NCBI GenBank assembly: GCA_963726315.1
Contig: CAVSBZ010000005.1
Span: 1,794,829 to 1,858,828, forward strand
Direction of reading: 5' to 3'
DNA: 64,000 bases
DNA from: an uncultured Chloroflexia bacterium
Lineage (GTDB): Bacteria; Chloroflexota; Anaerolineae; Anaerolineales; UBA4823
The notes under the pieces are model-generated. The model was not told the DNA's origin, made no database searches, and was given only the letters and a program-made list of their open reading frames with translations. This document shows positions 1-64,000 of this stretch, one piece after another (positions within the stretch are counted from its first letter, which is position 1; each line of letters starts with the position of its first letter). Made by a program: the position numbers and the translations under genes.

Positions 1-2892
1 GTCACCACTTCTTACCGTCGGTAAAAGTGCCAGCTCACCGACCTGCATTGATACATTATAGTGCTCGGATTCGTAACCAAACGCCCCTGCCATCCCGCAA
101 CAACCATCATCGATAACGGCCGCGCTATAACCCACATTTTCCAGCATAGCAACAGTCGCTGCCACACCTATCGGGTATCCATCTTTTGCTGGAGGTTGTG
201 CTTTCTGGTAGCAGTGCCCATGAACCAGTACATTTGTTCTAGTATTATTTGTGTCTTTATCAAGGTTTAAACTAGATAATCTATGGTCGCCAATTCCCCA
301 TTGCCTAATCAAGAATTCATCAATCATATATGCCCGATCAGCCAATTCTTCAACATAATTATTATTGGGCATAAAATTGATAAATTCATCTTTTAGCGTA
401 TATATTTCTGAAGGTTCCAATCCAATCACAGGGAGCCTGCCATCTGGATCAATCACTCTTATTTCATCTATTATGCGCTGTGCGTGCTTCTTTGCCTCAT
501 TAAGAAATCCTTTGGAAATTAATGTTCTACCAGCGCCTAATCTTGATAAGATTCTGACCCTCTTTCCCGTTGCCATTAGTACTTGTAATGCATCCATACT
601 AGTATCAGGAAAGAAATATTCGTTGAACGCATCCGAAAGCAATAAACAATCGGGTTCACCGGAAAGCTTTAGTAATCGTTTCGCTTTAGTCTGAAAAGAA
701 ACTCTGGATAATTTCGGTAATGTCCGCAGCTGAGAAAGTCCGATAAGTTTTTCACGAAATCTGCCAAAAATTGAGGCGGAAAGAAATATATTTACCAACG
801 GCGCAAATGGATGGCTATATTTTGCTATTGGTGAGATATATCCAAAAACATAATCGCGGATGGGATGGCGATGCCCGGTGTCCAAGTAGTAATGTTGGTA
901 AAACTCGTATTTAAGCTTAGCCATATCAACAGCAGATGGGCATTCCGCTTTGCACCCTTTACATGCCAGGCATAAATCCAATGTTGTTTTAACAGCTTGC
1001 ATAGCAGTCTCTTGGATGGAATAACCGTTCGAAACCATTGCCCGAAGTAAATTTGCTCGTCCACGAGTGCTGAACATTTCGTCTTTAGTTGCCTGGAAAG
1101 AAGGACACATGACCCCACTCGACTTCCTACATACGCCTGCTCCATTACACTGTTCGATAGCTTCTATCAGGCGATTTGGATCAGGCGAGTTTGCGGCAAA
1201 CGTCATCACTGGCATCCAGCTCACCGGATGATATAAATCATCATATCTTAATGAGCTGTCCATTTTTGGTGTGTCTACAATTTTCCCTGGATTTAAAATT
1301 CCATTCGGATCGGCCGCATACTTAAGACTTCGTAGAGCCTCAACTACTTTCGGACCATACGCTCTTTCGATCCATTCACCCCGTGTGATTCCATCTCCGT
1401 GTTCTGCACTGACTGCCCCACCTAGACGGATAACCAGATCGACTGCAGCCTGGGCAATCGCGCGAAGCTCTTCTTTCCCCTCTGGTGTTTTTATATTCAA
1501 TAATGGTCTGATATGCAGGCAACCGGCAGATGCATGTCCATAATAATCCGCTTGTGTACTAAAACTATTTAGTATATTACCAAGCTCCTTGACAAATTCA
1601 CCCAGCCGTTCTACTGGCACGCTTAAATCTTCGATGAAGCTGATCGGTTTAAAATTACCCAACCTGGACATAAGAATGCCCAGGCCTACCTTCCTCACTT
1701 CCCAAACTTGTTTTTGTTGCGCTGGTGTTTCAGCAATGTAGAGTCTACTTCCCCAGTTACTAATCAAATTAAGTTTTGATATTTGATCTACCAATGGCCC
1801 TGGTTTGTCTCCAGAAAACTCAACAATAAGGATCGCAGCTGGATCACCCACCACAAACGAAAGCTGGTTGGCATACGCAGGGACAGAACGAGCTAGATGG
1901 ATCAGACTTTGAGGGATAAGCTCGACAGCAGAAGGGGCTAATTCCAAAATCTTGGTTACACTGTCGCAAGCTTCAATGATGCTGGAAAAATTGAGCACTG
2001 CCAAAATTGCATGCTTTTTTAATGGTACCAGGCGCAAGGTTGCTGTCCGGATGACCCCTAATGTCCCTTCAGAACCAGCCAACAATGGAGCAATATTAAT
2101 AGTTCCTGGCAATATCGGCGGATATGGGAGCTGACTCGTATTCCATTGAGGAGGATAGGTTGGTGACCAAGGGATAAGGTAATTCAGGTTATATCCAGAT
2201 GACCTCCTCCAGGTTTTAGGCCACCTTTGTTTGATCTCATCTTCATATTCTGTACGGATAGCTAATGCGGCTCGATAGATCGATCCTTCAACAAACGACG
2301 CGGCAGAATTTAGCCTACCCGCTAAAATTTGTTCGGCGAATTCTGTGGAAACTGGTTTAAACGATGTATTCGACCCATCGGCTAACACAACATCCGCTGA
2401 AAGGAGATGGTCAGCGGTCATTCCATGCAGGATTGAATGAGCACCCGCTGCGTTATTCCCGATGCATCCTCCCAATGTAGCTCTCTCTGATGAAGCGGGG
2501 TCGGGTCCAAATTGCAATCCGAATTTCTTAACTGCGTGGTTCAGATCATCCAATATCAATCCAGGCTCGACAGTTGCAGTTTGTTCCTCAATATTTATAT
2601 TAACAAGTTGGTTTAAGTAACGCGAGCAATCTATAATCAGCCCCTTTCCAATAGCCTGTCCTGCCAGGCCAGACCCTGACCCACGTGGGATAACGGGGAT
2701 TTGATACTTGTTGCAGTATTCAACGATTGGAATGAGCTCATCAATATTCCGGGGAAATACCACTCCCAGGGGTTCGATTTTATGGATCGAGGCATCGGTG
2801 CTAAATAGCACCCTTGTAACAGGATCAGTCTTAATCTCACCAGTTATGGCGCGTTGCAGTTCTGCGATGACTTCTGGTAATAGATTGTCCAT
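1..2892 (-). CDS. FAD-binding (GlcD-like) oxidoreductase fused to an Fe-S/cysteine-rich (GlcF-like) domain; 3' end runs off the window
   Basis: Not in the supplied ORF track (no stop inside the window). Reverse-strand ATG at 2892-2890 opens an uninterrupted 964-codon frame down to position 1 (MDNLLPEVIAELQRAITGEI...). N-half looks like an FAD-binding PCMH domain (IPVIPRGSGSGLAGQAIG). C-half has Cys clusters CNGAGVCRK and CLACKGCKAECP typical of glycolate-oxidase-type fusions. Confidence 0.8.
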   Translation of the reverse strand, partial: MDNLLPEVIAELQRAITGEIKTDPVTRVLFSTDASIHKIEPLGVVFPRNIDELIPIVEYCNKYQIPVIPRGSGSGLAGQAIGKGLIIDCSRYLNQLVNINIEEQTATVEPGLILDDLNHAVKKFGLQFGPDPASSERATLGGCIGNNAAGAHSILHGMTADHLLSADVVLADGSNTSFKPVSTEFAEQILAGRLNSAASFVEGSIYRAALAIRTEYEDEIKQRWPKTWRRSSGYNLNYLIPWSPTYPPQWNTSQLPYPPILPGTINIAPLLAGSEGTLGVIRTATLRLVPLKKHAILAVLNFSSIIEACDSVTKILELAPSAVELIPQSLIHLARSVPAYANQLSFVVGDPAAILIVEFSGDKPGPLVDQISKLNLISNWGSRLYIAETPAQQKQVWEVRKVGLGILMSRLGNFKPISFIEDLSVPVERLGEFVKELGNILNSFSTQADYYGHASAGCLHIRPLLNIKTPEGKEELRAIAQAAVDLVIRLGGAVSAEHGDGITRGEWIERAYGPKVVEALRSLKYAADPNGILNPGKIVDTPKMDSSLRYDDLYHPVSWMPVMTFAANSPDPNRLIEAIEQCNGAGVCRKSSGVMCPSFQATKDEMFSTRGRANLLRAMVSNGYSIQETAMQAVKTTLDLCLACKGCKAECPSAVDMAKLKYEFYQHYYLDTGHRHPIRDYVFGYISPIAKYSHPFAPLVNIFLSASIFGRFREKLIGLSQLRTLPKLSRVSFQTKAKRLLKLSGEPDCLLLSDAFNEYFFPDTSMDALQVLMATGKRVRILSRLGAGRTLISKGFLNEAKKHAQRIIDEIRVIDPDGRLPVIGLEPSEIYTLKDEFINFMPNNNYVEELADRAYMIDEFLIRQWGIGDHRLSSLNLDKDTNNTRTNVLVHGHCYQKAQPPAKDGYPIGVAATVAMLENVGYSAAVIDDGCCGMAGAFGYESEHYNVSMQVGELALLPTVRSGD

Positions 2893-2994
2893 AGCACCTA
2901 CCGGGAATTTTTATTAAACAATGCAGTTATTTTATACCACATTCTGGGGAAGCGTTTATTATATAATGCTTGTATAAAAGCGAGTCACCGAATA

Positions 2995-4167
2995 ATGAAA
3001 TACTCTTCTTACTTAACAGATCTCTCCTGCACATCGTGTGGTAAGCCTTATTCTGCCGAGCAAATCCAGACTTATTGCCTCGATTGCGAAGCACCTTTGT
3101 TCGCTAATTATGATTTACTCACAATTAAACGCTCAGTTGACCGAGATCAATATAAGCACCGAGCCAAAGGGATGTGGCGTTGGTTTGAAATGTTGCCTGT
3201 GCGTGATGCTGATAATATTGTCACGTTGGGTGAAGGGGATACGCCATTACTATCTCTCCATAAGTTGGGTCAAGAACTTGGCTATGCGAATATCTTTCTT
3301 AAGGAGGAGGGGATTAACCCAACCGGCTCGTTTAAGGCTCGGGGTCTTTCAGCTGCAGTTTCTAAAGCCAAGGAGCTCGGGATAAACAAGTTAGTAATTC
3401 CTACTGCAGGAAATGCAGGAGGTGCATTGGCAGCTTATGCAGCCCGCGCAGAAATTGGTGCATTGATCTATATGCCAAAGAGTACACCAATATCGAACAT
3501 CTTTGAAAGCAAGATCATGAGCGCAGATGTTGAGCTGGTCGATGGCTTGATCAATCTAGCAGGAACATTTGCAGAACAAAAGTCATTGACGGAAGCATGG
3601 TTCAATATGTCAACATTTAAAGAACCATACCGCGTGGAAGGTAAGAAAATCATGGGATATGAAATTGCTGAGGATTTCAATTGGAAATTACCTGATGTCA
3701 TTATCTATCCAACTGGTGGTGGGACAGGGCTCGTCGGAATGTGGAAAGCGTTTTTAGAAATGAAGTCTTTAGGATGGCTCGAGTCAGATAAGTTGCCCAG
3801 GATGATTACAGTACAGGCAGAAGATTGTGCCTCGGTAGTAAAAGCAATCGCCAACGGTGCAGATGCCTGCGAAATTTGGGTAGATGCTCACACTATCGCA
3901 GTGGGTTTATGTGTTCCTAAAAGTTTTGCCGATCAGTTAATATTAAGAGATATTCGCGAAAGTAATGGTACCGCGGTGAGTGTTTCGGATCAGGAAATCA
4001 CTTATTGGCAGAACCGGTTGGCTAATTACGAAGGCGTCTTTTCATGCCCTGAGGGGGCAGCAACCGTGGCAGGCTTGGTAAAACTGATCGGTCAAAAGTC
4101 GATCGACCCGGAAGAGAGCATCGTTTTATTCAATACAGGGAGTGGCATAAAATACATTACCCCGTAA
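2995..4167 (+). CDS. thrC: Threonine-synthase-family PLP-dependent enzyme
   Basis: 390-aa ORF. N-terminal CxxC...CxxC zinc-ribbon (CTSCGK...CLDCEAP), PLP-lysine motif GSFKARG and Gly loop PTGGGTG. Fold-type II PLP enzyme; the exact reaction is not provable from sequence alone. Confidence 0.7.
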   Translation: MKYSSYLTDLSCTSCGKPYSAEQIQTYCLDCEAPLFANYDLLTIKRSVDRDQYKHRAKGMWRWFEMLPVRDADNIVTLGEGDTPLLSLHKLGQELGYANIFLKEEGINPTGSFKARGLSAAVSKAKELGINKLVIPTAGNAGGALAAYAARAEIGALIYMPKSTPISNIFESKIMSADVELVDGLINLAGTFAEQKSLTEAWFNMSTFKEPYRVEGKKIMGYEIAEDFNWKLPDVIIYPTGGGTGLVGMWKAFLEMKSLGWLESDKLPRMITVQAEDCASVVKAIANGADACEIWVDAHTIAVGLCVPKSFADQLILRDIRESNGTAVSVSDQEITYWQNRLANYEGVFSCPEGAATVAGLVKLIGQKSIDPEESIVLFNTGSGIKYITP

Positions 4168-4340
4168 GATCCCATTTGATAGAAGCGACCAAAATATAAT
4201 TAGTCGATAATTAGCAGACAAAAATCACATTGACGCCATGCTTTACTTCGAATAAACTTTTTATGTTATATTAACATGGTGTTTTATCGCCCATTATTAA
4301 ATACCATCTATCGAAATATCATTAGGAGAGAAATAAATTT

Positions 4341-5573
4341 ATGAATATCAGCAGACTTGCCAGAGCAATTGCTGAATCACCAACATTTGCCCTAAACGAA
4401 GAAGCTCGAATTCTTCGGGAGCGCGGCGAGCCGGTAATAAATATGAGCATCGGTGAACCCAAGAATAAAACCCCCATCACCGCTGTGCTCAGCTCTGCTA
4501 CAAAATTGAGCGGAGGGGACATTAAATATACTCCGCCTGACGGCACACCATCACTCAAAAAAGCTATCATTCGATATACCGAAGAAAACTATAACCGGAT
4601 TGTCGCTCCTGAGAATGTGATCATATCAGCAGGTGCAAAACAGTCGCTTTTTAACATCCTTTACAGCATTATCAATCCTCAAGACGAAGTGATCATCCTG
4701 GCTCCCCACTGGGTTAGTTATCCTGAAATGGTTAAGATGGTCTATGGTATCCCGGTCATCGTCACTCCTGAAGATGGTACATTCCATCCGCGTATGGAAG
4801 ATATTGAACGAGCAGTCAGCTCATATACCAAGGCGATCATTGTGAATAGCCCGAATAACCCGTCGGGAGAGGTCTTCTCAGCTGATTTTATTGCACAGAT
4901 AGTGGAATTCTGCGAGCGAAAAAAGATTTTCCTTATTATGGATGATATTTATCATAAGCTAGTTTTCGATGGTGTGACCTGGGAGCCGGCGTACAAATAT
5001 ACCAATTTGGATGTAGAAAATACCATGGTCATTGTTGTCAACGGAGTAGCCAAGCTTTACGGTATGACCGGTTTTCGGATCGGTTGGGTGGTGACTAACA
5101 GAAAATTAGTCGAAGTAATGACTAATGTACAAGGGCAAATGACCTCCTGTACCTCAGCCCTGTTACAGGCTGCTGCTGAAGGCGCATTAAATGGAATGCA
5201 GAGCGTTGTTGAAAACCTTCGCCTTACTTTTCAAAATAATAAACAGGTAGTTGTGCAGGAGCTAAAATCGTTTAAAGGGGTAAAGTTAAATCCACCCAAA
5301 GGGACTTTTTATGCCCTTCCAGATTTTAGAGCCTACTTACCCTCCAGTTTGGCGAAAGATTCAGTTGATCTGTCAAAAGTGATTTTAAAAAAAGCACTCG
5401 TAGTGACTGTCCCAGGCAAAGAGTTTGGCATGGAAGGCCATCTCAGGTTAAGCTATGCAGGGTCTGTTAAGGAGATAAAAGAAGGAATTGAGCGGATCAA
5501 ATGGGTATTAGATCCCACTTCCCCCAACGAAATTTACATTGGCGACCGCAAATTAGTTAGGGATTGGTTATGA
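4341..5573 (+). CDS. Class I/II (aspartate-type) aminotransferase
   Basis: 410-aa ORF with NSPNNPSG and PLP-lysine context VAKLYGMTGFRIGW. AGGAG about 10 nt upstream of the ATG. Confidence 0.8.
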   Translation: MNISRLARAIAESPTFALNEEARILRERGEPVINMSIGEPKNKTPITAVLSSATKLSGGDIKYTPPDGTPSLKKAIIRYTEENYNRIVAPENVIISAGAKQSLFNILYSIINPQDEVIILAPHWVSYPEMVKMVYGIPVIVTPEDGTFHPRMEDIERAVSSYTKAIIVNSPNNPSGEVFSADFIAQIVEFCERKKIFLIMDDIYHKLVFDGVTWEPAYKYTNLDVENTMVIVVNGVAKLYGMTGFRIGWVVTNRKLVEVMTNVQGQMTSCTSALLQAAAEGALNGMQSVVENLRLTFQNNKQVVVQELKSFKGVKLNPPKGTFYALPDFRAYLPSSLAKDSVDLSKVILKKALVVTVPGKEFGMEGHLRLSYAGSVKEIKEGIERIKWVLDPTSPNEIYIGDRKLVRDWL

Positions 5574-7210
5574 ATAATATTTTAAATATCAAAACTCCTG
5601 CTGAAGGTCAAGCAGATGCAACCAAAAGTGATTTCGGCTTGGAAAACATCGGGTTGACTAATTTGCGGAAGGTGTATTGGAATCTCACCACTGAAGCCCT
5701 TTATGAGGAAATTATTTTTAGAGGCGAGGCACAGATTTCCCAGCTTGGACCAGTTATTGTAAATACCGGTAAACACACTGCGCGTGCAGCCAACGATAAG
5801 TTTATTGTTCGAGAATCTACAACGGAAAAGATTGTTTGGTGGGGAGAATATAATCGTCCATACGCCACCTCAAAATTTGATGAGCTCTACAGCCGCGTCC
5901 AGGGATTCCTGCAAGGACGGGACTTATTCGTCCAGGATTGTTTTGGTGGAGCCGACTCTGCTTATAGGTTACCTGTACGTGTGATCACTGAATACGCCTG
6001 GCATTCCTTATTTGCTCGAAACATGTTCATTAAGCCGAAGACGAACGAGGAATATCGCCGGCATGTGCCAGAGTTCACCGTCCTTTGCGTACCATCTTTC
6101 AAAGCTTTTCCTCAAATCGATGGAACTCCAACAAATACGTTTATTGTGATCAATTTCGATCAACGGATATGTATCATCGGGAATACAGGTTATGGCGGTG
6201 AAATCAAAAAATCTGTCTTCACATTGCTAAATTATCTCCTGCCCATCCAAGGGATCATGACCATGCACTGCTCTGCCAATACCGGGAAAAACGGTGATAC
6301 TGCCCTGTTTTTCGGCCTCTCCGGAACCGGTAAAACCACACTGTCTGCTGATCCAAAGCGTGGCTTGATTGGTGATGACGAACATGGATGGAGTGATGAA
6401 GGAATCTTTAACTTTGAAGATGGTTGTTATGCCAAAGTAATCGGTCTTTCATCAAGCGCTGAGCCAGAAATTTATGCTTGTACCAGGCACTTTGGTACTA
6501 TCCTCGAAAATGTGGTCTACGATCCTGTGACAAGGATAATCGATTTAGATGACGATACCCTAACAGAAAATACGCGTGCTTCCTACCCTCTCGATTACAT
6601 CGCTAATGCCATTCCAGAAAAGATGGGTGGTCATCCAAGAAACATCATCTTTCTAACCTGTGATGCCTCCGGTGTAATGCCTCCAATTGCCAGATTAACC
6701 CCAGATCAAGCCTTATACCACTTTATTTCGGGATATACAGCCAAAGTCGGCGGAACAGAGATTGGATTGGGTGAAGAACCGGAAATAACCTTCAGTGCCT
6801 GTTTCGGTGCCCCATTTATGGTTCTCCCCCCGGCATTCTATTCCGACCTACTAAAGAGGAAAATTTTACGTTATGGTGTCAATTGCTGGCTGGTCAATAC
6901 CGGCTGGGTAGGTGGACCGTACGGTGTTGGAAAACGGATCAGCATCCGATATACGCGTGACCTGCTGAACTCTGCTCTAAACGGTGAACTAAATGACGTT
7001 GAGTATTATACGGATCCAGTCTTTGGATTCCAGGTACCAAAACACTGTCCGGGAATTCCTGATTCAGTGCTTTATCCATCTTCAGCCTGGCCCAGTGAGA
7101 ATGCATATAAGAAAAGGTATATTAGTCTAGCAGCTCGATTTATTGATAATTTCAAGAAATTCGCCGATGATTGTCCGCCCGAGTTGGTCAACGCGGGGCC
7201 AAAGATATAA
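5570..7210 (+). CDS. pckA: Phosphoenolpyruvate carboxykinase (ATP)
   Basis: Kinase P-loop GLSGTGKTTLS and full-length PckA-like sequence. ATG at 5570 overlaps the upstream TGA (ATGA). The ORF-track start at 5564 is a TTG two codons earlier. Confidence 0.9.
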   Translation: MNNILNIKTPAEGQADATKSDFGLENIGLTNLRKVYWNLTTEALYEEIIFRGEAQISQLGPVIVNTGKHTARAANDKFIVRESTTEKIVWWGEYNRPYATSKFDELYSRVQGFLQGRDLFVQDCFGGADSAYRLPVRVITEYAWHSLFARNMFIKPKTNEEYRRHVPEFTVLCVPSFKAFPQIDGTPTNTFIVINFDQRICIIGNTGYGGEIKKSVFTLLNYLLPIQGIMTMHCSANTGKNGDTALFFGLSGTGKTTLSADPKRGLIGDDEHGWSDEGIFNFEDGCYAKVIGLSSSAEPEIYACTRHFGTILENVVYDPVTRIIDLDDDTLTENTRASYPLDYIANAIPEKMGGHPRNIIFLTCDASGVMPPIARLTPDQALYHFISGYTAKVGGTEIGLGEEPEITFSACFGAPFMVLPPAFYSDLLKRKILRYGVNCWLVNTGWVGGPYGVGKRISIRYTRDLLNSALNGELNDVEYYTDPVFGFQVPKHCPGIPDSVLYPSSAWPSENAYKKRYISLAARFIDNFKKFADDCPPELVNAGPKI

Positions 7211-7233
7211 TCAACCGATCTTTAGAAACAAAT

Positions 7234-7269
7234 AACCCTCACCTGCCTACTAACTGGCAGGTGAGGGTT
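7234..7269. terminator. Bidirectional hairpin between convergent pckA and hflX
   Basis: Perfect 14-bp stem AACCCTCACCTGCC / GGCAGGTGAGGGTT with an 8-nt loop. T-rich flank on the minus strand (TTATTTGTTTC) and TTT on the plus strand. The right arm encodes the last hflX codons and the loop contains its TAG stop. Confidence 0.55.
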
Positions 7270-8599
7270 TCGATTGCGGGACTTCCTTTATATACTGATG
7301 GAAATATGAAAGCAGCCTTCCTGGCAGGCGTCCCTGGATCTCAACGCCACCTGAAACCTGCTCCAATCGTTCCACTTGTCCTTGTTCCTGGAACAGGCTG
7401 ATCAAACCGCCTTGTTGGTAAGGCAGAAAGATTTGGATAGGGATATAATCTTCATACAGGTAAGTATGAGCTTTTAAAAGTAAGTCGGGGATTCCCTCTC
7501 CAGTCAATGCCGATATGGCTACCGCACTCGGAAAATTAGAAAGTACTTCCCTGGCATGGTCCGGATCGGTAAGTCCGTCGATTTTATTCAAAGCAGTCAG
7601 GATCGGTATATGATCCGCTTCGATATCGGTGAGGGTTTGATACACCGCCCTTGCTTGTTCTTTTGCTTGCGGATGAGTGATAGCAATGACATGGATTAGT
7701 AAGTCAGCTTCAGCGATCTCTTCCAATGTAGCTCTAAACGCTGCTACCAGGGTTGTAGGGAGTTTTTGGATAAATCCGACTGTATCTGTAAACAAGGCAA
7801 TATGACCATCAGACATATTTACCCTGCGGGTCGTTGGATCTAGTGTAGCAAACAGTTTATCTGCTACATAGACATCCGACTTGGAGAGGCTGTTTAGTAG
7901 GGTAGATTTTCCTGCATTGGTATACCCAACCAGGGCAACCACTGGTGTCAGGCTCTTTTTTCTCCGGCTTCGGTATTGCTGCCGGTGAATACGTACTTTC
8001 TCCAACTGTTCTTTTAGATGCTTGATCCGTGAACGAATTTCGCGCCGGTCTACTTCAAGCTGGGTTTCACCGGGACCCCTCAGTCCTACCCCACCCACTT
8101 TTCCCGACCGACCACCCCCACCTCCTGCCTGCCTAGCCAGGTGAGTCCAGGCACGCGTCAGTCGAGGTAGTCGGTATTCATATTGGGCTAATTCTACCTG
8201 AAGAGCACCTTCATTCGTGTTAGCGTGCTGCGCGAAGATATCTAATATAAGCGCGGTACGGTCGATGATACGGATACGGTCATTAAATTCCAACTCCAGT
8301 TCTCTGAGGTGTCGAGGGGAGAGCTCGTTATCAAATAGAATAACATCTGCCTTTACTTCTTCAGCTAGAGTGCGGACTTCATCAACTTTGCCGGAACCGA
8401 TATAGGTCTTGACATTCGGTTTATCCATGTGTTGAGTTGATTGTCCCACCACCTGTAGACCAGCAGTTTCGCCCAATAGTGCCAATTCAGTCAGCGAATC
8501 CTCCAAGCTCAACAGGTGCTCTTCCCCTCTGATCTCAACACCAACAAGGAATGCCTTTTCACGCGGGAGTAATGTTGATTCTGCTATTTTTTTTGCCAT
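7250..8599 (-). CDS. hflX: GTPase HflX
   Basis: 449 aa. G1 GYTNAGKSTLLN, G3 DTVGF, G4 NKID, with HflX-type N-terminal domain. Confidence 0.9.
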   Translation of the reverse strand: MAKKIAESTLLPREKAFLVGVEIRGEEHLLSLEDSLTELALLGETAGLQVVGQSTQHMDKPNVKTYIGSGKVDEVRTLAEEVKADVILFDNELSPRHLRELELEFNDRIRIIDRTALILDIFAQHANTNEGALQVELAQYEYRLPRLTRAWTHLARQAGGGGGRSGKVGGVGLRGPGETQLEVDRREIRSRIKHLKEQLEKVRIHRQQYRSRRKKSLTPVVALVGYTNAGKSTLLNSLSKSDVYVADKLFATLDPTTRRVNMSDGHIALFTDTVGFIQKLPTTLVAAFRATLEEIAEADLLIHVIAITHPQAKEQARAVYQTLTDIEADHIPILTALNKIDGLTDPDHAREVLSNFPSAVAISALTGEGIPDLLLKAHTYLYEDYIPIQIFLPYQQGGLISLFQEQGQVERLEQVSGGVEIQGRLPGRLLSYFHQYIKEVPQSKPSPAS

Positions 8600-8679
8600 T
8601 TAATGTAATTAATTCTTCCTTTGATAATTATTCTAGTAATATTATCGAAAATCTCTGAAGTTGGAAGTTAATTTCCGTG

Positions 8680-9603
8680 TTATTTGACTGGTGTGGGCGG
8701 TTGCGAATACTTTTCCAGCCATTTTAATATCGTATCACCAACAGTTTTGAGGCTTTCAGCTGACACCTTATCCAGAGTATCATTAGAAGTATGCCAATAG
8801 GGGTAATCGAAATCGATCACATCCACAGCATTAATGCCGGCTTGTATAAACGGAATATGATCATCAATCAGATCATACTTGTAAGACGGTATAAATTGCT
8901 TATAACCTAATCCATTGGCTACATTCCAAATTTCGGCGTTTAGTTCGCGGTCAGAATTGCCTTCCTTATAAATTTTCAAATCCTTATCACCGACCATATC
9001 CAATATCACAACACTGTCCGGTTTTTCCTTCAGCTGCGAGACAAAGTAGGAGGAGCCAATCGACCAGCCAGTCCCGGCAACTGTACCGTTATCTTCATCA
9101 TCGAAAAAAACTAACCAAATTTGCTTATTGTCTTTGACTGATAAAACCCTCGCAAGCTCCATTAATATAGCGGTGCTTGAAGCTCCATCATTTGCACCCG
9201 GCACAGGCGATTTACGGTTTACAGGATTTTTATCCTGGTCGGCAAAAAGCCGTGAATCATAATGACTTCCCAGGATGATCCAAGGTGTTCCATCGCCTCT
9301 CTTTGCAATAATATTTTTTATCACCTGGCCGGAAATTACCGCTTCTTGAGTCTCAACCTGCCATCCCTGAGCTTTTAATTCATCAATCATCCAGCTGACA
9401 ACCTGGTCGTGTGCCTCGCTTCCCATGGTACGCGGACCTAGATCCAACTGATATTTCACATTTGTCAGAGCGCGCTCGCCATCAAAAACTTGGGTTTTGT
9501 CGCCGAGCGACATAGCAAGGAATGTTATTGCAAGAATAACCATACCGATAAGTATTAACAGTAATAATATTTTTATACCAATTTTCATGTTGTCTATGCG
9601 CAA
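8680..9603 (-). CDS. M28-family metallopeptidase / glutaminyl-cyclase-like protein, membrane anchored
   Basis: 307 aa. N-terminal TM helix (ILLLLILIGMVILAITFLA). Motifs GSHYDS and FFDDEDNG resemble the M28 zinc-ligand regions. Confidence 0.65.
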   Translation of the reverse strand: MRIDNMKIGIKILLLLILIGMVILAITFLAMSLGDKTQVFDGERALTNVKYQLDLGPRTMGSEAHDQVVSWMIDELKAQGWQVETQEAVISGQVIKNIIAKRGDGTPWIILGSHYDSRLFADQDKNPVNRKSPVPGANDGASSTAILMELARVLSVKDNKQIWLVFFDDEDNGTVAGTGWSIGSSYFVSQLKEKPDSVVILDMVGDKDLKIYKEGNSDRELNAEIWNVANGLGYKQFIPSYKYDLIDDHIPFIQAGINAVDVIDFDYPYWHTSNDTLDKVSAESLKTVGDTILKWLEKYSQPPTPVK

Positions 9604-9616
9604 TTCTCGATATTAT

Positions 9617-10984
9617 TTATGTCTTATTGCTCTCTAAAATATTTCGCAGAGATAATCTCGATCTTTCGGCAAATGCGACTGCGCGTTCTCTTTTTCCTTT
9701 TAGTTTCACTTCCAATTCTGGTAATATGCCAAAATTTCCTTTCATCGGCTGAAAATCTCTGGCCGCGGCGTGAGTGATATAGTATACCAAAGCCCCTGAT
9801 ATTGTGGTTTGTGGCAAAACGATCATCGGTTTTCCCACGAGAAAGTTTGCTGCATTCCAACCAGCTAGATAACCGGTGGCAATATTACCAACATAACCCT
9901 CAACCCCTGTAATCTGACCAGCAAAGAAAAGACTTTCCCTGTGTTTATATTGCAAGGTTGGTTGCAGTAATGCTGGAGAGAAAATATAGGTGTTACGGTG
10001 CATCTGCCCATAACGCACAAATTCTGCCTGCCCCAATCCAGGTATTAATCGGAATGCTCTTTCTTGCTCAGAATATTTGAGGTTGGTCTGAAACCCGACG
10101 AGATTATAAAGACTCTTTGCCAGGTTATCTTGCCGCAGTTGGACTACCGCGTAAGCACGCTTTCCGGTCCTGGTATCAATCAATCCGACCGGTCGCATCG
10201 GTCCAAACGATAAGGCATCCTTTCCCCGCCTGGCAATTATTTCTATCGGTAGGCAGCCTTCGAAATACTTCTCCGCCCCCGCAGTTACTCCCGTCGTTAC
10301 CTTGCGTTCAAAATCAAGAAGACTAATCTTCTCGGCTCGAATCAATTCATCCACAAAGTTGTAATATTCATCCATGTTCATGGGGCAATTAATATAATCA
10401 CCCTGACCCAATTCAGTGCTTTTACTATAACGCGATGCCTGGTAGGCAATATCCATATCAATTGAATTTCTACTGACGATGGGTGCCAGAGCATCGAAAA
10501 AATATATCTGGTCATATCCGGTCAGTTTTTGAATTGCTTCTGTCAATTTTTTTGATGTCAATGGTCCTGAAGCAATGATGGTGGCTTCTGTAGGGATTTT
10601 TGTAATCTCTCGTCTAACAAGCTCAATATTCGGATGAGCTTCAATCCTTGCGGTGACTTTTTGGGCAAATAGCTCGCGATCTACGGCTAACGCTCCACCT
10701 GCAGGGACGGCAGTCTCATCAGCACATTGAATTAATAACGAGCCGAGAGATCTCAGTTCCTCTTTTAGTACTCCGGCAGCTCTATCGGGTAGATTGGAAC
10801 CAAGGGAGTTGGAACAAACTAACTCCGCCAGGCAGTCACTCTGATGTGCGCCTGTCTTTGCCACAGGTCGCATTTCATACAATCGCACTTTAATGCCGCG
10901 TATTGCTGCCTGCCAGGCTGCTTCTGATCCTGCCAACCCTCCTCCAACAATAATCAATTCTGCCTTACTCTTATAAGTTTTCAT
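9617..10984 (-). CDS. trmFO: Methylenetetrahydrofolate--tRNA-(uracil-5)-methyltransferase TrmFO
   Basis: 455 aa. FAD dinucleotide fold IIVGGGLAGSEAAWQ at the N-terminus and TrmFO/Gid-like sequence throughout. Confidence 0.88.
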   Translation of the reverse strand: MKTYKSKAELIIVGGGLAGSEAAWQAAIRGIKVRLYEMRPVAKTGAHQSDCLAELVCSNSLGSNLPDRAAGVLKEELRSLGSLLIQCADETAVPAGGALAVDRELFAQKVTARIEAHPNIELVRREITKIPTEATIIASGPLTSKKLTEAIQKLTGYDQIYFFDALAPIVSRNSIDMDIAYQASRYSKSTELGQGDYINCPMNMDEYYNFVDELIRAEKISLLDFERKVTTGVTAGAEKYFEGCLPIEIIARRGKDALSFGPMRPVGLIDTRTGKRAYAVVQLRQDNLAKSLYNLVGFQTNLKYSEQERAFRLIPGLGQAEFVRYGQMHRNTYIFSPALLQPTLQYKHRESLFFAGQITGVEGYVGNIATGYLAGWNAANFLVGKPMIVLPQTTISGALVYYITHAAARDFQPMKGNFGILPELEVKLKGKRERAVAFAERSRLSLRNILESNKT

Positions 10985-11160
10985 TATTCTAATTTTACCA
11001 AATCCAGTTTTATAATATCCTTAAGCATGTGTTCCTAATAATGACTATGCGCATAGTTTTATTCCTAATTTTATTCTGATTTTACTAATTTAAGCTGATA
11101 GGTTCTGACAGGGCATTTTGGCATAATTGAGTGGCAACTCCATTTTGAAAGGATTACCAA

Positions 11161-12315
11161 ATGCGGGAAGTAGCAATTATTGGAATTGGTCAAACCTCTG
11201 TTGACGAACACTGGGAAAAATCACTTAAAGAATTAGCCGGAGAAGCGATCTTTGCTGCTTTATCAGATGCCAAACGTGATTCTGCTGAAGCACTCTATAT
11301 CGGCAATATGCTTTCGGGAATCCTTAGTAAACAGGAGAACATTGGTGGGTTGATCTCCGATTGGATCGGTTTACCTGGGATGGAAGCCGAAAAGGTCGAA
11401 GCTGCTTGCGGTTCAGGAGCAGCTGCATTTCGCGCAGGATTGATGGCGGTTGGCTCCGAGGAAGTGGATAGTGCCCTGGTGCTCGGAGTGGAAAAGATGA
11501 CCGAAAGTTTGCCGGTTGAAACAACAGAAGCATTGGCGACTGCTGCCGATGCAGATTATGAATCAGCTCAAGGTCTATCGTTCGTAGCGATCAATGCATT
11601 GGTGATGCAGCTCTATTTACATACATACGGTTGGAAACACTCCGATTTTGCAGCCTTTTCGATCAATGCCCATGCCAATGGCTTTCATAATCCATATGCC
11701 CGCTTACGAGAAAAGATCACCGAAAAAGACTATGTGAATGCCAGGATGGTGGCTGATCCAATCAATCTGCTGGATGCTTCACCCACAGGTGATGGTGCTG
11801 CTGCAGTATTATTAGTCCCAGCTGAAACAATTTCCGCTCACGACCATCGCATTATAAAAATTATCGGCTCAGCATCTGCCACAGACTCAATAGCAATTCA
11901 TAGCCGGAAAGATCCACTTTGGCTCTCCGCAGCTGAAAAATCTGCTGCTAAAGCCTATGATCAGGCAAAGGTGGGTCCCCAGGAAATCGATTTTTTTGAG
12001 TTGCATGATGCATTTTCGATCATGTCGGTGCTTTCTTTGGAAGCATGTGGTTTTGCTGAACGCGGTAAAGGACCAATTCTCGGGATTAGGGGAGATATTA
12101 CCCTGAAGGGGAGAATTCCGATCACCACACGCGGCGGTCTCAAGGCTCGTGGACATCCAGTTGGTGCGACCGGTGTTTATCAAATTGTGGAAGCTGTTCA
12201 ACAGCTGCGCGGGGAAGCTTCACTGACACAAATTGAAGGCTCCAGGATCGGGATGACCCAGAACATTGGTGGGAGTGGCGCAACTATCATCACTCATATA
12301 CTTACGAACAATTAA
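11161..12315 (+). CDS. Thiolase-like protein (archaeal/SCP-x-type acetyl-CoA acetyltransferase family)
   Basis: 384 aa. Active-site Cys context VEAACGSGAAA and C-terminal NIGGSGAT. No DUF35 partner adjacent, unlike the 42965-46286 cluster. Confidence 0.75.
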   Translation: MREVAIIGIGQTSVDEHWEKSLKELAGEAIFAALSDAKRDSAEALYIGNMLSGILSKQENIGGLISDWIGLPGMEAEKVEAACGSGAAAFRAGLMAVGSEEVDSALVLGVEKMTESLPVETTEALATAADADYESAQGLSFVAINALVMQLYLHTYGWKHSDFAAFSINAHANGFHNPYARLREKITEKDYVNARMVADPINLLDASPTGDGAAAVLLVPAETISAHDHRIIKIIGSASATDSIAIHSRKDPLWLSAAEKSAAKAYDQAKVGPQEIDFFELHDAFSIMSVLSLEACGFAERGKGPILGIRGDITLKGRIPITTRGGLKARGHPVGATGVYQIVEAVQQLRGEASLTQIEGSRIGMTQNIGGSGATIITHILTNN

Positions 12316-12335
12316 TCATTGTTATAATTTCGAAT

Positions 12336-12366
12336 AAAAAAAAGACCAGCAAGTTGGTCTTTTTTA
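12336..12366 (+). terminator. Rho-independent terminator after the thiolase gene
   Basis: A-run, then stem AGACCA (12343-48) / TGGTCT (12355-60) with a 6-nt loop, then TTTTT (12361-65). Confidence 0.6.
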
Positions 12367-12449
12367 GCTTAATTCGAGAATAATGATATGATTAGTGGAT
12401 GACGAATAGCACTAGAGATGCATTTCCGCCTGTGGTATTCTAAAATGCT

Positions 12450-12794
12450 ATGCATGAACTAGCTGTCACCGAAAGCATCCTTGAGATTTCGCTACGCCAC
12501 GCAGAGGAAGCTAATGCAAAACGTATCACCAACCTTTATCTGGTGATCGGGCAGCTTGCCAGTATTGTGGACGATTCGGTCCAATTTTACTGGGATATTG
12601 TCGCAAAGGAAACAATTGCAGCCGGATCCGTACTGCATTTTCGTCGGCTTCCTGCCACACTGGCATGTTTGGATTGCAGCCACCAATTCCAGCCTAGCGG
12701 AGACGGGTTTGCTTGTCCAAATTGCGACAGCGACCATGTCAAGGTAATATCCGGTGATGAATTTTTTATGGAAGCGATTGATGTCGAATCCTAG
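12450..12794 (+). CDS. hypA: Hydrogenase nickel-insertion protein HypA
   Basis: 114 aa. MHE N-terminus and zinc site CLDC-X12-CPNC. Confidence 0.85.
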   Translation: MHELAVTESILEISLRHAEEANAKRITNLYLVIGQLASIVDDSVQFYWDIVAKETIAAGSVLHFRRLPATLACLDCSHQFQPSGDGFACPNCDSDHVKVISGDEFFMEAIDVES

Positions 12795-12809
12795 AATAAA
12801 ACCTGCTTA

Positions 12810-13466
12810 TTGAATGAGATGACTAAGAATATCCTTGTTGTTGAAAAAATCTTGAGCGCCAATGATCGTATCGCGGCAGAAAACCAGGCTATCTTCGATG
12901 CTGCGGGGATAAAAGCGTTCAACCTGATGGCTTCTCCTGGTGCTGGTAAAACTTCGCTCATCGAGCAGACAGTCAAACGCTTGTTGCCAGTAATGAATCT
13001 GGCAGTCATTGATGGTGATATCGCGACCAACCTGGATGCTGAAAGAGCCAAAGCTGCTGGTGCAGTCGCGGTGCAAATCAACACTGGCGGAGATTGTCAC
13101 CTCGATGCCGTCATGCTCAACTCTGCCTTGAAGCAAATGGATTTAACCGGAATCGGTTTAATCATCGTAGAGAATGTTGGCAACCTGGTGTGTCCGGCAA
13201 GCTTTAAGCTCGGTACCCACAAAAGCGTCTTGATCGCTTCTATCCCTGAAGGTGATGATAAACCCTACAAATATCCTGGGATGTACCGAGGGGTAGATGC
13301 TCTGGTAATCAATAAAATTGATCTTCTACCTTACGTTACATTTAATATGGAATTTTTCCAAAAAGGCGTTGAAATCCTTAATCCGGGCGTTGTAACCTTC
13401 CCTCTGTCATGCAAGACCGGACAAGGGTTGGATAATTGGATCGAATGGATCAGACAGAACGCATAG
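12810..13466 (+). CDS. hypB: Hydrogenase nickel-incorporation GTPase HypB
   Basis: 218 aa. P-loop SPGAGKTSL, ENVGNLVCP and NKIDL motifs. Confidence 0.9.
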   Translation: MNEMTKNILVVEKILSANDRIAAENQAIFDAAGIKAFNLMASPGAGKTSLIEQTVKRLLPVMNLAVIDGDIATNLDAERAKAAGAVAVQINTGGDCHLDAVMLNSALKQMDLTGIGLIIVENVGNLVCPASFKLGTHKSVLIASIPEGDDKPYKYPGMYRGVDALVINKIDLLPYVTFNMEFFQKGVEILNPGVVTFPLSCKTGQGLDNWIEWIRQNA

Positions 13467-13499
13467 GTTCTACCTCTATCCAAGGATATCAGAATTAAG

Positions 13500-15851
13500 A
13501 TGATCGGAACAAGGATCCATATTACAGGTATTGTGCAGGGGGTGGGCTTTCGCCCATTTGTGTTTACCCAAGCTGTACAAAAGGGGTTGACCGGATGGGT
13601 ATGTAACACATCTGCCGGAGTAGATATTGAAGTCACCGGTGAACAGGTCGAAATATCGCAATTTATTGAAACACTGCAATCCAAAGCACCACCTCTAGCG
13701 CGCATCGATTCTTTCAATATCCAGCAAATACCACTCAAATCATATGATAGATTTGAGATCCTCGATTCCCAAACGTTATCGGATGCATTTCAGCCCATAT
13801 CTCCAGATATAGCGATATGTTCAGAATGTTTACAGGAACTGTTCGATCCATCTGATCGGCGCTATCATTATCCATTCATCAACTGCACCAACTGCGGACC
13901 CCGCTTAACCATAATTGAAGATATCCCCTATGACCGGCCGAAAACAACCATGCACGACTTCGCCATGTGCTCTGACTGCCTTGCAGAGTACACCGACCCG
14001 ACCAATCGCCGGTTCCATGCTCAACCTATTGCCTGCCCGGAATGTGGTCCTCATGTATGGCTGGAATACGCAGTTCGTAATACTAAAGCAGGAAATAAAG
14101 TTTTACGTGGGGATGATTCGATTCATGAAGTTCAACGACTTTTGCTGGCAGGAAAAATTGTGGCAATCAAAGGTCTGGGAGGCTTTCACCTGGCATGCGA
14201 CGCAACAAATCCTAAGGCAGTCGCAGAACTCCACTGCCGCAAGCTTCGCGTAGATAAACCATTCGCTGTCATGATCTCAGATTTGGCGACCGTTGAACAG
14301 CATTGTACAGTCACACAAGCAGACCTTAAATTACTCGAATCTAAAGAACGTCCCATTGTGCTCCTGCCTCGAAAAGAATCTTCGTCAATTGCGCTTGAAG
14401 TTGCCCCAGAACAGAAAACCCTGGGTGTGATGCTCCCATATACACCGCTTCATTACCTTTTATTCGCTCCTGCCGAAGGCAAGAAATCATTGATAAAGTC
14501 TCATAAAACCTTCGTAATGCCACCTCTCGTAATGACGAGCGGTAACATTAGCGAGGAACCCATTGCAATCGATAATGAAGAAGCTATTGAACGATTATCT
14601 GGTCTGGCCGATGCATATTTAATGCATGATCGACCTATCAGGACGCGTTGTGATGATTCAGTTATGCGCACATATGATGAGGAGACTTTTCCTATCCGCA
14701 GGTCACGCGGTTACACGCCGTTTCCAGTTTATTTATCATCAAAATCACCCCCTTTGCTTGCCACCGGTGGAGAATTAAAAAACACATTTTGCATTGTTCG
14801 GGACCGTTATGCATTTTTAAGTCATCACATTGGCGATATGGAAAATGTAGAGACCTTCCATTCCTTCCAGGATGGCATCACTCATTACGAAACGCTTTTT
14901 CGATGTAAGCCTGAAGCAATCGCCTATGATCTTCACCCAAATTATCTGGCGACCCGTTATGCACTCGAGCGCGCCCACCGGGACGGTTTGCCTTCATTGG
15001 GTGTTCAGCATCACCACGCCCATATAGCTTCATGTATGGTAGAACATTCACTACCCGCGGATCAGCCGGTGATTGGAATCGCTTTCGATGGTACCGGATA
15101 TGGTGCGGACGGCGCAATCTGGGGCGGAGAGTTTCTGCTCGCTGATTATCGAAGCTATAAACGAATCAGTCATTTGAAATATGTTCCCCTTCCAGGTGGA
15201 GATACTGCAATTCGCAAGCCTGCTCGGATTGCGCTGGCATACTTGTGGGCAAATAATTTAGACTGGGACCAGACGTTGCAGCCGGTAGCATCCCTATGCG
15301 TCGAGGAACGTTCGATAATAAAATCTCAACTAGAATTAAAAATCAATACACCACTTACTTCCAGCATGGGTAGATTATTCGATGCCGTAGCTTCCATTTG
15401 CGGAATCCGGCAGGTAGTGAATTATGAAGCCCAGGCTGCCATCGAATTCGAAACCCAGGTTGATCCAAATGAGACTGGTGAGTATGGATTTAGCTTAGAA
15501 AATGACATAAATTCCGAGAATTCAGCTACTCAAATCAATCCGTCTCTTCTTCTCCAGCAGGTGATTACTGATCTGAATAACGGGCTTCCTGTTTCAAAGA
15601 TCTCAGCCCGTTTTCACAATACAATTGCAATGATTGCTTACAGCGTGAGTGATCATATCCGGAAAGAATTTGGTGTCGATCAGGTTGTTCTGAGCGGAGG
15701 TGTATGGCAAAATATGACACTTCTTCGGAAAACCTGTGATTTATTAAGTTCCGAAAACTTTAAGGTAGTTATCCACCGACAGGTACCAACAAATGATGGC
15801 GGGCTGGCGCTTGGTCAGGCAGTAGTGGCTATCCATACTATGATGACTTGA
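13500..15851 (+). CDS. hypF: Carbamoyltransferase HypF
   Basis: 783 aa. Acylphosphatase-like N-terminus (GIVQGVGFRPFV), two zinc-finger pairs (CSEC..CTNCGPR; CSDC..CPECGP), YrdC-like and Kae1-like regions. Confidence 0.9.
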   Translation: MIGTRIHITGIVQGVGFRPFVFTQAVQKGLTGWVCNTSAGVDIEVTGEQVEISQFIETLQSKAPPLARIDSFNIQQIPLKSYDRFEILDSQTLSDAFQPISPDIAICSECLQELFDPSDRRYHYPFINCTNCGPRLTIIEDIPYDRPKTTMHDFAMCSDCLAEYTDPTNRRFHAQPIACPECGPHVWLEYAVRNTKAGNKVLRGDDSIHEVQRLLLAGKIVAIKGLGGFHLACDATNPKAVAELHCRKLRVDKPFAVMISDLATVEQHCTVTQADLKLLESKERPIVLLPRKESSSIALEVAPEQKTLGVMLPYTPLHYLLFAPAEGKKSLIKSHKTFVMPPLVMTSGNISEEPIAIDNEEAIERLSGLADAYLMHDRPIRTRCDDSVMRTYDEETFPIRRSRGYTPFPVYLSSKSPPLLATGGELKNTFCIVRDRYAFLSHHIGDMENVETFHSFQDGITHYETLFRCKPEAIAYDLHPNYLATRYALERAHRDGLPSLGVQHHHAHIASCMVEHSLPADQPVIGIAFDGTGYGADGAIWGGEFLLADYRSYKRISHLKYVPLPGGDTAIRKPARIALAYLWANNLDWDQTLQPVASLCVEERSIIKSQLELKINTPLTSSMGRLFDAVASICGIRQVVNYEAQAAIEFETQVDPNETGEYGFSLENDINSENSATQINPSLLLQQVITDLNNGLPVSKISARFHNTIAMIAYSVSDHIRKEFGVDQVVLSGGVWQNMTLLRKTCDLLSSENFKVVIHRQVPTNDGGLALGQAVVAIHTMMT

Positions 15852-15873
15852 TGGTATATGATTTGGAGGTTTT

Positions 15874-16113
15874 ATGTGTCTAGCTGTACCGGGAAAAATC
15901 CTGGATATATACGAAACGAACGGTCTGTTGATGGGCAAGATTGATTTCGGAGGCGTTACTCGCGAAGCCTGCTTAGCCTATGTGCCTGAGGCGAAAGTTG
16001 GAGACTACACCATTATTCATGTGGGTTTCGCTTTGAATTTGATCGATGAACAGGAAGCCATGGAGACATTATCGCTCCTGGATGAGATTTCGAGGCAGGA
16101 CATCGAAGAATGA
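15874..16113 (+). CDS. hypC: Hydrogenase assembly chaperone HypC
   Basis: 79 aa starting MCLAVPGKI (conserved Cys2). Confidence 0.85.
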
Positions 16114-17198
16114 AATATTTATCTGAATATCGAGATGCCCATCTGGTTCAGTCTGTAATGGATGAAATATCTCGCACTATTCACCATCCCTGGGTAATCA
16201 TGGAAATTTGCGGTGGTCAAACGCATTCCATCATGAAATCTGGCTTGGACCAGCTCTTACCTGAGGGTTTAGAGCTGGTGCATGGACCGGGTTGCCCGGT
16301 ATGTGTAACCTCACTGGAAATGATTGATAAGGCGGTCGCAGTTGCATCCGAACCGGGTGTGATCTTCACATCTTATGGTGATATGCTGCGGGTACCTGGT
16401 TCAAATGGAGATCTTTTTTCAGTCAGGGCAGCTGGCGCTGATATCCGCGTGGTGTACTCGTCCTTGGACGCAGTTAAAATTGCACAGGACAACCCAAATA
16501 AACAGGTCGTTTTTTTTGCTATCGGGTTTGAAACCACGGCTCCGGCTAATGCGATGAGCGTTCTCCTGGCGCAAAAACTGGGAATAAAAAATTTTAGTTT
16601 ATTAATTTCCCAGGTCAGGGTTCCTCCCGCAATGCATGCAATACTCAGCTCTCCCAATAACCGGGTACAGGGATTTCTGGCAGCTGGTCATGTGTGCACC
16701 GTAATGGGTTTTTGGGAATACCCTCCACTGGCAAAAAAATACGGGGTTCCCATTGTTGTGACTGGCTTTGAACCACTGGATATTTCCCAGGGGATTTTAT
16801 ATGTGGTCAGGCAGTTGGAAAAGGGCACATATGAAGCTGAAAATGCCTATTCACGTGTGGTTAACTTCGAAGGAAACATCCCCGCTCAGAAAGTAATACG
16901 CCAGGTGTTTGATGAGTGTGATCAAAACTGGCGCGGTATTGGTAAAATCCCTAATAGCGGGTGGAGACTTAAACCCGAATTTGTGGAATTCGATGCTGCC
17001 GTAAGGTTTCAAGTCGAATCCATACAACCCTCAGAGTCACCAATATGCATTGCCGGGCAGATCTTACAGGGATTAAAAAAGCCGTTTGATTGTCCTGCTT
17101 TCGCTGAACAGTGCACTCCTGAGCACCCTCTGGGAGCCACTATGGTGTCATCCGAAGGTGCCTGTTCAGCGTATTATCGCTATGGAAGGTCCCAATGA
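16110..17198 (+). CDS. hypD: Hydrogenase formation protein HypD
   Basis: 362 aa. CGGQTH and GPGCPVCV motifs. Overlaps hypC by 4 nt. Confidence 0.9.
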
Positions 17199-18274
17199 CA
17201 GAAGAATTACCGGATTTGCAAGGTCTTGTTTGCCCTGTTCCATTACATCACAATCAAAGGATTGTCATGGGACATGGTAGTGGAGGCCGGATGTCATTCG
17301 ACCTGATATCGAAGGTATTTGCCTCACCTTTTGACAATCCGATCCTAAGGGCAGGAGATGATGCAGGTGTAGTAACTATTCCAAACGAAATTGATCCACT
17401 GGGTTCGAAACTCGCCATCAGCACTGATTCTCACGTGGTAATGCCGCTTTTCTTTCCTGGTGGCGATATTGGCAGGCTTGCTGTCTGCGGGACGGTTAAC
17501 GATGTCGCTATGATGGGGGCGAATCCTCTATATCTGACCGCGGGTTTTATTTTGGAAGAGGGGTTGGATATTGAAATTTTGAAAAGGGTAGTTGAGTCTA
17601 TGCGGATCACTGCCCTGGAAGCAAATATCCAGATTATTGCCGGTGATACCAAAGTAGTCCAGAATGGGAAAGCAGATGGGATGTACATCAATACAACCGG
17701 TGTAGGGATCATCCCTAACCATGTAAACATCAGTGGATGCAATGCCAATCCTGGTGATGTCGTGATCATATCCGGATCAATCGGTGACCATGGGATTGCC
17801 GTTCTTGCCGCTCGAGGCGAGCTTCATTTCGAAACTCAAATTACATCCGATGTCGCCCCATTGAATAGTCTGGTTTCATCGATTTTAAACGCAACCAATC
17901 AGATCCACGTTTTGCGTGATCCGACCCGCGGTGGTCTGGCAACCAGCTTGAATGAGATATCCGTCCAATCCCGTGTTGGAATACAAATTTTTGAAGATAC
18001 CATCCCGGTGAAGCCTGCAGTGGCTGCTGCCTGTGAAATGCTGGGCTTTGATCCGTTATACGTCGCCAATGAGGGTAAACTGGTAGCAATCGTAGCAAAA
18101 AATGCAGCAGATGAAGTACTTTCGGTGATGAAAGATCATCCCCTCGGCGTGAATGCATCGATCATAGGCACAATCACCGATAACCCGGCCGATCATGTGA
18201 CGGTGAGGACAAGTTTTGGCACTACACGTATGGTCGACATGCTGTCTGGCGAGATGCTACCCCGGATTTGTTGA
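17195..18274 (+). CDS. hypE: Hydrogenase maturation protein HypE
   Basis: 359 aa. AIR-synthase-like fold with C-terminal ...PRIC. Overlaps hypD by 4 nt. Confidence 0.9.
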
Positions 18275-18315
18275 TTTATCGTCCCGGAATTGTAGTAGTG
18301 TAAACTCAGGGAATT

Positions 18316-18888
18316 TTATCTGCCCGCCTTATTGATCACAATCCAGGCGGTTGAATTTTCAACTTCAATATTGACCACCGCACCAGGAAGGTCGAACGCA
18401 GCAGCAATATTCTGAGGGGATAAAAAATGGCTGCGCATCAAAGCCAGCTTTTCTACCAGGGCTATAATTTTTACCGGGAAGGTTCTGATATCTGGTTCTT
18501 GAATAACAATCCGCCCACCGGGTCTGAGAACCCTCCACAACTCATTTAGCGTTATTCGGTAATCATAGACGTGATGGAGTGCATCCACCATGATAATCTT
18601 CTCGAACAATCCATCTTTAAAAGGTAATTGTTCTGTCGCGGAACATACTGTCATTAATCCATCTTTATTCCCCGCCTGGTTAAGCATTCCCATTGAAGAA
18701 TCGGCGATAACAATACCCGACACCAATCCAATCAGGCGATGAGATTTGCCACCTGTGCCCCCTGCTGCATCGAGTAGTAACCCAGTTGCAGGTAACTCGA
18801 GCAACCTAGTGAACATACCAGGATCGCCTGGTTTTAAAAACCGGTCATAATAAGGAGCCAGGAAATCAAAGTGATTGAACGGTTTCAT
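18316..18888 (-). CDS. Class I SAM-dependent methyltransferase
   Basis: 190 aa. Motif I LLDAAGGTGG and post-I acidic residue context. Confidence 0.7.
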   Translation of the reverse strand: MKPFNHFDFLAPYYDRFLKPGDPGMFTRLLELPATGLLLDAAGGTGGKSHRLIGLVSGIVIADSSMGMLNQAGNKDGLMTVCSATEQLPFKDGLFEKIIMVDALHHVYDYRITLNELWRVLRPGGRIVIQEPDIRTFPVKIIALVEKLALMRSHFLSPQNIAAAFDLPGAVVNIEVENSTAWIVINKAGR

Positions 18889-18958
18889 TTCCTCTCACAG
18901 ATATTAAAGAGCCCCCTGTATCAGGAGGCTCTTTACTAATTTATCTTTTAGTGTGTAA

Positions 18959-19198
18959 CTAAAACTCATCTTCATCTATATACAGGTCATCGTCTTCTTC
19001 ATCAACATCAACGTCTTCCCAATCATCCAATTCATCGCCTTCATCTTCCTCTTCGTCCCACTCATCTTCTGTTTCGACATCATTCGCACGGGAGTAAGTC
19101 ATACATCCCATGTCAGGATCAATCTCCACAGCAGCTGCTCCACAATATCCATCGTCCAGGAAAACACAATCAACGTAATGGCATCGTATACGGGGCAT
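18959..19198 (-). CDS. Small Cys-rich (DUF1540-like) protein with poly-acidic tail
   Basis: 79 aa. N-half CHYVDCVFLDDGYCGAAAVEIDPDMGC; C-half is almost only D/E. AGGAGGA 6 nt upstream of the ATG. Confidence 0.5.
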   Translation of the reverse strand: MPRIRCHYVDCVFLDDGYCGAAAVEIDPDMGCMTYSRANDVETEDEWDEEEDEGDELDDWEDVDVDEEDDDLYIDEDEF

Positions 19199-19442
19199 CG
19201 AATCCTCCTGCTAAAATGTAATCACATTCCGTCATATCTTTATCCAAGATCAACTTATAAGTCAGTTTTCCAGACGGCAGTGATTTTACCTCAGTTCGTG
19301 GAAACAGAATAGTATCTGTCAAGAGTAAATTTCAACCTTTTTCCCATTTTGAAATGTGAGGCGACATTATATCACCACATTTATAAAATAGTTGTTCAGC
19401 TGGAATTGTGTTGAGTAATATACAGTCCCCCTTATAGTATTC

Positions 19443-21698
19443 TTACCCGGGTCTGATCCGGTGGGCTTCCATAACATTGGGCAACGCTTCAATCCTGGTT
19501 AATACCCTGGTAAGCTGGTCAATATCCTTTACTTCCAACACCAAATCGAGCACTGCAAGGCTTAGTTTGGAATCGTGGTTTACCCCTGCCTGGACCAGAC
19601 CCATATTAATCCCCTCATTGGCGACTAAATTCGAGACGTCCCTGGCGAGTCCGTCGCGGTCATACGCTTTTACCCTGACAGATACCGGGTACGTACGTTT
19701 GGGTTCTCCCCATGCGACCCGTACTAATCTCTCCCTTTCCTTCAACCTCAAGATATTGGGACAATCTCTGCGATGGATAGTCGCTCCGCGACCCCGGGTG
19801 ATGTAGCCGATAATATCATCACCAGGAACAGGATTACAGCAGCGTGCCATAGTGGTTAATAACCCTTTAAACCCACAACTGTGATCGTATCGTGGCTCTC
19901 GCCGGCTGTCTCCGGGATAATGCGTGTCCCAAACTTTAATCCCTCTTCATCCTGCTCATTTTGCATCAATTGGTTGGCTATCCGAATGAGCGGTATATCT
20001 CCACAGCCAATCGCAACGTAAAGATCGTCAACGATTTTATAATCAAATTGGCGCGCAAGTTGTTCGATATTGATATCCGCCAACCCTAACCGACGTAATT
20101 CACGCTCGAGTAAATCTCTTCCTTGATTGATGTTCTGTTCCCGAGCTTGCTTCTTGAACCAATAGCGTATCTTAGCTCTCGCCCTCTGCGTTTTCACCAA
20201 TCCAAGGTTTGGGTTAAGCCAATCTCGACTGGGTCCTCCCCGTTTTGCAGTTAATATTTCAACCTGTTCGCCAGTGCGTAACATGTAATCGAGCGATACG
20301 AGCTTTCCGTTAACCTTAGCCCCTCGACAGCGGTGTCCGATGTCCGTGTGGACGTGATATGCAAAGTCAATTGGGGTAGATCCTGCCGGTAGGTCGTAAA
20401 TATCACCCTTTGGTGTAAAAATGTAGACTCTGTCCTGGAATACATCTGATTTAAGGCTGTCGACAAATTCACCTGCATCAGTCAATATCCTGCCGCCATT
20501 CCATTAATGAACGGAACCACAGGATTTTTTTCTCGAAGGCTTCATCTCTAGGCGCCCCCTCTTTATATCTCCAGTGGGCAGCAATTCCCAGCTCAGCGTT
20601 TTGGTGCATCTCGGGTGTACGAATTTGAATCTCTAAGGTTTTCCCATCGTCATACAGCACTGCGGTATGTAAGGATTGATAAAAATTATCTTTTGGTACT
20701 GCAATATAGTCGTCGAATTGCCCGGGAATAGGTCTCCAATGGGTGTGAATCACACCCAGGGCACTATATGCTGATGGTACATCAGGAACAATGATGCGCA
20801 CTCCACGAACATCGTGTACCTGGTCGAATGGGACACCTTTTCGCACCATTTTTCGGTAAATCGAATAGATATGTTTTGGACGCCCGGAGATATCTGCTGT
20901 TATCCCTGGCAGAGTAATGATTTTCGACAACTGATCGATGATATCGTTCATCTCGCGTTCGCGATCAAGACGGCGTTCGGCGATGTTGTTGGCTATTTCC
21001 TTATACTTATCGGGATTGACATAGCGGAAAGCAAGGTCTTCAAGCTCCCATTTCATTGTCCAGATGCCCAACCGGTTTGCCAGGGGAGCAAAAATATCCA
21101 ATGTCTCTTGCGCAATCCTCTGGCGTTTTTGAGCAGGCATGTGGCCAAGCGTCCGCATATTGTGCAGCCGATCAGCCAACTTGATCAATACCACTCGAAC
21201 ATCTTCCCCCATAGCCAGGAAAGTTTTCCGCAGCGTTTCTGAAACCAGATCATATCGCCTGCTTTTTGTTCGTTGATCAGCGGTATCTTCAGGGCTGGGC
21301 TCCCCCCTTCGATCCGCAGCCAGGCGCAGTTCTTCCTCGAGAAGTTCATCCTCTGCATGCTGGTCCCCTCTTGAAACCCTGGGCAGCTGGGTCAATTTGG
21401 TGACGCCGTCAACCATCTTGGCAACAGCTTCACCAAAGTCATTTTTAATATCATCCAGTGTGACTGCTGTATCCTCAACGGTGTCATGTAAGAGTCCTGC
21501 CACAACAACATCGACGGGTACGCGCAGCTCAGCCAGTATCGCTGCAACGGCAACGCAATGGTTTACATATGGCTCACCGGACGCTCTGTTTTGACCTTCA
21601 TGTGCAGTCTCCGCCATTCTGTATGCGCGTAAGATCAATTCACGATCTGCAATCGTATACAGGTCTGGCAGTGATTCCATTAGTTTCTCGATTTGCAT
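19443..21698 (-). pseudogene. rel: Bifunctional (p)ppGpp synthetase/hydrolase (RelA/SpoT homologue) split into three ORFs by two frame changes
   Basis: ORF 20478-21698 covers the HD hydrolase (HDTVED) and synthetase domains. ORF 19856-20485 covers the TGS domain. ORF 19443-19850 covers CCNPVPGD plus ACT. Junction 1 needs a +1 shift and junction 2 a -1 shift. Total length 2256 nt = 752 codons, consistent with one gain and one loss. Confidence 0.85.
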
Positions 21699-21879
21699 AA
21701 TTTTGACCTAATCCGTCATAGTATACCCATGCCTGTTAAGAGCGACAAGGGTAAGATATATTGCATAGCCATCATGATTATCCATAAGAAAATCGTCCAT
21801 ATTGATAAACTGCGCATTTCTATTTAATAATAGTAAAATTATTATGCGTGGTGAAAATAATCAGAAGGAGAGGTTATCT

Positions 21880-22557
21880 ATGTGTGGACGGTTTACCCTT
21901 ACCATTGATCCTTATCATCTCCAGCAGGCCTTCCCCTGGGCTATCATTCCTGATGATCTTGCCCAAAGATATAATGTCGCCCCCTCTCAGCCGCTGGCAG
22001 TCATTCCCAATACCGGTGATCACACCCTGGCGATGTATAAATGGGGATTGATTCCATCATGGTCGAAAGATCCATCGATTGGTGATCGGATGATCAATGC
22101 CAGGGCCGAATCCCTTGCAGAAAAGCCATCTTTCCGTAATGCGTATCGTCGCCGCCGTTGCTTGATATTGGCAGATGGTTTTTACGAATGGAAATCAGAT
22201 CCAGCGATGAAAAGTAAACAACCAATGTACATCCGTATGAAAAATGGTCAACCTTTCGCATTCGCTGGTTTATGGGAGATTTGGAAATCATCTGATGAGT
22301 CGGAGGTGCGTTCATGCACCATCATAACCACCACCCCGAATTCTCTTTTGGAACCAATTCATAATCGCATGCCAGTAATCCTCCCGACGGAAGTATACGA
22401 TCGCTGGTTGGCACCTGATGACCGACAACCTGAGCAGCTGAATGACCTGCTGGTCCCCTACTCTGCCGCTGAAATGATCGCCTTCCCGGTTTCGCGCCTG
22501 GTAAATAGCCCCCAGTATGATTTTGCTGAATTAATCCAGCCAGTCAGTTATGAATAG
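21880..22557 (+). CDS. SOS-response-associated peptidase (SRAP/YedK family)
   Basis: The family starts with MCGR (catalytic Cys2). ATG at 21880 gives MCGRFTL with AGGAGAGG 6-13 nt upstream. The ORF-track start at 21802 is an upstream extension. Confidence 0.85.
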   Translation: MCGRFTLTIDPYHLQQAFPWAIIPDDLAQRYNVAPSQPLAVIPNTGDHTLAMYKWGLIPSWSKDPSIGDRMINARAESLAEKPSFRNAYRRRRCLILADGFYEWKSDPAMKSKQPMYIRMKNGQPFAFAGLWEIWKSSDESEVRSCTIITTTPNSLLEPIHNRMPVILPTEVYDRWLAPDDRQPEQLNDLLVPYSAAEMIAFPVSRLVNSPQYDFAELIQPVSYE

Positions 22558-22562
22558 CTTGT

Positions 22563-23951
22563 TTGCGATTGATGATCATTCCACCTGAAAAATTCTCAAC
22601 AACCAGCCTTCAGGCCTCTTCATTGGGGAATGATATCTGCCGGGTCCTGTCAGCCACGATCCAAAGCGCGGATGCAGGTATGAGTATAAAAAATAAACTC
22701 TCCATTGAAGAAGATAAACTAACAATATGTGGTCAAACCTTTGACCTGGGGGAATTTGAGCGTATCTTCATACTGGGAGTCGGGAAGGCTGTCGTACCCA
22801 TGGCAGAAGCTGTCTTGGAGCTCCTTGGGAACCGCATATCAGCTGGTCTTGTAATCACAAAGGATGGCTATGCTGGATTCAATAGCGTTCTCCCTGACCA
22901 CCGAATAGAAATTATCCAGGCAGGTCATCCTGTTCCCGACCAACGCAACCTGGCAGGCTCATCTAGATTAGTCGAAATGAGTAAGGATTTATCCACACAC
23001 GACCTGGTAATATGTCTTTTATCTGGAGGTGGTTCTTCATTATTGTTGAAGCCATCCTCAGGGTTATCCCTGGTGGATATCCAGGAAACCACCTCATTAT
23101 TGTTATCCTGTGGATCTAGTATAAATGAAATTAACACGGTCCGAAAGCACAGTGATGATCTAAAAGGTGGGGGGCTGGCTAAAATATTATTCCCTGCCAC
23201 AGTGATCACCTTGATATTATCCGATGTGATCGGAGACAGGTTGGACATGGTTGCCTCGGGTCCGACCAGTGTCGACCCCACCACCTATTCTGACGCCTGG
23301 GCAGTGCTCAATAAATACCAATTATTGGACCAGGTCCCCGCACTCCTCGGTAAGCACCTGTTGGATGGGATCGAAGCTGTGATTCCAGAAAGTGTGAAAC
23401 CCGGCGATCCAATCTTCGCAAGGGTCCATAATTTCCTGGTCGGAAATAACACTCAAGTCGCTTTGGCAGCAGTGCAAGCCGCTAATAATTTAGGGTTTTC
23501 CGCACAATTAATTAGCGATCCACTCCAAGGAGAGGCGTCAATGGTTGGTCAAACTATCTTAGAAAGAATAAAAGCGTCTCTCGGAATGCATAGTTCTGGA
23601 GAATCTCCGGCCTGCATTATCGCTGGCGGTGAGACCACTGTGACCGTCAAAGGGAATGGAAAAGGGGGCCGCAACCAGGAGCTTGCCCTTGGAGCAGTAA
23701 AGCCCTTATCCGGGGAAAATCAAATAATTTTGGTCTCCCTCGCGACGGATGGAGGAGACGGACCCACCGATGCTGCGGGAGCAGTTGTCACAAACCAAAC
23801 CTTTTCCACGGGACTTACAATAGGCCTGGATCCAACAGATTATTTACGACGCAACAATTCATATAATTATTTTGACCGGCTAGGTGATTTGATCAAAATC
23901 GGACCAACTCTTACCAATCTAAACGATCTGCTTTTTATCTTCAGTCGATAG
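22563..23951 (+). CDS. MOFRL-family glycerate 2-kinase / hydroxypyruvate reductase-like protein
   Basis: 462 aa. DUF4147-like N-half and MOFRL-like C-half (GGETTVTVKGNGKGGRNQELAL). Start uncertain (TTG 22563 or ATG 22572). Confidence 0.7.
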   Translation: MRLMIIPPEKFSTTSLQASSLGNDICRVLSATIQSADAGMSIKNKLSIEEDKLTICGQTFDLGEFERIFILGVGKAVVPMAEAVLELLGNRISAGLVITKDGYAGFNSVLPDHRIEIIQAGHPVPDQRNLAGSSRLVEMSKDLSTHDLVICLLSGGGSSLLLKPSSGLSLVDIQETTSLLLSCGSSINEINTVRKHSDDLKGGGLAKILFPATVITLILSDVIGDRLDMVASGPTSVDPTTYSDAWAVLNKYQLLDQVPALLGKHLLDGIEAVIPESVKPGDPIFARVHNFLVGNNTQVALAAVQAANNLGFSAQLISDPLQGEASMVGQTILERIKASLGMHSSGESPACIIAGGETTVTVKGNGKGGRNQELALGAVKPLSGENQIILVSLATDGGDGPTDAAGAVVTNQTFSTGLTIGLDPTDYLRRNNSYNYFDRLGDLIKIGPTLTNLNDLLFIFSR

Positions 23952-23952
23952 G

Positions 23953-26385
23953 TTAGTCTATCTTTACATTCCGTAATCGCAAGCTGTTGGTGACCACGAA
24001 CACACTGCTGAAAGCCATAGCTCCAGCAGCCAGCATTGGGTTTAATAAACCTAATGCCGCAGCTGGGATCAAGATGACATTGTAAAAGAACGCCCAGAAA
24101 AGGTTTTGTTTAATCGTCTGAAGTGTCTTACGGGAAAGTCTAACTGCCTTCCCCACACCACGTAAGTCACCGCTGATCAAAGTTATTGGTGCTGCAGCCA
24201 TGGCGATATCAGTCCCAGTGCCGATGGCGATTCCAACATCCGACTGCGCTAGTGCAGGTGCATCGTTGATTCCATCACCGACCATCGCAACCACTTTTCC
24301 ATCAGCTTGTAATTTCTTCACCTCGGCTGACTTCCCCCCAGGTAACACTTCTGCGAGTACGGTATCAATCCCCACCTGTGCTGCTATTCCTGCAGCTGTC
24401 TTCTGGTTATCGCCGGTAATCATGGCTATGCGCAGTTTCATCTTGGATAATTCAGCGATCGCAGCCTTCGAGCTATCCTTTACAGGGTCAGCAATCCCCA
24501 CAACTCCCATTAATTTTCCATCCATAGCGATCAGCACGACTGTTTTCGCTTCATTTTGAAGCTGGTTTATTGCACCTTCGCCTTCCTCAATCGAAACATT
24601 GTGGGTGTCCATTAATTTCTTGTTTCCCACCAATATTTGGCTGCCTTGTAAAACAGCCTGCACTCCCATACCAGATTCGGTTGTGAATTTATCCGGCATC
24701 TCCAGCGTGATCCCGCGTTGGCCAGCTTCGGCGACAATGGCCTCTCCGAGTGGGTGCTCGCTGGCTTTTTCCACCGATGCTGCAATTCTCAACAAGCGTA
24801 GCTTCTCTTCATTCCCATCCCCATTTCCATTAAGCAATATAAAATCAGTCACAACTGGCTGACCTTTGGTTATTGTGCCGGTTTTATCCATTACTACGAT
24901 ATCGATCTTTCCCGCCCGCTCCAGAGCTTCTCCAGACCTCAGCAGGATACCATTTTCCGCACCCTTCCCCGTGCCCACCATGACTGCTGTTGGGGTTGCC
25001 AAGCCCATCGCACAGGGACAGGCAATCACCAATACCGCTACCATATTGATCAATGCCCGGGTAAACAAGTCAACGCTGGAGTCCACCGGGAGCGGGATGA
25101 CGAAATACCAGATTAAAAAGGTAACCGCGGCAATCCCGATCACCACCGGAACAAATACCTCCGACACTTTGTCGGCTAATTTCTGAATTGGTGCTTTACT
25201 ACCCTGGGCTTCCTCAACTAACCGAATGATTTGCGCCAGTGCGGTTTCTTTTCCAACCTTGGTAGCCTCGAAATTAATAAAACCCAGTTTGTTTAAAGTC
25301 GCCCCGATTACCGCGTCACCAGCTTTCTTCTCCACTGGCATTGATTCCCCGGTGAGCATAAATTCATCAACCGATGAATGCCCATCTATCACAACGCCAT
25401 CCACCGGGATTTTCTCTCCTGGTCTCACCAATACGATATCACCGATTTTTACATCATCGACTGCCACCTCACACTCTACACCATCACGTACAATACGCGC
25501 AGTTTTTGCTCGTAAACCCATCAACTTCTTGATCGCCTCGCTGGTTTGGCCTTTGGCTTTGGCTTCAAGGTATTTCCCTAATTTGATCAATGTAATGATC
25601 ACAGCAGACGTTTCAAAATACACATGACCTGGTAACGCTCCCAATGTAACAAATAACGAGTAAAAATAAGCCACCGATGAGCCCATAGAAATTAACACAT
25701 CCATATTTGCTGAACGGTTTCGCAACGACTTGTATGCACCTACATAGTACTGCCAGCCAACATAAAACTGAACTGGAGTAGCTAGCAGGAACATCACCCA
25801 ATTGACCCATTGATCCTCTGCCCATGTTGGCATTAACAAATCGCGTACCATTGCCAGGATGAATAATGGGATGGTGAAGATAAGACCTATAATCAACAGG
25901 CGGCGCTGTTCGTCGATTTCGTTTTGCCGTGCAATTTGCTCTGCGTCTTCAGTTTCCGATCCTGTCTCAGCTACCTCGAAACCGGAAGATTTGATTTCCC
26001 TTCTTATCTCTGCCTGGCTAACGATCGTTGGAATATACTTGATCCTGGCATGCTCCGTAGCGAGGCTCACATTTACACCTAAAACGCCTTCAATTTTGCT
26101 GACTGCGTGTTCGATACGCCTTGCATCATTATCATCACTCATCCGCTTGATCAGGAGATCCGCTTCGCCGGTCGCAACACCATACCCCGCCCGATTTACC
26201 CGATCGATTAAGCTCCCAATTTTTGAAACCTCCGGGTCATATTCAACCGTTGCTCGCTCAGATGAAAGATTAACGTTGGCTATGGTAACCCCTTTTTCTT
26301 TTTTTAGATTGCGTTCGACCGTCGCCACACAATTGGCGCATGTCATTCCGGTGATGGGCAAAATGATCTGCTTAGATTCGGACAT
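23953..26385 (-). CDS. copA: Copper-translocating P1B-type ATPase
   Basis: 810 aa. HMA domain with GMTCANCV plus a second, degenerate HMA-like domain. TGES, CPC ([11 protein letters not shown]), DKTGT and GDGINDAP motifs. Confidence 0.92.
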
Positions 26386-26467
26386 AACAACTCCTGAAAA
26401 GTGAATTACGCAACATGCACCACCTTACAGCGGGCATATTGCGTAATCCTGGGATTAAATCTTCTTA

Positions 26468-26677
26468 TTAGCCTACTACGGGGTACTCAATCTCTTCCAG
26501 TAGTTTTTTGATTCTCTCTTCACTCGCTGGGGGCTCAAATTCGATCACGGCATTCCTTAAATCTTGGTCTGCCTTAACCGATTTTACTCCTGGAAGATCA
26601 ATTAATTCGGACTGAATGGTATGGACACAGTGCCCACAATGAATATTTGGTATTGAGTATGTAACTGTGGTCGTCAT
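26468..26677 (-). CDS. copZ: Copper chaperone, HMA domain (CopZ-like)
   Basis: 69 aa. Metal site HCGHC (CxxC). AAGGAG 7 nt upstream. Confidence 0.75.
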   Translation of the reverse strand: MTTTVTYSIPNIHCGHCVHTIQSELIDLPGVKSVKADQDLRNAVIEFEPPASEERIKKLLEEIEYPVVG

Positions 26678-26964
26678 TGCTTTTCTCCTTCGTTGATTAA
26701 GAAAATTTCTTCATTCCAAAAACATCCACGATCTCTGTTAAAACTCGTTCCCTCTTCATCAGGGTTTTCACCCCGTACTGCAGTGATAAGGCAGGAATGC
26801 AAATGGTTTTCCAGAATAATGCCACTCACCTTGTCGAGCGATGCTTGCACCGCGTAAATCTGCTTGATAACGTCGATACAATAAGTGCCATTCTCTACCA
26901 TCTGCCCGATGCCGTGCACATGACCCTCGATGTTTTTAAGCCTTTTTATCACGTCATCATTCAT
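26674..26964 (-). CDS. csoR: CsoR-family copper-sensing repressor, 3' end frameshifted
   Basis: MNDDVIKRLKNIEGHVHGIGQMVENGTYCIDVIKQ...HLHSC carries the CsoR C/H/C ligand pattern. After ...NPDEE the as-read frame gives non-family sequence. Skipping one G of the GGG run (26750-52) gives ERVLTEIVDVFGMKKFS* ending at 26697. Likely start is ATG 26964 (the track uses GTG 26976). Confidence 0.8.
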   Translation of the reverse strand: MNDDVIKRLKNIEGHVHGIGQMVENGTYCIDVIKQIYAVQASLDKVSGIILENHLHSCLITAVRGENPDEEGTSFNRDRGCFWNEEIFLINEGEKQ

Positions 26965-26977
26965 GTTTACATCCACC

Positions 26978-27002
26978 TACCCCCCCCATATGGGTAGGGG
27001 TA
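26978..27002 (-). promoter_or_regulatory. Putative CsoR operator (GC-tract inverted repeat)
   Basis: TACCCCCCCCATATGGGTAGGGGTA has outer arms TACCCC/GGGGTA and an inner CCCATATGGG palindrome. It lies between the predicted -10 box and the csoR RBS. Confidence 0.5.
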
Positions 27003-27007
27003 ACATA

Positions 27008-27035
27008 ATTATACCTAGTTTATCTACATTGTCAA
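27008..27035 (-). promoter_or_regulatory. Sigma70-type promoter of the csoR-copZ-copA operon
   Basis: The minus strand reads TTGACA (27035-30), a 16-nt spacer, then TATAAT (27013-08). Both hexamers match consensus, immediately upstream of the operator. Confidence 0.6.
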
Positions 27036-27068
27036 GTGTATTTAGTTTAATAGAATAGAAAAAGTAGC

Positions 27069-30000
27069 CTATACACCAAATTCTTCCCCCAGTTCATCCA
27101 TTCGCAGGCTGATTACCTGGCTGGCTAAATCACGTCCCATCGTGACTCCATAAATAATACTTGCCGCCTGAACGGTATTCCGGTTATGCGTGATTACTAT
27201 GAATTGAGTCTTCTCACTCAACTCGGTCAATAAATCTCGAAATCTACCTACATTGGCTTCATCCAGCATCGCATCGACTTCATCCAGAATGCAAAATGGT
27301 GTCGGGGATACCCTGAGTAAGGCAAACACGAGCGCAGCCGCAGTCAAGCTCCTCTCACCACCAGATAAGAGGGATAATCCCTGTTCTCTCCTGCCAGGTA
27401 ATCTTGCTTCGATTTCTATTCCTGTTTCAGTCACGTTATCAGGATCTGTTAATTCTAAACGCGCCGAACCTCCCCCAAATAGTCGTGTGAATATCTGTTT
27501 GAATTCTTGAGCAACTGCATCGAATGTGCGTTGGAACTCCCGTTCCATTAACAGATCAAGCTCCGTGATGACTTCCCTGATGTCACCTTCGGCTTTCATC
27601 AAATCTTCTACTTGCGAGGTGAGAAATTCAAACCTCTCCCTCACTTCCTGGTATTCATTTTGAGCTTCAGGGTTGATCGCACCCATCCTGCGGATTTGTG
27701 CTTTCTGTTGTCGGATAGTTTCCTCAAGTTCCGGTGATAACACCTCAACCTTGGGCAGTTTTTCAACCATTCCGTCCAAAGGAAGTGGCTTCGGTCCTGT
27801 GACCGAATCTGTATAATCAAATGAGACCAGACCAAAATCATCTTCGATATGACCGCGTAAGGTTTCGAACAATTCCTGGTGGTGAGCATAAGCAATTTTC
27901 GCCAGTGTATATTGCTGTTCAGCGGATCTCAGCACCTGGCGCGCCTCGGTATCTGTAGATAATAGGCTGTTATGTTCCTTCTCCAGGAGGGCTAGTTGGT
28001 CCTCCATGGGGGTTACCGTTTTCGTTAATACCTCAATTTTTCCAGCTATCTGAATCTCTTCGACTGAAGATACTTGTACTGTTTCATTCAATGTCGTGAT
28101 TTCAAGCTCAAGCTTCTCTGATCGCCTGGCGAGATCTGCCAGGTTGTTTTCCATCTGTCCAAGCCGGTTGGATTTATCTCGCTGGCGGTTCCTGGCATCG
28201 AGCAACGCCTGTTCAATAACAGCATTATTTGTAGTCCAATAGGCATTTTGTGCCACCAATTCATCGAGCGGTAAACCAGATAACTCACCGATTTTGTTGT
28301 TTACTTCGTCATTTAATAATTTGAGCTCGTTCTGTAATATTAAAACTTCCGCCTTGAGATTTCCTTGAGCCACACCTTCATTTTCAATTTCGGTCTGAGT
28401 TCTGTTCCTTTGTTCTTCTTGCCAAAGTAGATTGCGTTAAATCTTCTCCAGCTGGATTTCCACCTGATGAAATTGATGGCTAACAACTTTTTCTGCTTCT
28501 AGCGCTTTCTGGTATCTGGTATTGATTTCTTTTTCCCGACCAATTGCCTCACTTATTTTGCCATCGATCGATGTGTTTCTAGTCTCGTATTCATTTTCTA
28601 ATGTTTTGGCTTGGTCCAATAAGGTTTTACTCTCTCTTCGATGCCGCGGTCTGACCAGCAATCCCTTTCTGGAAGCACCTCTGATGATCGGTCCGCTGGA
28701 GAGATACATCTCTCCACTCAATGTGACGATACGTAAATTTGGCATTTTTCGCCAATCGCTTGATGCCAGGATTGTCCGGGCAGTTTTCCGGTCCTTAACG
28801 ATGATCGCCTGTCCGAATAGAAAATCAGTAACTGGTTTCACTCGAGGCTCAGCTTGGATCAGATTAGCCGCGATGCCAATGATTTTCCCCGCTTCAACAG
28901 GCGCTTTTTCAATCTCAAGGGAAAGGGATCTTGCCTGGGCGATTACGTCCAAAGGAAGGATGGAACCTCTGATCGTCTCGCTTTCGATTAGATCTAACGC
29001 TCGATCGCTTTGGTCAAGTGATTCTATGACCAGCGAATCGATATATTCACCCAAAATCGCCGCTACTGCAAATTCATACTCTTCCGGAACTGTCAGGGAG
29101 TTACCGAGTGGACCAATCGCCCCATCGAGGCGATGATCTTTTACTGCCTGCAACAAGATTCTTGCTCCTTCCTCGTACCCGGTAAGGTTATTTTCTGCAT
29201 CATCGAGCACCTTGATCTCAGCCTGAATCCTGGCGATGATTGTTTTTTGAGCTGCCATAAGTTCTGCCAGCTGCTTCCGCGTCAGTTCGAGCTGAGTAAT
29301 GCTTTCCTTCACCAAAACCAGTTCCTGCTGGATTGCCTGTGTTTCTAATCCTTTTTCATCTTTTGATATTTGGAGTAGATCGAGCTGTTTTTGAGTCGAT
29401 TTCAGCTCCTCCTGTAAAGATACGATATCTCTGCCGATTTTACCGAGAGATGCCTTCAACTTGTTTATTTGGGTTTCTTTTTCTGCCAGCCTTGCCTGGA
29501 GTTGGGACGACCGTACCGTAATACTTCCGATTTCCTTTTGAAGCGTCTGGATCCGCTCTTCCAGGCTTGTCCGTTCGAGTTGCCTGGTTATTAATCCTTC
29601 AGCAGACTCAGATGCAGATTGGCGCGCTTCTGATAACTCCAGCTCCATTTGCTCGAGTTCCTGGTTTGCTATTTCAAGTTGGTCTTTTTGGATAGCTGAT
29701 TCTTCACCCAGCCTAAGCTTTTCGTAATCAAGCTGTTCAAGCTGCTGTACCAATAACCTTGAGCGTTCATTATTGACTGCCTGCTCTCGGCTCAATGCTT
29801 CCCGTCGCTGGTGTAGTGTGGTCAGTTCTTTATGCCAATCGCTCAATCTTCCCCGGAAATCATTGATCTGGCTTCTATATGAGCTCAATTTTTGGTCAAG
29901 ATTGAGCTGGGTTGATTGCACTTTTGTGAGAATTTCTTCTTTTTGTTTGGATTCAACTTGGGCAGCAACCAGCTCTGATTGTGCCTGGTGCCAATGATAG

Positions 30001-30698
30001 CCATACCACTCGTGCAGCACAAGTCGCAGATCGGCTTTCATCTGGTTATATTCTTGAGCACGTTTGGCTTGCCGCTCAAGGCTTCTTAATCGTGGTTGGA
30101 GCTCAGCTAATATATCCTGTACTCTCTCCAAATTTCGCCTGGTAGTTTCAAGCCGCTTGAGTGCCTCTTCCCTGCGGGAGCGGTGTAATCCAATCCCAGC
30201 TGCTTCTTCAAACAGTCGCCGTCTATCCTCTGCCTTCAATGCCAATGCTGCATCCACCAGTCCCTGGCCAATAATCGTGTAAGTTCTTTCTGCCAGGCCT
30301 GACTTAGCTAATACTTCAGATACATCTTTTAGACGCACACGCTGACCATTCAGTAAATACTCATTATCCCCATCACGGTACGCCCTTCGGGTGATTCCTA
30401 CTTCAGTGAAATCTATCGGCAACCAGCCATCACTGTTATCAAATACAATGGTTGCCGAAGCCATACCCGCTCTCGGGCGGTTTTCGGATCCCGAAAAGAT
30501 CATATCCTCGGTTTTTTTCCCTCTCAACAAACCATAGGATTGCTCACCCAACACCCATCGAAGTGCATCGGCGATATTGGATTTACCTGACCCATTCGGT
30601 CCGACGATGGCAGTAATTCCATCCGAAAATATAAATTCATTTTTCGAAGCAAAGGTTTTGTATCCGTGAAGCTCAAATGACTTTAGTCTGGCGGGCAT
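27069..30698 (-). pseudogene. smc: Chromosome partition protein Smc interrupted by one in-frame TAA
   Basis: N-part 28437-30698 (Walker [10 protein letters not shown], coiled coil, hinge) and C-part 27069-28373 (signature LSGGE, Walker B ILDEVDA) are in the same frame. Translation across the gap reads ...QLEKI*RNLLWQEEQRNRTQTEIENEGVAQGNLKAEV... Confidence 0.85.
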
Positions 30699-30701
30699 GA
30701 A

Positions 30702-31421
30702 TTACCTCAACCCCAATTTTTTTAATGCATTCTTGGCTGCTACCTTTGCTGCAGCTTGCTTGCTGTGTCCCTGTCCATTCCCATATGCCATGCCATCAAT
30801 GACTACCTGGACTTCGAAGTATTTATTATGGTCCGGACCACTATCACCAACCGTTTGGTAAACTGGTGTTCCATAACCTTTAGATTGTGACCACTCCTGC
30901 AGGATGCTTTTAGGGTGATGCTCGATCTGGTCCTTCATGATTTTCTTTACTGCCACTTCAAGGATTGGGTCCATAAATTTCCACACCCGGTCAACATCCT
31001 GGTCTAAATAGATTGCCCCGATGACAGCTTCAAATGTGGAGCCTAATAAGGGTAAACGCGCCCGGCCACCATTTTCAGCTTCTCCATGACCCAAACGCAT
31101 GGCTGCGCCTAAGTTATAGTCTGCCGCAAATTGCGCCAGCTGTTCGTTACCTACCAGGGCTGCTCTTAATCTGGTGAGCTGACCTTCGGCCATTTCTGGA
31201 AACCGATGATATAACCATGCTGCGACCATAAAATCCAATACAGCATCGCCGAGGAATTCAAGGCGCTCATTATCTTCAACTGCATCTTGATGTTCATTAA
31301 AATATGATCGATGTGTGAGTGCGCGAGCAAGTAATCCCAGGTTATTAAATTCCACACCAATACGTTGAGAAAAATCCTGCGGAGATTCCTCTAGTCGAAT
31401 GCTCCCTAAGGAACTATCCAT
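30702..31421 (-). CDS. rnc: Ribonuclease III
   Basis: 239 aa. Signature ERLEFLGDAVL and C-terminal dsRBD. Confidence 0.9.
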   Translation of the reverse strand: MDSSLGSIRLEESPQDFSQRIGVEFNNLGLLARALTHRSYFNEHQDAVEDNERLEFLGDAVLDFMVAAWLYHRFPEMAEGQLTRLRAALVGNEQLAQFAADYNLGAAMRLGHGEAENGGRARLPLLGSTFEAVIGAIYLDQDVDRVWKFMDPILEVAVKKIMKDQIEHHPKSILQEWSQSKGYGTPVYQTVGDSGPDHNKYFEVQVVIDGMAYGNGQGHSKQAAAKVAAKNALKKLGLR

Positions 31422-31644
31422 AAAATCTCTCCTACGAACTCAGGGAGCGTCAAACACTCTGCTTGTGCCGGGTATTTGGCGATCCATTAGTTCAAATTAA
31501 ACTATAGATTTACACCACTCATATATTATAAGCGATATTATTTTCAAAATTCTTGATTTTGGATAGTATGATACACCAGATGAGCTCCTTCAAGACTAAT
31601 CAAATCCCGTTTTTATTGTCTTACCCAAAATCTTGATAATTGAA

Positions 31645-32337
31645 TTATTCTCGTGGCTGTGGGCGGTACTTTCCCTCAATCCACTCCTCTCCTATGTTGC
31701 TCACCTCTTTTTTCCAGACCGGCACAATTTCTTTAAGTCGATCTATTCCATAGCGTGTTGCATCGAATATCCCGGAATCACGGTGTGAAGAGGAGCATGC
31801 TACGATTACAGAGACCTCTCCGGGCTTTAAGGTGCCAGTCCTTTGCACCAGAGCAACTCCTTCAACATTCTTCCATCTAGTCCGAATTTCCTCACTAATT
31901 TGAATTAATTTTTTTTCCGCCATATCCTGATAAGCTTCGTACTCCAGGTATTCTGTTTGGCGTTCGACTCCCCGGCTGGTTAATCCTCGCACAGTCCCTG
32001 TAAATACACAGGCTGCTCCAGTTGTCGAAATAGTAATCTGTGTGACGATTTCGTTAATATCGAGCTCGTCGCTGGTAATTGAGATAATCGTGGGATAGAT
32101 TACCTTTTCGCTCTCCCCTCCACTGACCGGTGGGAAAATGGCAATCTCGGCCCCATTTGGAACGATATCCTCATCAAAAGCAAACTCGTGGTTAAGAGCA
32201 ACGATAATCGAATCCATGTTCCGCTTCAAGCCAGGAAATTTCTCTAACACCAGCCTTTTTATATCAGAGATGTGAGCTCCACTAGGAAACTCGATCTCTG
32301 ATTTCGCGGACACCTGCACTATCACGCAGTGTGGCAA
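31645..32337 (-). CDS. Molybdopterin synthase, fused MoaD-like and MoaE subunits
   Basis: 230 aa. N-terminal about 75 aa is a ubiquitin-like MoaD ending FPPVSGG, followed directly by a MoaE-like domain. Confidence 0.75.
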   Translation of the reverse strand: MPHCVIVQVSAKSEIEFPSGAHISDIKRLVLEKFPGLKRNMDSIIVALNHEFAFDEDIVPNGAEIAIFPPVSGGESEKVIYPTIISITSDELDINEIVTQITISTTGAACVFTGTVRGLTSRGVERQTEYLEYEAYQDMAEKKLIQISEEIRTRWKNVEGVALVQRTGTLKPGEVSVIVACSSSHRDSGIFDATRYGIDRLKEIVPVWKKEVSNIGEEWIEGKYRPQPRE

Positions 32338-32357
32338 AGAATAACACCTTGCAGTGA

Positions 32358-32843
32358 TTATTCATTAACAATATCTCCGCTCCGTCCACCCGTTTTTTTT
32401 ACCAAGCGAATATTTTGCAGCCGCATGGTCTTTTCAGCAGCTTTCGCCATATCATATACAGTCAAACCAGCTACAGCGACAGCTGTTAGAGCTTCCATCT
32501 CCACACCAGTTTTCGCGATCGTCTTAATTGATGAGATAATTTGTATTCCAGGTAGCTCGCTGTCCATCGTCAGTTCTATCTGGATATCCGTTAATTGTAG
32601 TGGGTGACACAACGGGATCAGATCGGAGGTGCGTTTAGCTGCCATGATACCTGCCACCCTGGCAACGCCAAGCACGTCACCTTTTTTGATCATCCCTGCG
32701 CGGATGAGCTCGAGCGTTTTTAGCTGCATGACTACTTCGCCCCTGGCAATCGCCATCCGTTCGGTAACCTCTTTTTCACCGACGTCAACCATTCTGGCTT
32801 GCCCGGTTTCATCCAGGTGGGTCAATTCTTCTATTGTGGTCAT
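32358..32843 (-). CDS. moaC: Cyclic pyranopterin monophosphate synthase MoaC
   Basis: 161 aa. [18 protein letters not shown] and IPLCHPL motifs. Confidence 0.9.
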
Positions 32844-32849
32844 CTAATC

Positions 32850-33923
32850 TCACCCATTCTTAAACTTTGATAATGATTCACTGAATGGAGGATACGCAAC
32901 ACCTTTTTCTGTGATGATCGCGGTAATATATTTCGCTGGTGTTATATCAAACGCCGGGTTTGCAACGTTTACATAATCCGGTGTAATCTGTTCATCACCA
33001 ATGTGTGTGATCTCATGAGCAGGACGTTCTTCAATGGGTATATCCTCTCCACTAGCGGTTGAAAAATCAATTGTCGTCGTCGGGCCAACAGAATAAAAAG
33101 CCACCCCGTGGGCTGAGGCTGCCAGTGCCAGGTTGTAGCTACCAATCTTATTCGCAACATCTCCATTGGACGCTATTCGGTCACACCCCACCAGGCAGGC
33201 ATCAATCCTTGTCTTGTGCATAAAATATCCCGATGCGCCGTCAACGATCACTGTATGCGGAATTCCCAATTGCACCAACTCCCAGGAGGTTAATCTTGAT
33301 CCTTGTAATCGTGGACGAGTCTCATCAACGTAGACATGGATAATCTTTCCTCTCTCATGCGCAAGCCTGATCACACCTAATGCGGTACCTATACCAGCCG
33401 TTGCTAATGCCCCCGTATTACAATGATGTATCAAATTCGCCCGATCTGGTATAAACTCTTGGCCATTCTGAGCTATCTGTAAATCCATTTGAATATCTTC
33501 ATCGGCGATTTTATGAGCTTCCTGAAGGACCATTTCTTTTAGCTGATCAATCTCTCGGTAACCAGCTTGTTCTATGATCCGATCAATTCGCTTGATTGAT
33601 GCAGACAGGTTCACTGCGGTTGGACGCGCTCTACCAAGCTCAATTGATGCATTATTTAACTCACTAATCAGTTCCTTCGTATCGACAGCTTTACTATTGG
33701 TAGCCTGCAACGCTAATCCGTACGCTGCTGCGACACCAATAGCCGGTGCTCCTCGTACGACCATATCCCTGATTGCCCCAGCCACGTCACTGCTGCTGGT
33801 GAAATCACGGTACACAACTTGACCTGGCAGCAGTCGCTGGTCCAACATTCTCACCCTGCCATTTACCCAGCGGATGGAGAAATATTCACTCATCCAGTCC
33901 TCCAGTTTAGAGCCAATGGGCAA
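32850..33923 (-). CDS. mtnA: S-methyl-5-thioribose-1-phosphate isomerase (eIF-2B alpha/beta/delta family)
   Basis: 357 aa with MtnA-like sequence throughout (RGAPAIGVAAAYG, HCNTGALAT, VGCDRIASNGD). Confidence 0.85.
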   Translation of the reverse strand: MPIGSKLEDWMSEYFSIRWVNGRVRMLDQRLLPGQVVYRDFTSSSDVAGAIRDMVVRGAPAIGVAAAYGLALQATNSKAVDTKELISELNNASIELGRARPTAVNLSASIKRIDRIIEQAGYREIDQLKEMVLQEAHKIADEDIQMDLQIAQNGQEFIPDRANLIHHCNTGALATAGIGTALGVIRLAHERGKIIHVYVDETRPRLQGSRLTSWELVQLGIPHTVIVDGASGYFMHKTRIDACLVGCDRIASNGDVANKIGSYNLALAASAHGVAFYSVGPTTTIDFSTASGEDIPIEERPAHEITHIGDEQITPDYVNVANPAFDITPAKYITAIITEKGVAYPPFSESLSKFKNG

Positions 33924-33962
33924 TTATAAACCCTGTTTCCCGCATGTTATAATACCCGACCG

Positions 33963-34871
33963 ATGAATAATATCCTATCTAAATGGAAAACTGGGTTATC
34001 CCGTACCAGTAAAGCAACCTTTGGGCAGCTGGCAACGCTGTTCGGCGCTACAGAAATAAGCGACGATACGTGGGAAAGGCTGGAAGCTCTCCTGATCCAC
34101 TCCGATATTGGTGTGGATACAACCATTAATATCATCGATAAGCTCGAAGATCGTGTTGACCGCGAAGGTATCACAAAGGAAAGCGACCTGAATGACATGT
34201 TGCGTTTGGAGCTACGGGCTCACCTTGAAACGCCTCCAGCGATCCAGTTCACGGAAAAACCCGCCATCATCTTGATCGTTGGGGTGAACGGTTCGGGGAA
34301 AACCACCACCATCGCCAAGCTGGGCAAAAGGTTTTCCAACGAGGGTAAGCAGGTGATTTTAGGCGCCGCTGATACTTTTCGCGCTGCAGGTGTCGATCAG
34401 CTCGAAATATGGGCTGACAGGATTAACTTACCTGTTATTAGTGGTCAGCTCGGTGGAGATGCAGGTGCGGTTGCCTTCGACACTGTCCAGGCAGCCATCG
34501 CCCGTAAAACTGATATCGCCATCATCGATACTGCTGGTCGCCTTCACACCCGTTTCAATTTGATGGAAGAGCTAAAAAAAGTTCATCGTGTCGTAGGTAA
34601 AGCCTTGGTAGGCGCCCCACACGCAGTATGGCTGGTGATGGACGCCACTACGGGTCAAAATGCGCTCCAGCAAGCACGGGCATTCAAAGAGGCGGTAAAA
34701 ATCACCGGTATTATCCTGGCTAAACTGGATTCATCTGCACGAGGTGGAATGGCGTTATCGATTCAAAAGGAGCTGGGATTACCGATACTGTTTGCAGGTC
34801 TTGGCGAACAGCCGGATGATTTGCAACCTTTTGATCCAGATATGTTCATATCTGGGTTGATCCAGGAATAA
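33963..34871 (+). CDS. ftsY: Signal-recognition-particle receptor FtsY
   Basis: 302 aa. NG domain with GVNGSGKTTT, DTAGR and TKLD-like AKLD motifs. Confidence 0.9.
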   Translation: MNNILSKWKTGLSRTSKATFGQLATLFGATEISDDTWERLEALLIHSDIGVDTTINIIDKLEDRVDREGITKESDLNDMLRLELRAHLETPPAIQFTEKPAIILIVGVNGSGKTTTIAKLGKRFSNEGKQVILGAADTFRAAGVDQLEIWADRINLPVISGQLGGDAGAVAFDTVQAAIARKTDIAIIDTAGRLHTRFNLMEELKKVHRVVGKALVGAPHAVWLVMDATTGQNALQQARAFKEAVKITGIILAKLDSSARGGMALSIQKELGLPILFAGLGEQPDDLQPFDPDMFISGLIQE

Positions 34872-34895
34872 TCAATCATCGGGGAGACCGTACAA

Positions 34896-35991
34896 ATGCA
34901 AGATTTAATTGATCGTCTAACTACTGCTCAATCTCGTATCCAAAGCTTATTGGTGCGTCTTTGACGTACAAGAAAAAGAGATAGAACTCTCTCGCCTACA
35001 AACCCAATCCGAACAAAATGACTTCTGGCTGGATACTGATTTAGCCCAGCGGGTGATGAAGCGGATGTCCTCCCTTCGGCAAGTCGTCGATGAATGGAAT
35101 AAGCTCTCAGGAAGTGCTGCATACCTGATGGAGCTTGCCCAGTTGGATGATGAATCGCTCCGCCCGGATATTACCAGGGATCTCGAAGAAATAGAAAAAG
35201 ACATCGAAAAGCGGGAATTTGATGTACTTTTATCAGGCAAGTATGACCCGAATAACGCCCTTCTGGCAATCCATTCCGGAGCAGGAGGAGTCGATGCTCA
35301 GGATTGGACTCAAATGCTTGAGCGAATGTATCTCCGTTGGGCAGAAAATAGAGGTTTTAAGTCGGAAATTCTCGATCTAAGTGAAGGTGAAGAAGCTGGA
35401 ATAAAGAGCGTGACTATTGCTATTAATGGCGATTATGCTTATGGTTACCTCCGACCTGAGAAAGGCGTGCATCGATTAGTCAGGTTGTCTCCTTTTGATG
35501 CTGCCCATCGCCGGCATACTTCATTTGCCCTGGTAGAAGTGCTTCCGGAAGTAGATGATGATACCGAGATCGCTATTAATCCCGACGACTTACGTATCGA
35601 TAATTACATTTCCTCAGGCGCAGGAGGACAGAACGTTCAAAAAAATGCCACGGCGGTCCGTATTACGCATATCCCTACCGGAATTGTGGTGACCTGCCAG
35701 AATGAGCGCTCACAGACGCAGAACCGCGAGAATGCAATGCGTGTTTTACGCTCGAGGTTAGCCGAATTGAAAGAGGAAGAACACGCAGCGACATTGAGTG
35801 AGCTGCGGGGAGAATATAAAAAAGCTGAATGGGGGAGTCAAATCCGCTCCTATGTGCTTCATCCCTACCAAATGGTCAAGGACCACCGAACAGATTACGA
35901 AGTTGGTAATGCTCAGGGCGTGCTTAATGGTGATATCGACGGGTTCATTGAAGCTTATCTCCGCTCGAATCTCAGCAATGTTAAAAATTAA
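34896..35991 (+). CDS. prfB: Peptide chain release factor 2, requires programmed +1 frameshift
   Basis: ORF0 runs 34896-34961 (MQDLIDRLTTAQSRIQSLLVRL) and ends in CTT TGA C. The +1 frame from 34963 continues DVQEKEIELSRLQ... into the 35053-35991 ORF, which carries SPF and GGQ motifs. Total 1096 nt = 365 codons + 1 nt. Confidence 0.92.
34959..34965 (+). promoter_or_regulatory. RF2 autoregulatory +1 frameshift site CTT TGA C
   Basis: Exact match to the canonical prfB shift site. In-frame TGA at 34962-64 followed by C. Confidence 0.9.
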
Positions 35992-38509
35992 TCCAACCAC
36001 ACGTCAGATAACCAAATATTACCAGAGAAAATTCTCCAACACGAAATATTTTGCGTTAATCACTCTTCTTTTTTTTCTTATGGTTAGTTCTTCGGGCTGC
36101 GTGACCCTGGCTGATCCTGAAGCATCACAGGAATATACCGCCGACACGGTTGGTATATTGGATGGACAAACGAGTTTGGGTCAAAGTTTTATTTCACGAC
36201 GTCCAAATTTAAATGGCATTACCCTTTGGGTGACGTCTACACCTGATCCGGAGAATTCCGCATCTCGCCGAATAAACAATTCCCTTAAAGTCAGGTTATT
36301 CCACACCATTGGCGATGCTGCACCAATCTATTCCACTTCAATAAACACTCCAGGCTCTGCCAATAAAATCCCCATTTCGATACCCATATCAGGATTGGAA
36401 GATCCTGCCGGACAAAACTATTATCTGCTCCTTACCGTAGAATCCGGTACGGTCAAAGTTAATGGGCGTCTCGAGGATGCTTACCCTCACGGTCAAGTGT
36501 ACCTAAGCGATAGCCCGGTCAATGCGGATATCGCTTTTCGGCTTAGTTATAACTACGATCTGCCAGCCTTTCTGCAAGACTTAATATTATATTTATCGAG
36601 TAGCTGGATCATTCTCCCTTTGTTGGTCTTATTATGGCTACCCGGCAGGCTTCTATTAGATGTATCCGGTCTTCGTCCGCGGTTTGATCTGGGTGAACAA
36701 ATTGCAATATCCACCGGGCTCAGCCTGGCATTGATACCAGTGATCATGATATGGACGACAGTTTTGAATGCAAAATGGTCGCGGGAAGCAGTATTGTTTG
36801 TTGCCGGTCTCCTAGTCGCCTTATTTATCGTTCGTTTGACCTATGTTCATTTGCACACCTCAAGAAGGAAAAATGAATCAGGCCATACAATGCCTGGTGC
36901 AAGACCTTCTTTCCGTCAACGATTTTCTGTTTTAATTTCAAACCATGGACTTGTGCTGATCTTGATCTTCCTGGCTAGTCTGCTCGTCCGTCTGGTCACA
37001 GTCCGTGACCTGGCTACTCCAGCTTGGGTTGATGCGGTCCACCATGCCCTGGTCACACGCTTAATTTTAGCGAATGGCGCCTATCCTTCATCCTATTTAC
37101 CATACCTGAATATTACTCCCACGGTTTACCATCCCGGCTTCCATAGCATCGCCGCATCTTTTGTATGGCTCACCAACGTAGACCTTGCCCAATCCTTATT
37201 GATATTGGGTCAGGTATTAAATGCTTGCAGCGTATTTTCTGTTTACCTTATAACCAAGACGCTCACACGTAGCTTGAGCGCAGGTCTCTTTGCTGCCTTC
37301 ATCACCGGTTTTCTCACCCCCATGCCTGCCTATTACACAAGCTGGAGCAGATTTACAGAATTGACTGGCTTGTTGCTGTTGCCAGTGGTCCTTGCAATGC
37401 TCCAAAGTTGGCTGGACGGGAAAGCTGATAAGATATTACTTTGGTTATTAGGCCTTGGTGCTATCACTGCTGCTGGTCTATTCATGATTCATTACCGTGT
37501 AGTGGCCTTCCTGGGTTGTTTGATTCTAGTATATTTGGTGTTCTACTTTGCTTTTGAACGCCAACCTGATCAGGTTAGATCTGGCCCGGTACTGTTATTC
37601 ATTACAGCTATGGCACTTCTAAGTATCATATTTATCCTCCCTTGGTTCATCCCGACCTTAAAATCTACTTTTTTACCCAGGTTGAGTACACCAGTCATTG
37701 GATCTGTGCGACTATTCCAGGATTTCTCCTGGCCTTACTTGACCTCCGCACTTGGAAAGCAGGCTATCGCCTTAGCCGGACTGGGTCTTCTCTGGAGCAT
37801 CATAAAGAAGTGGAAGGTAGCGTTCGTCATTACTTTTTGGGTCCTATTGTTGTTCATCCTGGCAAATTTAGACGTCCTAAAACTACCTGGAAGCGGGTTG
37901 ATAACAAATATTTCTGTGGAGATCATCCTTTTTATCCCCATATCCATCCTGGGTGGGTATTTTATCTCCCAGGTTATTGAGAATTGGAAAGAGTTCATCC
38001 CATCGAGGCTCAACATTTTAGCCTACGCATTTCTCCTCATATTATTTGGGTGTATGGCATATCTAGGATCTAGGCAATTGGTGGCGATTCTGAACCCGAT
38101 TACCATCCTTTCAAGGCAGGCTGATTTACCTGCTATTGATTGGGTTTCCGACCACATCCCGGAAGATGAAACCATCGTAATTAACCCCTTCGCCTGGGGT
38201 TACGGATTATATGGTGGTAACGATGGCGGGTACTGGATCGAGCCATTGACAGGTCGGTTAACTTTTACGCCCCCTGTCCTTTATGGCTTGGGCAGTGGGT
38301 CCAAGGAAATCAACCTGCTATCACAAGAAATTATCTCTACCAGCAACGATCCTGCTGCGTTAAGAGAGTTTATGATCACCCAAGATCTGCATTATATATT
38401 TACTGGTGCCAGGGGCGGGGTTATCCCTCCCGAGAAATTAGCCACCAGCGGCTTATTCGACACACTATACCGTCAAGATGGGGTATGGATCCTGGGTGTA
38501 AAACCTTGA
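35978..38509 (+). CDS. Large polytopic membrane protein (possibly GT-C-type glycosyltransferase), lipoprotein-like N-terminus
   Basis: ATG at 35978 gives MLKINPTTRQ...LLFFLMVSSSGC, then a soluble domain of about 200 aa and more than 12 predicted TM helices. The ORF-track start at 35798 lies inside prfB and is rejected. Function is a guess. Confidence 0.65.
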   Translation: MLKINPTTRQITKYYQRKFSNTKYFALITLLFFLMVSSSGCVTLADPEASQEYTADTVGILDGQTSLGQSFISRRPNLNGITLWVTSTPDPENSASRRINNSLKVRLFHTIGDAAPIYSTSINTPGSANKIPISIPISGLEDPAGQNYYLLLTVESGTVKVNGRLEDAYPHGQVYLSDSPVNADIAFRLSYNYDLPAFLQDLILYLSSSWIILPLLVLLWLPGRLLLDVSGLRPRFDLGEQIAISTGLSLALIPVIMIWTTVLNAKWSREAVLFVAGLLVALFIVRLTYVHLHTSRRKNESGHTMPGARPSFRQRFSVLISNHGLVLILIFLASLLVRLVTVRDLATPAWVDAVHHALVTRLILANGAYPSSYLPYLNITPTVYHPGFHSIAASFVWLTNVDLAQSLLILGQVLNACSVFSVYLITKTLTRSLSAGLFAAFITGFLTPMPAYYTSWSRFTELTGLLLLPVVLAMLQSWLDGKADKILLWLLGLGAITAAGLFMIHYRVVAFLGCLILVYLVFYFAFERQPDQVRSGPVLLFITAMALLSIIFILPWFIPTLKSTFLPRLSTPVIGSVRLFQDFSWPYLTSALGKQAIALAGLGLLWSIIKKWKVAFVITFWVLLLFILANLDVLKLPGSGLITNISVEIILFIPISILGGYFISQVIENWKEFIPSRLNILAYAFLLILFGCMAYLGSRQLVAILNPITILSRQADLPAIDWVSDHIPEDETIVINPFAWGYGLYGGNDGGYWIEPLTGRLTFTPPVLYGLGSGSKEINLLSQEIISTSNDPAALREFMITQDLHYIFTGARGGVIPPEKLATSGLFDTLYRQDGVWILGVKP

Positions 38510-38542
38510 CAGTCTAGACACACGAATATATAATCATCGCCT

Positions 38543-38570
38543 ACCTGCCCTCATGGGCAGGTGTTATTGT
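38543..38570 (+). terminator. Hairpin after the membrane-protein gene (terminator or rpmF leader structure)
   Basis: Stem ACCTGCCC / GGGCAGGT (8 bp) with loop TCAT, then GTTATTGTG. The U-tract is weak. Confidence 0.4.
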
Positions 38571-38633
38571 GAGTTCACATCGAAGGCAATTCCAGACCAG
38601 GTCTTGCCAATTGAATTAGATAGGAGAATCTTC

Positions 38634-38825
38634 ATGACGCCCCAACCAAAAAGAAAGCACTCTTCTGGTAGACGCGATCGCCGGCGAGCCCATGATGCAT
38701 TGGCATATCCAAACCTGGTTGTTTGCAGCAACTGTGGGGAGATGCGCTTACCGCATCGAGTATGTCCAAATTGCGGTCATTTCAAAGGCCGAGAGATCAT
38801 CGAGATCAAAGAAGAAAAGAAGTAA
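38634..38825 (+). CDS. rpmF: 50S ribosomal protein L32
   Basis: 63 aa. MTPQPKRKHSSGRRDRRRAHDAL... with a CxxC...CxxC zinc ribbon. TAGGAG 7 nt upstream of ATG 38634. The track start at 38553 is an extension. Confidence 0.9.
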   Translation: MTPQPKRKHSSGRRDRRRAHDALAYPNLVVCSNCGEMRLPHRVCPNCGHFKGREIIEIKEEKK

Positions 38826-38877
38826 TTATGAAACGGGCCGTGAATTTCACGGCTCGTGAATTTTTAACTCGACCGCC

Positions 38878-39813
38878 ATGAACAACCGAAAAATCGCATT
38901 TTTATTCCCCGGGCAAGGATCTCAATCCATAGGAATGGGGCAATCACTCGCCCAAGTTTACCCTGCCGCAGGTGAAATATTCAGGCAGGCTGATGAGATC
39001 CTGGGTTTTCCTCTCTCGCAAATCGCCTGGGAAGGGCCGGAAGATTGTCTAAACGATACGATTAACACCCAACCTGCTTTATTCACCCACTCAATTGCGG
39101 TTCTAGAAGTTATCCGTTCTATAAATCTTGATCTTCTGCCTGCCTATCATGCCGGTCATTCCATGGGTGAGCTAAGCGCCCTGGTTGCAGCTGGTGCAGT
39201 TACTTTCAGCGATGGCTTACGCCTGGTCAGAGCTCGCGGTGAATTGATGAAACGCGCTGGTGATGTTGCCCCCGGTGGCATGGCAGCCATCCTTGGTCTG
39301 GAAATTCCTCAAATCGAGGCGCTTTGCCTTCAAGCCAGCACACCATCAGAGATTGTTCAAGTTGCAAACGATAATTGCCCAGGTCAGGTGGTGATCTCTG
39401 GCTCAAATGCTGCCCTCGACCGAGTTCAACCTTTGCTTGATCAGGCAGGTGCAAGGCGGGTTATCCGTCTGGCAGTCAGTATTGCCGCCCATTCTCCCTA
39501 CATGGCCACATCACAGCAAGATTTTAATCAGGCAATTGCTTCGACCTTGATCAGAAATCCATTAGTACCGATTATTAGTAACATAACTGCACTGCCAATG
39601 TTGGCTGCCGATGAGATAAAAAATGATTTACAGAATCAGCTCACTCACCGTGTACGTTGGACAGAATCGGTAAAAAGGCTTATCTCGGAAGGTATATCGG
39701 AGTTCTTTGAGATCGGGAATGGCTCGGTATTAAGTGGACTGGTCAAGCGCATCGACCGCAATGTTGCTGCTTCCACGCTTGGCTCATCAGCAGACTTCCA
39801 GCACATCCAATAA
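38878..39813 (+). CDS. fabD: Malonyl-CoA:ACP transacylase
   Basis: 311 aa. FPGQGSQ and active-site GHSMGE. Confidence 0.9.
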   Translation: MNNRKIAFLFPGQGSQSIGMGQSLAQVYPAAGEIFRQADEILGFPLSQIAWEGPEDCLNDTINTQPALFTHSIAVLEVIRSINLDLLPAYHAGHSMGELSALVAAGAVTFSDGLRLVRARGELMKRAGDVAPGGMAAILGLEIPQIEALCLQASTPSEIVQVANDNCPGQVVISGSNAALDRVQPLLDQAGARRVIRLAVSIAAHSPYMATSQQDFNQAIASTLIRNPLVPIISNITALPMLAADEIKNDLQNQLTHRVRWTESVKRLISEGISEFFEIGNGSVLSGLVKRIDRNVAASTLGSSADFQHIQ

Positions 39814-39913
39814 ACATTAACCAAGCTGTAAGAATCCTCTCAACCCTGCCTTAATCTCTATTAGTGTATAATATTGTGGCTCTGATTAGATTATACTGTT
39901 TGAGGAGTCTGTC

Positions 39914-40678
39914 ATGCTAAAGGTGGATTTTTGTTCCCTTGAAGGACGTGTTGCAGTTGTGACCGGTGGTGCCAGGGGTATCGGTAGAGCAATCGTGGAA
40001 AAATTAGCCGGTTTGGGTGCCGATGTAGTCATTGCCGATATGCTGGTCGATCTGGCTGAAAAATCAGCCGAAGAAATCCACCAGATGACGGGTAGAAAAA
40101 TAACCGCCGTGCAAGTTAATGTAACTGACGGCAAATCAGCATCAGAATTGATCGAAAAAACGCTTCTAGAGTTTGGAAAAGTAGATATATTGGTCAACAA
40201 TGCCGGGATTACCCGCGACACCTTGATCCTGCGCATGGATGAAGCTGATTGGGATGCCGTCTTAGATGTAAACCTTAAAGGTGTATTCAACTGTTCAAAA
40301 GCAGTCGTTCGACCCATGATGAAACAGCGCTATGGTCGCATCGTTAACATATCTTCCGTCTCAGGTCAGGCTGGCCAGGCCGGACAGACTAACTATTCAG
40401 CTTCTAAGGCAGGCGTGATTGGATTTACCAAAGCGCTTGCCCGTGAGGTTGCCTCGCGCCAGATCACGGTGAATGCTGTAGCCCCAGGATTTATCCCCAC
40501 CGCACTTACGAATGAATTATCGGATGAGCTCAAGAATTCCATCCTTAGTGCTACGCCAGCTGGACGCATGGGAAAACCGGAAGAAGTTGCCGCTGCTGTA
40601 GCTTTCCTGGCCTCCGAGGAGGCAGCCTACATCAACGGTCAAGTATTGGCAGTTGATGGCGGCATGGCAATGATGTAA
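39914..40678 (+). CDS. fabG: 3-oxoacyl-ACP reductase
   Basis: 254 aa SDR. TGGARGIG, NNAG and YSASKAG motifs. Confidence 0.85.
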   Translation: MLKVDFCSLEGRVAVVTGGARGIGRAIVEKLAGLGADVVIADMLVDLAEKSAEEIHQMTGRKITAVQVNVTDGKSASELIEKTLLEFGKVDILVNNAGITRDTLILRMDEADWDAVLDVNLKGVFNCSKAVVRPMMKQRYGRIVNISSVSGQAGQAGQTNYSASKAGVIGFTKALAREVASRQITVNAVAPGFIPTALTNELSDELKNSILSATPAGRMGKPEEVAAAVAFLASEEAAYINGQVLAVDGGMAMM

Positions 40679-40679
40679 T

Positions 40680-41066
40680 ATGAAGCCATCTGAAATGGAG
40701 CCTACGATGAAAGATGATGCCACAGCACAGGGAGCGACCACCATCGCCCCGGATGTCCTGTTAACGATTGCCCAATTAACCACGATGAATGTGAATGGTG
40801 TTAGCCGCCTCAGCCATGTTCAGACACCCGTTAACCGGTTGCTCAAGCGAGCTCAAAAGCGAGAGGGTGTCATGATCGAGGTGATAGATGACGTAGTGTA
40901 TATTGATATATACGTCATCTTAAATAGCGATGTCAACGTCCGCGATGTGAGCCATAATATTCAACATGAAGTCTCCCGGGCAATCTCAGAAATGGTCGGT
41001 ATGATTGTTGGTCGGGTAAATATACATATCGAAGATATCGACTACCCTTCGGAGGTAGAGACTTAA
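40680..41066 (+). CDS. Asp23/Gls24-family envelope-stress protein
   Basis: 128 aa. Family-typical TIAPDVLLTIA...GV core. The usual position upstream of nusB. Confidence 0.75.
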   Translation: MKPSEMEPTMKDDATAQGATTIAPDVLLTIAQLTTMNVNGVSRLSHVQTPVNRLLKRAQKREGVMIEVIDDVVYIDIYVILNSDVNVRDVSHNIQHEVSRAISEMVGMIVGRVNIHIEDIDYPSEVET

Positions 41067-41070
41067 CCCA

Positions 41071-41511
41071 ATGAAACCTCGAACCAGGGCACGCAGTATT
41101 GCCCTGCAGGCACTTTACGAAATTGATATGACCGGTCACCCACCGGAAGTAGTTATCGCAGAGAGATTATCTGAAACCCCATTGGAAGATAACCTGGGTG
41201 ATTTTGCTAGGAAAATTGTTTTCGGAATCCAACCTATCATCAACGAGCTTGATCAGATTATTGCTAAACACGCTCCTGAATGGCCATTAGACCAGGTAGC
41301 GGTGATTGATCGGAATATTATGCGCATCGCCTTATGGGAAATTGCCGTCAGTAACCAGACGCCTCTAAAGGTGGCAATCAACGAAGCCGTTGAATTAGGC
41401 AAAATTTATGGCTCTGAAAGCACACCCCGCTTCGTCAATGGCGTGCTCGGAAGTCTTGCCCTTCACTACAACGATATCGTTCAATATTTTAAAAAGTTTG
41501 CCCAGGTTTAG
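41071..41511 (+). CDS. nusB: Transcription antitermination factor NusB
   Basis: 146 aa. RTRARSIALQALYEID start and NEAVELGK..FVNGVL motifs. Confidence 0.9.
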   Translation: MKPRTRARSIALQALYEIDMTGHPPEVVIAERLSETPLEDNLGDFARKIVFGIQPIINELDQIIAKHAPEWPLDQVAVIDRNIMRIALWEIAVSNQTPLKVAINEAVELGKIYGSESTPRFVNGVLGSLALHYNDIVQYFKKFAQV

Positions 41512-41513
41512 CA

Positions 41514-41984
41514 ATGGAATTATTCGGTATTGGTCCTCTTGAGCTTTTCTTTATCCTGGTCATTGCATTGATCATCCTCGGACCAAATGACATGGTCAAG
41601 GCAGGGCGGACTCTGGGTCGCTTCTTGCGGAAAGTGATCACATCGCCCGAGTGGCGCACAGTCCAAAAAGCCTCCCGTGAGCTTAAATATCTTCCCAACC
41701 GGTTGATGCGTGAAGCCAGTCTGGAAGACCTTTCCAAAGATTTTGATGATATCAATAAAATTGGTAGTCAGTTGAATAAGGACATGAGACAGGTGCAATC
41801 TGATCTCACTTCCTGGACAACTCCTCCTGACCTAATGCATCCTGATGAGCCAGATACTGGCAATACACCATCCACCCCTACTGAAGATGCACCTCCTACG
41901 GTGTTTGTAGACTCACCCATGCCCGATCCTGCGTCTGACATTGATCCTTCAGCTAACCCTGATCCTGAGACTAAACCAGATTAA
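41514..41984 (+). CDS. tatB: Twin-arginine translocase TatA/TatB-family subunit (TatB-like, long P/D-rich tail)
   Basis: 156 aa. MELFGIGPLELFFILVIALIILGP TM helix plus an amphipathic helix. Confidence 0.75.
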   Translation: MELFGIGPLELFFILVIALIILGPNDMVKAGRTLGRFLRKVITSPEWRTVQKASRELKYLPNRLMREASLEDLSKDFDDINKIGSQLNKDMRQVQSDLTSWTTPPDLMHPDEPDTGNTPSTPTEDAPPTVFVDSPMPDPASDIDPSANPDPETKPD

Positions 41985-41987
41985 TCT

Positions 41988-42901
41988 ATGCGCAAGTTGC
42001 TAAATTCACTCTGGAAATTTATTACCGCACCATTCCGCTTCGTCATGTGGGTGTTGAATCGCATCCTTAATGCCATAAAGAATTTCTCAAAAAACATTTC
42101 AGCGTATTTTTCCGAAGAAGAAACCGACGAATCTCCAATCGGAGAAACACTTGCCACCACGATAGAAAATCCATCTGCGCTGCTCCCGCATCTCATTGCA
42201 CTGCGTAAACATTTATTCAGAGCAGTGTTGGCAATTTTTATCGCCTCCGGTCTTGCATTTTTGTTCGTCCACCAAATTATGACCTTCCTCGCTGCACCTA
42301 TGCCAGGTGGGATCGAGAAACTTGTCGCCATCGACCCCACAGAGAATGTCGGCACGGTCATGCGCGTAACCCTGTTAAGCGGTTTCACCATTGCCTTACC
42401 CTACATCATCTTTGAGATATGGTTGTTTATCGCCCCAGCGCTAAGAGTTCGGTCGAGAGTTAAAGGACTGATCGCCATTCCCACCGCGATCCTTCTTTTC
42501 GGCGGGGGAATGGCTTTCACATTCTTTGTCATGCTTCCGACTGCATTACCTTTCCTATTTTAACTTTTAAAGGTTTAGTAACCCAACCTCGCCCCTCATC
42601 ATATTACAACTTCGTCACCAGCATCATGTTTTGGATCGGGCTGTCGTTTGAGTTTCCATTGGTGATCTATTTACTGGCTAGCCTGGGGTTAATCAAGCCA
42701 CAGCAATTAGCCTCCCAATGGAAGATTGCCATCGTTATTATCGCCGTGGTCGCGGCGATCATCACGCCAACTGTAGACCCGTTCAATATGGCAATCGTTA
42801 TGCTTCCAATGATCGTGCTTTACTTTATTAGCATCGGTCTGGCTTATTTTGCTCAACGGAACCGGTTAGCCAAACAAAAGGAGGTGCTGGAAAAAGTGTA
42901 A
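41988..42901 (+). pseudogene. tatC: Twin-arginine translocase subunit TatC, split by a -1 frame change in a T-run
   Basis: ORFs 41988-42563 and 42626-42901 are the N and C parts of TatC. The -1 frame from TTA at 42560 reads LTFKGLVTQPRPSSYYNFVTSIMFWIGLSFEFPLV, bridging both. Total 914 nt = 305 codons minus 1 nt. T4 run at 42558-61. Confidence 0.85.
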
Positions 42902-42964
42902 TCTGTTAGGACCATACGTTTTTCACTCAAAATAATAATACCTGATCTTATTAAGGAGGTATCC

Positions 42965-44116
42965 ATGCATGAACGTGTTGCCATAGTAGGAGTAGGCTGC
43001 ACAGGTTTTCGACCTATCACCCCTGAGCAGTCGTATAAGGAAATGGTATATGAAGCTGCCATGCGTGCCTATAATGATGCTGGTGTAGACCCCCGCCGTG
43101 ATGTGGATAGTTTTGTGACTGTCGCCGAAGATTTTCATGAGGGAACCAGCATCTTTGATGAATACACTCCAGATCAACTTGGGGGCGCACTAAAATCGGT
43201 GCATACCATCACGGGGGATGGATTACATGGAATCGCCACTGCTTATATGCTCATTCGCACCGGACAATTCGATGTTGTTGCCGTTGAAGGTCACAGCAAA
43301 GCCTCAAATATCAAGACCCTTTCTGAAGTTACTGCCTATGCGCAGGACCCAATATTAAATCGTCCTCTCAAGCTAAATAGTCATTTCATCGCTGGTCTCG
43401 AGATGAACCGTTTCTTATATGAAACCAATTCAACTGAAGAAGCCTGTGCTGCCGTTGTGGTCAAGAACCGCTTTAACGCTCTCAAAAATCCCATTGCACC
43501 TTACGGTGCAAACCTCTCCATTCAAGATGTTCTTTCCGGACCTGTCCTATCTTGGCCTTTAGGTGCGCACCAGGCTGCAGAACATGCCGATGGCGCAATT
43601 GTGATGGTGCTGGCAGCGGAAGAAAAAGCCACCTCCCTTACTGATAAGCCCATTTGGATCCTGGGTTCCGGCTGGAGTAACAATTCGCCCTCGCTCGAGA
43701 ATAGAGATTGGGCGCATGCCATCTACGCTGAGGAAGCTGCCTGGATGGCATACCGGCAAGCTGGCATCAGTAATCCTCTGGAAGCGATCGATATCGCCGA
43801 AGTGGACGATACCTACGCTTACAAAGAGCTGCAAGCCTTGGAAGCACTTGGCTTCTGCCCTGAAGGTGAAGCTGGCACCATCACCCTGCAGGGATTCACC
43901 AACCGAGATAGCGGCTTGCCCGTCAATGTTTCGGGAGGCAGCCTTGGGATGGGTAACCTGTTGGATGCCAATGGCCTGGCGCGTGCACTCGAGATCGTCC
44001 TTCAGCTGCGCGGAGAAGCCGGACCGCGCCAGGTTGAGGATATCAACATCGGTCTGGCCCAATCCTGGCGGGGTGTACCAACCACCAGCGGTGCAGTTCT
44101 GATCCTCACCAACTAG
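42965..44116 (+). CDS. Thiolase-like protein (SCP-x/archaeal type)
   Basis: 383 aa with a thiolase-like fold. AGGAGG upstream. First of two tandem paralogues. Confidence 0.75.
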   Translation: MHERVAIVGVGCTGFRPITPEQSYKEMVYEAAMRAYNDAGVDPRRDVDSFVTVAEDFHEGTSIFDEYTPDQLGGALKSVHTITGDGLHGIATAYMLIRTGQFDVVAVEGHSKASNIKTLSEVTAYAQDPILNRPLKLNSHFIAGLEMNRFLYETNSTEEACAAVVVKNRFNALKNPIAPYGANLSIQDVLSGPVLSWPLGAHQAAEHADGAIVMVLAAEEKATSLTDKPIWILGSGWSNNSPSLENRDWAHAIYAEEAAWMAYRQAGISNPLEAIDIAEVDDTYAYKELQALEALGFCPEGEAGTITLQGFTNRDSGLPVNVSGGSLGMGNLLDANGLARALEIVLQLRGEAGPRQVEDINIGLAQSWRGVPTTSGAVLILTN

Positions 44117-44129
44117 AAAGGATGCGAAC

Positions 44130-45296
44130 ATGGGACTGAGAAAAGTAGCTGTTGTTGGTGCTGGTATGACCAAGTTCGTCCGGCGTGCCCTGGAAACTCC
44201 CAAGGAGCTGACCTGGGAAGCGGCTCACATGGCACTCGAATCGTGTGAGATGACCATGGATGATATTGAGGGAGTTTGTTTCGGTACTGCGCCTGATGCC
44301 TTCGATGGAGTCCACCTCAACGGAGAATATGTCAGTGATGGAGCAGGTGGCTGGCGTAAGCCTTATATGCGTTCCTACGTCGGTGGTGGGACGGGAGTAT
44401 TCGTACCCATCCAGGGTTGGTATCACATAGCCTCTGGTCTGTTCGATGTGGTCATGGTCGTGGCGGAAGAGAAAATGTCTTCTTATTATCCACACGCCCA
44501 GGCAGCTTTCCTGACCATTTTTGACCATACCACAGAGCGTCCTCTTAAACCGAACCTGCTGTGGATTTTTGCCCTGGAAATGAACCGCTACATGACCACT
44601 TACGGCATCTCGAAGGCGGATATTGCCCAGGTGGCGGTACTACATAAGCGCAATGCTGCCAATCATCCTTGTGCGTTGCTGGGGGATGCCGATATAACCG
44701 TCAAGGATATCCTCGATTCTGAAGTGCTGGCCTGGCCGGTGCAACGCTTTGACGTCAGCCCGGTCTCTGATGGAGCCGTAGCGGTCATCCTGGCAGCCGA
44801 GCACATTGCCAAGCGCATCACCGACAAGCCAGTATGGATCGAAGGTGTGGGCTGGCACCTGGATACATCCTATTGGACCGACCGCGACCTGGCTTACCCA
44901 CGCTACGTGGAGTACGCTGCCCGCATGGCATACGATATGGCAGGGATCAAGGAACCCCGCAAGGAGATCCACATCGCAGAACCGTATGACCCGTTCGATT
45001 ATAAGGCGTTGCATCACCTGGAAGGGCTCCAACTGGCGGAACGCGGTAAGGCTGCCGAGCTTTATAGCGATGGCACTGCCGCCATCACCGGCAATATGCC
45101 CATCTGTCCATCCGGAGGCTTGTTGGGGGTTGGCAATCCCATCGCCGCTGCTGGTCTGATGAAGATCGCCGAGCTTTTCTGGCAGCTGCGCGGCGAAGCT
45201 GGTGCCAGGCAGGTACCGGGTCAGCCACGACGAGGTCTCGCCCAGGCCTGGGGTGACCTTATGCAAGTCGGCACAGTGGTCATTATGGGAAAATGA
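44130..45296 (+). CDS. Thiolase-like protein (SCP-x/archaeal type)
   Basis: 388 aa. Paralogue of 42965-44116, sharing C-terminal ...QLRGEAG.RQV....GL.Q. Confidence 0.75.
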   Translation: MGLRKVAVVGAGMTKFVRRALETPKELTWEAAHMALESCEMTMDDIEGVCFGTAPDAFDGVHLNGEYVSDGAGGWRKPYMRSYVGGGTGVFVPIQGWYHIASGLFDVVMVVAEEKMSSYYPHAQAAFLTIFDHTTERPLKPNLLWIFALEMNRYMTTYGISKADIAQVAVLHKRNAANHPCALLGDADITVKDILDSEVLAWPVQRFDVSPVSDGAVAVILAAEHIAKRITDKPVWIEGVGWHLDTSYWTDRDLAYPRYVEYAARMAYDMAGIKEPRKEIHIAEPYDPFDYKALHHLEGLQLAERGKAAELYSDGTAAITGNMPICPSGGLLGVGNPIAAAGLMKIAELFWQLRGEAGARQVPGQPRRGLAQAWGDLMQVGTVVIMGK

Positions 45297-45306
45297 GGAG
45301 GCTGTC

Positions 45307-45822
45307 ATGACTGCAAAAATTAAAGAATTCCCTGGAATATCCTTAAGCGAGCAGGATTTCGCTGACGGCAAGATTTTATATAACTTCGACAAGCTTAACG
45401 GCATCTATGCCTGGGACACTGGCATCGGTATCGGGAGCTACCTGGCGTCCTTGAAAGAAGGTGTACTCTTGGGAAGCCATTGCGCTACATGCCGAAAGAT
45501 TGTCATTCCTCCGCGCACCGTGTGCGAATGGTGCTACCGCCCCATGGATGAGTTTGTGCCGCTAAAAGATACCGGCACGGTAAATACGTTCTCACTATGC
45601 TATGTCACCTGGGATGTCAAGCGCATCAAAGAGCCCGAGATCCCCGCAGTGATCAACATCGATGGAGCCTCACCCTTACATGGAATCATGCACATGCTGG
45701 GTGAAATCGATCCCAAGGAAGTGAAAATTGGTATGCGCGTGCAGGCGGTGTGGAAACCTGCCAAAGCCCGGCAGGGTTCGATCAATGATATTTTATACTT
45801 CAAGCCCATCAAGGAGGCATGA
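45307..45822 (+). CDS. DUF35 Zn-ribbon/OB-fold protein (thiolase partner)
   Basis: ATG 45307 with GAGGAGG 6 nt upstream gives 171 aa with CATCRK..CEWC zinc ribbon and OB-fold tail ...YFKP. The track start at 45202 overlaps the thiolase and is rejected. Confidence 0.75.
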   Translation: MTAKIKEFPGISLSEQDFADGKILYNFDKLNGIYAWDTGIGIGSYLASLKEGVLLGSHCATCRKIVIPPRTVCEWCYRPMDEFVPLKDTGTVNTFSLCYVTWDVKRIKEPEIPAVINIDGASPLHGIMHMLGEIDPKEVKIGMRVQAVWKPAKARQGSINDILYFKPIKEA

Positions 45823-46286
45823 CCATGACACTCCTTCAACGTGATCCAAAATCTCCTCTCTCCTGGTTGGGAGATTTGCCTGTCACCAACCGCTATACGT
45901 ATGGGCTGGCAGGTGAAAAGTTTTTTCGTGCCCTTAAGGATGAGGGGAAAATCCTGGGTACCTATTGCCCACACTGCGACCATACTTATGTGCCTGCGGC
46001 GGCGTTTTGTGAACGCTGCCTCGGAAAATTGGACGAATGGCTCGACGTTGGCACGATTGGCGATGTGGTCACCTACACTGTGCTCAATGTGGCCCTGGAT
46101 GGCAGCCCACTCAAGGAACCCGAGCTCATCGCCTTCATCCGCTTTGGTGATGGTGGTTTGATTCATCACCTGGGTGAGATTGAGCCAGAACAAGTAGAGA
46201 TTGGCTTGATGGTCGAAGCAGTGCTCAAGCCTGCCTCGAAGCGGACTGGTTCCATCCTGGATATCAAGTATTTCAAACCAGCTTAG
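45819..46286 (+). CDS. DUF35 Zn-ribbon/OB-fold protein (thiolase partner)
   Basis: 155 aa. CPHCDH..CERC zinc ribbon and OB-fold tail ...KYFKPA. Overlaps the upstream stop by 4 nt. Confidence 0.75.
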   Translation: MTMTLLQRDPKSPLSWLGDLPVTNRYTYGLAGEKFFRALKDEGKILGTYCPHCDHTYVPAAAFCERCLGKLDEWLDVGTIGDVVTYTVLNVALDGSPLKEPELIAFIRFGDGGLIHHLGEIEPEQVEIGLMVEAVLKPASKRTGSILDIKYFKPA

Positions 46287-46467
46287 GTTAATCCGAAGTT
46301 CCTTGCATAAATTGTACCCTGCGGTGTTGTGAGATTCGCTTGTCACGAGTCTACAATATCGCCGCAGGATACAGTGTATTAATCATCTGCAATATCTCAT
46401 TACGTGATGATAAAATTCATTGAATTTCCAACTTGTTCTATTTTTTCTCGCAAGCTAAAACTAAATA

Positions 46468-48975
46468 ATGCGGACTCGTCGATATATGCCTCATATTCTA
46501 CGAAAATGGAACCCTGGTAAATTACTGGCTTTATTAATTCTGATCCTCCTGGTGGGATGCAATTTTCCTCCACAAAAAGCTTCATCTTCTGCTGATGCCA
46601 CTGCTGCTCCAGTGATTGAGCTGAAGCAAACGAAGGTCACATTCGGGGTGAGTATCACCCAGTCCATCCCGGCTGGTGATTCAATCTACCTCAACTTATT
46701 AGATGAAGTCACCGGTTTGTCGTTCAATGCCCATAAATACATCATGCAGGCAGACAATGCCCTCCATTATTCGGTCACGTTGCCCTTCACCATCGGGAAA
46801 GTAATCAAGTACCGCTATAGTCGTGAGGGTTCTACCATTGTAAATGAGCATCTTTACAACGATCGACCAGTCCGTTATCGACTGTATGACGTCGAGGGAC
46901 CTGCCACCGTCCAGGACATGATCAGCCGGTGGACTGACACCCAATACCAGGGTCCCACCGGACGCATTATGGGTGAAGCTTTGGATGTTACCACCGGCAA
47001 GCCGGTTCCCAACCTACTGGTAACAGCTGGTGGAGAGCAGGCTTTTACCCTGGCTGATGGAACCTTCCTGCTTGAAGGACTGCCGCCCGGTAATCACAAC
47101 ATGGTGTTTTATTCCCTGGATGGCGGGTATCATATCTACCAGCAAGGGGCGGTGGTGGCGGGTGGCTCAACAACTCCAGTAACAGTACAATTAAACCCCG
47201 CCAAATTGGTTACCGTCATATTCACGATTAAAGTACCTGCAGATACACCTGCAGATGCTCCCATCCGATTGGCTGGAAGCTTGTACCAATTAGGCAACAC
47301 ATTCACCGACTTATCCGGTGGAGTGAGCAGCCTGGCTTCCCGCATGCCCACCCTGGGCAAGCAAGAAGACGGTAGATACATGCTGACTATCAGTCTGCCT
47401 GCCGGCACGTATATTGAGTACAAATACACACTCGGAGATGGGCTGTGGAGTTCTGAAATGACTAGCACAGGTGCAATCCGACTGCGGCAGGTGCTCATCC
47501 CAGACAGCGACCTTGAGCAAAATGATCTTGTTGATGCCTGGCTATCTCCAGATTCCAATCCAATCCAATTTACAGTACAAGTGCCACCGGATACTCCGAA
47601 GAATGAGGCAGTATCGATCCAGTTCAACCCCGGTTTCGGATGGCTTGAACCACTACCAATGTCGCCCAGAGTAGATCTTGCAGGCTCATTCTGGACGTTC
47701 GAACTGACAGGACCGTTCAATCATCTGGCCAGTTTACAATACCGCTATTGCCGGCAGGAGCAATGCGGTGCCGCTGATGACACTTATACTTTGGGGATTA
47801 ATCCCAGTGGGCGGGTAATAAACCCCGCCTCGAACCCCGGATCGGTGAATGATATCGTCGATGAGTGGGCCTGGCTGGGTGCATCCACTGAGCCCGTGAC
47901 CATCGCTAACCTGCAGGTAACCTCACGCGGTCTTGATTTCACCGCCGGGCTCGGTTATCAGGATAATTACCATCCTTCCTGGGGTCCATTGCTTCCAGCT
48001 GCCATCAAGGATGTGCCGGGTCTTGGGGTGAACTGGCTGCTCCTTTCGCCCACCTGGACCTTTACCAATGGCAACCCTCCCATCCTTGAACCCCATCCGC
48101 CACAGGACATGCTCTTCCCGGAGCTGGTGAGCTCGATTGGCACAGCTCAACGCACCAACTTGAGCGTAGTCTTATTCCCACAAACGAATTTCCCTACAGA
48201 TGCCGATACATGGTGGCAAGATGCTGCCCGCGATTTTCCGTGGTGGGTTTCCTTTTTTGAGCGCTATTCAAATTTCGTGCTTCACCATGCCACTGTAGCC
48301 TCCAGCACAAACGCCGGAGTGCTGGTTTTAGGAGGCGATTGGCTGGACCCCGCCCTGCCGGGCGGTCAGCTTGCCGATGGCACGCCTAGCAATGTGCCCG
48401 AAGATGCTGAGGCACGCTGGCGCGCGCTGATTGGTAAGGTACGCGATCGTTATAGCGGGAAGATCGCCTGGGCCTTAGTCTATCCTGGGGGCATTCAAAA
48501 CCCACCACCCTTCCTGGATGCTGTCGACCAGGTTTACGTCTTGTGGTCAGCTCCGCTGGCAAGCCAGCCCGATGCGACAATGGAGGAAATGCAGGCTCAG
48601 GCAGCTGCCATCTTCGACCAGGAGCTGCTGCCCTTCCAGCAGCAGGTGCAGAAACCGTTGATCATCGCCATCTCCTACCCGTCAATCGACCAGGCTGCCA
48701 CCGGCTGCATCGCCATTGAAGGTGGTGGTTGCCTCGATTATGACCTGCTCTCCCAGCCCAATCCCGACATCCCTGAGCTTAAACTCAATCTGCAGGCACA
48801 GTCGGATACATATAATGCCGTCCTGTCAGCCATCAATGACCGCATCTGGATCTCGGGTTACGTATCAATGGGCTATTATCCTCCCGCCATCCTGCAGGAT
48901 AAATCCACTTCCATCCACGGTAAGCCTGCCAGCACTGTGTTGTATTATTGGTCACAGAAGTATTTGGGTAAATGA
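46468..48975 (+). CDS. Secreted lipoprotein with repeated beta-sandwich (CBM-like) modules, a CarboxypepD_reg-like domain and a TIM-barrel-like C-terminal region
   Basis: 835 aa. Lipobox LILLVGC. Three modules end in aromatic-rich Y(K/R)Y motifs (KYRYSREG, EYKYTLGDG, QYRYCRQ). GRIMGEALDVTTGKPVPNLLV resembles a carboxypeptidase regulatory domain. Function is a guess. Confidence 0.6.
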   Translation: MRTRRYMPHILRKWNPGKLLALLILILLVGCNFPPQKASSSADATAAPVIELKQTKVTFGVSITQSIPAGDSIYLNLLDEVTGLSFNAHKYIMQADNALHYSVTLPFTIGKVIKYRYSREGSTIVNEHLYNDRPVRYRLYDVEGPATVQDMISRWTDTQYQGPTGRIMGEALDVTTGKPVPNLLVTAGGEQAFTLADGTFLLEGLPPGNHNMVFYSLDGGYHIYQQGAVVAGGSTTPVTVQLNPAKLVTVIFTIKVPADTPADAPIRLAGSLYQLGNTFTDLSGGVSSLASRMPTLGKQEDGRYMLTISLPAGTYIEYKYTLGDGLWSSEMTSTGAIRLRQVLIPDSDLEQNDLVDAWLSPDSNPIQFTVQVPPDTPKNEAVSIQFNPGFGWLEPLPMSPRVDLAGSFWTFELTGPFNHLASLQYRYCRQEQCGAADDTYTLGINPSGRVINPASNPGSVNDIVDEWAWLGASTEPVTIANLQVTSRGLDFTAGLGYQDNYHPSWGPLLPAAIKDVPGLGVNWLLLSPTWTFTNGNPPILEPHPPQDMLFPELVSSIGTAQRTNLSVVLFPQTNFPTDADTWWQDAARDFPWWVSFFERYSNFVLHHATVASSTNAGVLVLGGDWLDPALPGGQLADGTPSNVPEDAEARWRALIGKVRDRYSGKIAWALVYPGGIQNPPPFLDAVDQVYVLWSAPLASQPDATMEEMQAQAAAIFDQELLPFQQQVQKPLIIAISYPSIDQAATGCIAIEGGGCLDYDLLSQPNPDIPELKLNLQAQSDTYNAVLSAINDRIWISGYVSMGYYPPAILQDKSTSIHGKPASTVLYYWSQKYLGK

Positions 48976-49107
48976 AGGCTACGATTTCAGGTGGGTCACT
49001 TTTGAATGATGATGAGAAGGGATACTATTCGATATATAGATATGGATCTCTGTTGATGTAATAAAGACCCACCACTACATTAATATATGTTTTTTTTGAC
49101 AATATTC

Positions 49108-49137
49108 GGGTGGAGCGTCGCTCCACCCCTACTTTTT
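49108..49137 (+). terminator. GC-rich hairpin plus T-run downstream of the lipoprotein gene
   Basis: GGGTGGAGCG-T-CGCTCCACCC palindrome (49108-28) followed by CTACTTTTT. T8 run on the 5' side. Confidence 0.45.
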
Positions 49138-49514
49138 CATAATTATCGTCGAGATCCAAACCTGGAGATCATATATAATAAAAAAAGTAAAAAAACGAAT
49201 AGGATCAAATCAGATCATAAAGCAACTAGAATGGTAGAGCACAAATTCGTCAAGATCATATCGGTAAAGACCATATTGGTACAGACCAACCGATACAGGC
49301 GAACACTGACCGATGTGGGAGGAAGGGACAGCCAAATAATTATTCACCCCTATGAGAATTTCGCATTTGGTTGCATGAAGTGTTTTGTCGTTGCGGAATC
49401 CACGTTCTATTCGGGGAAAACCAGCGCTCTTAGCTGGTTGTGGCAATCTACCTTTTCTAAGATTACTCAAAAGACTTTCCATTCACATTTGATTTTTAAG
49501 GTTCGTGGAACATT

Positions 49515-49593
49515 GCTCCCCGAAAATCAGCGGGGACAGGTTCAAGACCAGAAAAGAACTGGTCTTTTCCCCGAAATAAGTCGGGGATAACCG
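49515..49593 (+). repeat. Two diverged hairpin repeats resembling type I-E CRISPR repeats (array relic?)
   Basis: 49566-93 TTTCCCCGAAATAAGTCGGGGATAACCG and 49515-42 GCTCCCCGAAAATCAGCGGGGACAGGTT share TCCCCGAAA...CGGGGA. The first closely resembles the I-E consensus ...TTCCCCGCGCCAGCGGGGATAAACCG. Spacing is only 51 nt and only 2 copies are present, so this is not a functional array. Confidence 0.3.
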
Positions 49594-49661
49594 CAATGAC
49601 AATTATTTGAGGTAATATCGATAATTATGAATTCTACGGTTCAAGATAGGTAATTCAGTGA

Positions 49662-50642
49662 GAAGTTACGAAATACCGTCCTGAGTGCGGTGCATCTGAA
49701 GTTGAAGGTTCACCGGCTGGGTTGGAGATGCACCGTGCATTCGGAAGTCGGCTGGAAGCAACGGTGGTGTATTATCGCCAGGAGCAGCACATGAGCTATG
49801 TCCGCACTCAAAAGGCAATGCTCGACCTGCATCAGGTTGAGATCAGCCAGGGTGGGATCGATGAGATCATGAAACGTGCTGGAAAGTGGGCAATAGGCAA
49901 GCTCGGCCAGATCCAGGACAGTGTTCGCCACAGCCAGGTGGTTCATTGTGATGAAACCACCAACCGGATCAACGGAGCCAATGCTTGGGAATGGGTTTTT
50001 TGCACACTGACAAGTGTTTTGCATGTGATCCGTCGTGACCGAAGTGCGGAAGTGATCCGGGGTGTCATGCACGATTTACCGGCGGAAGTATGGGTGAGCG
50101 ACTGTTATGGGGGACAGTTGAAAGCCCCTGCCAGGCAAAGACAGTTATGTATGGCCCATCAATTGCGCGCCTTGCAGCATATTTTGGATGCTCAGCCTCA
50201 TTTGACCTGGGCCCACGCTCTGCGAAAGCTATTTCTACATGCCATCCAAGTTCATCGCCAACGTGACCAGATGACTAGCGCACAATTTGATAAACAAGTA
50301 GCTCAGATTGAGCGTAATTGTGATCGCCTGCTGCACCAAGACTTAGCTCCACCCGAAGCGCAGAGATTACAGCGCCGCTATTTGAAATATCGCTCCTGTC
50401 TGTTTGTGTTCTTGCATCGCAACGATGTTGAGCCGACAAACAACGTCGCTGAGCGCGCCTTGCGTCACTCGGTTGTGCATCGTAAGGTTACCAATGGATT
50501 TCGCTCCAACTGGGGCACAAACACTTATGCAGCGTTAGCATCGGTCATTGATACAGCTGAATTGGCTGGGGTTCGTGCTTTTGATGCGATCCAAGCTCTT
50601 TTCGGTCCGCCTTCACTCCCGATTTCCGGTTGCGGTGAGTAA
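49662..50642 (+). mobile_element. IS66-family transposase, 5'-truncated fragment
   Basis: The open frame from 49662 reads EVTKYRPECGASEVEG.. (half of the IS66 zinc finger) and then the DDE_Tnp_IS66 core (VVHCDETT..., WVSDCYGGQ, NNVAERALR). The roughly 150-200 aa usually N-terminal to this are absent. No IS66 accessory genes and no recognisable inverted repeats. Confidence 0.8.
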
Positions 50643-50980
50643 TTACGAAAATAGTATAGCACATCTGTTCTGTTTCCACAAGGGGTTTAAGAGATTTAAG
50701 GGAAGCGTAGGGTAGCGGTCTGTAAAGCAGCAGCGTGATTTCTGATCGGTCTCTGACCGATGTGGAAGTCTTATTCGGGAGCATCTCCGGCAATGGCGCG
50801 ATGACCCAGCGCGTTGGCATCAATGCCGATGGCACCCAGGTGCTGCAGATTTTGCGCGCGACAATCTTACCCGTGGCGGATATTTATGGTCAAACCGATG
50901 ACGAATTTGCCCAGCCAGACGCTCATTCTGCCTTCTGGCGTCATTTTTGGCCTTAGAAAAGCAGAATGTCATAGGGTATT

Positions 50981-51017
50981 GCAAAAATAACAGGAGGGGA
51001 GTTCATCCCCTCCTGTT
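50981..51017 (-). terminator. Rho-independent terminator downstream of the 51155-52177 gene
   Basis: 12-bp stem AACAGGAGGGGA / TCCCCTCCTGTT with loop GTTCA. On the minus strand it is followed by ATTTTTGC. Confidence 0.5.
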
Positions 51018-51154
51018 ATGCCGCCGTATATGGTCCAATCGAGGAAATCATTCACCGGCTGAAATGATCCATTCTCAGCGAGGGCATTGGAGAACAATTC
51101 CAGGGTTATTCAGAGGACTTCGTGTTGCTCTTGGGAAACCCAGCGGACTACCAA

Positions 51155-52177
51155 CTACCTGGTAAAGTGGAAGGTGTTGACGATCATTGTATACACGTCT
51201 TCCATCTGCTGGTACGCAGGAGCCAGCGTGGTGTCGGGCACGAACATCATCCAATAAAGCTGGTCGTTGTGGACCATGTACAGCCGGCGGTTAATATCTT
51301 GCCCGGTCAACCCGCCGACGGAATAGGCTGGCTCACCATCGATTTCCATCACCGTGATGTCGCCTCCGGTGTACCCGGGACCCATCACAGACTTGTTATC
51401 CTCAGCGATCGCAGTGGCAACCTGCTCAGCCGTGCGCCCATTTGCCGGCTCGACGAAGATGGTGGCTGCCGCGCGATCATCGCTTGGATGACCCTCTCCC
51501 GGTGCCAGGAACATGACTTCACTGTCACTTGGGTTTAAAACCTCGTAATCTTTGGGCAGGAACATGCTGAAACCGAGGGCATCATCTGTGTATGCCTGTA
51601 TACCGCCGACGCGTGCCCCGCTGAAGCCGCCCTTTATCTGCATCCAGCCGTGCCATTTCAGGCTGTCTGCAGGCTCCATGGTGACGAACAGGATGGCCTC
51701 GTCGCGCCCATCTTTACCCCAGCCGCTAACCAGGTACGCATACATGACACCCAACTCGCTGCCAGGAATGGAGAGCGGATCGATGCCACCCATCAGGGTT
51801 TTGAGGTCGGCATCCTTGACCAACTCCAGCTTGTTATCTGTGCCCAACTGGTCAGCATAAAGGAAATATATGGCCTCATCGGGTGAACTCTCGGATTGGT
51901 TGAAGCGCCATGTGCTCTCCAGGAAAGGATTGGTCATCCACTGCTGCAGCTTTCCGGTATTGTGCGCGGTCAGTGCCTGGAGCAGCGCGGGCAGAAAGGA
52001 TTCTGGGTCGGTAAAGATTTCGGGGTTATCAACACCAACCGCCGAGTCGGTTGTGACCGGGGTGGGAACATTTACATTGCTTGTCACCGGTTGGATCGTC
52101 TGCGCACAGCTAGAAAGGAGCAATGCGAAGATCAGCAAGAGCGGTGTGAGGATGTGGATTGTGTGTTTGGAAGCCAT
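51155..52177 (-). CDS. Hypothetical secreted lipoprotein
   Basis: ATG 52177 (AAGGAA 6 nt upstream) gives MASKHTIHILTPLLLIFALLLSSC with a lipobox. 340 aa and no recognisable catalytic motif. Confidence 0.6.
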   Translation of the reverse strand: MASKHTIHILTPLLLIFALLLSSCAQTIQPVTSNVNVPTPVTTDSAVGVDNPEIFTDPESFLPALLQALTAHNTGKLQQWMTNPFLESTWRFNQSESSPDEAIYFLYADQLGTDNKLELVKDADLKTLMGGIDPLSIPGSELGVMYAYLVSGWGKDGRDEAILFVTMEPADSLKWHGWMQIKGGFSGARVGGIQAYTDDALGFSMFLPKDYEVLNPSDSEVMFLAPGEGHPSDDRAAATIFVEPANGRTAEQVATAIAEDNKSVMGPGYTGGDITVMEIDGEPAYSVGGLTGQDINRRLYMVHNDQLYWMMFVPDTTLAPAYQQMEDVYTMIVNTFHFTR

Positions 52178-52383
52178 AGCATTTCCTTTAGACCTGAAGA
52201 TAAACAATGATCAGATTTTTATCAATATTACACATGAGGCTGCTGCCAGCCGCATGTATCTTCAGATATTATGACGAAAAATAATCTAGATAAGTTCCGT
52301 GATCTGTGAATATTCTCTTTTAACCTGCAACAAAGGAAAGAATGTTCTAATTTCCAAGGGTGGAAGCGCTTGAAAATTCCACT

Positions 52384-52467
52384 GCCTTATGGTCAGAGCG
52401 CCTGCCTTCGGATCAGAGGTTGTGCACCCTTGACGGGTATCCGGTTCGAATCCCGCCGGGGGCGCCA
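52384..52467 (+). tRNA. Degenerate tRNA-derived sequence (Arg-TCG-like anticodon loop, long variable region, intact 3' T-loop/acceptor/CCA, no 5' acceptor strand)
   Basis: The 3' end GGTTCGAATCCCGCCGGGGGCGCCA is a canonical T-loop, 12 nt, G73 and CCA. Upstream, GCCT-TATGGTCA-GAGC is D-arm-like. CCTGC-CTTCGGA-TCAGA is an anticodon arm with 2 mismatches. A 22-nt variable region holds the ACCC/GGGT hairpin. The T stem pairs 3 of 5, and no GCCCCCG partner for the acceptor lies within 150 nt. Confidence 0.4.
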
Positions 52468-52782
52468 AGATATGGGGGATGACAGTTGATTTACCGCCAC
52501 ATATAGCCATAGTTGCAAAGGTTAACAAATAGTTTAGCGCCATTTTAGCGCCATTAATTAATTCTCGAAATGGAGCGTGTGGAAAATAGATCGGCGTCCT
52601 ACATCCCCTGGAAACCGATCTTATGGGTTAACCGAGGGCACTACTATCAGCTCATTCGTATAAGATCGATCAGTAATAGAAATTACCTCTAATTAATGGA
52701 TCTATTAAATCTTAATGTTTGGTATGATATACATCAAATTCGCAGTAGAAATATTTGAAAATATTCCACGTAGAGACATAAC

Positions 52783-53766
52783 ATGAAACGAATCCAGATC
52801 GAAGCATGGGCATTGGAAATTATTGATCGTGTTAATTCCAAAAATCCAATTGAAGACTTTCGTGTAGAGTTGAAAACTGAATGGCCTGATCCTCGAAGAG
52901 CGGCCAGAAGAATAGCAGGTCATGCCAATGCAGCAAGAGGGGAATCCATACTTTGGTTAATTGGGGTCGATGAAGATAAAGGAGTGAAAGGAGCGACCAA
53001 AGAAGAATTAGCCAATTGGTTTATATCTGTTCAAGCAGAATTTGATATGGTAGTTCCAACTATGATTGACCTTACTATACCTATAGACGGAAAAACTATT
53101 GTTGCTTTATATTTTGAAACCGACCGAGCTCCTTATGTTATTAAAAATCCTCTGTTTGGCATAGAAAAAGGTGGACCAATTTCTCACGAAACACCTTGGA
53201 GAGAAGGTACAAGTATAAGAAGCGCACGACGGTCTGATCTATTAAAACTGCTAATACCAATTATGTATGTACCTGAAATAGAGGTTCTTGATGGAGATCT
53301 TACTTTATTAGCAGATAAAGAAGGAAATTGGTATTGGAATCTTCACTGTTCTACATATATTACACCCCAAATTGGCTATCCCTGTGTATTACCATTTCAT
53401 CGATGTGAAGCATCTTTCGAAATAGTTAATCTAGTCGAAAAAACTGATTTCGTAAATATTAGATTAGTCCCTCCATATACCTATCAACATAGTTGGTCAA
53501 CTGGTCCTTCTCAAAATGTATCCGATTCTCTTACAATTAGTCATACTGGATCCGAAGCGATCATTGAGGGACCCGGACGACTAAATATTACTGGAGGAGG
53601 CGAGTCAAAATCAACAATTATCAATTTTGACAATTCGGTAGCAAAATTAATAATTAAGATTAGTATATCTCATTCTGATAAAGCAATTCAACTTAACGAG
53701 ACATTATATTGGCGTGTTCCGGACGGAAATACTGTTGGGAAATGGATTATAAATAGATCAACCTAA
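52783..53766 (+). CDS. Hypothetical protein with N-terminal AlbA_2/Schlafen-type putative DNA-binding domain; low-GC gene
   Basis: 327 aa. EDFRVELKTEW...IAGHANAARGESILWLIGVDEDKGVKG...IVALYFETDRAPYVIKN...WREGTSIRSARRSDLLKLL follows the AlbA_2 pattern. The C-terminal 150 aa or so is unassignable. Visibly AT-rich relative to neighbours. Confidence 0.55.
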   Translation: MKRIQIEAWALEIIDRVNSKNPIEDFRVELKTEWPDPRRAARRIAGHANAARGESILWLIGVDEDKGVKGATKEELANWFISVQAEFDMVVPTMIDLTIPIDGKTIVALYFETDRAPYVIKNPLFGIEKGGPISHETPWREGTSIRSARRSDLLKLLIPIMYVPEIEVLDGDLTLLADKEGNWYWNLHCSTYITPQIGYPCVLPFHRCEASFEIVNLVEKTDFVNIRLVPPYTYQHSWSTGPSQNVSDSLTISHTGSEAIIEGPGRLNITGGGESKSTIINFDNSVAKLIIKISISHSDKAIQLNETLYWRVPDGNTVGKWIINRST

Positions 53767-54209
53767 CTATGCTAAAAGTTGACACCGGGGATTCACCCAG
53801 AGACTGATCTAAGACAGATTTCAGACAGATCGGTAACTGCTCAGCTCTTTTCTCTTTTTAGATCCCTGAGATCAATCGGGATCGGAGTGAGAATATCATC
53901 CATCAGGCGAGCTGCCTCATCCTGGGTCCTTGGAATATTGCTAGCAAAGTAAGCAAAGCGAGCTAAGTGTGCATAGCAAGTCTTAAGATCGCCAGGTAGT
54001 GACCCAGCATCCGCCTAAAAACGGGGCAGCCGCCTAGAAATCAGGCTGCCCGGGAAGAACACCAGGATCCATAGAACGGAGTGGCGTGATCCCAGCCACG
54101 ATCATCGATGTATAATATTTATTAGGCCTATATACAGCTAAATATTCAGCAAGGTGGCATATTATGAACTAATTAGGCGGCTTGTTTGCGGATTTCAGGA
54201 GCAATAAGT

Positions 54210-54698
54210 GTGGCGACTCTACATTTGATGGTTGGACTACCTTGTTCAGGAAAAACAACACTTGCTCAAAGGCTTGAGAGTGAGAAAGCTGCGCTTCGTT
54301 TGACGCCCGATGAATGGCAAGTGCGTCTCTTCGGCCAAGATGCAGAAGAGCCAGAACACGATGCCAGGCATAGTCTTATCGAGACTCTGCTATGGAAGAT
54401 AGCAAGTAGAGCGCTTGTATTGGGAACGAATGTGATCCTCGATTATGGGTTCTGGGCACGAGAGGATCGCGAAGATTTCCGGTGGCGAGCCAAGCAGCTT
54501 GGAGCGAGCAGTGAAGTGCATTTTCTCGATGCGCCGGAGGAGGAGTTGATGCAACGTCTTGCGGTTAGGAATTCGCAGGATGCGCAGGAGAGTTTCCATA
54601 TTCCCGAAAAGGCGATAAAACAATGGACTGCGTTCTTCCAGAGACCAACAACCGACGAACTTGAGCGCAGAGAACAAAGGAAAGGGAGAAAACTATAA
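54210..54698 (+). CDS. Small P-loop kinase (AAA_33 / zeta-toxin-like NTPase family)
   Basis: GTG 54210 (AGGAG 8 nt upstream) gives VATLHLMVGLPCSGKTTLA with a Walker A motif, 162 aa. The track start is TTG 54186. Confidence 0.65.
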   Translation: MATLHLMVGLPCSGKTTLAQRLESEKAALRLTPDEWQVRLFGQDAEEPEHDARHSLIETLLWKIASRALVLGTNVILDYGFWAREDREDFRWRAKQLGASSEVHFLDAPEEELMQRLAVRNSQDAQESFHIPEKAIKQWTAFFQRPTTDELERREQRKGRKL

Positions 54699-54878
54699 CA
54701 CCGCTTATCAACACACTGCAGCGGACTCTTTTTCAGTTGCTGCGCTCCTCCCTCCTCACCGCTGAGCTAGAATCATTGGATAATTCCCTTGCACATGATA
54801 TCTCACCAATCTGACTGATTGCTGATGTATCGCTTAGACGGGTTATGAAAATTGGTGATATTCATTAATGGGTGAGTA

Positions 54879-55058
54879 TTATTTTGGTTTTTCTACAAAA
54901 TTCTCCTCCTCCACAGGTTGTTCCTGTAAGCCTTTTCGAAAGGAGCTTATTCCTCGCCCCAATTCACCAGAAATCTTGCTAATTCTACCAACACCAAAAA
55001 GCAAGACAACGATGGTCAACAAAATCAGTAATTCCGGTACTCCAAGTCTGACTGGCAT
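54879..55058 (-). CDS. tatA: Twin-arginine translocase subunit TatA (59 aa, below the ORF-track cutoff)
   Basis: The reverse strand reads MPVRLGVPELLILLTIVVLLFGVGRISKISGELGRGISSFRKGLQEQPVEEENFVEKPK*. GGAGGA 7 nt upstream. TM helix, FG hinge and amphipathic helix are typical of TatA/E. The plus-strand ORF 54868-55137 is its shadow. Confidence 0.8.
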   Translation of the reverse strand: MPVRLGVPELLILLTIVVLLFGVGRISKISGELGRGISSFRKGLQEQPVEEENFVEKPK

Positions 55059-55231
55059 GGTAAATTCCTCCGTTCCATTTTATCGATTTGGTAGTTTATT
55101 GTTCACATACCAGCGAATATTATTAAATCATTTGTAGGTATCTAAGCAAAAAAGTACCCATTCATTATTTTCAGATAGCTAAACGACCCAAATTCCATTT
55201 CATAGTGAAATAATCTCATCAGATAATTATT

Positions 55232-57343
55232 TTATGGACCAATATACGTTGTACGTGTAGACGAAAAAACATCGAAGTATTCCGTACCGAGCGTTCCTGA
55301 TGGCACGGCCTGTGGACCTAGAAGTACGTCCTCAAGTCGATAGCCTCCATTGGCAACCCCATTGACGGTTTGCTTGAGAGACCCATCCAGCCACAAGCTG
55401 ACGGCTCCATCGGTGCCTTTGGCAGTTGAAGCAGCTTTCCAAGCCAGTTCAATTGCGTGGGGTGAGTTGCTGATGGAGTACCAGCTGCTCGTAACGGTTT
55501 TCCCGCTGCCGGTTAAGGTCGCTACCCGCACCTGGTAGGCACCTGAAACCAGCTGCAGCTGGACGCGCAGGATCACCGAGCCGGAGGCAGTGCGGCCTGT
55601 GAAAATATCTTGGACCTTGTTCCTGGGCAGGCTGACCCCATTGGGTGAGAAGTAAAACCGAGCGTGATAAGCGGGTTCAGCCAAGGGGGAGGTATCCTGA
55701 ACATAGATGGACTTTGTGCTGTTGATGACCGCCAGCATGCCTTGCGACCCGCTCATGGCAGCTTGCGGACCGACACTTAACCTGCCACCATCGGTCACTG
55801 CCGCGGTCCAGCGGCTGAAATCACCTGATTCAAACCCATCTGTGAAGATGTTATCGATAACCGGAGTGGGGGTCGGTGAAGGTGTGCTGGTCGGGGGTGG
55901 AGTTGGGGAGGAAGTTTCCGTTGGGAGTGGAGTGGCCGTTGCAGTTGGTAGCGGGGTAGGTGTAACACGGTTTCCAGCTGCCAGCCAGTTATAGGCGGCC
56001 AGCGCATCGATCAGACCATAGCCATAATCATTGTCAGGGCCTGTTAAGCCTCTGTCGAAGGCAGTGTTCAGCAGAGCAGCAGACTGTGACTCAGTGGTGA
56101 TGCCCGGAAAAGCGCTGAGAAGCAAGGCCAGGGCTCCGGAAACATGCGGTGCAGCCAGTGAAGTGCCGCTTTGCTGGGCGTACAGGCTATACAGGTCGGT
56201 GGTAAGGATGTTCGCCCCAGGCGCAACTGCCTCCGGATAGATGCTGGACGTCTCACCGCAGGTAGACGGTCCGCGACTGCTGAAAGATTGGATCGCGCCA
56301 GTGTTATCCACGGCGCCGACAGCAAAAGCTTCGGGGTAATTGGCAGGGCTGACACTGGTAGAGGCATTGGGTCCATAATTACCAGCTGCGAAGACAGGCA
56401 GGATGCCTGCCAGGCGCAGTGCCATGAGGTCGTTTTGGAATTCGAGGTTGCAGCCTGGCGAACTATAGGACCAGGAATTATTGATCACCTGGGGGGCATC
56501 AGGTGTGGATGGATTGCCGTCAGGGTCAAGCAGCCACTGAAATCCGAGATGAATGGCGGTAGCGGTGGCGGCGCCGCTGTCGTTGAAGATCTTCACAGCA
56601 ATCCACCTGGCTCCGGGAGCCACACCCAAGGCGGTGCCGGAGGCATCGCCAGCTACCATCACCCCCATGGTCCAGGTGCCGTGGCCAGTAATGTCGGTAG
56701 GCGTGGTAGGGTGCTGGTTATAGGGATCATACCAGCTGTCGTCACCTCCTCGCCAGCGGGTAGCCAGGTCAGGGTGGTTCAGGTCGACACCAGTATCCAT
56801 GTTTGCCACTACCACACCCTGACCAGTATCACCCAGGCTCCATAGATCGGGGGCGTGGATGGCAGTCAGGTTGTCAGCTGGGACAGCTTCCGCGACATTT
56901 CCAACCGGAACAATGTCGGTAGCATCAGAGGTGATGCTGGCGACTTCAGGACGGTCAGCCAGTGCCTGGATTACTGCTGGGGTGGCTGTGACTGAGAGTC
57001 CGTTAAACACCCAGAAGGGGATGATGTTAATTGCACGTCCCTGGGCTTGTTCAGCTGCTAGTTGAGCTAAAAGTCCCGCCTGCTTCTCACGAGCCAAACC
57101 TTGCAAGCCGTGGATAACAGCCATCTGGTTGGGTAGATTCTGGAGAGCGGAGATATCCGGTCGATATTGGTCCCTCAGGGTGACAATGACCGTGACCATC
57201 TGCCCGGCGGGGAGGCCGTCCATCTGTTCCTGCACCTGGGGAGCTATCTTGGCATCCGCGGAACCCGCCTGGGCTTCCCGGCTCACAAAGAGATATGATA
57301 TAACGCTCACAATGATAACGAGTAAAGGGATGATCTTTTTCAT
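55232..57343 (-). CDS. Secreted S8 (subtilisin-like) serine peptidase with P/T-rich linker and C-terminal beta-sandwich-like domain
   Basis: ATG 57343 (AGGGAG upstream) gives MKKIIPLLVIIVSVISYLFVSREAQA as signal peptide. Catalytic D (VVVANMDTGV), H (HGTWTMG) and S (SGTSLAAPHVSG). Linker TPTPLPTATATPLPTETSSPTPPPTSTPSPTPTP. Confidence 0.85.
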   Translation of the reverse strand: MKKIIPLLVIIVSVISYLFVSREAQAGSADAKIAPQVQEQMDGLPAGQMVTVIVTLRDQYRPDISALQNLPNQMAVIHGLQGLAREKQAGLLAQLAAEQAQGRAINIIPFWVFNGLSVTATPAVIQALADRPEVASITSDATDIVPVGNVAEAVPADNLTAIHAPDLWSLGDTGQGVVVANMDTGVDLNHPDLATRWRGGDDSWYDPYNQHPTTPTDITGHGTWTMGVMVAGDASGTALGVAPGARWIAVKIFNDSGAATATAIHLGFQWLLDPDGNPSTPDAPQVINNSWSYSSPGCNLEFQNDLMALRLAGILPVFAAGNYGPNASTSVSPANYPEAFAVGAVDNTGAIQSFSSRGPSTCGETSSIYPEAVAPGANILTTDLYSLYAQQSGTSLAAPHVSGALALLLSAFPGITTESQSAALLNTAFDRGLTGPDNDYGYGLIDALAAYNWLAAGNRVTPTPLPTATATPLPTETSSPTPPPTSTPSPTPTPVIDNIFTDGFESGDFSRWTAAVTDGGRLSVGPQAAMSGSQGMLAVINSTKSIYVQDTSPLAEPAYHARFYFSPNGVSLPRNKVQDIFTGRTASGSVILRVQLQLVSGAYQVRVATLTGSGKTVTSSWYSISNSPHAIELAWKAASTAKGTDGAVSLWLDGSLKQTVNGVANGGYRLEDVLLGPQAVPSGTLGTEYFDVFSSTRTTYIGP

Positions 57344-57362
57344 AATCTTGTAAACTCCCTGG

Positions 57363-58212
57363 TCATTGAACAACCACTGGTTCGATGCGATGATTCCCAA
57401 ACACAAGGCTGACCGAAGAGCCCGATTGGATCACCTGTTAAGTCGGGAAGAAAATGATGTACTGTTTTCCTACTTTAAGCCTGTTGCCAGTGTGTGAATG
57501 CATATGAGGAGCCAACACCAGGAGTTGTTGATCGACTAATAACGCGGGCTTGATTTTTGAATAATTCCTGCGCTCTATCTGGTTCGATCACTTTCAAGCG
57601 TACGTCGACGATACTATCCAACATGGAAGTCGCGACCAATGATACCTGTACACCGTATCGCTCTTCCAATTCAGGTAATGTAATTGCCGGGGAGTCCATC
57701 ACTTGCTCAAGGCTGACGACATGCATACCATAAGTCATAGTCGCCGAAGTGTCCCAGCGATATACTGCAGTGCTGAACAGCACGAGAATAAGTACTCCAG
57801 TCGTGGGCAGGAGATATTGCTGCATTTTGACTGTTCCTAAGCTCGGCTGGGTAGCATTTATGGACCGCCATGGGCGAAGGCAGAATAGCAGCACAAACAG
57901 CACCTCTATTACCATGGCTGAGATCCCAAAGGGCATCAGCCACTCCTCCACTTCCATACCTGGCATTCCCAATGACCTGCTCCATATATACCCGGCTATC
58001 GAGGCTAGCGCCACGAACAGGCCAACCAGCCACCCCCACAATTCCTTACGATAGATACCGTAGGCAGCGATCAACGCCAGGACGAAATTGCCGACGAAGA
58101 GATAGCCCATATATACTGCCTCTTCGTATTCGCTCTGGGCGGTCATCAGATGCAGCAGTCCGGTCTCCAGGATAAGTACGATAGCCAACCAATTTAGAAA
58201 TCTTTTTTTCAT
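57363..58212 (-). pseudogene. Membrane protein (4-5 TM helices plus extracytoplasmic domain paralogous to 58251-58745), disrupted by one frameshift and one in-frame TAA
   Basis: ATG 58212 (AAGGAG 6 nt upstream). The as-read ORF stops at 57475. The +1 frame after the A5 run (57554-58) reads KPALLVDQQLLVLAPHMHSHTGNRLKVGKQYIIFFPT*QVIQSGSSVSLVFGNHRIEPVVVQ*. This aligns with FPALYTEQGVVLNAP...IKFITGGNLFIMYPN...VTILFGNISIEPIHAR of the neighbouring paralogue. 850 nt = 283 codons + 1 nt. Confidence 0.65.
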
Positions 58213-58250
58213 TATTTTCTCCTTAGAATAATCCACCAATCTCAACATAC

Positions 58251-58745
58251 CTACCTGGCATGGATTGGTTCAATGGAAATATTTCCGAATAAAATGGTCA
58301 CCGGTTTATCCTGGGTGACTGCGTTTCCGGAATTTGGGTACATGATGAAAAGATTTCCCCCGGTGATGAACTTTATCTCCTGCGATTTTGTTTCCGCAGG
58401 AGCGTTTAAAACAACTCCCTGCTCGGTATACAATGCTGGAAAGTTGTTCTTATCTGCCAACAGCAGTTTTAATTTCTCACCATCAACAATTTTCATGCGG
58501 ACATCCACAAATCCGCCAGCGGCAGTCACTGCAACCAGATTCACGCGCAGACCATACTTCTCTTCCAGGGTGTTCTGAGAAATCACCACAGCTCCCTTTG
58601 AAAGAGCTGCACCTTCAAATGCCCTGGAGAGGTTGACTGCATACAAGGAGATAGCGATCAATATGAACAGAATAATGACAATGGATATAAGTTTATTGGT
58701 TGAATTGCGTGACAATAAAGTGCGGTTGGGTTTCACGGCTTGCAT
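58251..58745 (-). CDS. N-terminally anchored protein of unknown function (paralogue of the C-terminal domain of 57363-58212)
   Basis: 164 aa. TM anchor LISIVIILFILIAISLYAV. LEEKYGLRVNLVAVTAAGGFVDVRMKIVDGEKL matches LEERYGVQVSLVATSMLDSIVDVRLKVIEPDRA in the next gene. AAGGAG upstream. Confidence 0.6.
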   Translation of the reverse strand: MQAVKPNRTLLSRNSTNKLISIVIILFILIAISLYAVNLSRAFEGAALSKGAVVISQNTLEEKYGLRVNLVAVTAAGGFVDVRMKIVDGEKLKLLLADKNNFPALYTEQGVVLNAPAETKSQEIKFITGGNLFIMYPNSGNAVTQDKPVTILFGNISIEPIHAR

Positions 58746-58825
58746 GGTTGTGTTGCTCCTTTTTTAGCTTAAAGCCCTGGATTTGAAACCAGGGATGCTC
58801 CACGAATTACCTCGAAAGAATTTGA

Positions 58826-58858
58826 GGCTGGAGGCCTGATCATCTCAAGCCTCCAGCC
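58826..58858 (-). terminator. Hairpin after the 897-aa cupredoxin-repeat gene
   Basis: 10-bp stem GGCTGGAGGC / GCCTCCAGCC with a 13-nt loop. On the minus strand it is followed by TCAAATTCTTTC. Confidence 0.45.
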
Positions 58859-58875
58859 ATGGAATTCATTGTTAA

Positions 58876-61569
58876 CTACGGGATATCAAACGCATCGATA
58901 TCCTGGTTGCTATTCGTCAATCCACGTGCGGTACCGTCGAAGTACAATAGCCAGGTACCATTGTTGTAGTAAACAACATCCTCATCTTGGACTGCTCCAA
59001 GACCCACGATCGTCGTATTATCCGCAGAGAAGGAAAGGTAGAAGTGAGTGGCATCGATCCACACTAACCCGTCCACACCGGTATTATTATTGCCAGATGT
59101 AACCGGAACACCGATTGTAGAGGCATCCACTACACGACTGAAAGCTGTTCCATTCCAGAGATAGATATCGGCTGCATCTGCAGTACCACTGACACCTGGT
59201 GGGTTAGAATTACCAACCGTGGAGAAGTAAATCGTGCTTCCAACGACAGTGAATGCATCGATATCCAGGTTATTGCTATTCAGTCCCCGGGCGGTTCCGT
59301 CAAAGAACACAGACCACGTCCCTGCGTTGTAGTAAACGATATCTTCATCCTGGACAGTTCCGGGTCCCGGTACGGACACGTTACCACTGAAAGACATGTA
59401 GAAGTGGGTCGCATCAACACGGTCGAAGCCATCGACATTCGCTCCACTTGGGAGGGAATATGGTGCAATTGAGGCATCAATCACACGGCTGAATACAGCG
59501 CCGTTCCACAAGTAGATATCCGCATCATCCGCAGTTCCACCGACACCTGGAGGATTCGTTGTTCCAAGGGTCGAGAAATAGAGCGACTTTTTGATCACCA
59601 GGACTGTGGTGCTCATTCCACCCCAATTCCCAGATGCGTCCTTGGCATGGACATAGATGGTATGGCTGCCCTCTGAGAGAGGAGCGATCACGGCGAGTGG
59701 GATATCATAGAGACCTGTTTCTGATGGGCTGTTAAAAGTGCCATCGCTCGCAGCGAAGACATAACCCGTGCCAGTTGTGCCAACCGTATCCAGGAAACCT
59801 TCAGCTGCGGCAATGTTTGAACCGCCGGTAGCTGCATCACTGAAGCTGGCTGTCACGCGCACTGCCTGAACGCTGGTATTGAATCCCCAGCTGCCATTAT
59901 TCGGATTGGGTGAAGCACTGACTCCGCTGGTGGTAGGACCAGTTTGGTCAACAACCAAGGTGATCGTGGCTGGTATGCCCCAATTGCCAAGTGCATCCTG
60001 GCTGCGAACTGAGACAGTATAAAGACCCGCGGTGAGACCGGAAGGAGGAATCACAGCACTCAGGGTTTTCACCGGTGCTGGAGAACTGACTGTGACGGCC
60101 GCTGGTGCACCGCTATCGATCCAGTATTCCGCCGCGGTGACATTGCTGTTGCCGTTGGCACTGTCATTGGCAGTGAAAGACAAGGTCACGTTCACTGAAC
60201 CATTACTGGGATTGGGTGTCAGGCTAAGTCCACTGGTTACAGGACCTGAGTTATCCACGATCAGGTTGATCGTCCCGGTCGAACTCCAATTCCCCGCTGC
60301 GTCTTGGGCACGAACTGATACGACATGTGTTCCTGCGCTAAAGCTGGATCCGATTGAAGTGCTCAACGGAACAACCGGTGCCGGCGAACCGACTGGGATG
60401 GCTGTTGCAGCACCACTATCAATCCAGTATTCCGCCGCAACGACATTGCTATTGCCGGTTGTCGTGTCATTTGCAGTGAAGGAAAGGTTTACATTCACTG
60501 AACCAATACTGGGATTGGGTGATAAGCTCAGGGATGAAAGTAAGGGCCCAGTTATGTCAGGTCCCGGGGGCGGTGTAGAACCCACTGTTAGGAAGGTCAG
60601 CATGCCACCGACACCTGAGTTTGTAGCACCAGTGCCAGTGTTGTTGCGTAAAGACATATTAGCATCATAAAGAGCGAACATGTCTCCTGTGACAGCTGTG
60701 GCGGGGATGACGACGAGGGTATCCAGGGTTTGCCCGGTGGCGATCGTTTCTGCGACCACCTTATGTGAAAGAGCATATGGGCTCCCATCCTGGGCGATGA
60801 TGGTTTGCGAAAGGCCGAGGGTGCTCATTGCATGCGCTTGCAAGCCAGCATTTACATAACGAAAGAGTACTGTATCAGCAGGATCGACTGCAAAGGGAAG
60901 TGTTCCGGGATAGGCTTTTCCGTTGATCAGGAAGTACCTAGGGTTGTATTCACGCATGTCAAAAGCGGCTGAATCGCCTAAGGGATTCTTCGTTGTGACG
61001 GCATATAGTGAAGGATCGAATTCGCTCAGAACCAGGACTGTTTCTTTAGTGAATGCTGTGCTCGGATCATCATATGCCTGACCAAGAGCTGCAGGTCGTA
61101 CGATCAGTGCACCGTATAACCCCATCGCCACTTGATGTTGGGCGTTGGCAAGCAGGCCTGCTTCGTAGAGGAAAGTCCCTGCACTGCTGGCTGTGAACGT
61201 ATACGTAAAGGACCCACCAGGTGCAACACCGACCGTATCAGGGATCATATCCTGACCCTGGAAGAGTAAAGACGTAGTTTCGGAAAGGTCGTTATATAAG
61301 GTTATCCCCACACATACTCCCTGACTGACGTCCAAGACGGGACCAGGTAGGGTTGCGTCACCACCAGCTGTGCTGGAGTATCCATAGATGTTCACCGTGG
61401 TAGTCCCATACAGGGTGGCTATTCCCGTTTTAGCATATAAGTCAAAGCTAACTGTAGGTGTACAGGGGGCGGCATAAGCCACGGATGATTTTAGCCCAGC
61501 AGCGAGCATCGCCACCAGCACAAGCAGTGCCATTGTTATTTTTAGTGTATTGCGTGTTATTGTTTGCAT
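58876..61569 (-). CDS. Secreted two-cupredoxin (MCO-like, copper ligands absent) protein fused to 3 Ig-like repeats and 2 C-terminal repeats of about 116 aa
   Basis: ATG 61569 (AAGGAG 6 nt upstream) gives MQTITRNTLKITMALLVLVAMLAAGLKSSVAYA as signal peptide. LLFQGQD replaces HWHG and FLYEAG replaces the HxH motif. See the repeat features below. Confidence 0.75.
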   Translation of the reverse strand: MQTITRNTLKITMALLVLVAMLAAGLKSSVAYAAPCTPTVSFDLYAKTGIATLYGTTTVNIYGYSSTAGGDATLPGPVLDVSQGVCVGITLYNDLSETTSLLFQGQDMIPDTVGVAPGGSFTYTFTASSAGTFLYEAGLLANAQHQVAMGLYGALIVRPAALGQAYDDPSTAFTKETVLVLSEFDPSLYAVTTKNPLGDSAAFDMREYNPRYFLINGKAYPGTLPFAVDPADTVLFRYVNAGLQAHAMSTLGLSQTIIAQDGSPYALSHKVVAETIATGQTLDTLVVIPATAVTGDMFALYDANMSLRNNTGTGATNSGVGGMLTFLTVGSTPPPGPDITGPLLSSLSLSPNPSIGSVNVNLSFTANDTTTGNSNVVAAEYWIDSGAATAIPVGSPAPVVPLSTSIGSSFSAGTHVVSVRAQDAAGNWSSTGTINLIVDNSGPVTSGLSLTPNPSNGSVNVTLSFTANDSANGNSNVTAAEYWIDSGAPAAVTVSSPAPVKTLSAVIPPSGLTAGLYTVSVRSQDALGNWGIPATITLVVDQTGPTTSGVSASPNPNNGSWGFNTSVQAVRVTASFSDAATGGSNIAAAEGFLDTVGTTGTGYVFAASDGTFNSPSETGLYDIPLAVIAPLSEGSHTIYVHAKDASGNWGGMSTTVLVIKKSLYFSTLGTTNPPGVGGTADDADIYLWNGAVFSRVIDASIAPYSLPSGANVDGFDRVDATHFYMSFSGNVSVPGPGTVQDEDIVYYNAGTWSVFFDGTARGLNSNNLDIDAFTVVGSTIYFSTVGNSNPPGVSGTADAADIYLWNGTAFSRVVDASTIGVPVTSGNNNTGVDGLVWIDATHFYLSFSADNTTIVGLGAVQDEDVVYYNNGTWLLYFDGTARGLTNSNQDIDAFDIP
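58879..59586 (-). repeat. Two tandem coding repeats of about 116 aa (YFST.G..NPPGV.GTAD.ADIYLWNG..FSRV.DAS...DATHFY.SFS...VQDED.VYYN.GTW..FDGTARGL...N.DIDAF)
   Basis: Residues 671-786 and 787-906 of the 906-aa ORF align position by position. Confidence 0.75.
59590..60564 (-). repeat. Three tandem Ig-like coding repeats (about 100-118 aa each)
   Basis: Residues about 345-669. GP.TSGLSL(S/T)PNPS.GSVNV.LSFTAND...GNSNV.AAEYWIDSGA...AG.H/Y.VSVR.QDA.GNW... occurs twice almost identically and a third time diverged. Confidence 0.75.
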
Positions 61570-61586
61570 GTTAGTCTCCTTAGCCC

Positions 61587-62867
61587 TTATGGACAATTGT
61601 TGGGCAGGGGTGGGTCAACCCGCAGATAAGTGATCGGACCGGACATAGTCTGTCCGAAAGCATCCAGCTGGAACAATGCGTGGTTGTGCGAGATAATGTA
61701 ATACTCGCCGCACTGGTTAAGCGTGTTGGTGCCCGGGGGCATAGTCTCCATCGAACCCAGGTACGGGCTGCCGCTGTAGAACATGCCGATCATCACATTC
61801 ACCAGGTCTGGCACGGGGACCGGGACCTGATTTGATGGGCTATAACCTTCTGCGTCGTGCCATTTGAAGATCACATCCCAGGTTTGACCCGGACCGATAT
61901 TGACGGCGAATTTCTCGAACGACAGGTCTTGACCACCAGAACCTTCCAGTGGATAACCATCGCGGCCAATCACCAATCCATTCTGCCCGTGGGGGTGGAA
62001 TGGATATTCTTCAGATCCCACATTGATGAAGCGTTCCACTGCGGGATAAGGATGGGTGGCAGCATCATATGGATAGATACTTGCCAAAGCACCATAGGGT
62101 TGAGCTGTCAACCAGGGAGCGTTGTTATCGGCGATGCTATCCGGGAAGCCGCGCCCATTAATCAGCCAGTAGCGCGCGTCATAATTGTTCAGGTTGAAGT
62201 TTTTACCGTTGGATGAACTTAACTCCCATGCCTGATGCTGAAAAGGATCTATTTCTGACAACAATGCCATGAATTCTTCGGTGGGAGTGAATTGGCTGTC
62301 GGCTCGGTTATAAACGTAGTTGGCACCCAAGCTAGGTCGGACGATCAAGGCTCCGAACAAGCCCATGGGTACCTGGGTTTTGGTATCGGTCCCGCTCTCA
62401 TAGATGAACGTGCCGGGGCGGGTGGCGATAAAACTATACGTAATGCTTTCACCATTAGCCACACTGTTGGTTAGCGAATTGTTCGCTAAATCAGGTTGGG
62501 CAAGTCCGGTACCGGCAACGACATTCTCCTGCCCGGGGAACATGATCGAAGTTCTGAGACTATAGGGCAGGGAATTAGTGAGAACTACAGTTACCGTATC
62601 CCCTTCATTGACGCACAGCGTGGGACCCGGGTGCTGGAATGCTCCACCAGTCAGGCTATAACTCCACATATACATGGCGTTCATGTCGGGCATTTGGATG
62701 TAACCAGACTGTGCTGTCAGTTCGAAAGTTGGTCCGGTGGTACACAGGATGCCTGTTTGCGGGAGTGCAGCTTTTGCGAGTTGAACCGGTGCCAGCGGGC
62801 TCAATGCCAGCAGCCCCAGGATGACTACCATCGCCAACCGCATCCATTTATTTTTAGTTGTACGCAT
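61587..62867 (-). CDS. Secreted multicopper-oxidase-like protein with partial ligand set (HPH and HNH only; no type-1 Cys)
   Basis: 426 aa with a signal peptide. In the N-domain IMFPGQE replaces HWHG and FIYESG replaces the HxH motif. The C-domain keeps YPFHPHG and IISHNHALFQ, where HNH sits at the HCH position. Confidence 0.75.
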   Translation of the reverse strand: MRTTKNKWMRLAMVVILGLLALSPLAPVQLAKAALPQTGILCTTGPTFELTAQSGYIQMPDMNAMYMWSYSLTGGAFQHPGPTLCVNEGDTVTVVLTNSLPYSLRTSIMFPGQENVVAGTGLAQPDLANNSLTNSVANGESITYSFIATRPGTFIYESGTDTKTQVPMGLFGALIVRPSLGANYVYNRADSQFTPTEEFMALLSEIDPFQHQAWELSSSNGKNFNLNNYDARYWLINGRGFPDSIADNNAPWLTAQPYGALASIYPYDAATHPYPAVERFINVGSEEYPFHPHGQNGLVIGRDGYPLEGSGGQDLSFEKFAVNIGPGQTWDVIFKWHDAEGYSPSNQVPVPVPDLVNVMIGMFYSGSPYLGSMETMPPGTNTLNQCGEYYIISHNHALFQLDAFGQTMSGPITYLRVDPPLPNNCP

Positions 62868-62896
62868 TTTTAATTACTCCTTCTGACTAATCCCCG

Positions 62897-64000
62897 CTAA
62901 ACAGCGGGGTATTCGACGGGGTGTTGGTTTAAATACTCTTGGTCACCAAGGGTACCGGTGGGATAGACACGCACTTCCGTACGCTGCCCCGCTGCCCCAC
63001 CAGGGGACAGGTTGCTATCTTGGGTGTAGCGGCGGTTGTACAAGATATACTTGTCGTAGCTACGTCCTTGTTCATCAGTATCAGTGCCACCGCTAAAGGG
63101 TGGGGCTTGAATGATGACATCGTAGCTTTCACCGGCACCCATCAGGAGCGTATCGGTGAAGTAGCTGGTATCGGTGCCGTCACGACCCCTCATCGGGGTG
63201 GCATCACGCCCAACAACCCTCATCTTTATGCCTGCCAGGGTCATGGCTGCTTCACGGAAACCCAGGTTGGCAAAGCGCAGCAGGACTCTTTCGTTTTCAT
63301 TGCAAGCGACCAGGGCTGAATGTGGGTTATATTGCAAGTGCTCGTACCCCGGAAGAGTCATCAAATCACCATTGGCATCCGTCTGGACGGTCAAAGCGTG
63401 AGCTGAAGATCCAATGGAATTTGGACGATCGATCGGTGAGTTGGGATGCAATGTATCCGGATAGACTCGCCCGTTGAGCAAGCTGAAATCCGCTTCAAAA
63501 AGGCTCCAATCGGATTCCTGGATGTGAGCATCGTTCCAGTGACCCAGCAACCAAATTTCACTCAGGAACAGGGCATTTTCACGGTCATAGCCGGTTGAAC
63601 CGTCACCATCGTTATAGGCAAATTTGGTATAACCACCAATACTTTGCCCATTCTGTAATGGGCGGACGAACACGATCCCGGTCATGCCCATGGTTACATG
63701 TTCGATATCTTCCACATGGCAGTGATACATGTAAGTCCCCGGATCGCGCGGGCGATACACATAGGTAAAGAACTGGTTGACTGGCACTGCGACTGAACCG
63801 GTTGGTTCGCCGTCAAAGAACGGGATTACATTCCGAAAGCCATGCCAGTGCAAGGTATGGGCATCCGTCAGATCTGGGCGTAGCGCCAGGCCCAGGTTGG
63901 TGAGCTGAACTTTGAAATCTTTAGGATTACTCGGATCAAACTGATCCACCCAGAAAAAAGGCGCATTGTGCTGAGCCTTTTCCTTCTGGTTTAGGCGCTG
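62897..64000 (-). CDS. Multicopper oxidase-type protein with intact HWHG and HCH-x5-H-x4-M motifs; 5' end beyond the window
   Basis: The frame stays open from 63949 to 64000 (QRLNQKEKAQHNAPFFW-V...), so the track's GTG start is probably internal. Contains LHWHGF and YHCHVEDIEHVTMGM in one cupredoxin domain, followed by a ligand-free cupredoxin domain. Confidence 0.8.
   Translation of the reverse strand, partial: QRLNQKEKAQHNAPFFWVDQFDPSNPKDFKVQLTNLGLALRPDLTDAHTLHWHGFRNVIPFFDGEPTGSVAVPVNQFFTYVYRPRDPGTYMYHCHVEDIEHVTMGMTGIVFVRPLQNGQSIGGYTKFAYNDGDGSTGYDRENALFLSEIWLLGHWNDAHIQESDWSLFEADFSLLNGRVYPDTLHPNSPIDRPNSIGSSAHALTVQTDANGDLMTLPGYEHLQYNPHSALVACNENERVLLRFANLGFREAAMTLAGIKMRVVGRDATPMRGRDGTDTSYFTDTLLMGAGESYDVIIQAPPFSGGTDTDEQGRSYDKYILYNRRYTQDSNLSPGGAAGQRTEVRVYPTGTLGDQEYLNQHPVEYPAV

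Follow-up and report, generated by a model that had tools for sequence, protein, structure and literature searches.

Three neighbouring genes in DNA from an uncultured Chloroflexia bacterium raise the question of whether the copper site of a multicopper oxidase (MCO) can be divided between the products of different genes. The genes, called C, B and A in order of transcription, lie in the stretch of 64,000 nucleotides analysed here (the window), and were read in the initial annotation as a split oxidase, with the trinuclear copper site formed where C meets B and with A as a copper-free paralogue. Each of the refutation tests that were run supports this interpretation, although neither contact between C and B nor the stoichiometry has been shown. 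It is rather likely that the three proteins are subunits that together make up a single extracytoplasmic MCO, which originated from a type C two-domain MCO (2dMCO) by gene triplication and complementary ligand loss. Each of the proteins lacks part of the copper site, therefore a working enzyme would probably be obtained only when different proteins pair.

Three paralogous genes and their relatives

The three MCO-like genes are all on the minus strand at the coordinates first assigned to them (Table 1). All three match Pfam Cu-oxidase_3 (PF07732), the gathering score of which is exceeded by C, B and A; C also exceeds the gathering scores of PF07731 and PF00394. Within the window, the intergenic gaps are 17-29 nt. 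Each gene encodes two cupredoxin domains, and hhalign comparisons support paralogy over both of these (B-A, E 7.5e-56; B-C, 3.8e-24; A-C, 4.4e-23), B being the closest paralogue of A. In JGI, B and C are named 'FtsP/CotA-like multicopper oxidase'. Every motif that had been quoted for the three proteins is present in the translations; the core pattern said to be common to them is there schematically, with a spacing from Y to MG of 10 residues rather than 4. A scan for promoters and terminators gave no signal above the shuffled background. The AlphaFold monomer models are too poor to use, with a pLDDT of 46 for C (32-sequence alignment) and 42 for B (17 sequences).

Table 1. Coordinates of the features discussed in the text, numbered from the first nucleotide of the window
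Feature	Coordinates	Strand	Description
Gene C	62897..64000	-	Cut by the window edge, 367/468 codons inside; Pfam and PDB matches
C motif HTLHWH	63842..63859	-	Type-1 His H48 and first trinuclear HxH (H51, H53); 80/80
C motif HCHVEDIEHVTMGM	63683..63724	-	Second trinuclear HxH (H93, H95), type-1 Cys94, His101, Met106
Gene B	61587..62867	-	426 aa, Sec-type signal; domain 1 ligand-free, domain 2 with HPH and HNH
B motif HPH (H291, H293)	61989..61997	-	Third trinuclear HxH; 81/81 conserved
B motif HNH (H394, H396)	61680..61688	-	Fourth trinuclear HxH; 81/81 conserved
Gene A, whole	58876..61569	-	897 aa, ATG start; alternative TTG at 61596
Gene A, N-terminal part	60535..61569	-	Signal peptide and two cupredoxin domains, no copper ligands
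Gene A, C-terminal part	58876..60534	-	Three Ig-like (Big_13-type) repeats and a double ~115-aa repeat of unknown fold
p164	58251..58745	-	Small membrane-anchored protein, belongs to the conserved cluster
p257	57366..58248	-	Multi-pass membrane protein with p164-like domain at the C-terminus
S8 protease	55232..57406	-	Subtilisin-type, Peptidase_S8 4.5e-51; last conserved cluster gene

The best PDB matches of C are 2ZWN and 3G5W, both type C 2dMCOs, with alignments over both domains; these are also the top matches of the B-family profile (3G5W, 3.3e-22; 2ZWN, 1.5e-21). 2ZWN is the metagenomic mgLAC and 3G5W the blue copper oxidase of Nitrosomonas europaea, and these are the two solved type C 2dMCOs. 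A copper nitrite reductase (NirK) was ruled out by the TIGR02376 scores of 25-37 bits, the cut-off being 296, and also by the pattern of four HxH motifs, NirK having a type-1 site and a three-His type-2 site.

Partition of the copper ligands

The type-1 site of C (HxxHWH…HCH-x5-H…M) is complete and lies in domain 1, as do two of the four HxH motifs, while domain 2 has no copper ligands. The type-1 Cys, His and Met that had been assigned in C are conserved in 80/80 orthologues, however H48, the first His of HxxHxH, is also used and had not been included; the site is thus H48, C94, H101 and M106. When the 80 orthologues of C are compared, 60 of 367 columns are invariant, and all eight ligand positions are among them (H48, H51, H53, H93, C94, H95, H101, and M106). 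HTLHWH aligns with HTIHWHG of 2ZWN and 3G5W, and HCHVEDIEHVTMGM with YHCHVNVNEHV..GM of the same two structures. The N-terminus of C that is missing from the window could have held all eight His, which would have refuted a split site; it does not, as the full-length protein from the same genome (P0121, 468 aa, Tat signal SINRRDFF) adds only about 60 mature residues beyond the signal, without any HxH, and the orthologues are alike. Nearly all complete N-termini of C have a twin-arginine motif, in the strict pattern in 65/80 and mostly as RR variants in the others, with Sec-type signals instead in some distant homologues.

In B, the ligand positions of domain 1 are occupied by FPGQ and YESG, and the four His of HPH and HNH are the sole invariant His in 81 orthologues, in which four Cys are also invariant or nearly so. 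The counterparts of HPH are IHTHG in 3G5W and MHSHG in 2ZWN, and in hhalign HPH lies opposite the His-less MTLAG of C. A narrow B profile aligned domain 1 alone to the PDB entries, and a broader profile was needed for domain 2; the family profile places HNH, which takes the form H(N/S)H in the family, on FIFHDH of 2ZWN. Type C enzymes have HDH at this position, so HNH does not represent loss of a Cys to Asn, as it had been interpreted. The family comprises 207 clusters at E<1e-30, and almost all of the 104 representatives of 50% clusters that were inspected have the ligand pattern of B. No twin-arginine motif is found in B (0/81), the signal of which is Sec-type.

A is free of ligands, as first proposed: FQGQ and YEAG stand at the ligand positions, and there are no invariant His or Cys among 79 orthologues. 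Residues Y135, E136, and G150 at these former ligand positions are conserved in their own right. The signal is Sec-type, without a twin-arginine motif (0/79). No PDB sequence match was found for the C-terminal repeats; the double repeat recurs in Actinobacteria at the C-termini of a giant protein and of the S8 protease encoded nearby.

Taken against the structures, the motifs of C fall on the domain-1 and those of B on the domain-2 cluster His of 3G5W and 2ZWN, and the attribution of HWH and HCH to C (80/80) and of HPH and HNH to B (81/81) holds. Like C, type C 2dMCOs carry the type-1 site in domain 1, the motifs being HTxHWHG and YHCHVxxxEHV..GM, and a type-1 site together with two HxH in one domain is normal for them; their domain-2 motifs, xHxHG and xxHDH, are matched by those of B. 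However, a type C 2dMCO chain has all four HxH, giving three clusters per trimer, whereas here these are split over C and B, with none in A. Two HxH per domain in each chain, as expected of type C 2dMCOs, is seen in none of C, B or A, and the type-1 site with eight His in four HxH that defines an MCO is present in C and B jointly and in no single protein. A full ligand set elsewhere in B or A was likewise excluded, there being no further conserved HxH in their orthologues, the B-family representatives, or the divergent loci. With the ligands on different gene products, there can be at most one cluster per assembly, and an enzyme from no single gene.

The surviving half-sites are exactly one from a domain 1 and one from a domain 2, on different proteins.

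Conservation of the gene cluster

The partition of ligands between C, B and A is invariant in about 80 species of Chloroflexota, Actinomycetota, Proteobacteria, and Acidobacteriota. All twelve ligand residues of C and B are invariant at pairwise identities of 55-67%, a pattern of conservation that is far beyond chance, and the same partition is seen in five more divergent loci (L085-L088 and L090). In genomic contexts taken from homologues, C adjoins B in 76/76 loci, A is present in all of these, and the order C-B-A that had been noted in the window is kept wherever the contig allowed it to be seen. The stop and start codons of neighbouring genes overlap in L085 and L087.

There are natural B-A fusion proteins with four domains (P0242 and P0243), each adjoining a separate C gene. 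Other apparent fusions, C-B in P0312 and P0314 and B-A in P0270 and P0277, carry spurious frameshifted sequence and were rejected as artefacts. In the variant cluster L086, C and B are accompanied by a tandem A-A protein that has a dockerin-like tail.

The conserved cluster consists of a giant protein of ~2,200 aa, C, B, A, a small membrane protein, copper-handling proteins (SCO1, CopCD or p257), and an S8 protease. For the giant protein, there is no PDB sequence match and Pfam gives SdrD_B alone. The small membrane protein p164 is present in 67/69 loci, with a conserved core VTAxGG..R..D..KA; no conserved metal-ligand motif was found in it, and it is therefore not called a chaperone. p257 is present in 51/62 loci, the copy in the window being disrupted near its 3′ end, and is replaced by a CopC-CopD fusion in some Actinobacteria. 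The protease is present in 60/62 loci. The presence of SCO1 or CopC-CopD genes for copper handling within the cluster fits an oxidase. The cluster is found in Chloroflexota and Actinomycetota of soil and activated sludge, including cultured strains.

Proposed assembly, alternatives and significance

Each trinuclear cluster of a 2dMCO trimer is built by two neighbouring chains, domain 1 coming from one and domain 2 from the other, and the homotrimer, a ring of three two-domain units, is the only quaternary state described for these enzymes (PMC13151041). By inference, C, B and A probably form an obligate hetero-oligomer, a C·B·A ring whose one trinuclear cluster would sit where B domain 2 meets C domain 1, a contact that has not been shown. 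Physical assembly, ring order, stoichiometry, copper loading, and O2-reducing activity are all inferred in the absence of contact or activity data.

In the proposed assembly, C would leave the cell folded via Tat, and B and A via Sec. Due to this difference in export, the copper cluster would need to be built outside the cell, which is plausible but unusual. There, the three subunits would close into a ring with pseudo-threefold symmetry and six cupredoxin domains, B being followed by C and C by A. B domain 2 (HPH, HNH) would be placed against C domain 1 (HWH, HCH), generating one trinuclear cluster of eight His, four each from C and B, which the His93-Cys94-His95 triad would wire to the type-1 copper of C. 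The type-1 copper would oxidise the substrate, and the interface cluster would reduce O2 to water, with copper-free interfaces between C domain 2 and A domain 1 and between A domain 2 and B domain 1. The remaining place in the ring would go to A, whose tail of Ig-like and other repeats would position the enzyme beside the other secreted proteins of the gene cluster; this role as a tether or display subunit is proposed solely on the basis of that C-terminal region. Copper may be inserted after export by the cluster-encoded SCO1-like protein, by CopC-CopD, or by p164 and p257. The tandem A-A protein of L086 would give four two-domain units, which is a poor fit to a simple 1:1:1 ring.

It remains possible, although unlikely, that C and B alone are catalytic, with the cluster at their interface, and that A, although from the same operon, works apart from them as a scaffold or adhesin without copper. 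As might be expected of a bystander, A evolves faster than its neighbours (median identity to the window copy 0.51, versus 0.64 for C and for B), its N- and C-terminal extensions vary among homologues, and it occurs in tandem with a dockerin-like tail. However, we know of no two-subunit ring of 2dMCO geometry, and A is never missing from the 76 loci, forms one natural chain with B in P0242 and P0243, and is conserved at its former ligand positions. In addition, known 2dMCO rings close with three two-domain units (PMC13151041).

That there is no oxidase at all is improbable. C would then be a blue-copper carrier or copper binder, and the His of C and B would bind metal independently, for example in sequestration or in a structural role with the giant protein. 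Activity data are absent, the copper-handling genes would suit copper homeostasis too, and structural copper-free MCO homologues are known (FtsP/SufI). Nevertheless, what has been retained is exactly the eight trinuclear His and a full type-1 site with its Cys-His wiring, invariant across phyla, while the other four half-sites have lost every ligand. No function is known to us for independent half-sites, and this pattern is difficult to account for if the halves on C and B do not meet, which argues against the absence of an oxidase. Three separate homotrimers, one per paralogue, would conform to the sole quaternary state described for 2dMCOs (PMC13151041) but are very improbable, since a C homotrimer pairs a His-bearing domain 1 with a His-less domain 2 and a B homotrimer the reverse, so that neither builds a trinuclear cluster, and the strict three-way co-occurrence would be left unexplained.

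Ceruloplasmin was also detected by the B-family profile. Ceruloplasmin and hephaestin are six-domain rings in which one of three equivalent interfaces has the trinuclear cluster and the other two are degenerate, as proposed for the heteromeric C, B and A enzyme. Ceruloplasmin, however, is one polypeptide with the cluster-linked type-1 site in its last domain, whereas the triad does not have six domains in one polypeptide but three genes, each with its own signal peptide, and a type-1 site in the first domain, in keeping with the type C lineage. The Nakamura and Go model of MCO evolution is said to predict an intermediate, of which the triad would be the unfused heteromeric counterpart.

Other systems share single features with the triad. 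Activated factor VIII (A1/A2/A3-C1-C2) has three two-domain cupredoxin-like subunits in a pseudo-threefold ring with copper sites mostly lost, and one subunit with C-terminal binding domains, as in A; this is a resemblance only, as factor VIII is a eukaryotic protein cut from a single chain by proteolysis and no oxidase. The Mnx complex of Bacillus (MnxG, MnxE, MnxF) and the fungal POXA3 laccases are hetero-oligomeric MCOs encoded by adjacent genes, but their catalytic subunits have all of the cluster ligands and their accessory subunits are not cupredoxin paralogues, hence no site is split. FtsP/SufI, a copper-free MCO homologue with a structural role, has like A kept its cupredoxin folds and lost all copper ligands; unlike A, it has three domains, a role in cell division, and no ligand-bearing paralogue partners. 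No published description of a heteromeric or split 2dMCO was found in the literature searched. The 'heterotrimer' of one report is a single gene product after partial proteolysis (PMC11761707).

The evidence is evenly balanced on a broader reading, in which the triad is an obligate heterotrimeric MCO, a living unfused intermediate between homotrimeric 2dMCOs and the single-chain six-domain ceruloplasmin type, and the catalytic core of an extracellular machine of ~18 kb that has spread horizontally. In that reading, the interface cluster is built extracellularly, and the machine includes the 2,200-aa protein as a beta-helix protein, dedicated copper chaperones, and the protease. To our knowledge, described 2dMCOs are all homotrimers and all other MCOs have the whole copper site on one chain. 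If true, this would be the first copper site split between two gene products in a heavily studied enzyme class, and a concrete example of subfunctionalisation after triplication, in which one cluster remains of three; such a step is expected from the model that derives ceruloplasmin and factor VIII by domain duplication, but no example of it had been seen. Thousands of database proteins annotated as 'multicopper oxidase' would not be enzymes on their own, and laccase mining by single-gene expression would miss the C/B/A family. The way in which copper reaches an interface cluster once its subunits have been exported becomes a testable question in copper biology, and the cultured strains that have the gene cluster would allow genetic study of its extracellular function.

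Gene layout and homology of C, B and A

Genes C, B and A lie head to tail on the same strand, with intergenic gaps of 29 nt and 17 nt. Translation of the window recovered all of the motifs that the initial annotation had quoted, each at its place. Beyond the end of the cluster, a stretch of low GC content contains a 327-aa ORF.

Features of the C-B-A cluster and adjoining sequence (window positions)
Feature	Coordinates	Strand	Description
C	62897 to beyond 64000	minus	two-cupredoxin-domain paralogue
H11 of C	~63968-63970		invariant His (AQHNAPF)
H159 of C	~63524-63526		invariant His (NDAHIQ)
B	61587-62867	minus	426 aa
A	58876-61569	minus	897 aa
Last ~235 residues of A	58876-59610		double repeat of unknown fold
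p164	58251-58745	minus	164-aa membrane-anchored protein, downstream of A
p257	57475-58248	minus	257-aa multi-pass membrane protein, downstream of A
3′ end of p257	57366-57545	minus	broken reading frame
S8 protease	55232-57406	minus	downstream of A
Low-GC stretch	52001-54000		GC 0.405 versus 0.49-0.54 on flanks; just beyond cluster end
ORF	52783-53766		327 aa, inside the low-GC stretch

The three genes had been taken to be related to multicopper oxidases (MCOs), and HMM searches with Pfam bear this out, the gathering score of Cu-oxidase_3 being exceeded by C, by B and by the N-terminal ~335 residues of A. Profile-profile comparisons of alignments of about 80 orthologues gave E-values of 7.5e-56 (A-B), 3.8e-24 (B-C) and 4.4e-23 (A-C); judged from these profiles, C, B and A are paralogues across two cupredoxin domains. 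The solved structures closest to C are 2ZWN and 3G5W, type C two-domain MCOs (2dMCOs), in which the type-1 copper is in the N-terminal domain. The same two are the top PDB matches of a broad B-family profile (1.5e-21 and 3.3e-22, respectively), with both domains aligned. In the 2dMCO trimer, two protomers contribute the residues that coordinate the trinuclear cluster (PMC13151041).

In-frame alignment of the p257 gene with its 280-aa homologue at an orthologous locus (L001:15080-15922) ends at about residue 221. The final ~48 residues, the His/Met-rich APHMH(S/R)H among them, are encoded in a different frame that contains an internal stop; the gene is either a pseudogene or affected by an assembly error.

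Partition of the copper ligands

In C, HTLHWHG and YHCHVEDIEHVTMGM align with the domain 1 motifs HTIHWHG and YHCHVNVNEHV..GM of 2ZWN/3G5W, therefore domain 1 of C has a complete type-1 site (H48, C94, H101 and M106, the axial ligand being Met) and two of the four HxH motifs needed for a trinuclear cluster. The initial annotation regarded this combination within one domain as unusual, however it is the norm for type C enzymes. In domain 2, REAAMTLAGI stands where 2ZWN has IHAMHSHGH, and the His-free LYNRRY is, by its position, the likely counterpart of FIFHDH; since neither carries cluster His, both domain 2 motifs are lost in C. Full-length C of this genome is P0121 (468 aa; the window portion matches it at 100 % identity), and the part of it outside the window has no further HxH, nor have the N-termini of the Anaerolineales and Roseiflexaceae orthologues. 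A C that held all eight His by itself would have refuted the proposed split of the oxidase; this is excluded.

In domain 1 of B, FPGQ replaces HWHG and YESG replaces YHCH. Its domain 2 retains both motifs: FHPHG lies opposite IHTHG (3G5W) and MHSHG (2ZWN), and the H(N/S)H of the B family aligns with FIFHDH of 2ZWN. The alignment thus agrees with the earlier reading that the domain 1 ligands of B are lost and only HPH and HNH are kept. It refutes the suggestion that HNH arose by loss of a Cys: type C enzymes never carry Cys at that position, so the Asn is not a replacement for one. None of the four HxH motifs is present in A in either the profile alignment or the orthologue alignment and no His or Cys is invariant, as expected if, as had been proposed, A lacks copper ligands.

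Of six possible half-sites in the three paralogues, exactly one from domain 1 and one from domain 2 survive, on different proteins, which is what a single inter-chain cluster in 2dMCO geometry requires. Where ligands once stood, different residues are now conserved (E157 in domain 1 of B, E136 in domain 1 of A and R323 in domain 2 of C). A purely inferential reading is that, at the two dead interfaces, salt bridges or charge pairs may have taken the place of copper.

Two more His, H11 and H159, are invariant in C, and its conserved Cys are the type-1 Cys and one other. Across 81 orthologues of B, C42, C85 and C386 are conserved in 100 % and C425 in 99 %, which would suit a Sec-exported protein with two disulfides.

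Conservation, gene neighbourhood and export

When one genome per species was scanned for the pattern, B orthologues came up in 222 species, and 80 loci were taken for analysis, from Chloroflexota, Actinomycetota (Nocardioides, Cellulomonas, Humibacillus, Xylanimonas, Cryobacterium, Actinotalea and Intrasporangium), Burkholderiales, Steroidobacteraceae and Acidobacteriota. Carriers in culture include Humibacillus xanthopallidus DSM 21776, Cryobacterium breve, Xylanimonas sp. McL0601, Nocardioides sp. YIM 152588 and an Actinotalea sp. Median identity of random pairs is 0.67 for C, 0.65 for B and 0.51 for A. All eight ligand positions of C are invariant (60 of 367 columns are invariant overall), and in B, with 81 of 426 columns invariant, the only invariant His are the four ligands. 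An exhaustive search with B against 1.84 billion cluster representatives returned 207 clusters at E<1e-30, rising to 1,242 at E<1e-10. In almost all of the 104 representatives inspected, domain 1 is free of HxH, a single HxH lies near residue 270-330, and HSH or HNH stands close to the C-terminus.

Full examination of five divergent loci (L085, L086, L087, L088 and L090) showed one division throughout: C carries HCH and either HWH or HFH, with no other HxH; B carries HSH and an HxH near residue 280-315, both in domain 2; and a third protein matches the A profile without any HxH. B of L090 has one extra, non-conserved HxH (HEH217). Neither here nor in the orthologues does B or A keep a full ligand set elsewhere, which would have told against the split. 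This makes the partition an old and general feature, not the peculiarity of a single lineage.

Association of the genes in related genomes was likewise upheld. Counting only loci whose contig extends far enough, C and A each adjoin B in 76/76. A giant secreted protein (~2,200 aa) is upstream in 64/64, a p164-like protein is present in 67/69, an S8 protease in 60/62, a p257-like protein in 51/62, and a SCO1/SenC protein in 9/62, mostly Chloroflexota. A CopC-CopD fusion replaces p257 in some Actinobacteria (L063 ~14780-16631), L085 (5113-6966) and L087 (9221-11122). With the SCO1/SenC and CopC-CopD genes, the cluster brings its own extracytoplasmic copper-handling genes.

The giant protein (L001:1922-8548 and equivalents; beyond base 64000 here) lies ahead of C without exception, and its identity across phyla is ~50 %. 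No PDB sequence matches it and Pfam finds only SdrD_B; by eye, it appears to comprise sandwiches like those of SdrD_B, a repeat region resembling a parallel beta-helix, and two LamG-like ends. In Actinobacteria, the double repeat of A is also C-terminal in the giant protein and the S8 protease (L063:9736-14166 and 16460-19702). The near-identity of the A and S8 copies in Xylanimonas suggests that gene conversion was recent and that the proteins have a module for targeting or docking in common.

Full-length C begins with a twin-arginine signal (SINRRDFF), as do nearly all complete C N-termini. The strict pattern is met by 65/80, the listed exceptions being mostly RR variants or truncated N-termini. 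The motif is absent from B (0/81) and A (0/79). A trinuclear cluster shared between C and B cannot be completed in the cytoplasm, which fits the extracytoplasmic copper chaperones encoded alongside. A C-type subunit of a distant subfamily (L090:174-1505) has a Sec-type signal instead, so Tat export of C is not universal.

Inferred assembly and comparison with known oxidases

Natural B-A fusions without frameshift junk (P0242, 1,156 aa; P0243, 884 aa) each adjoin a separate C gene, the stop of which overlaps the fusion start. At L086, C and B are followed by a tandem A-A protein (P0325; L086:4112-6202) with four ligand-free cupredoxin domains and a dockerin-like tail, which does not fit a strict 1:1:1 three-subunit ring. 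Monomer models had pLDDT of only 46 (C) and 42 (B), and no structural comparison was drawn from them.

Ceruloplasmin is a six-domain MCO with one active interface of three, and factor VIIIa has three two-domain subunits, one bearing a binding tail; the C/B/A system as inferred here resembles the former in its one active interface out of three and the latter in its subunits, one of which has a putative binding tail. It is inferred, without activity data, to work like a type C 2dMCO. However, the defining feature of those enzymes, all four HxH on each chain, is not met by C, B or A, therefore none is classed as a member. No heteromeric or split 2dMCO turned up in full-text literature searches, in keeping with the initial annotation, to which the arrangement was unfamiliar; a 2026 paper still presents 2dMCOs as homotrimers and nothing more (PMC13151041).

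The original observation is confirmed. Its interpretation as a split oxidase is supported by every test run, although not physically demonstrated; C-B contact, ring order and copper stoichiometry are inferred. The substrate is unknown, and the cluster context, with its giant beta-helix-like protein, its protease and the C-terminal modules that they share, indicates no more than a role outside the cell or at its surface.
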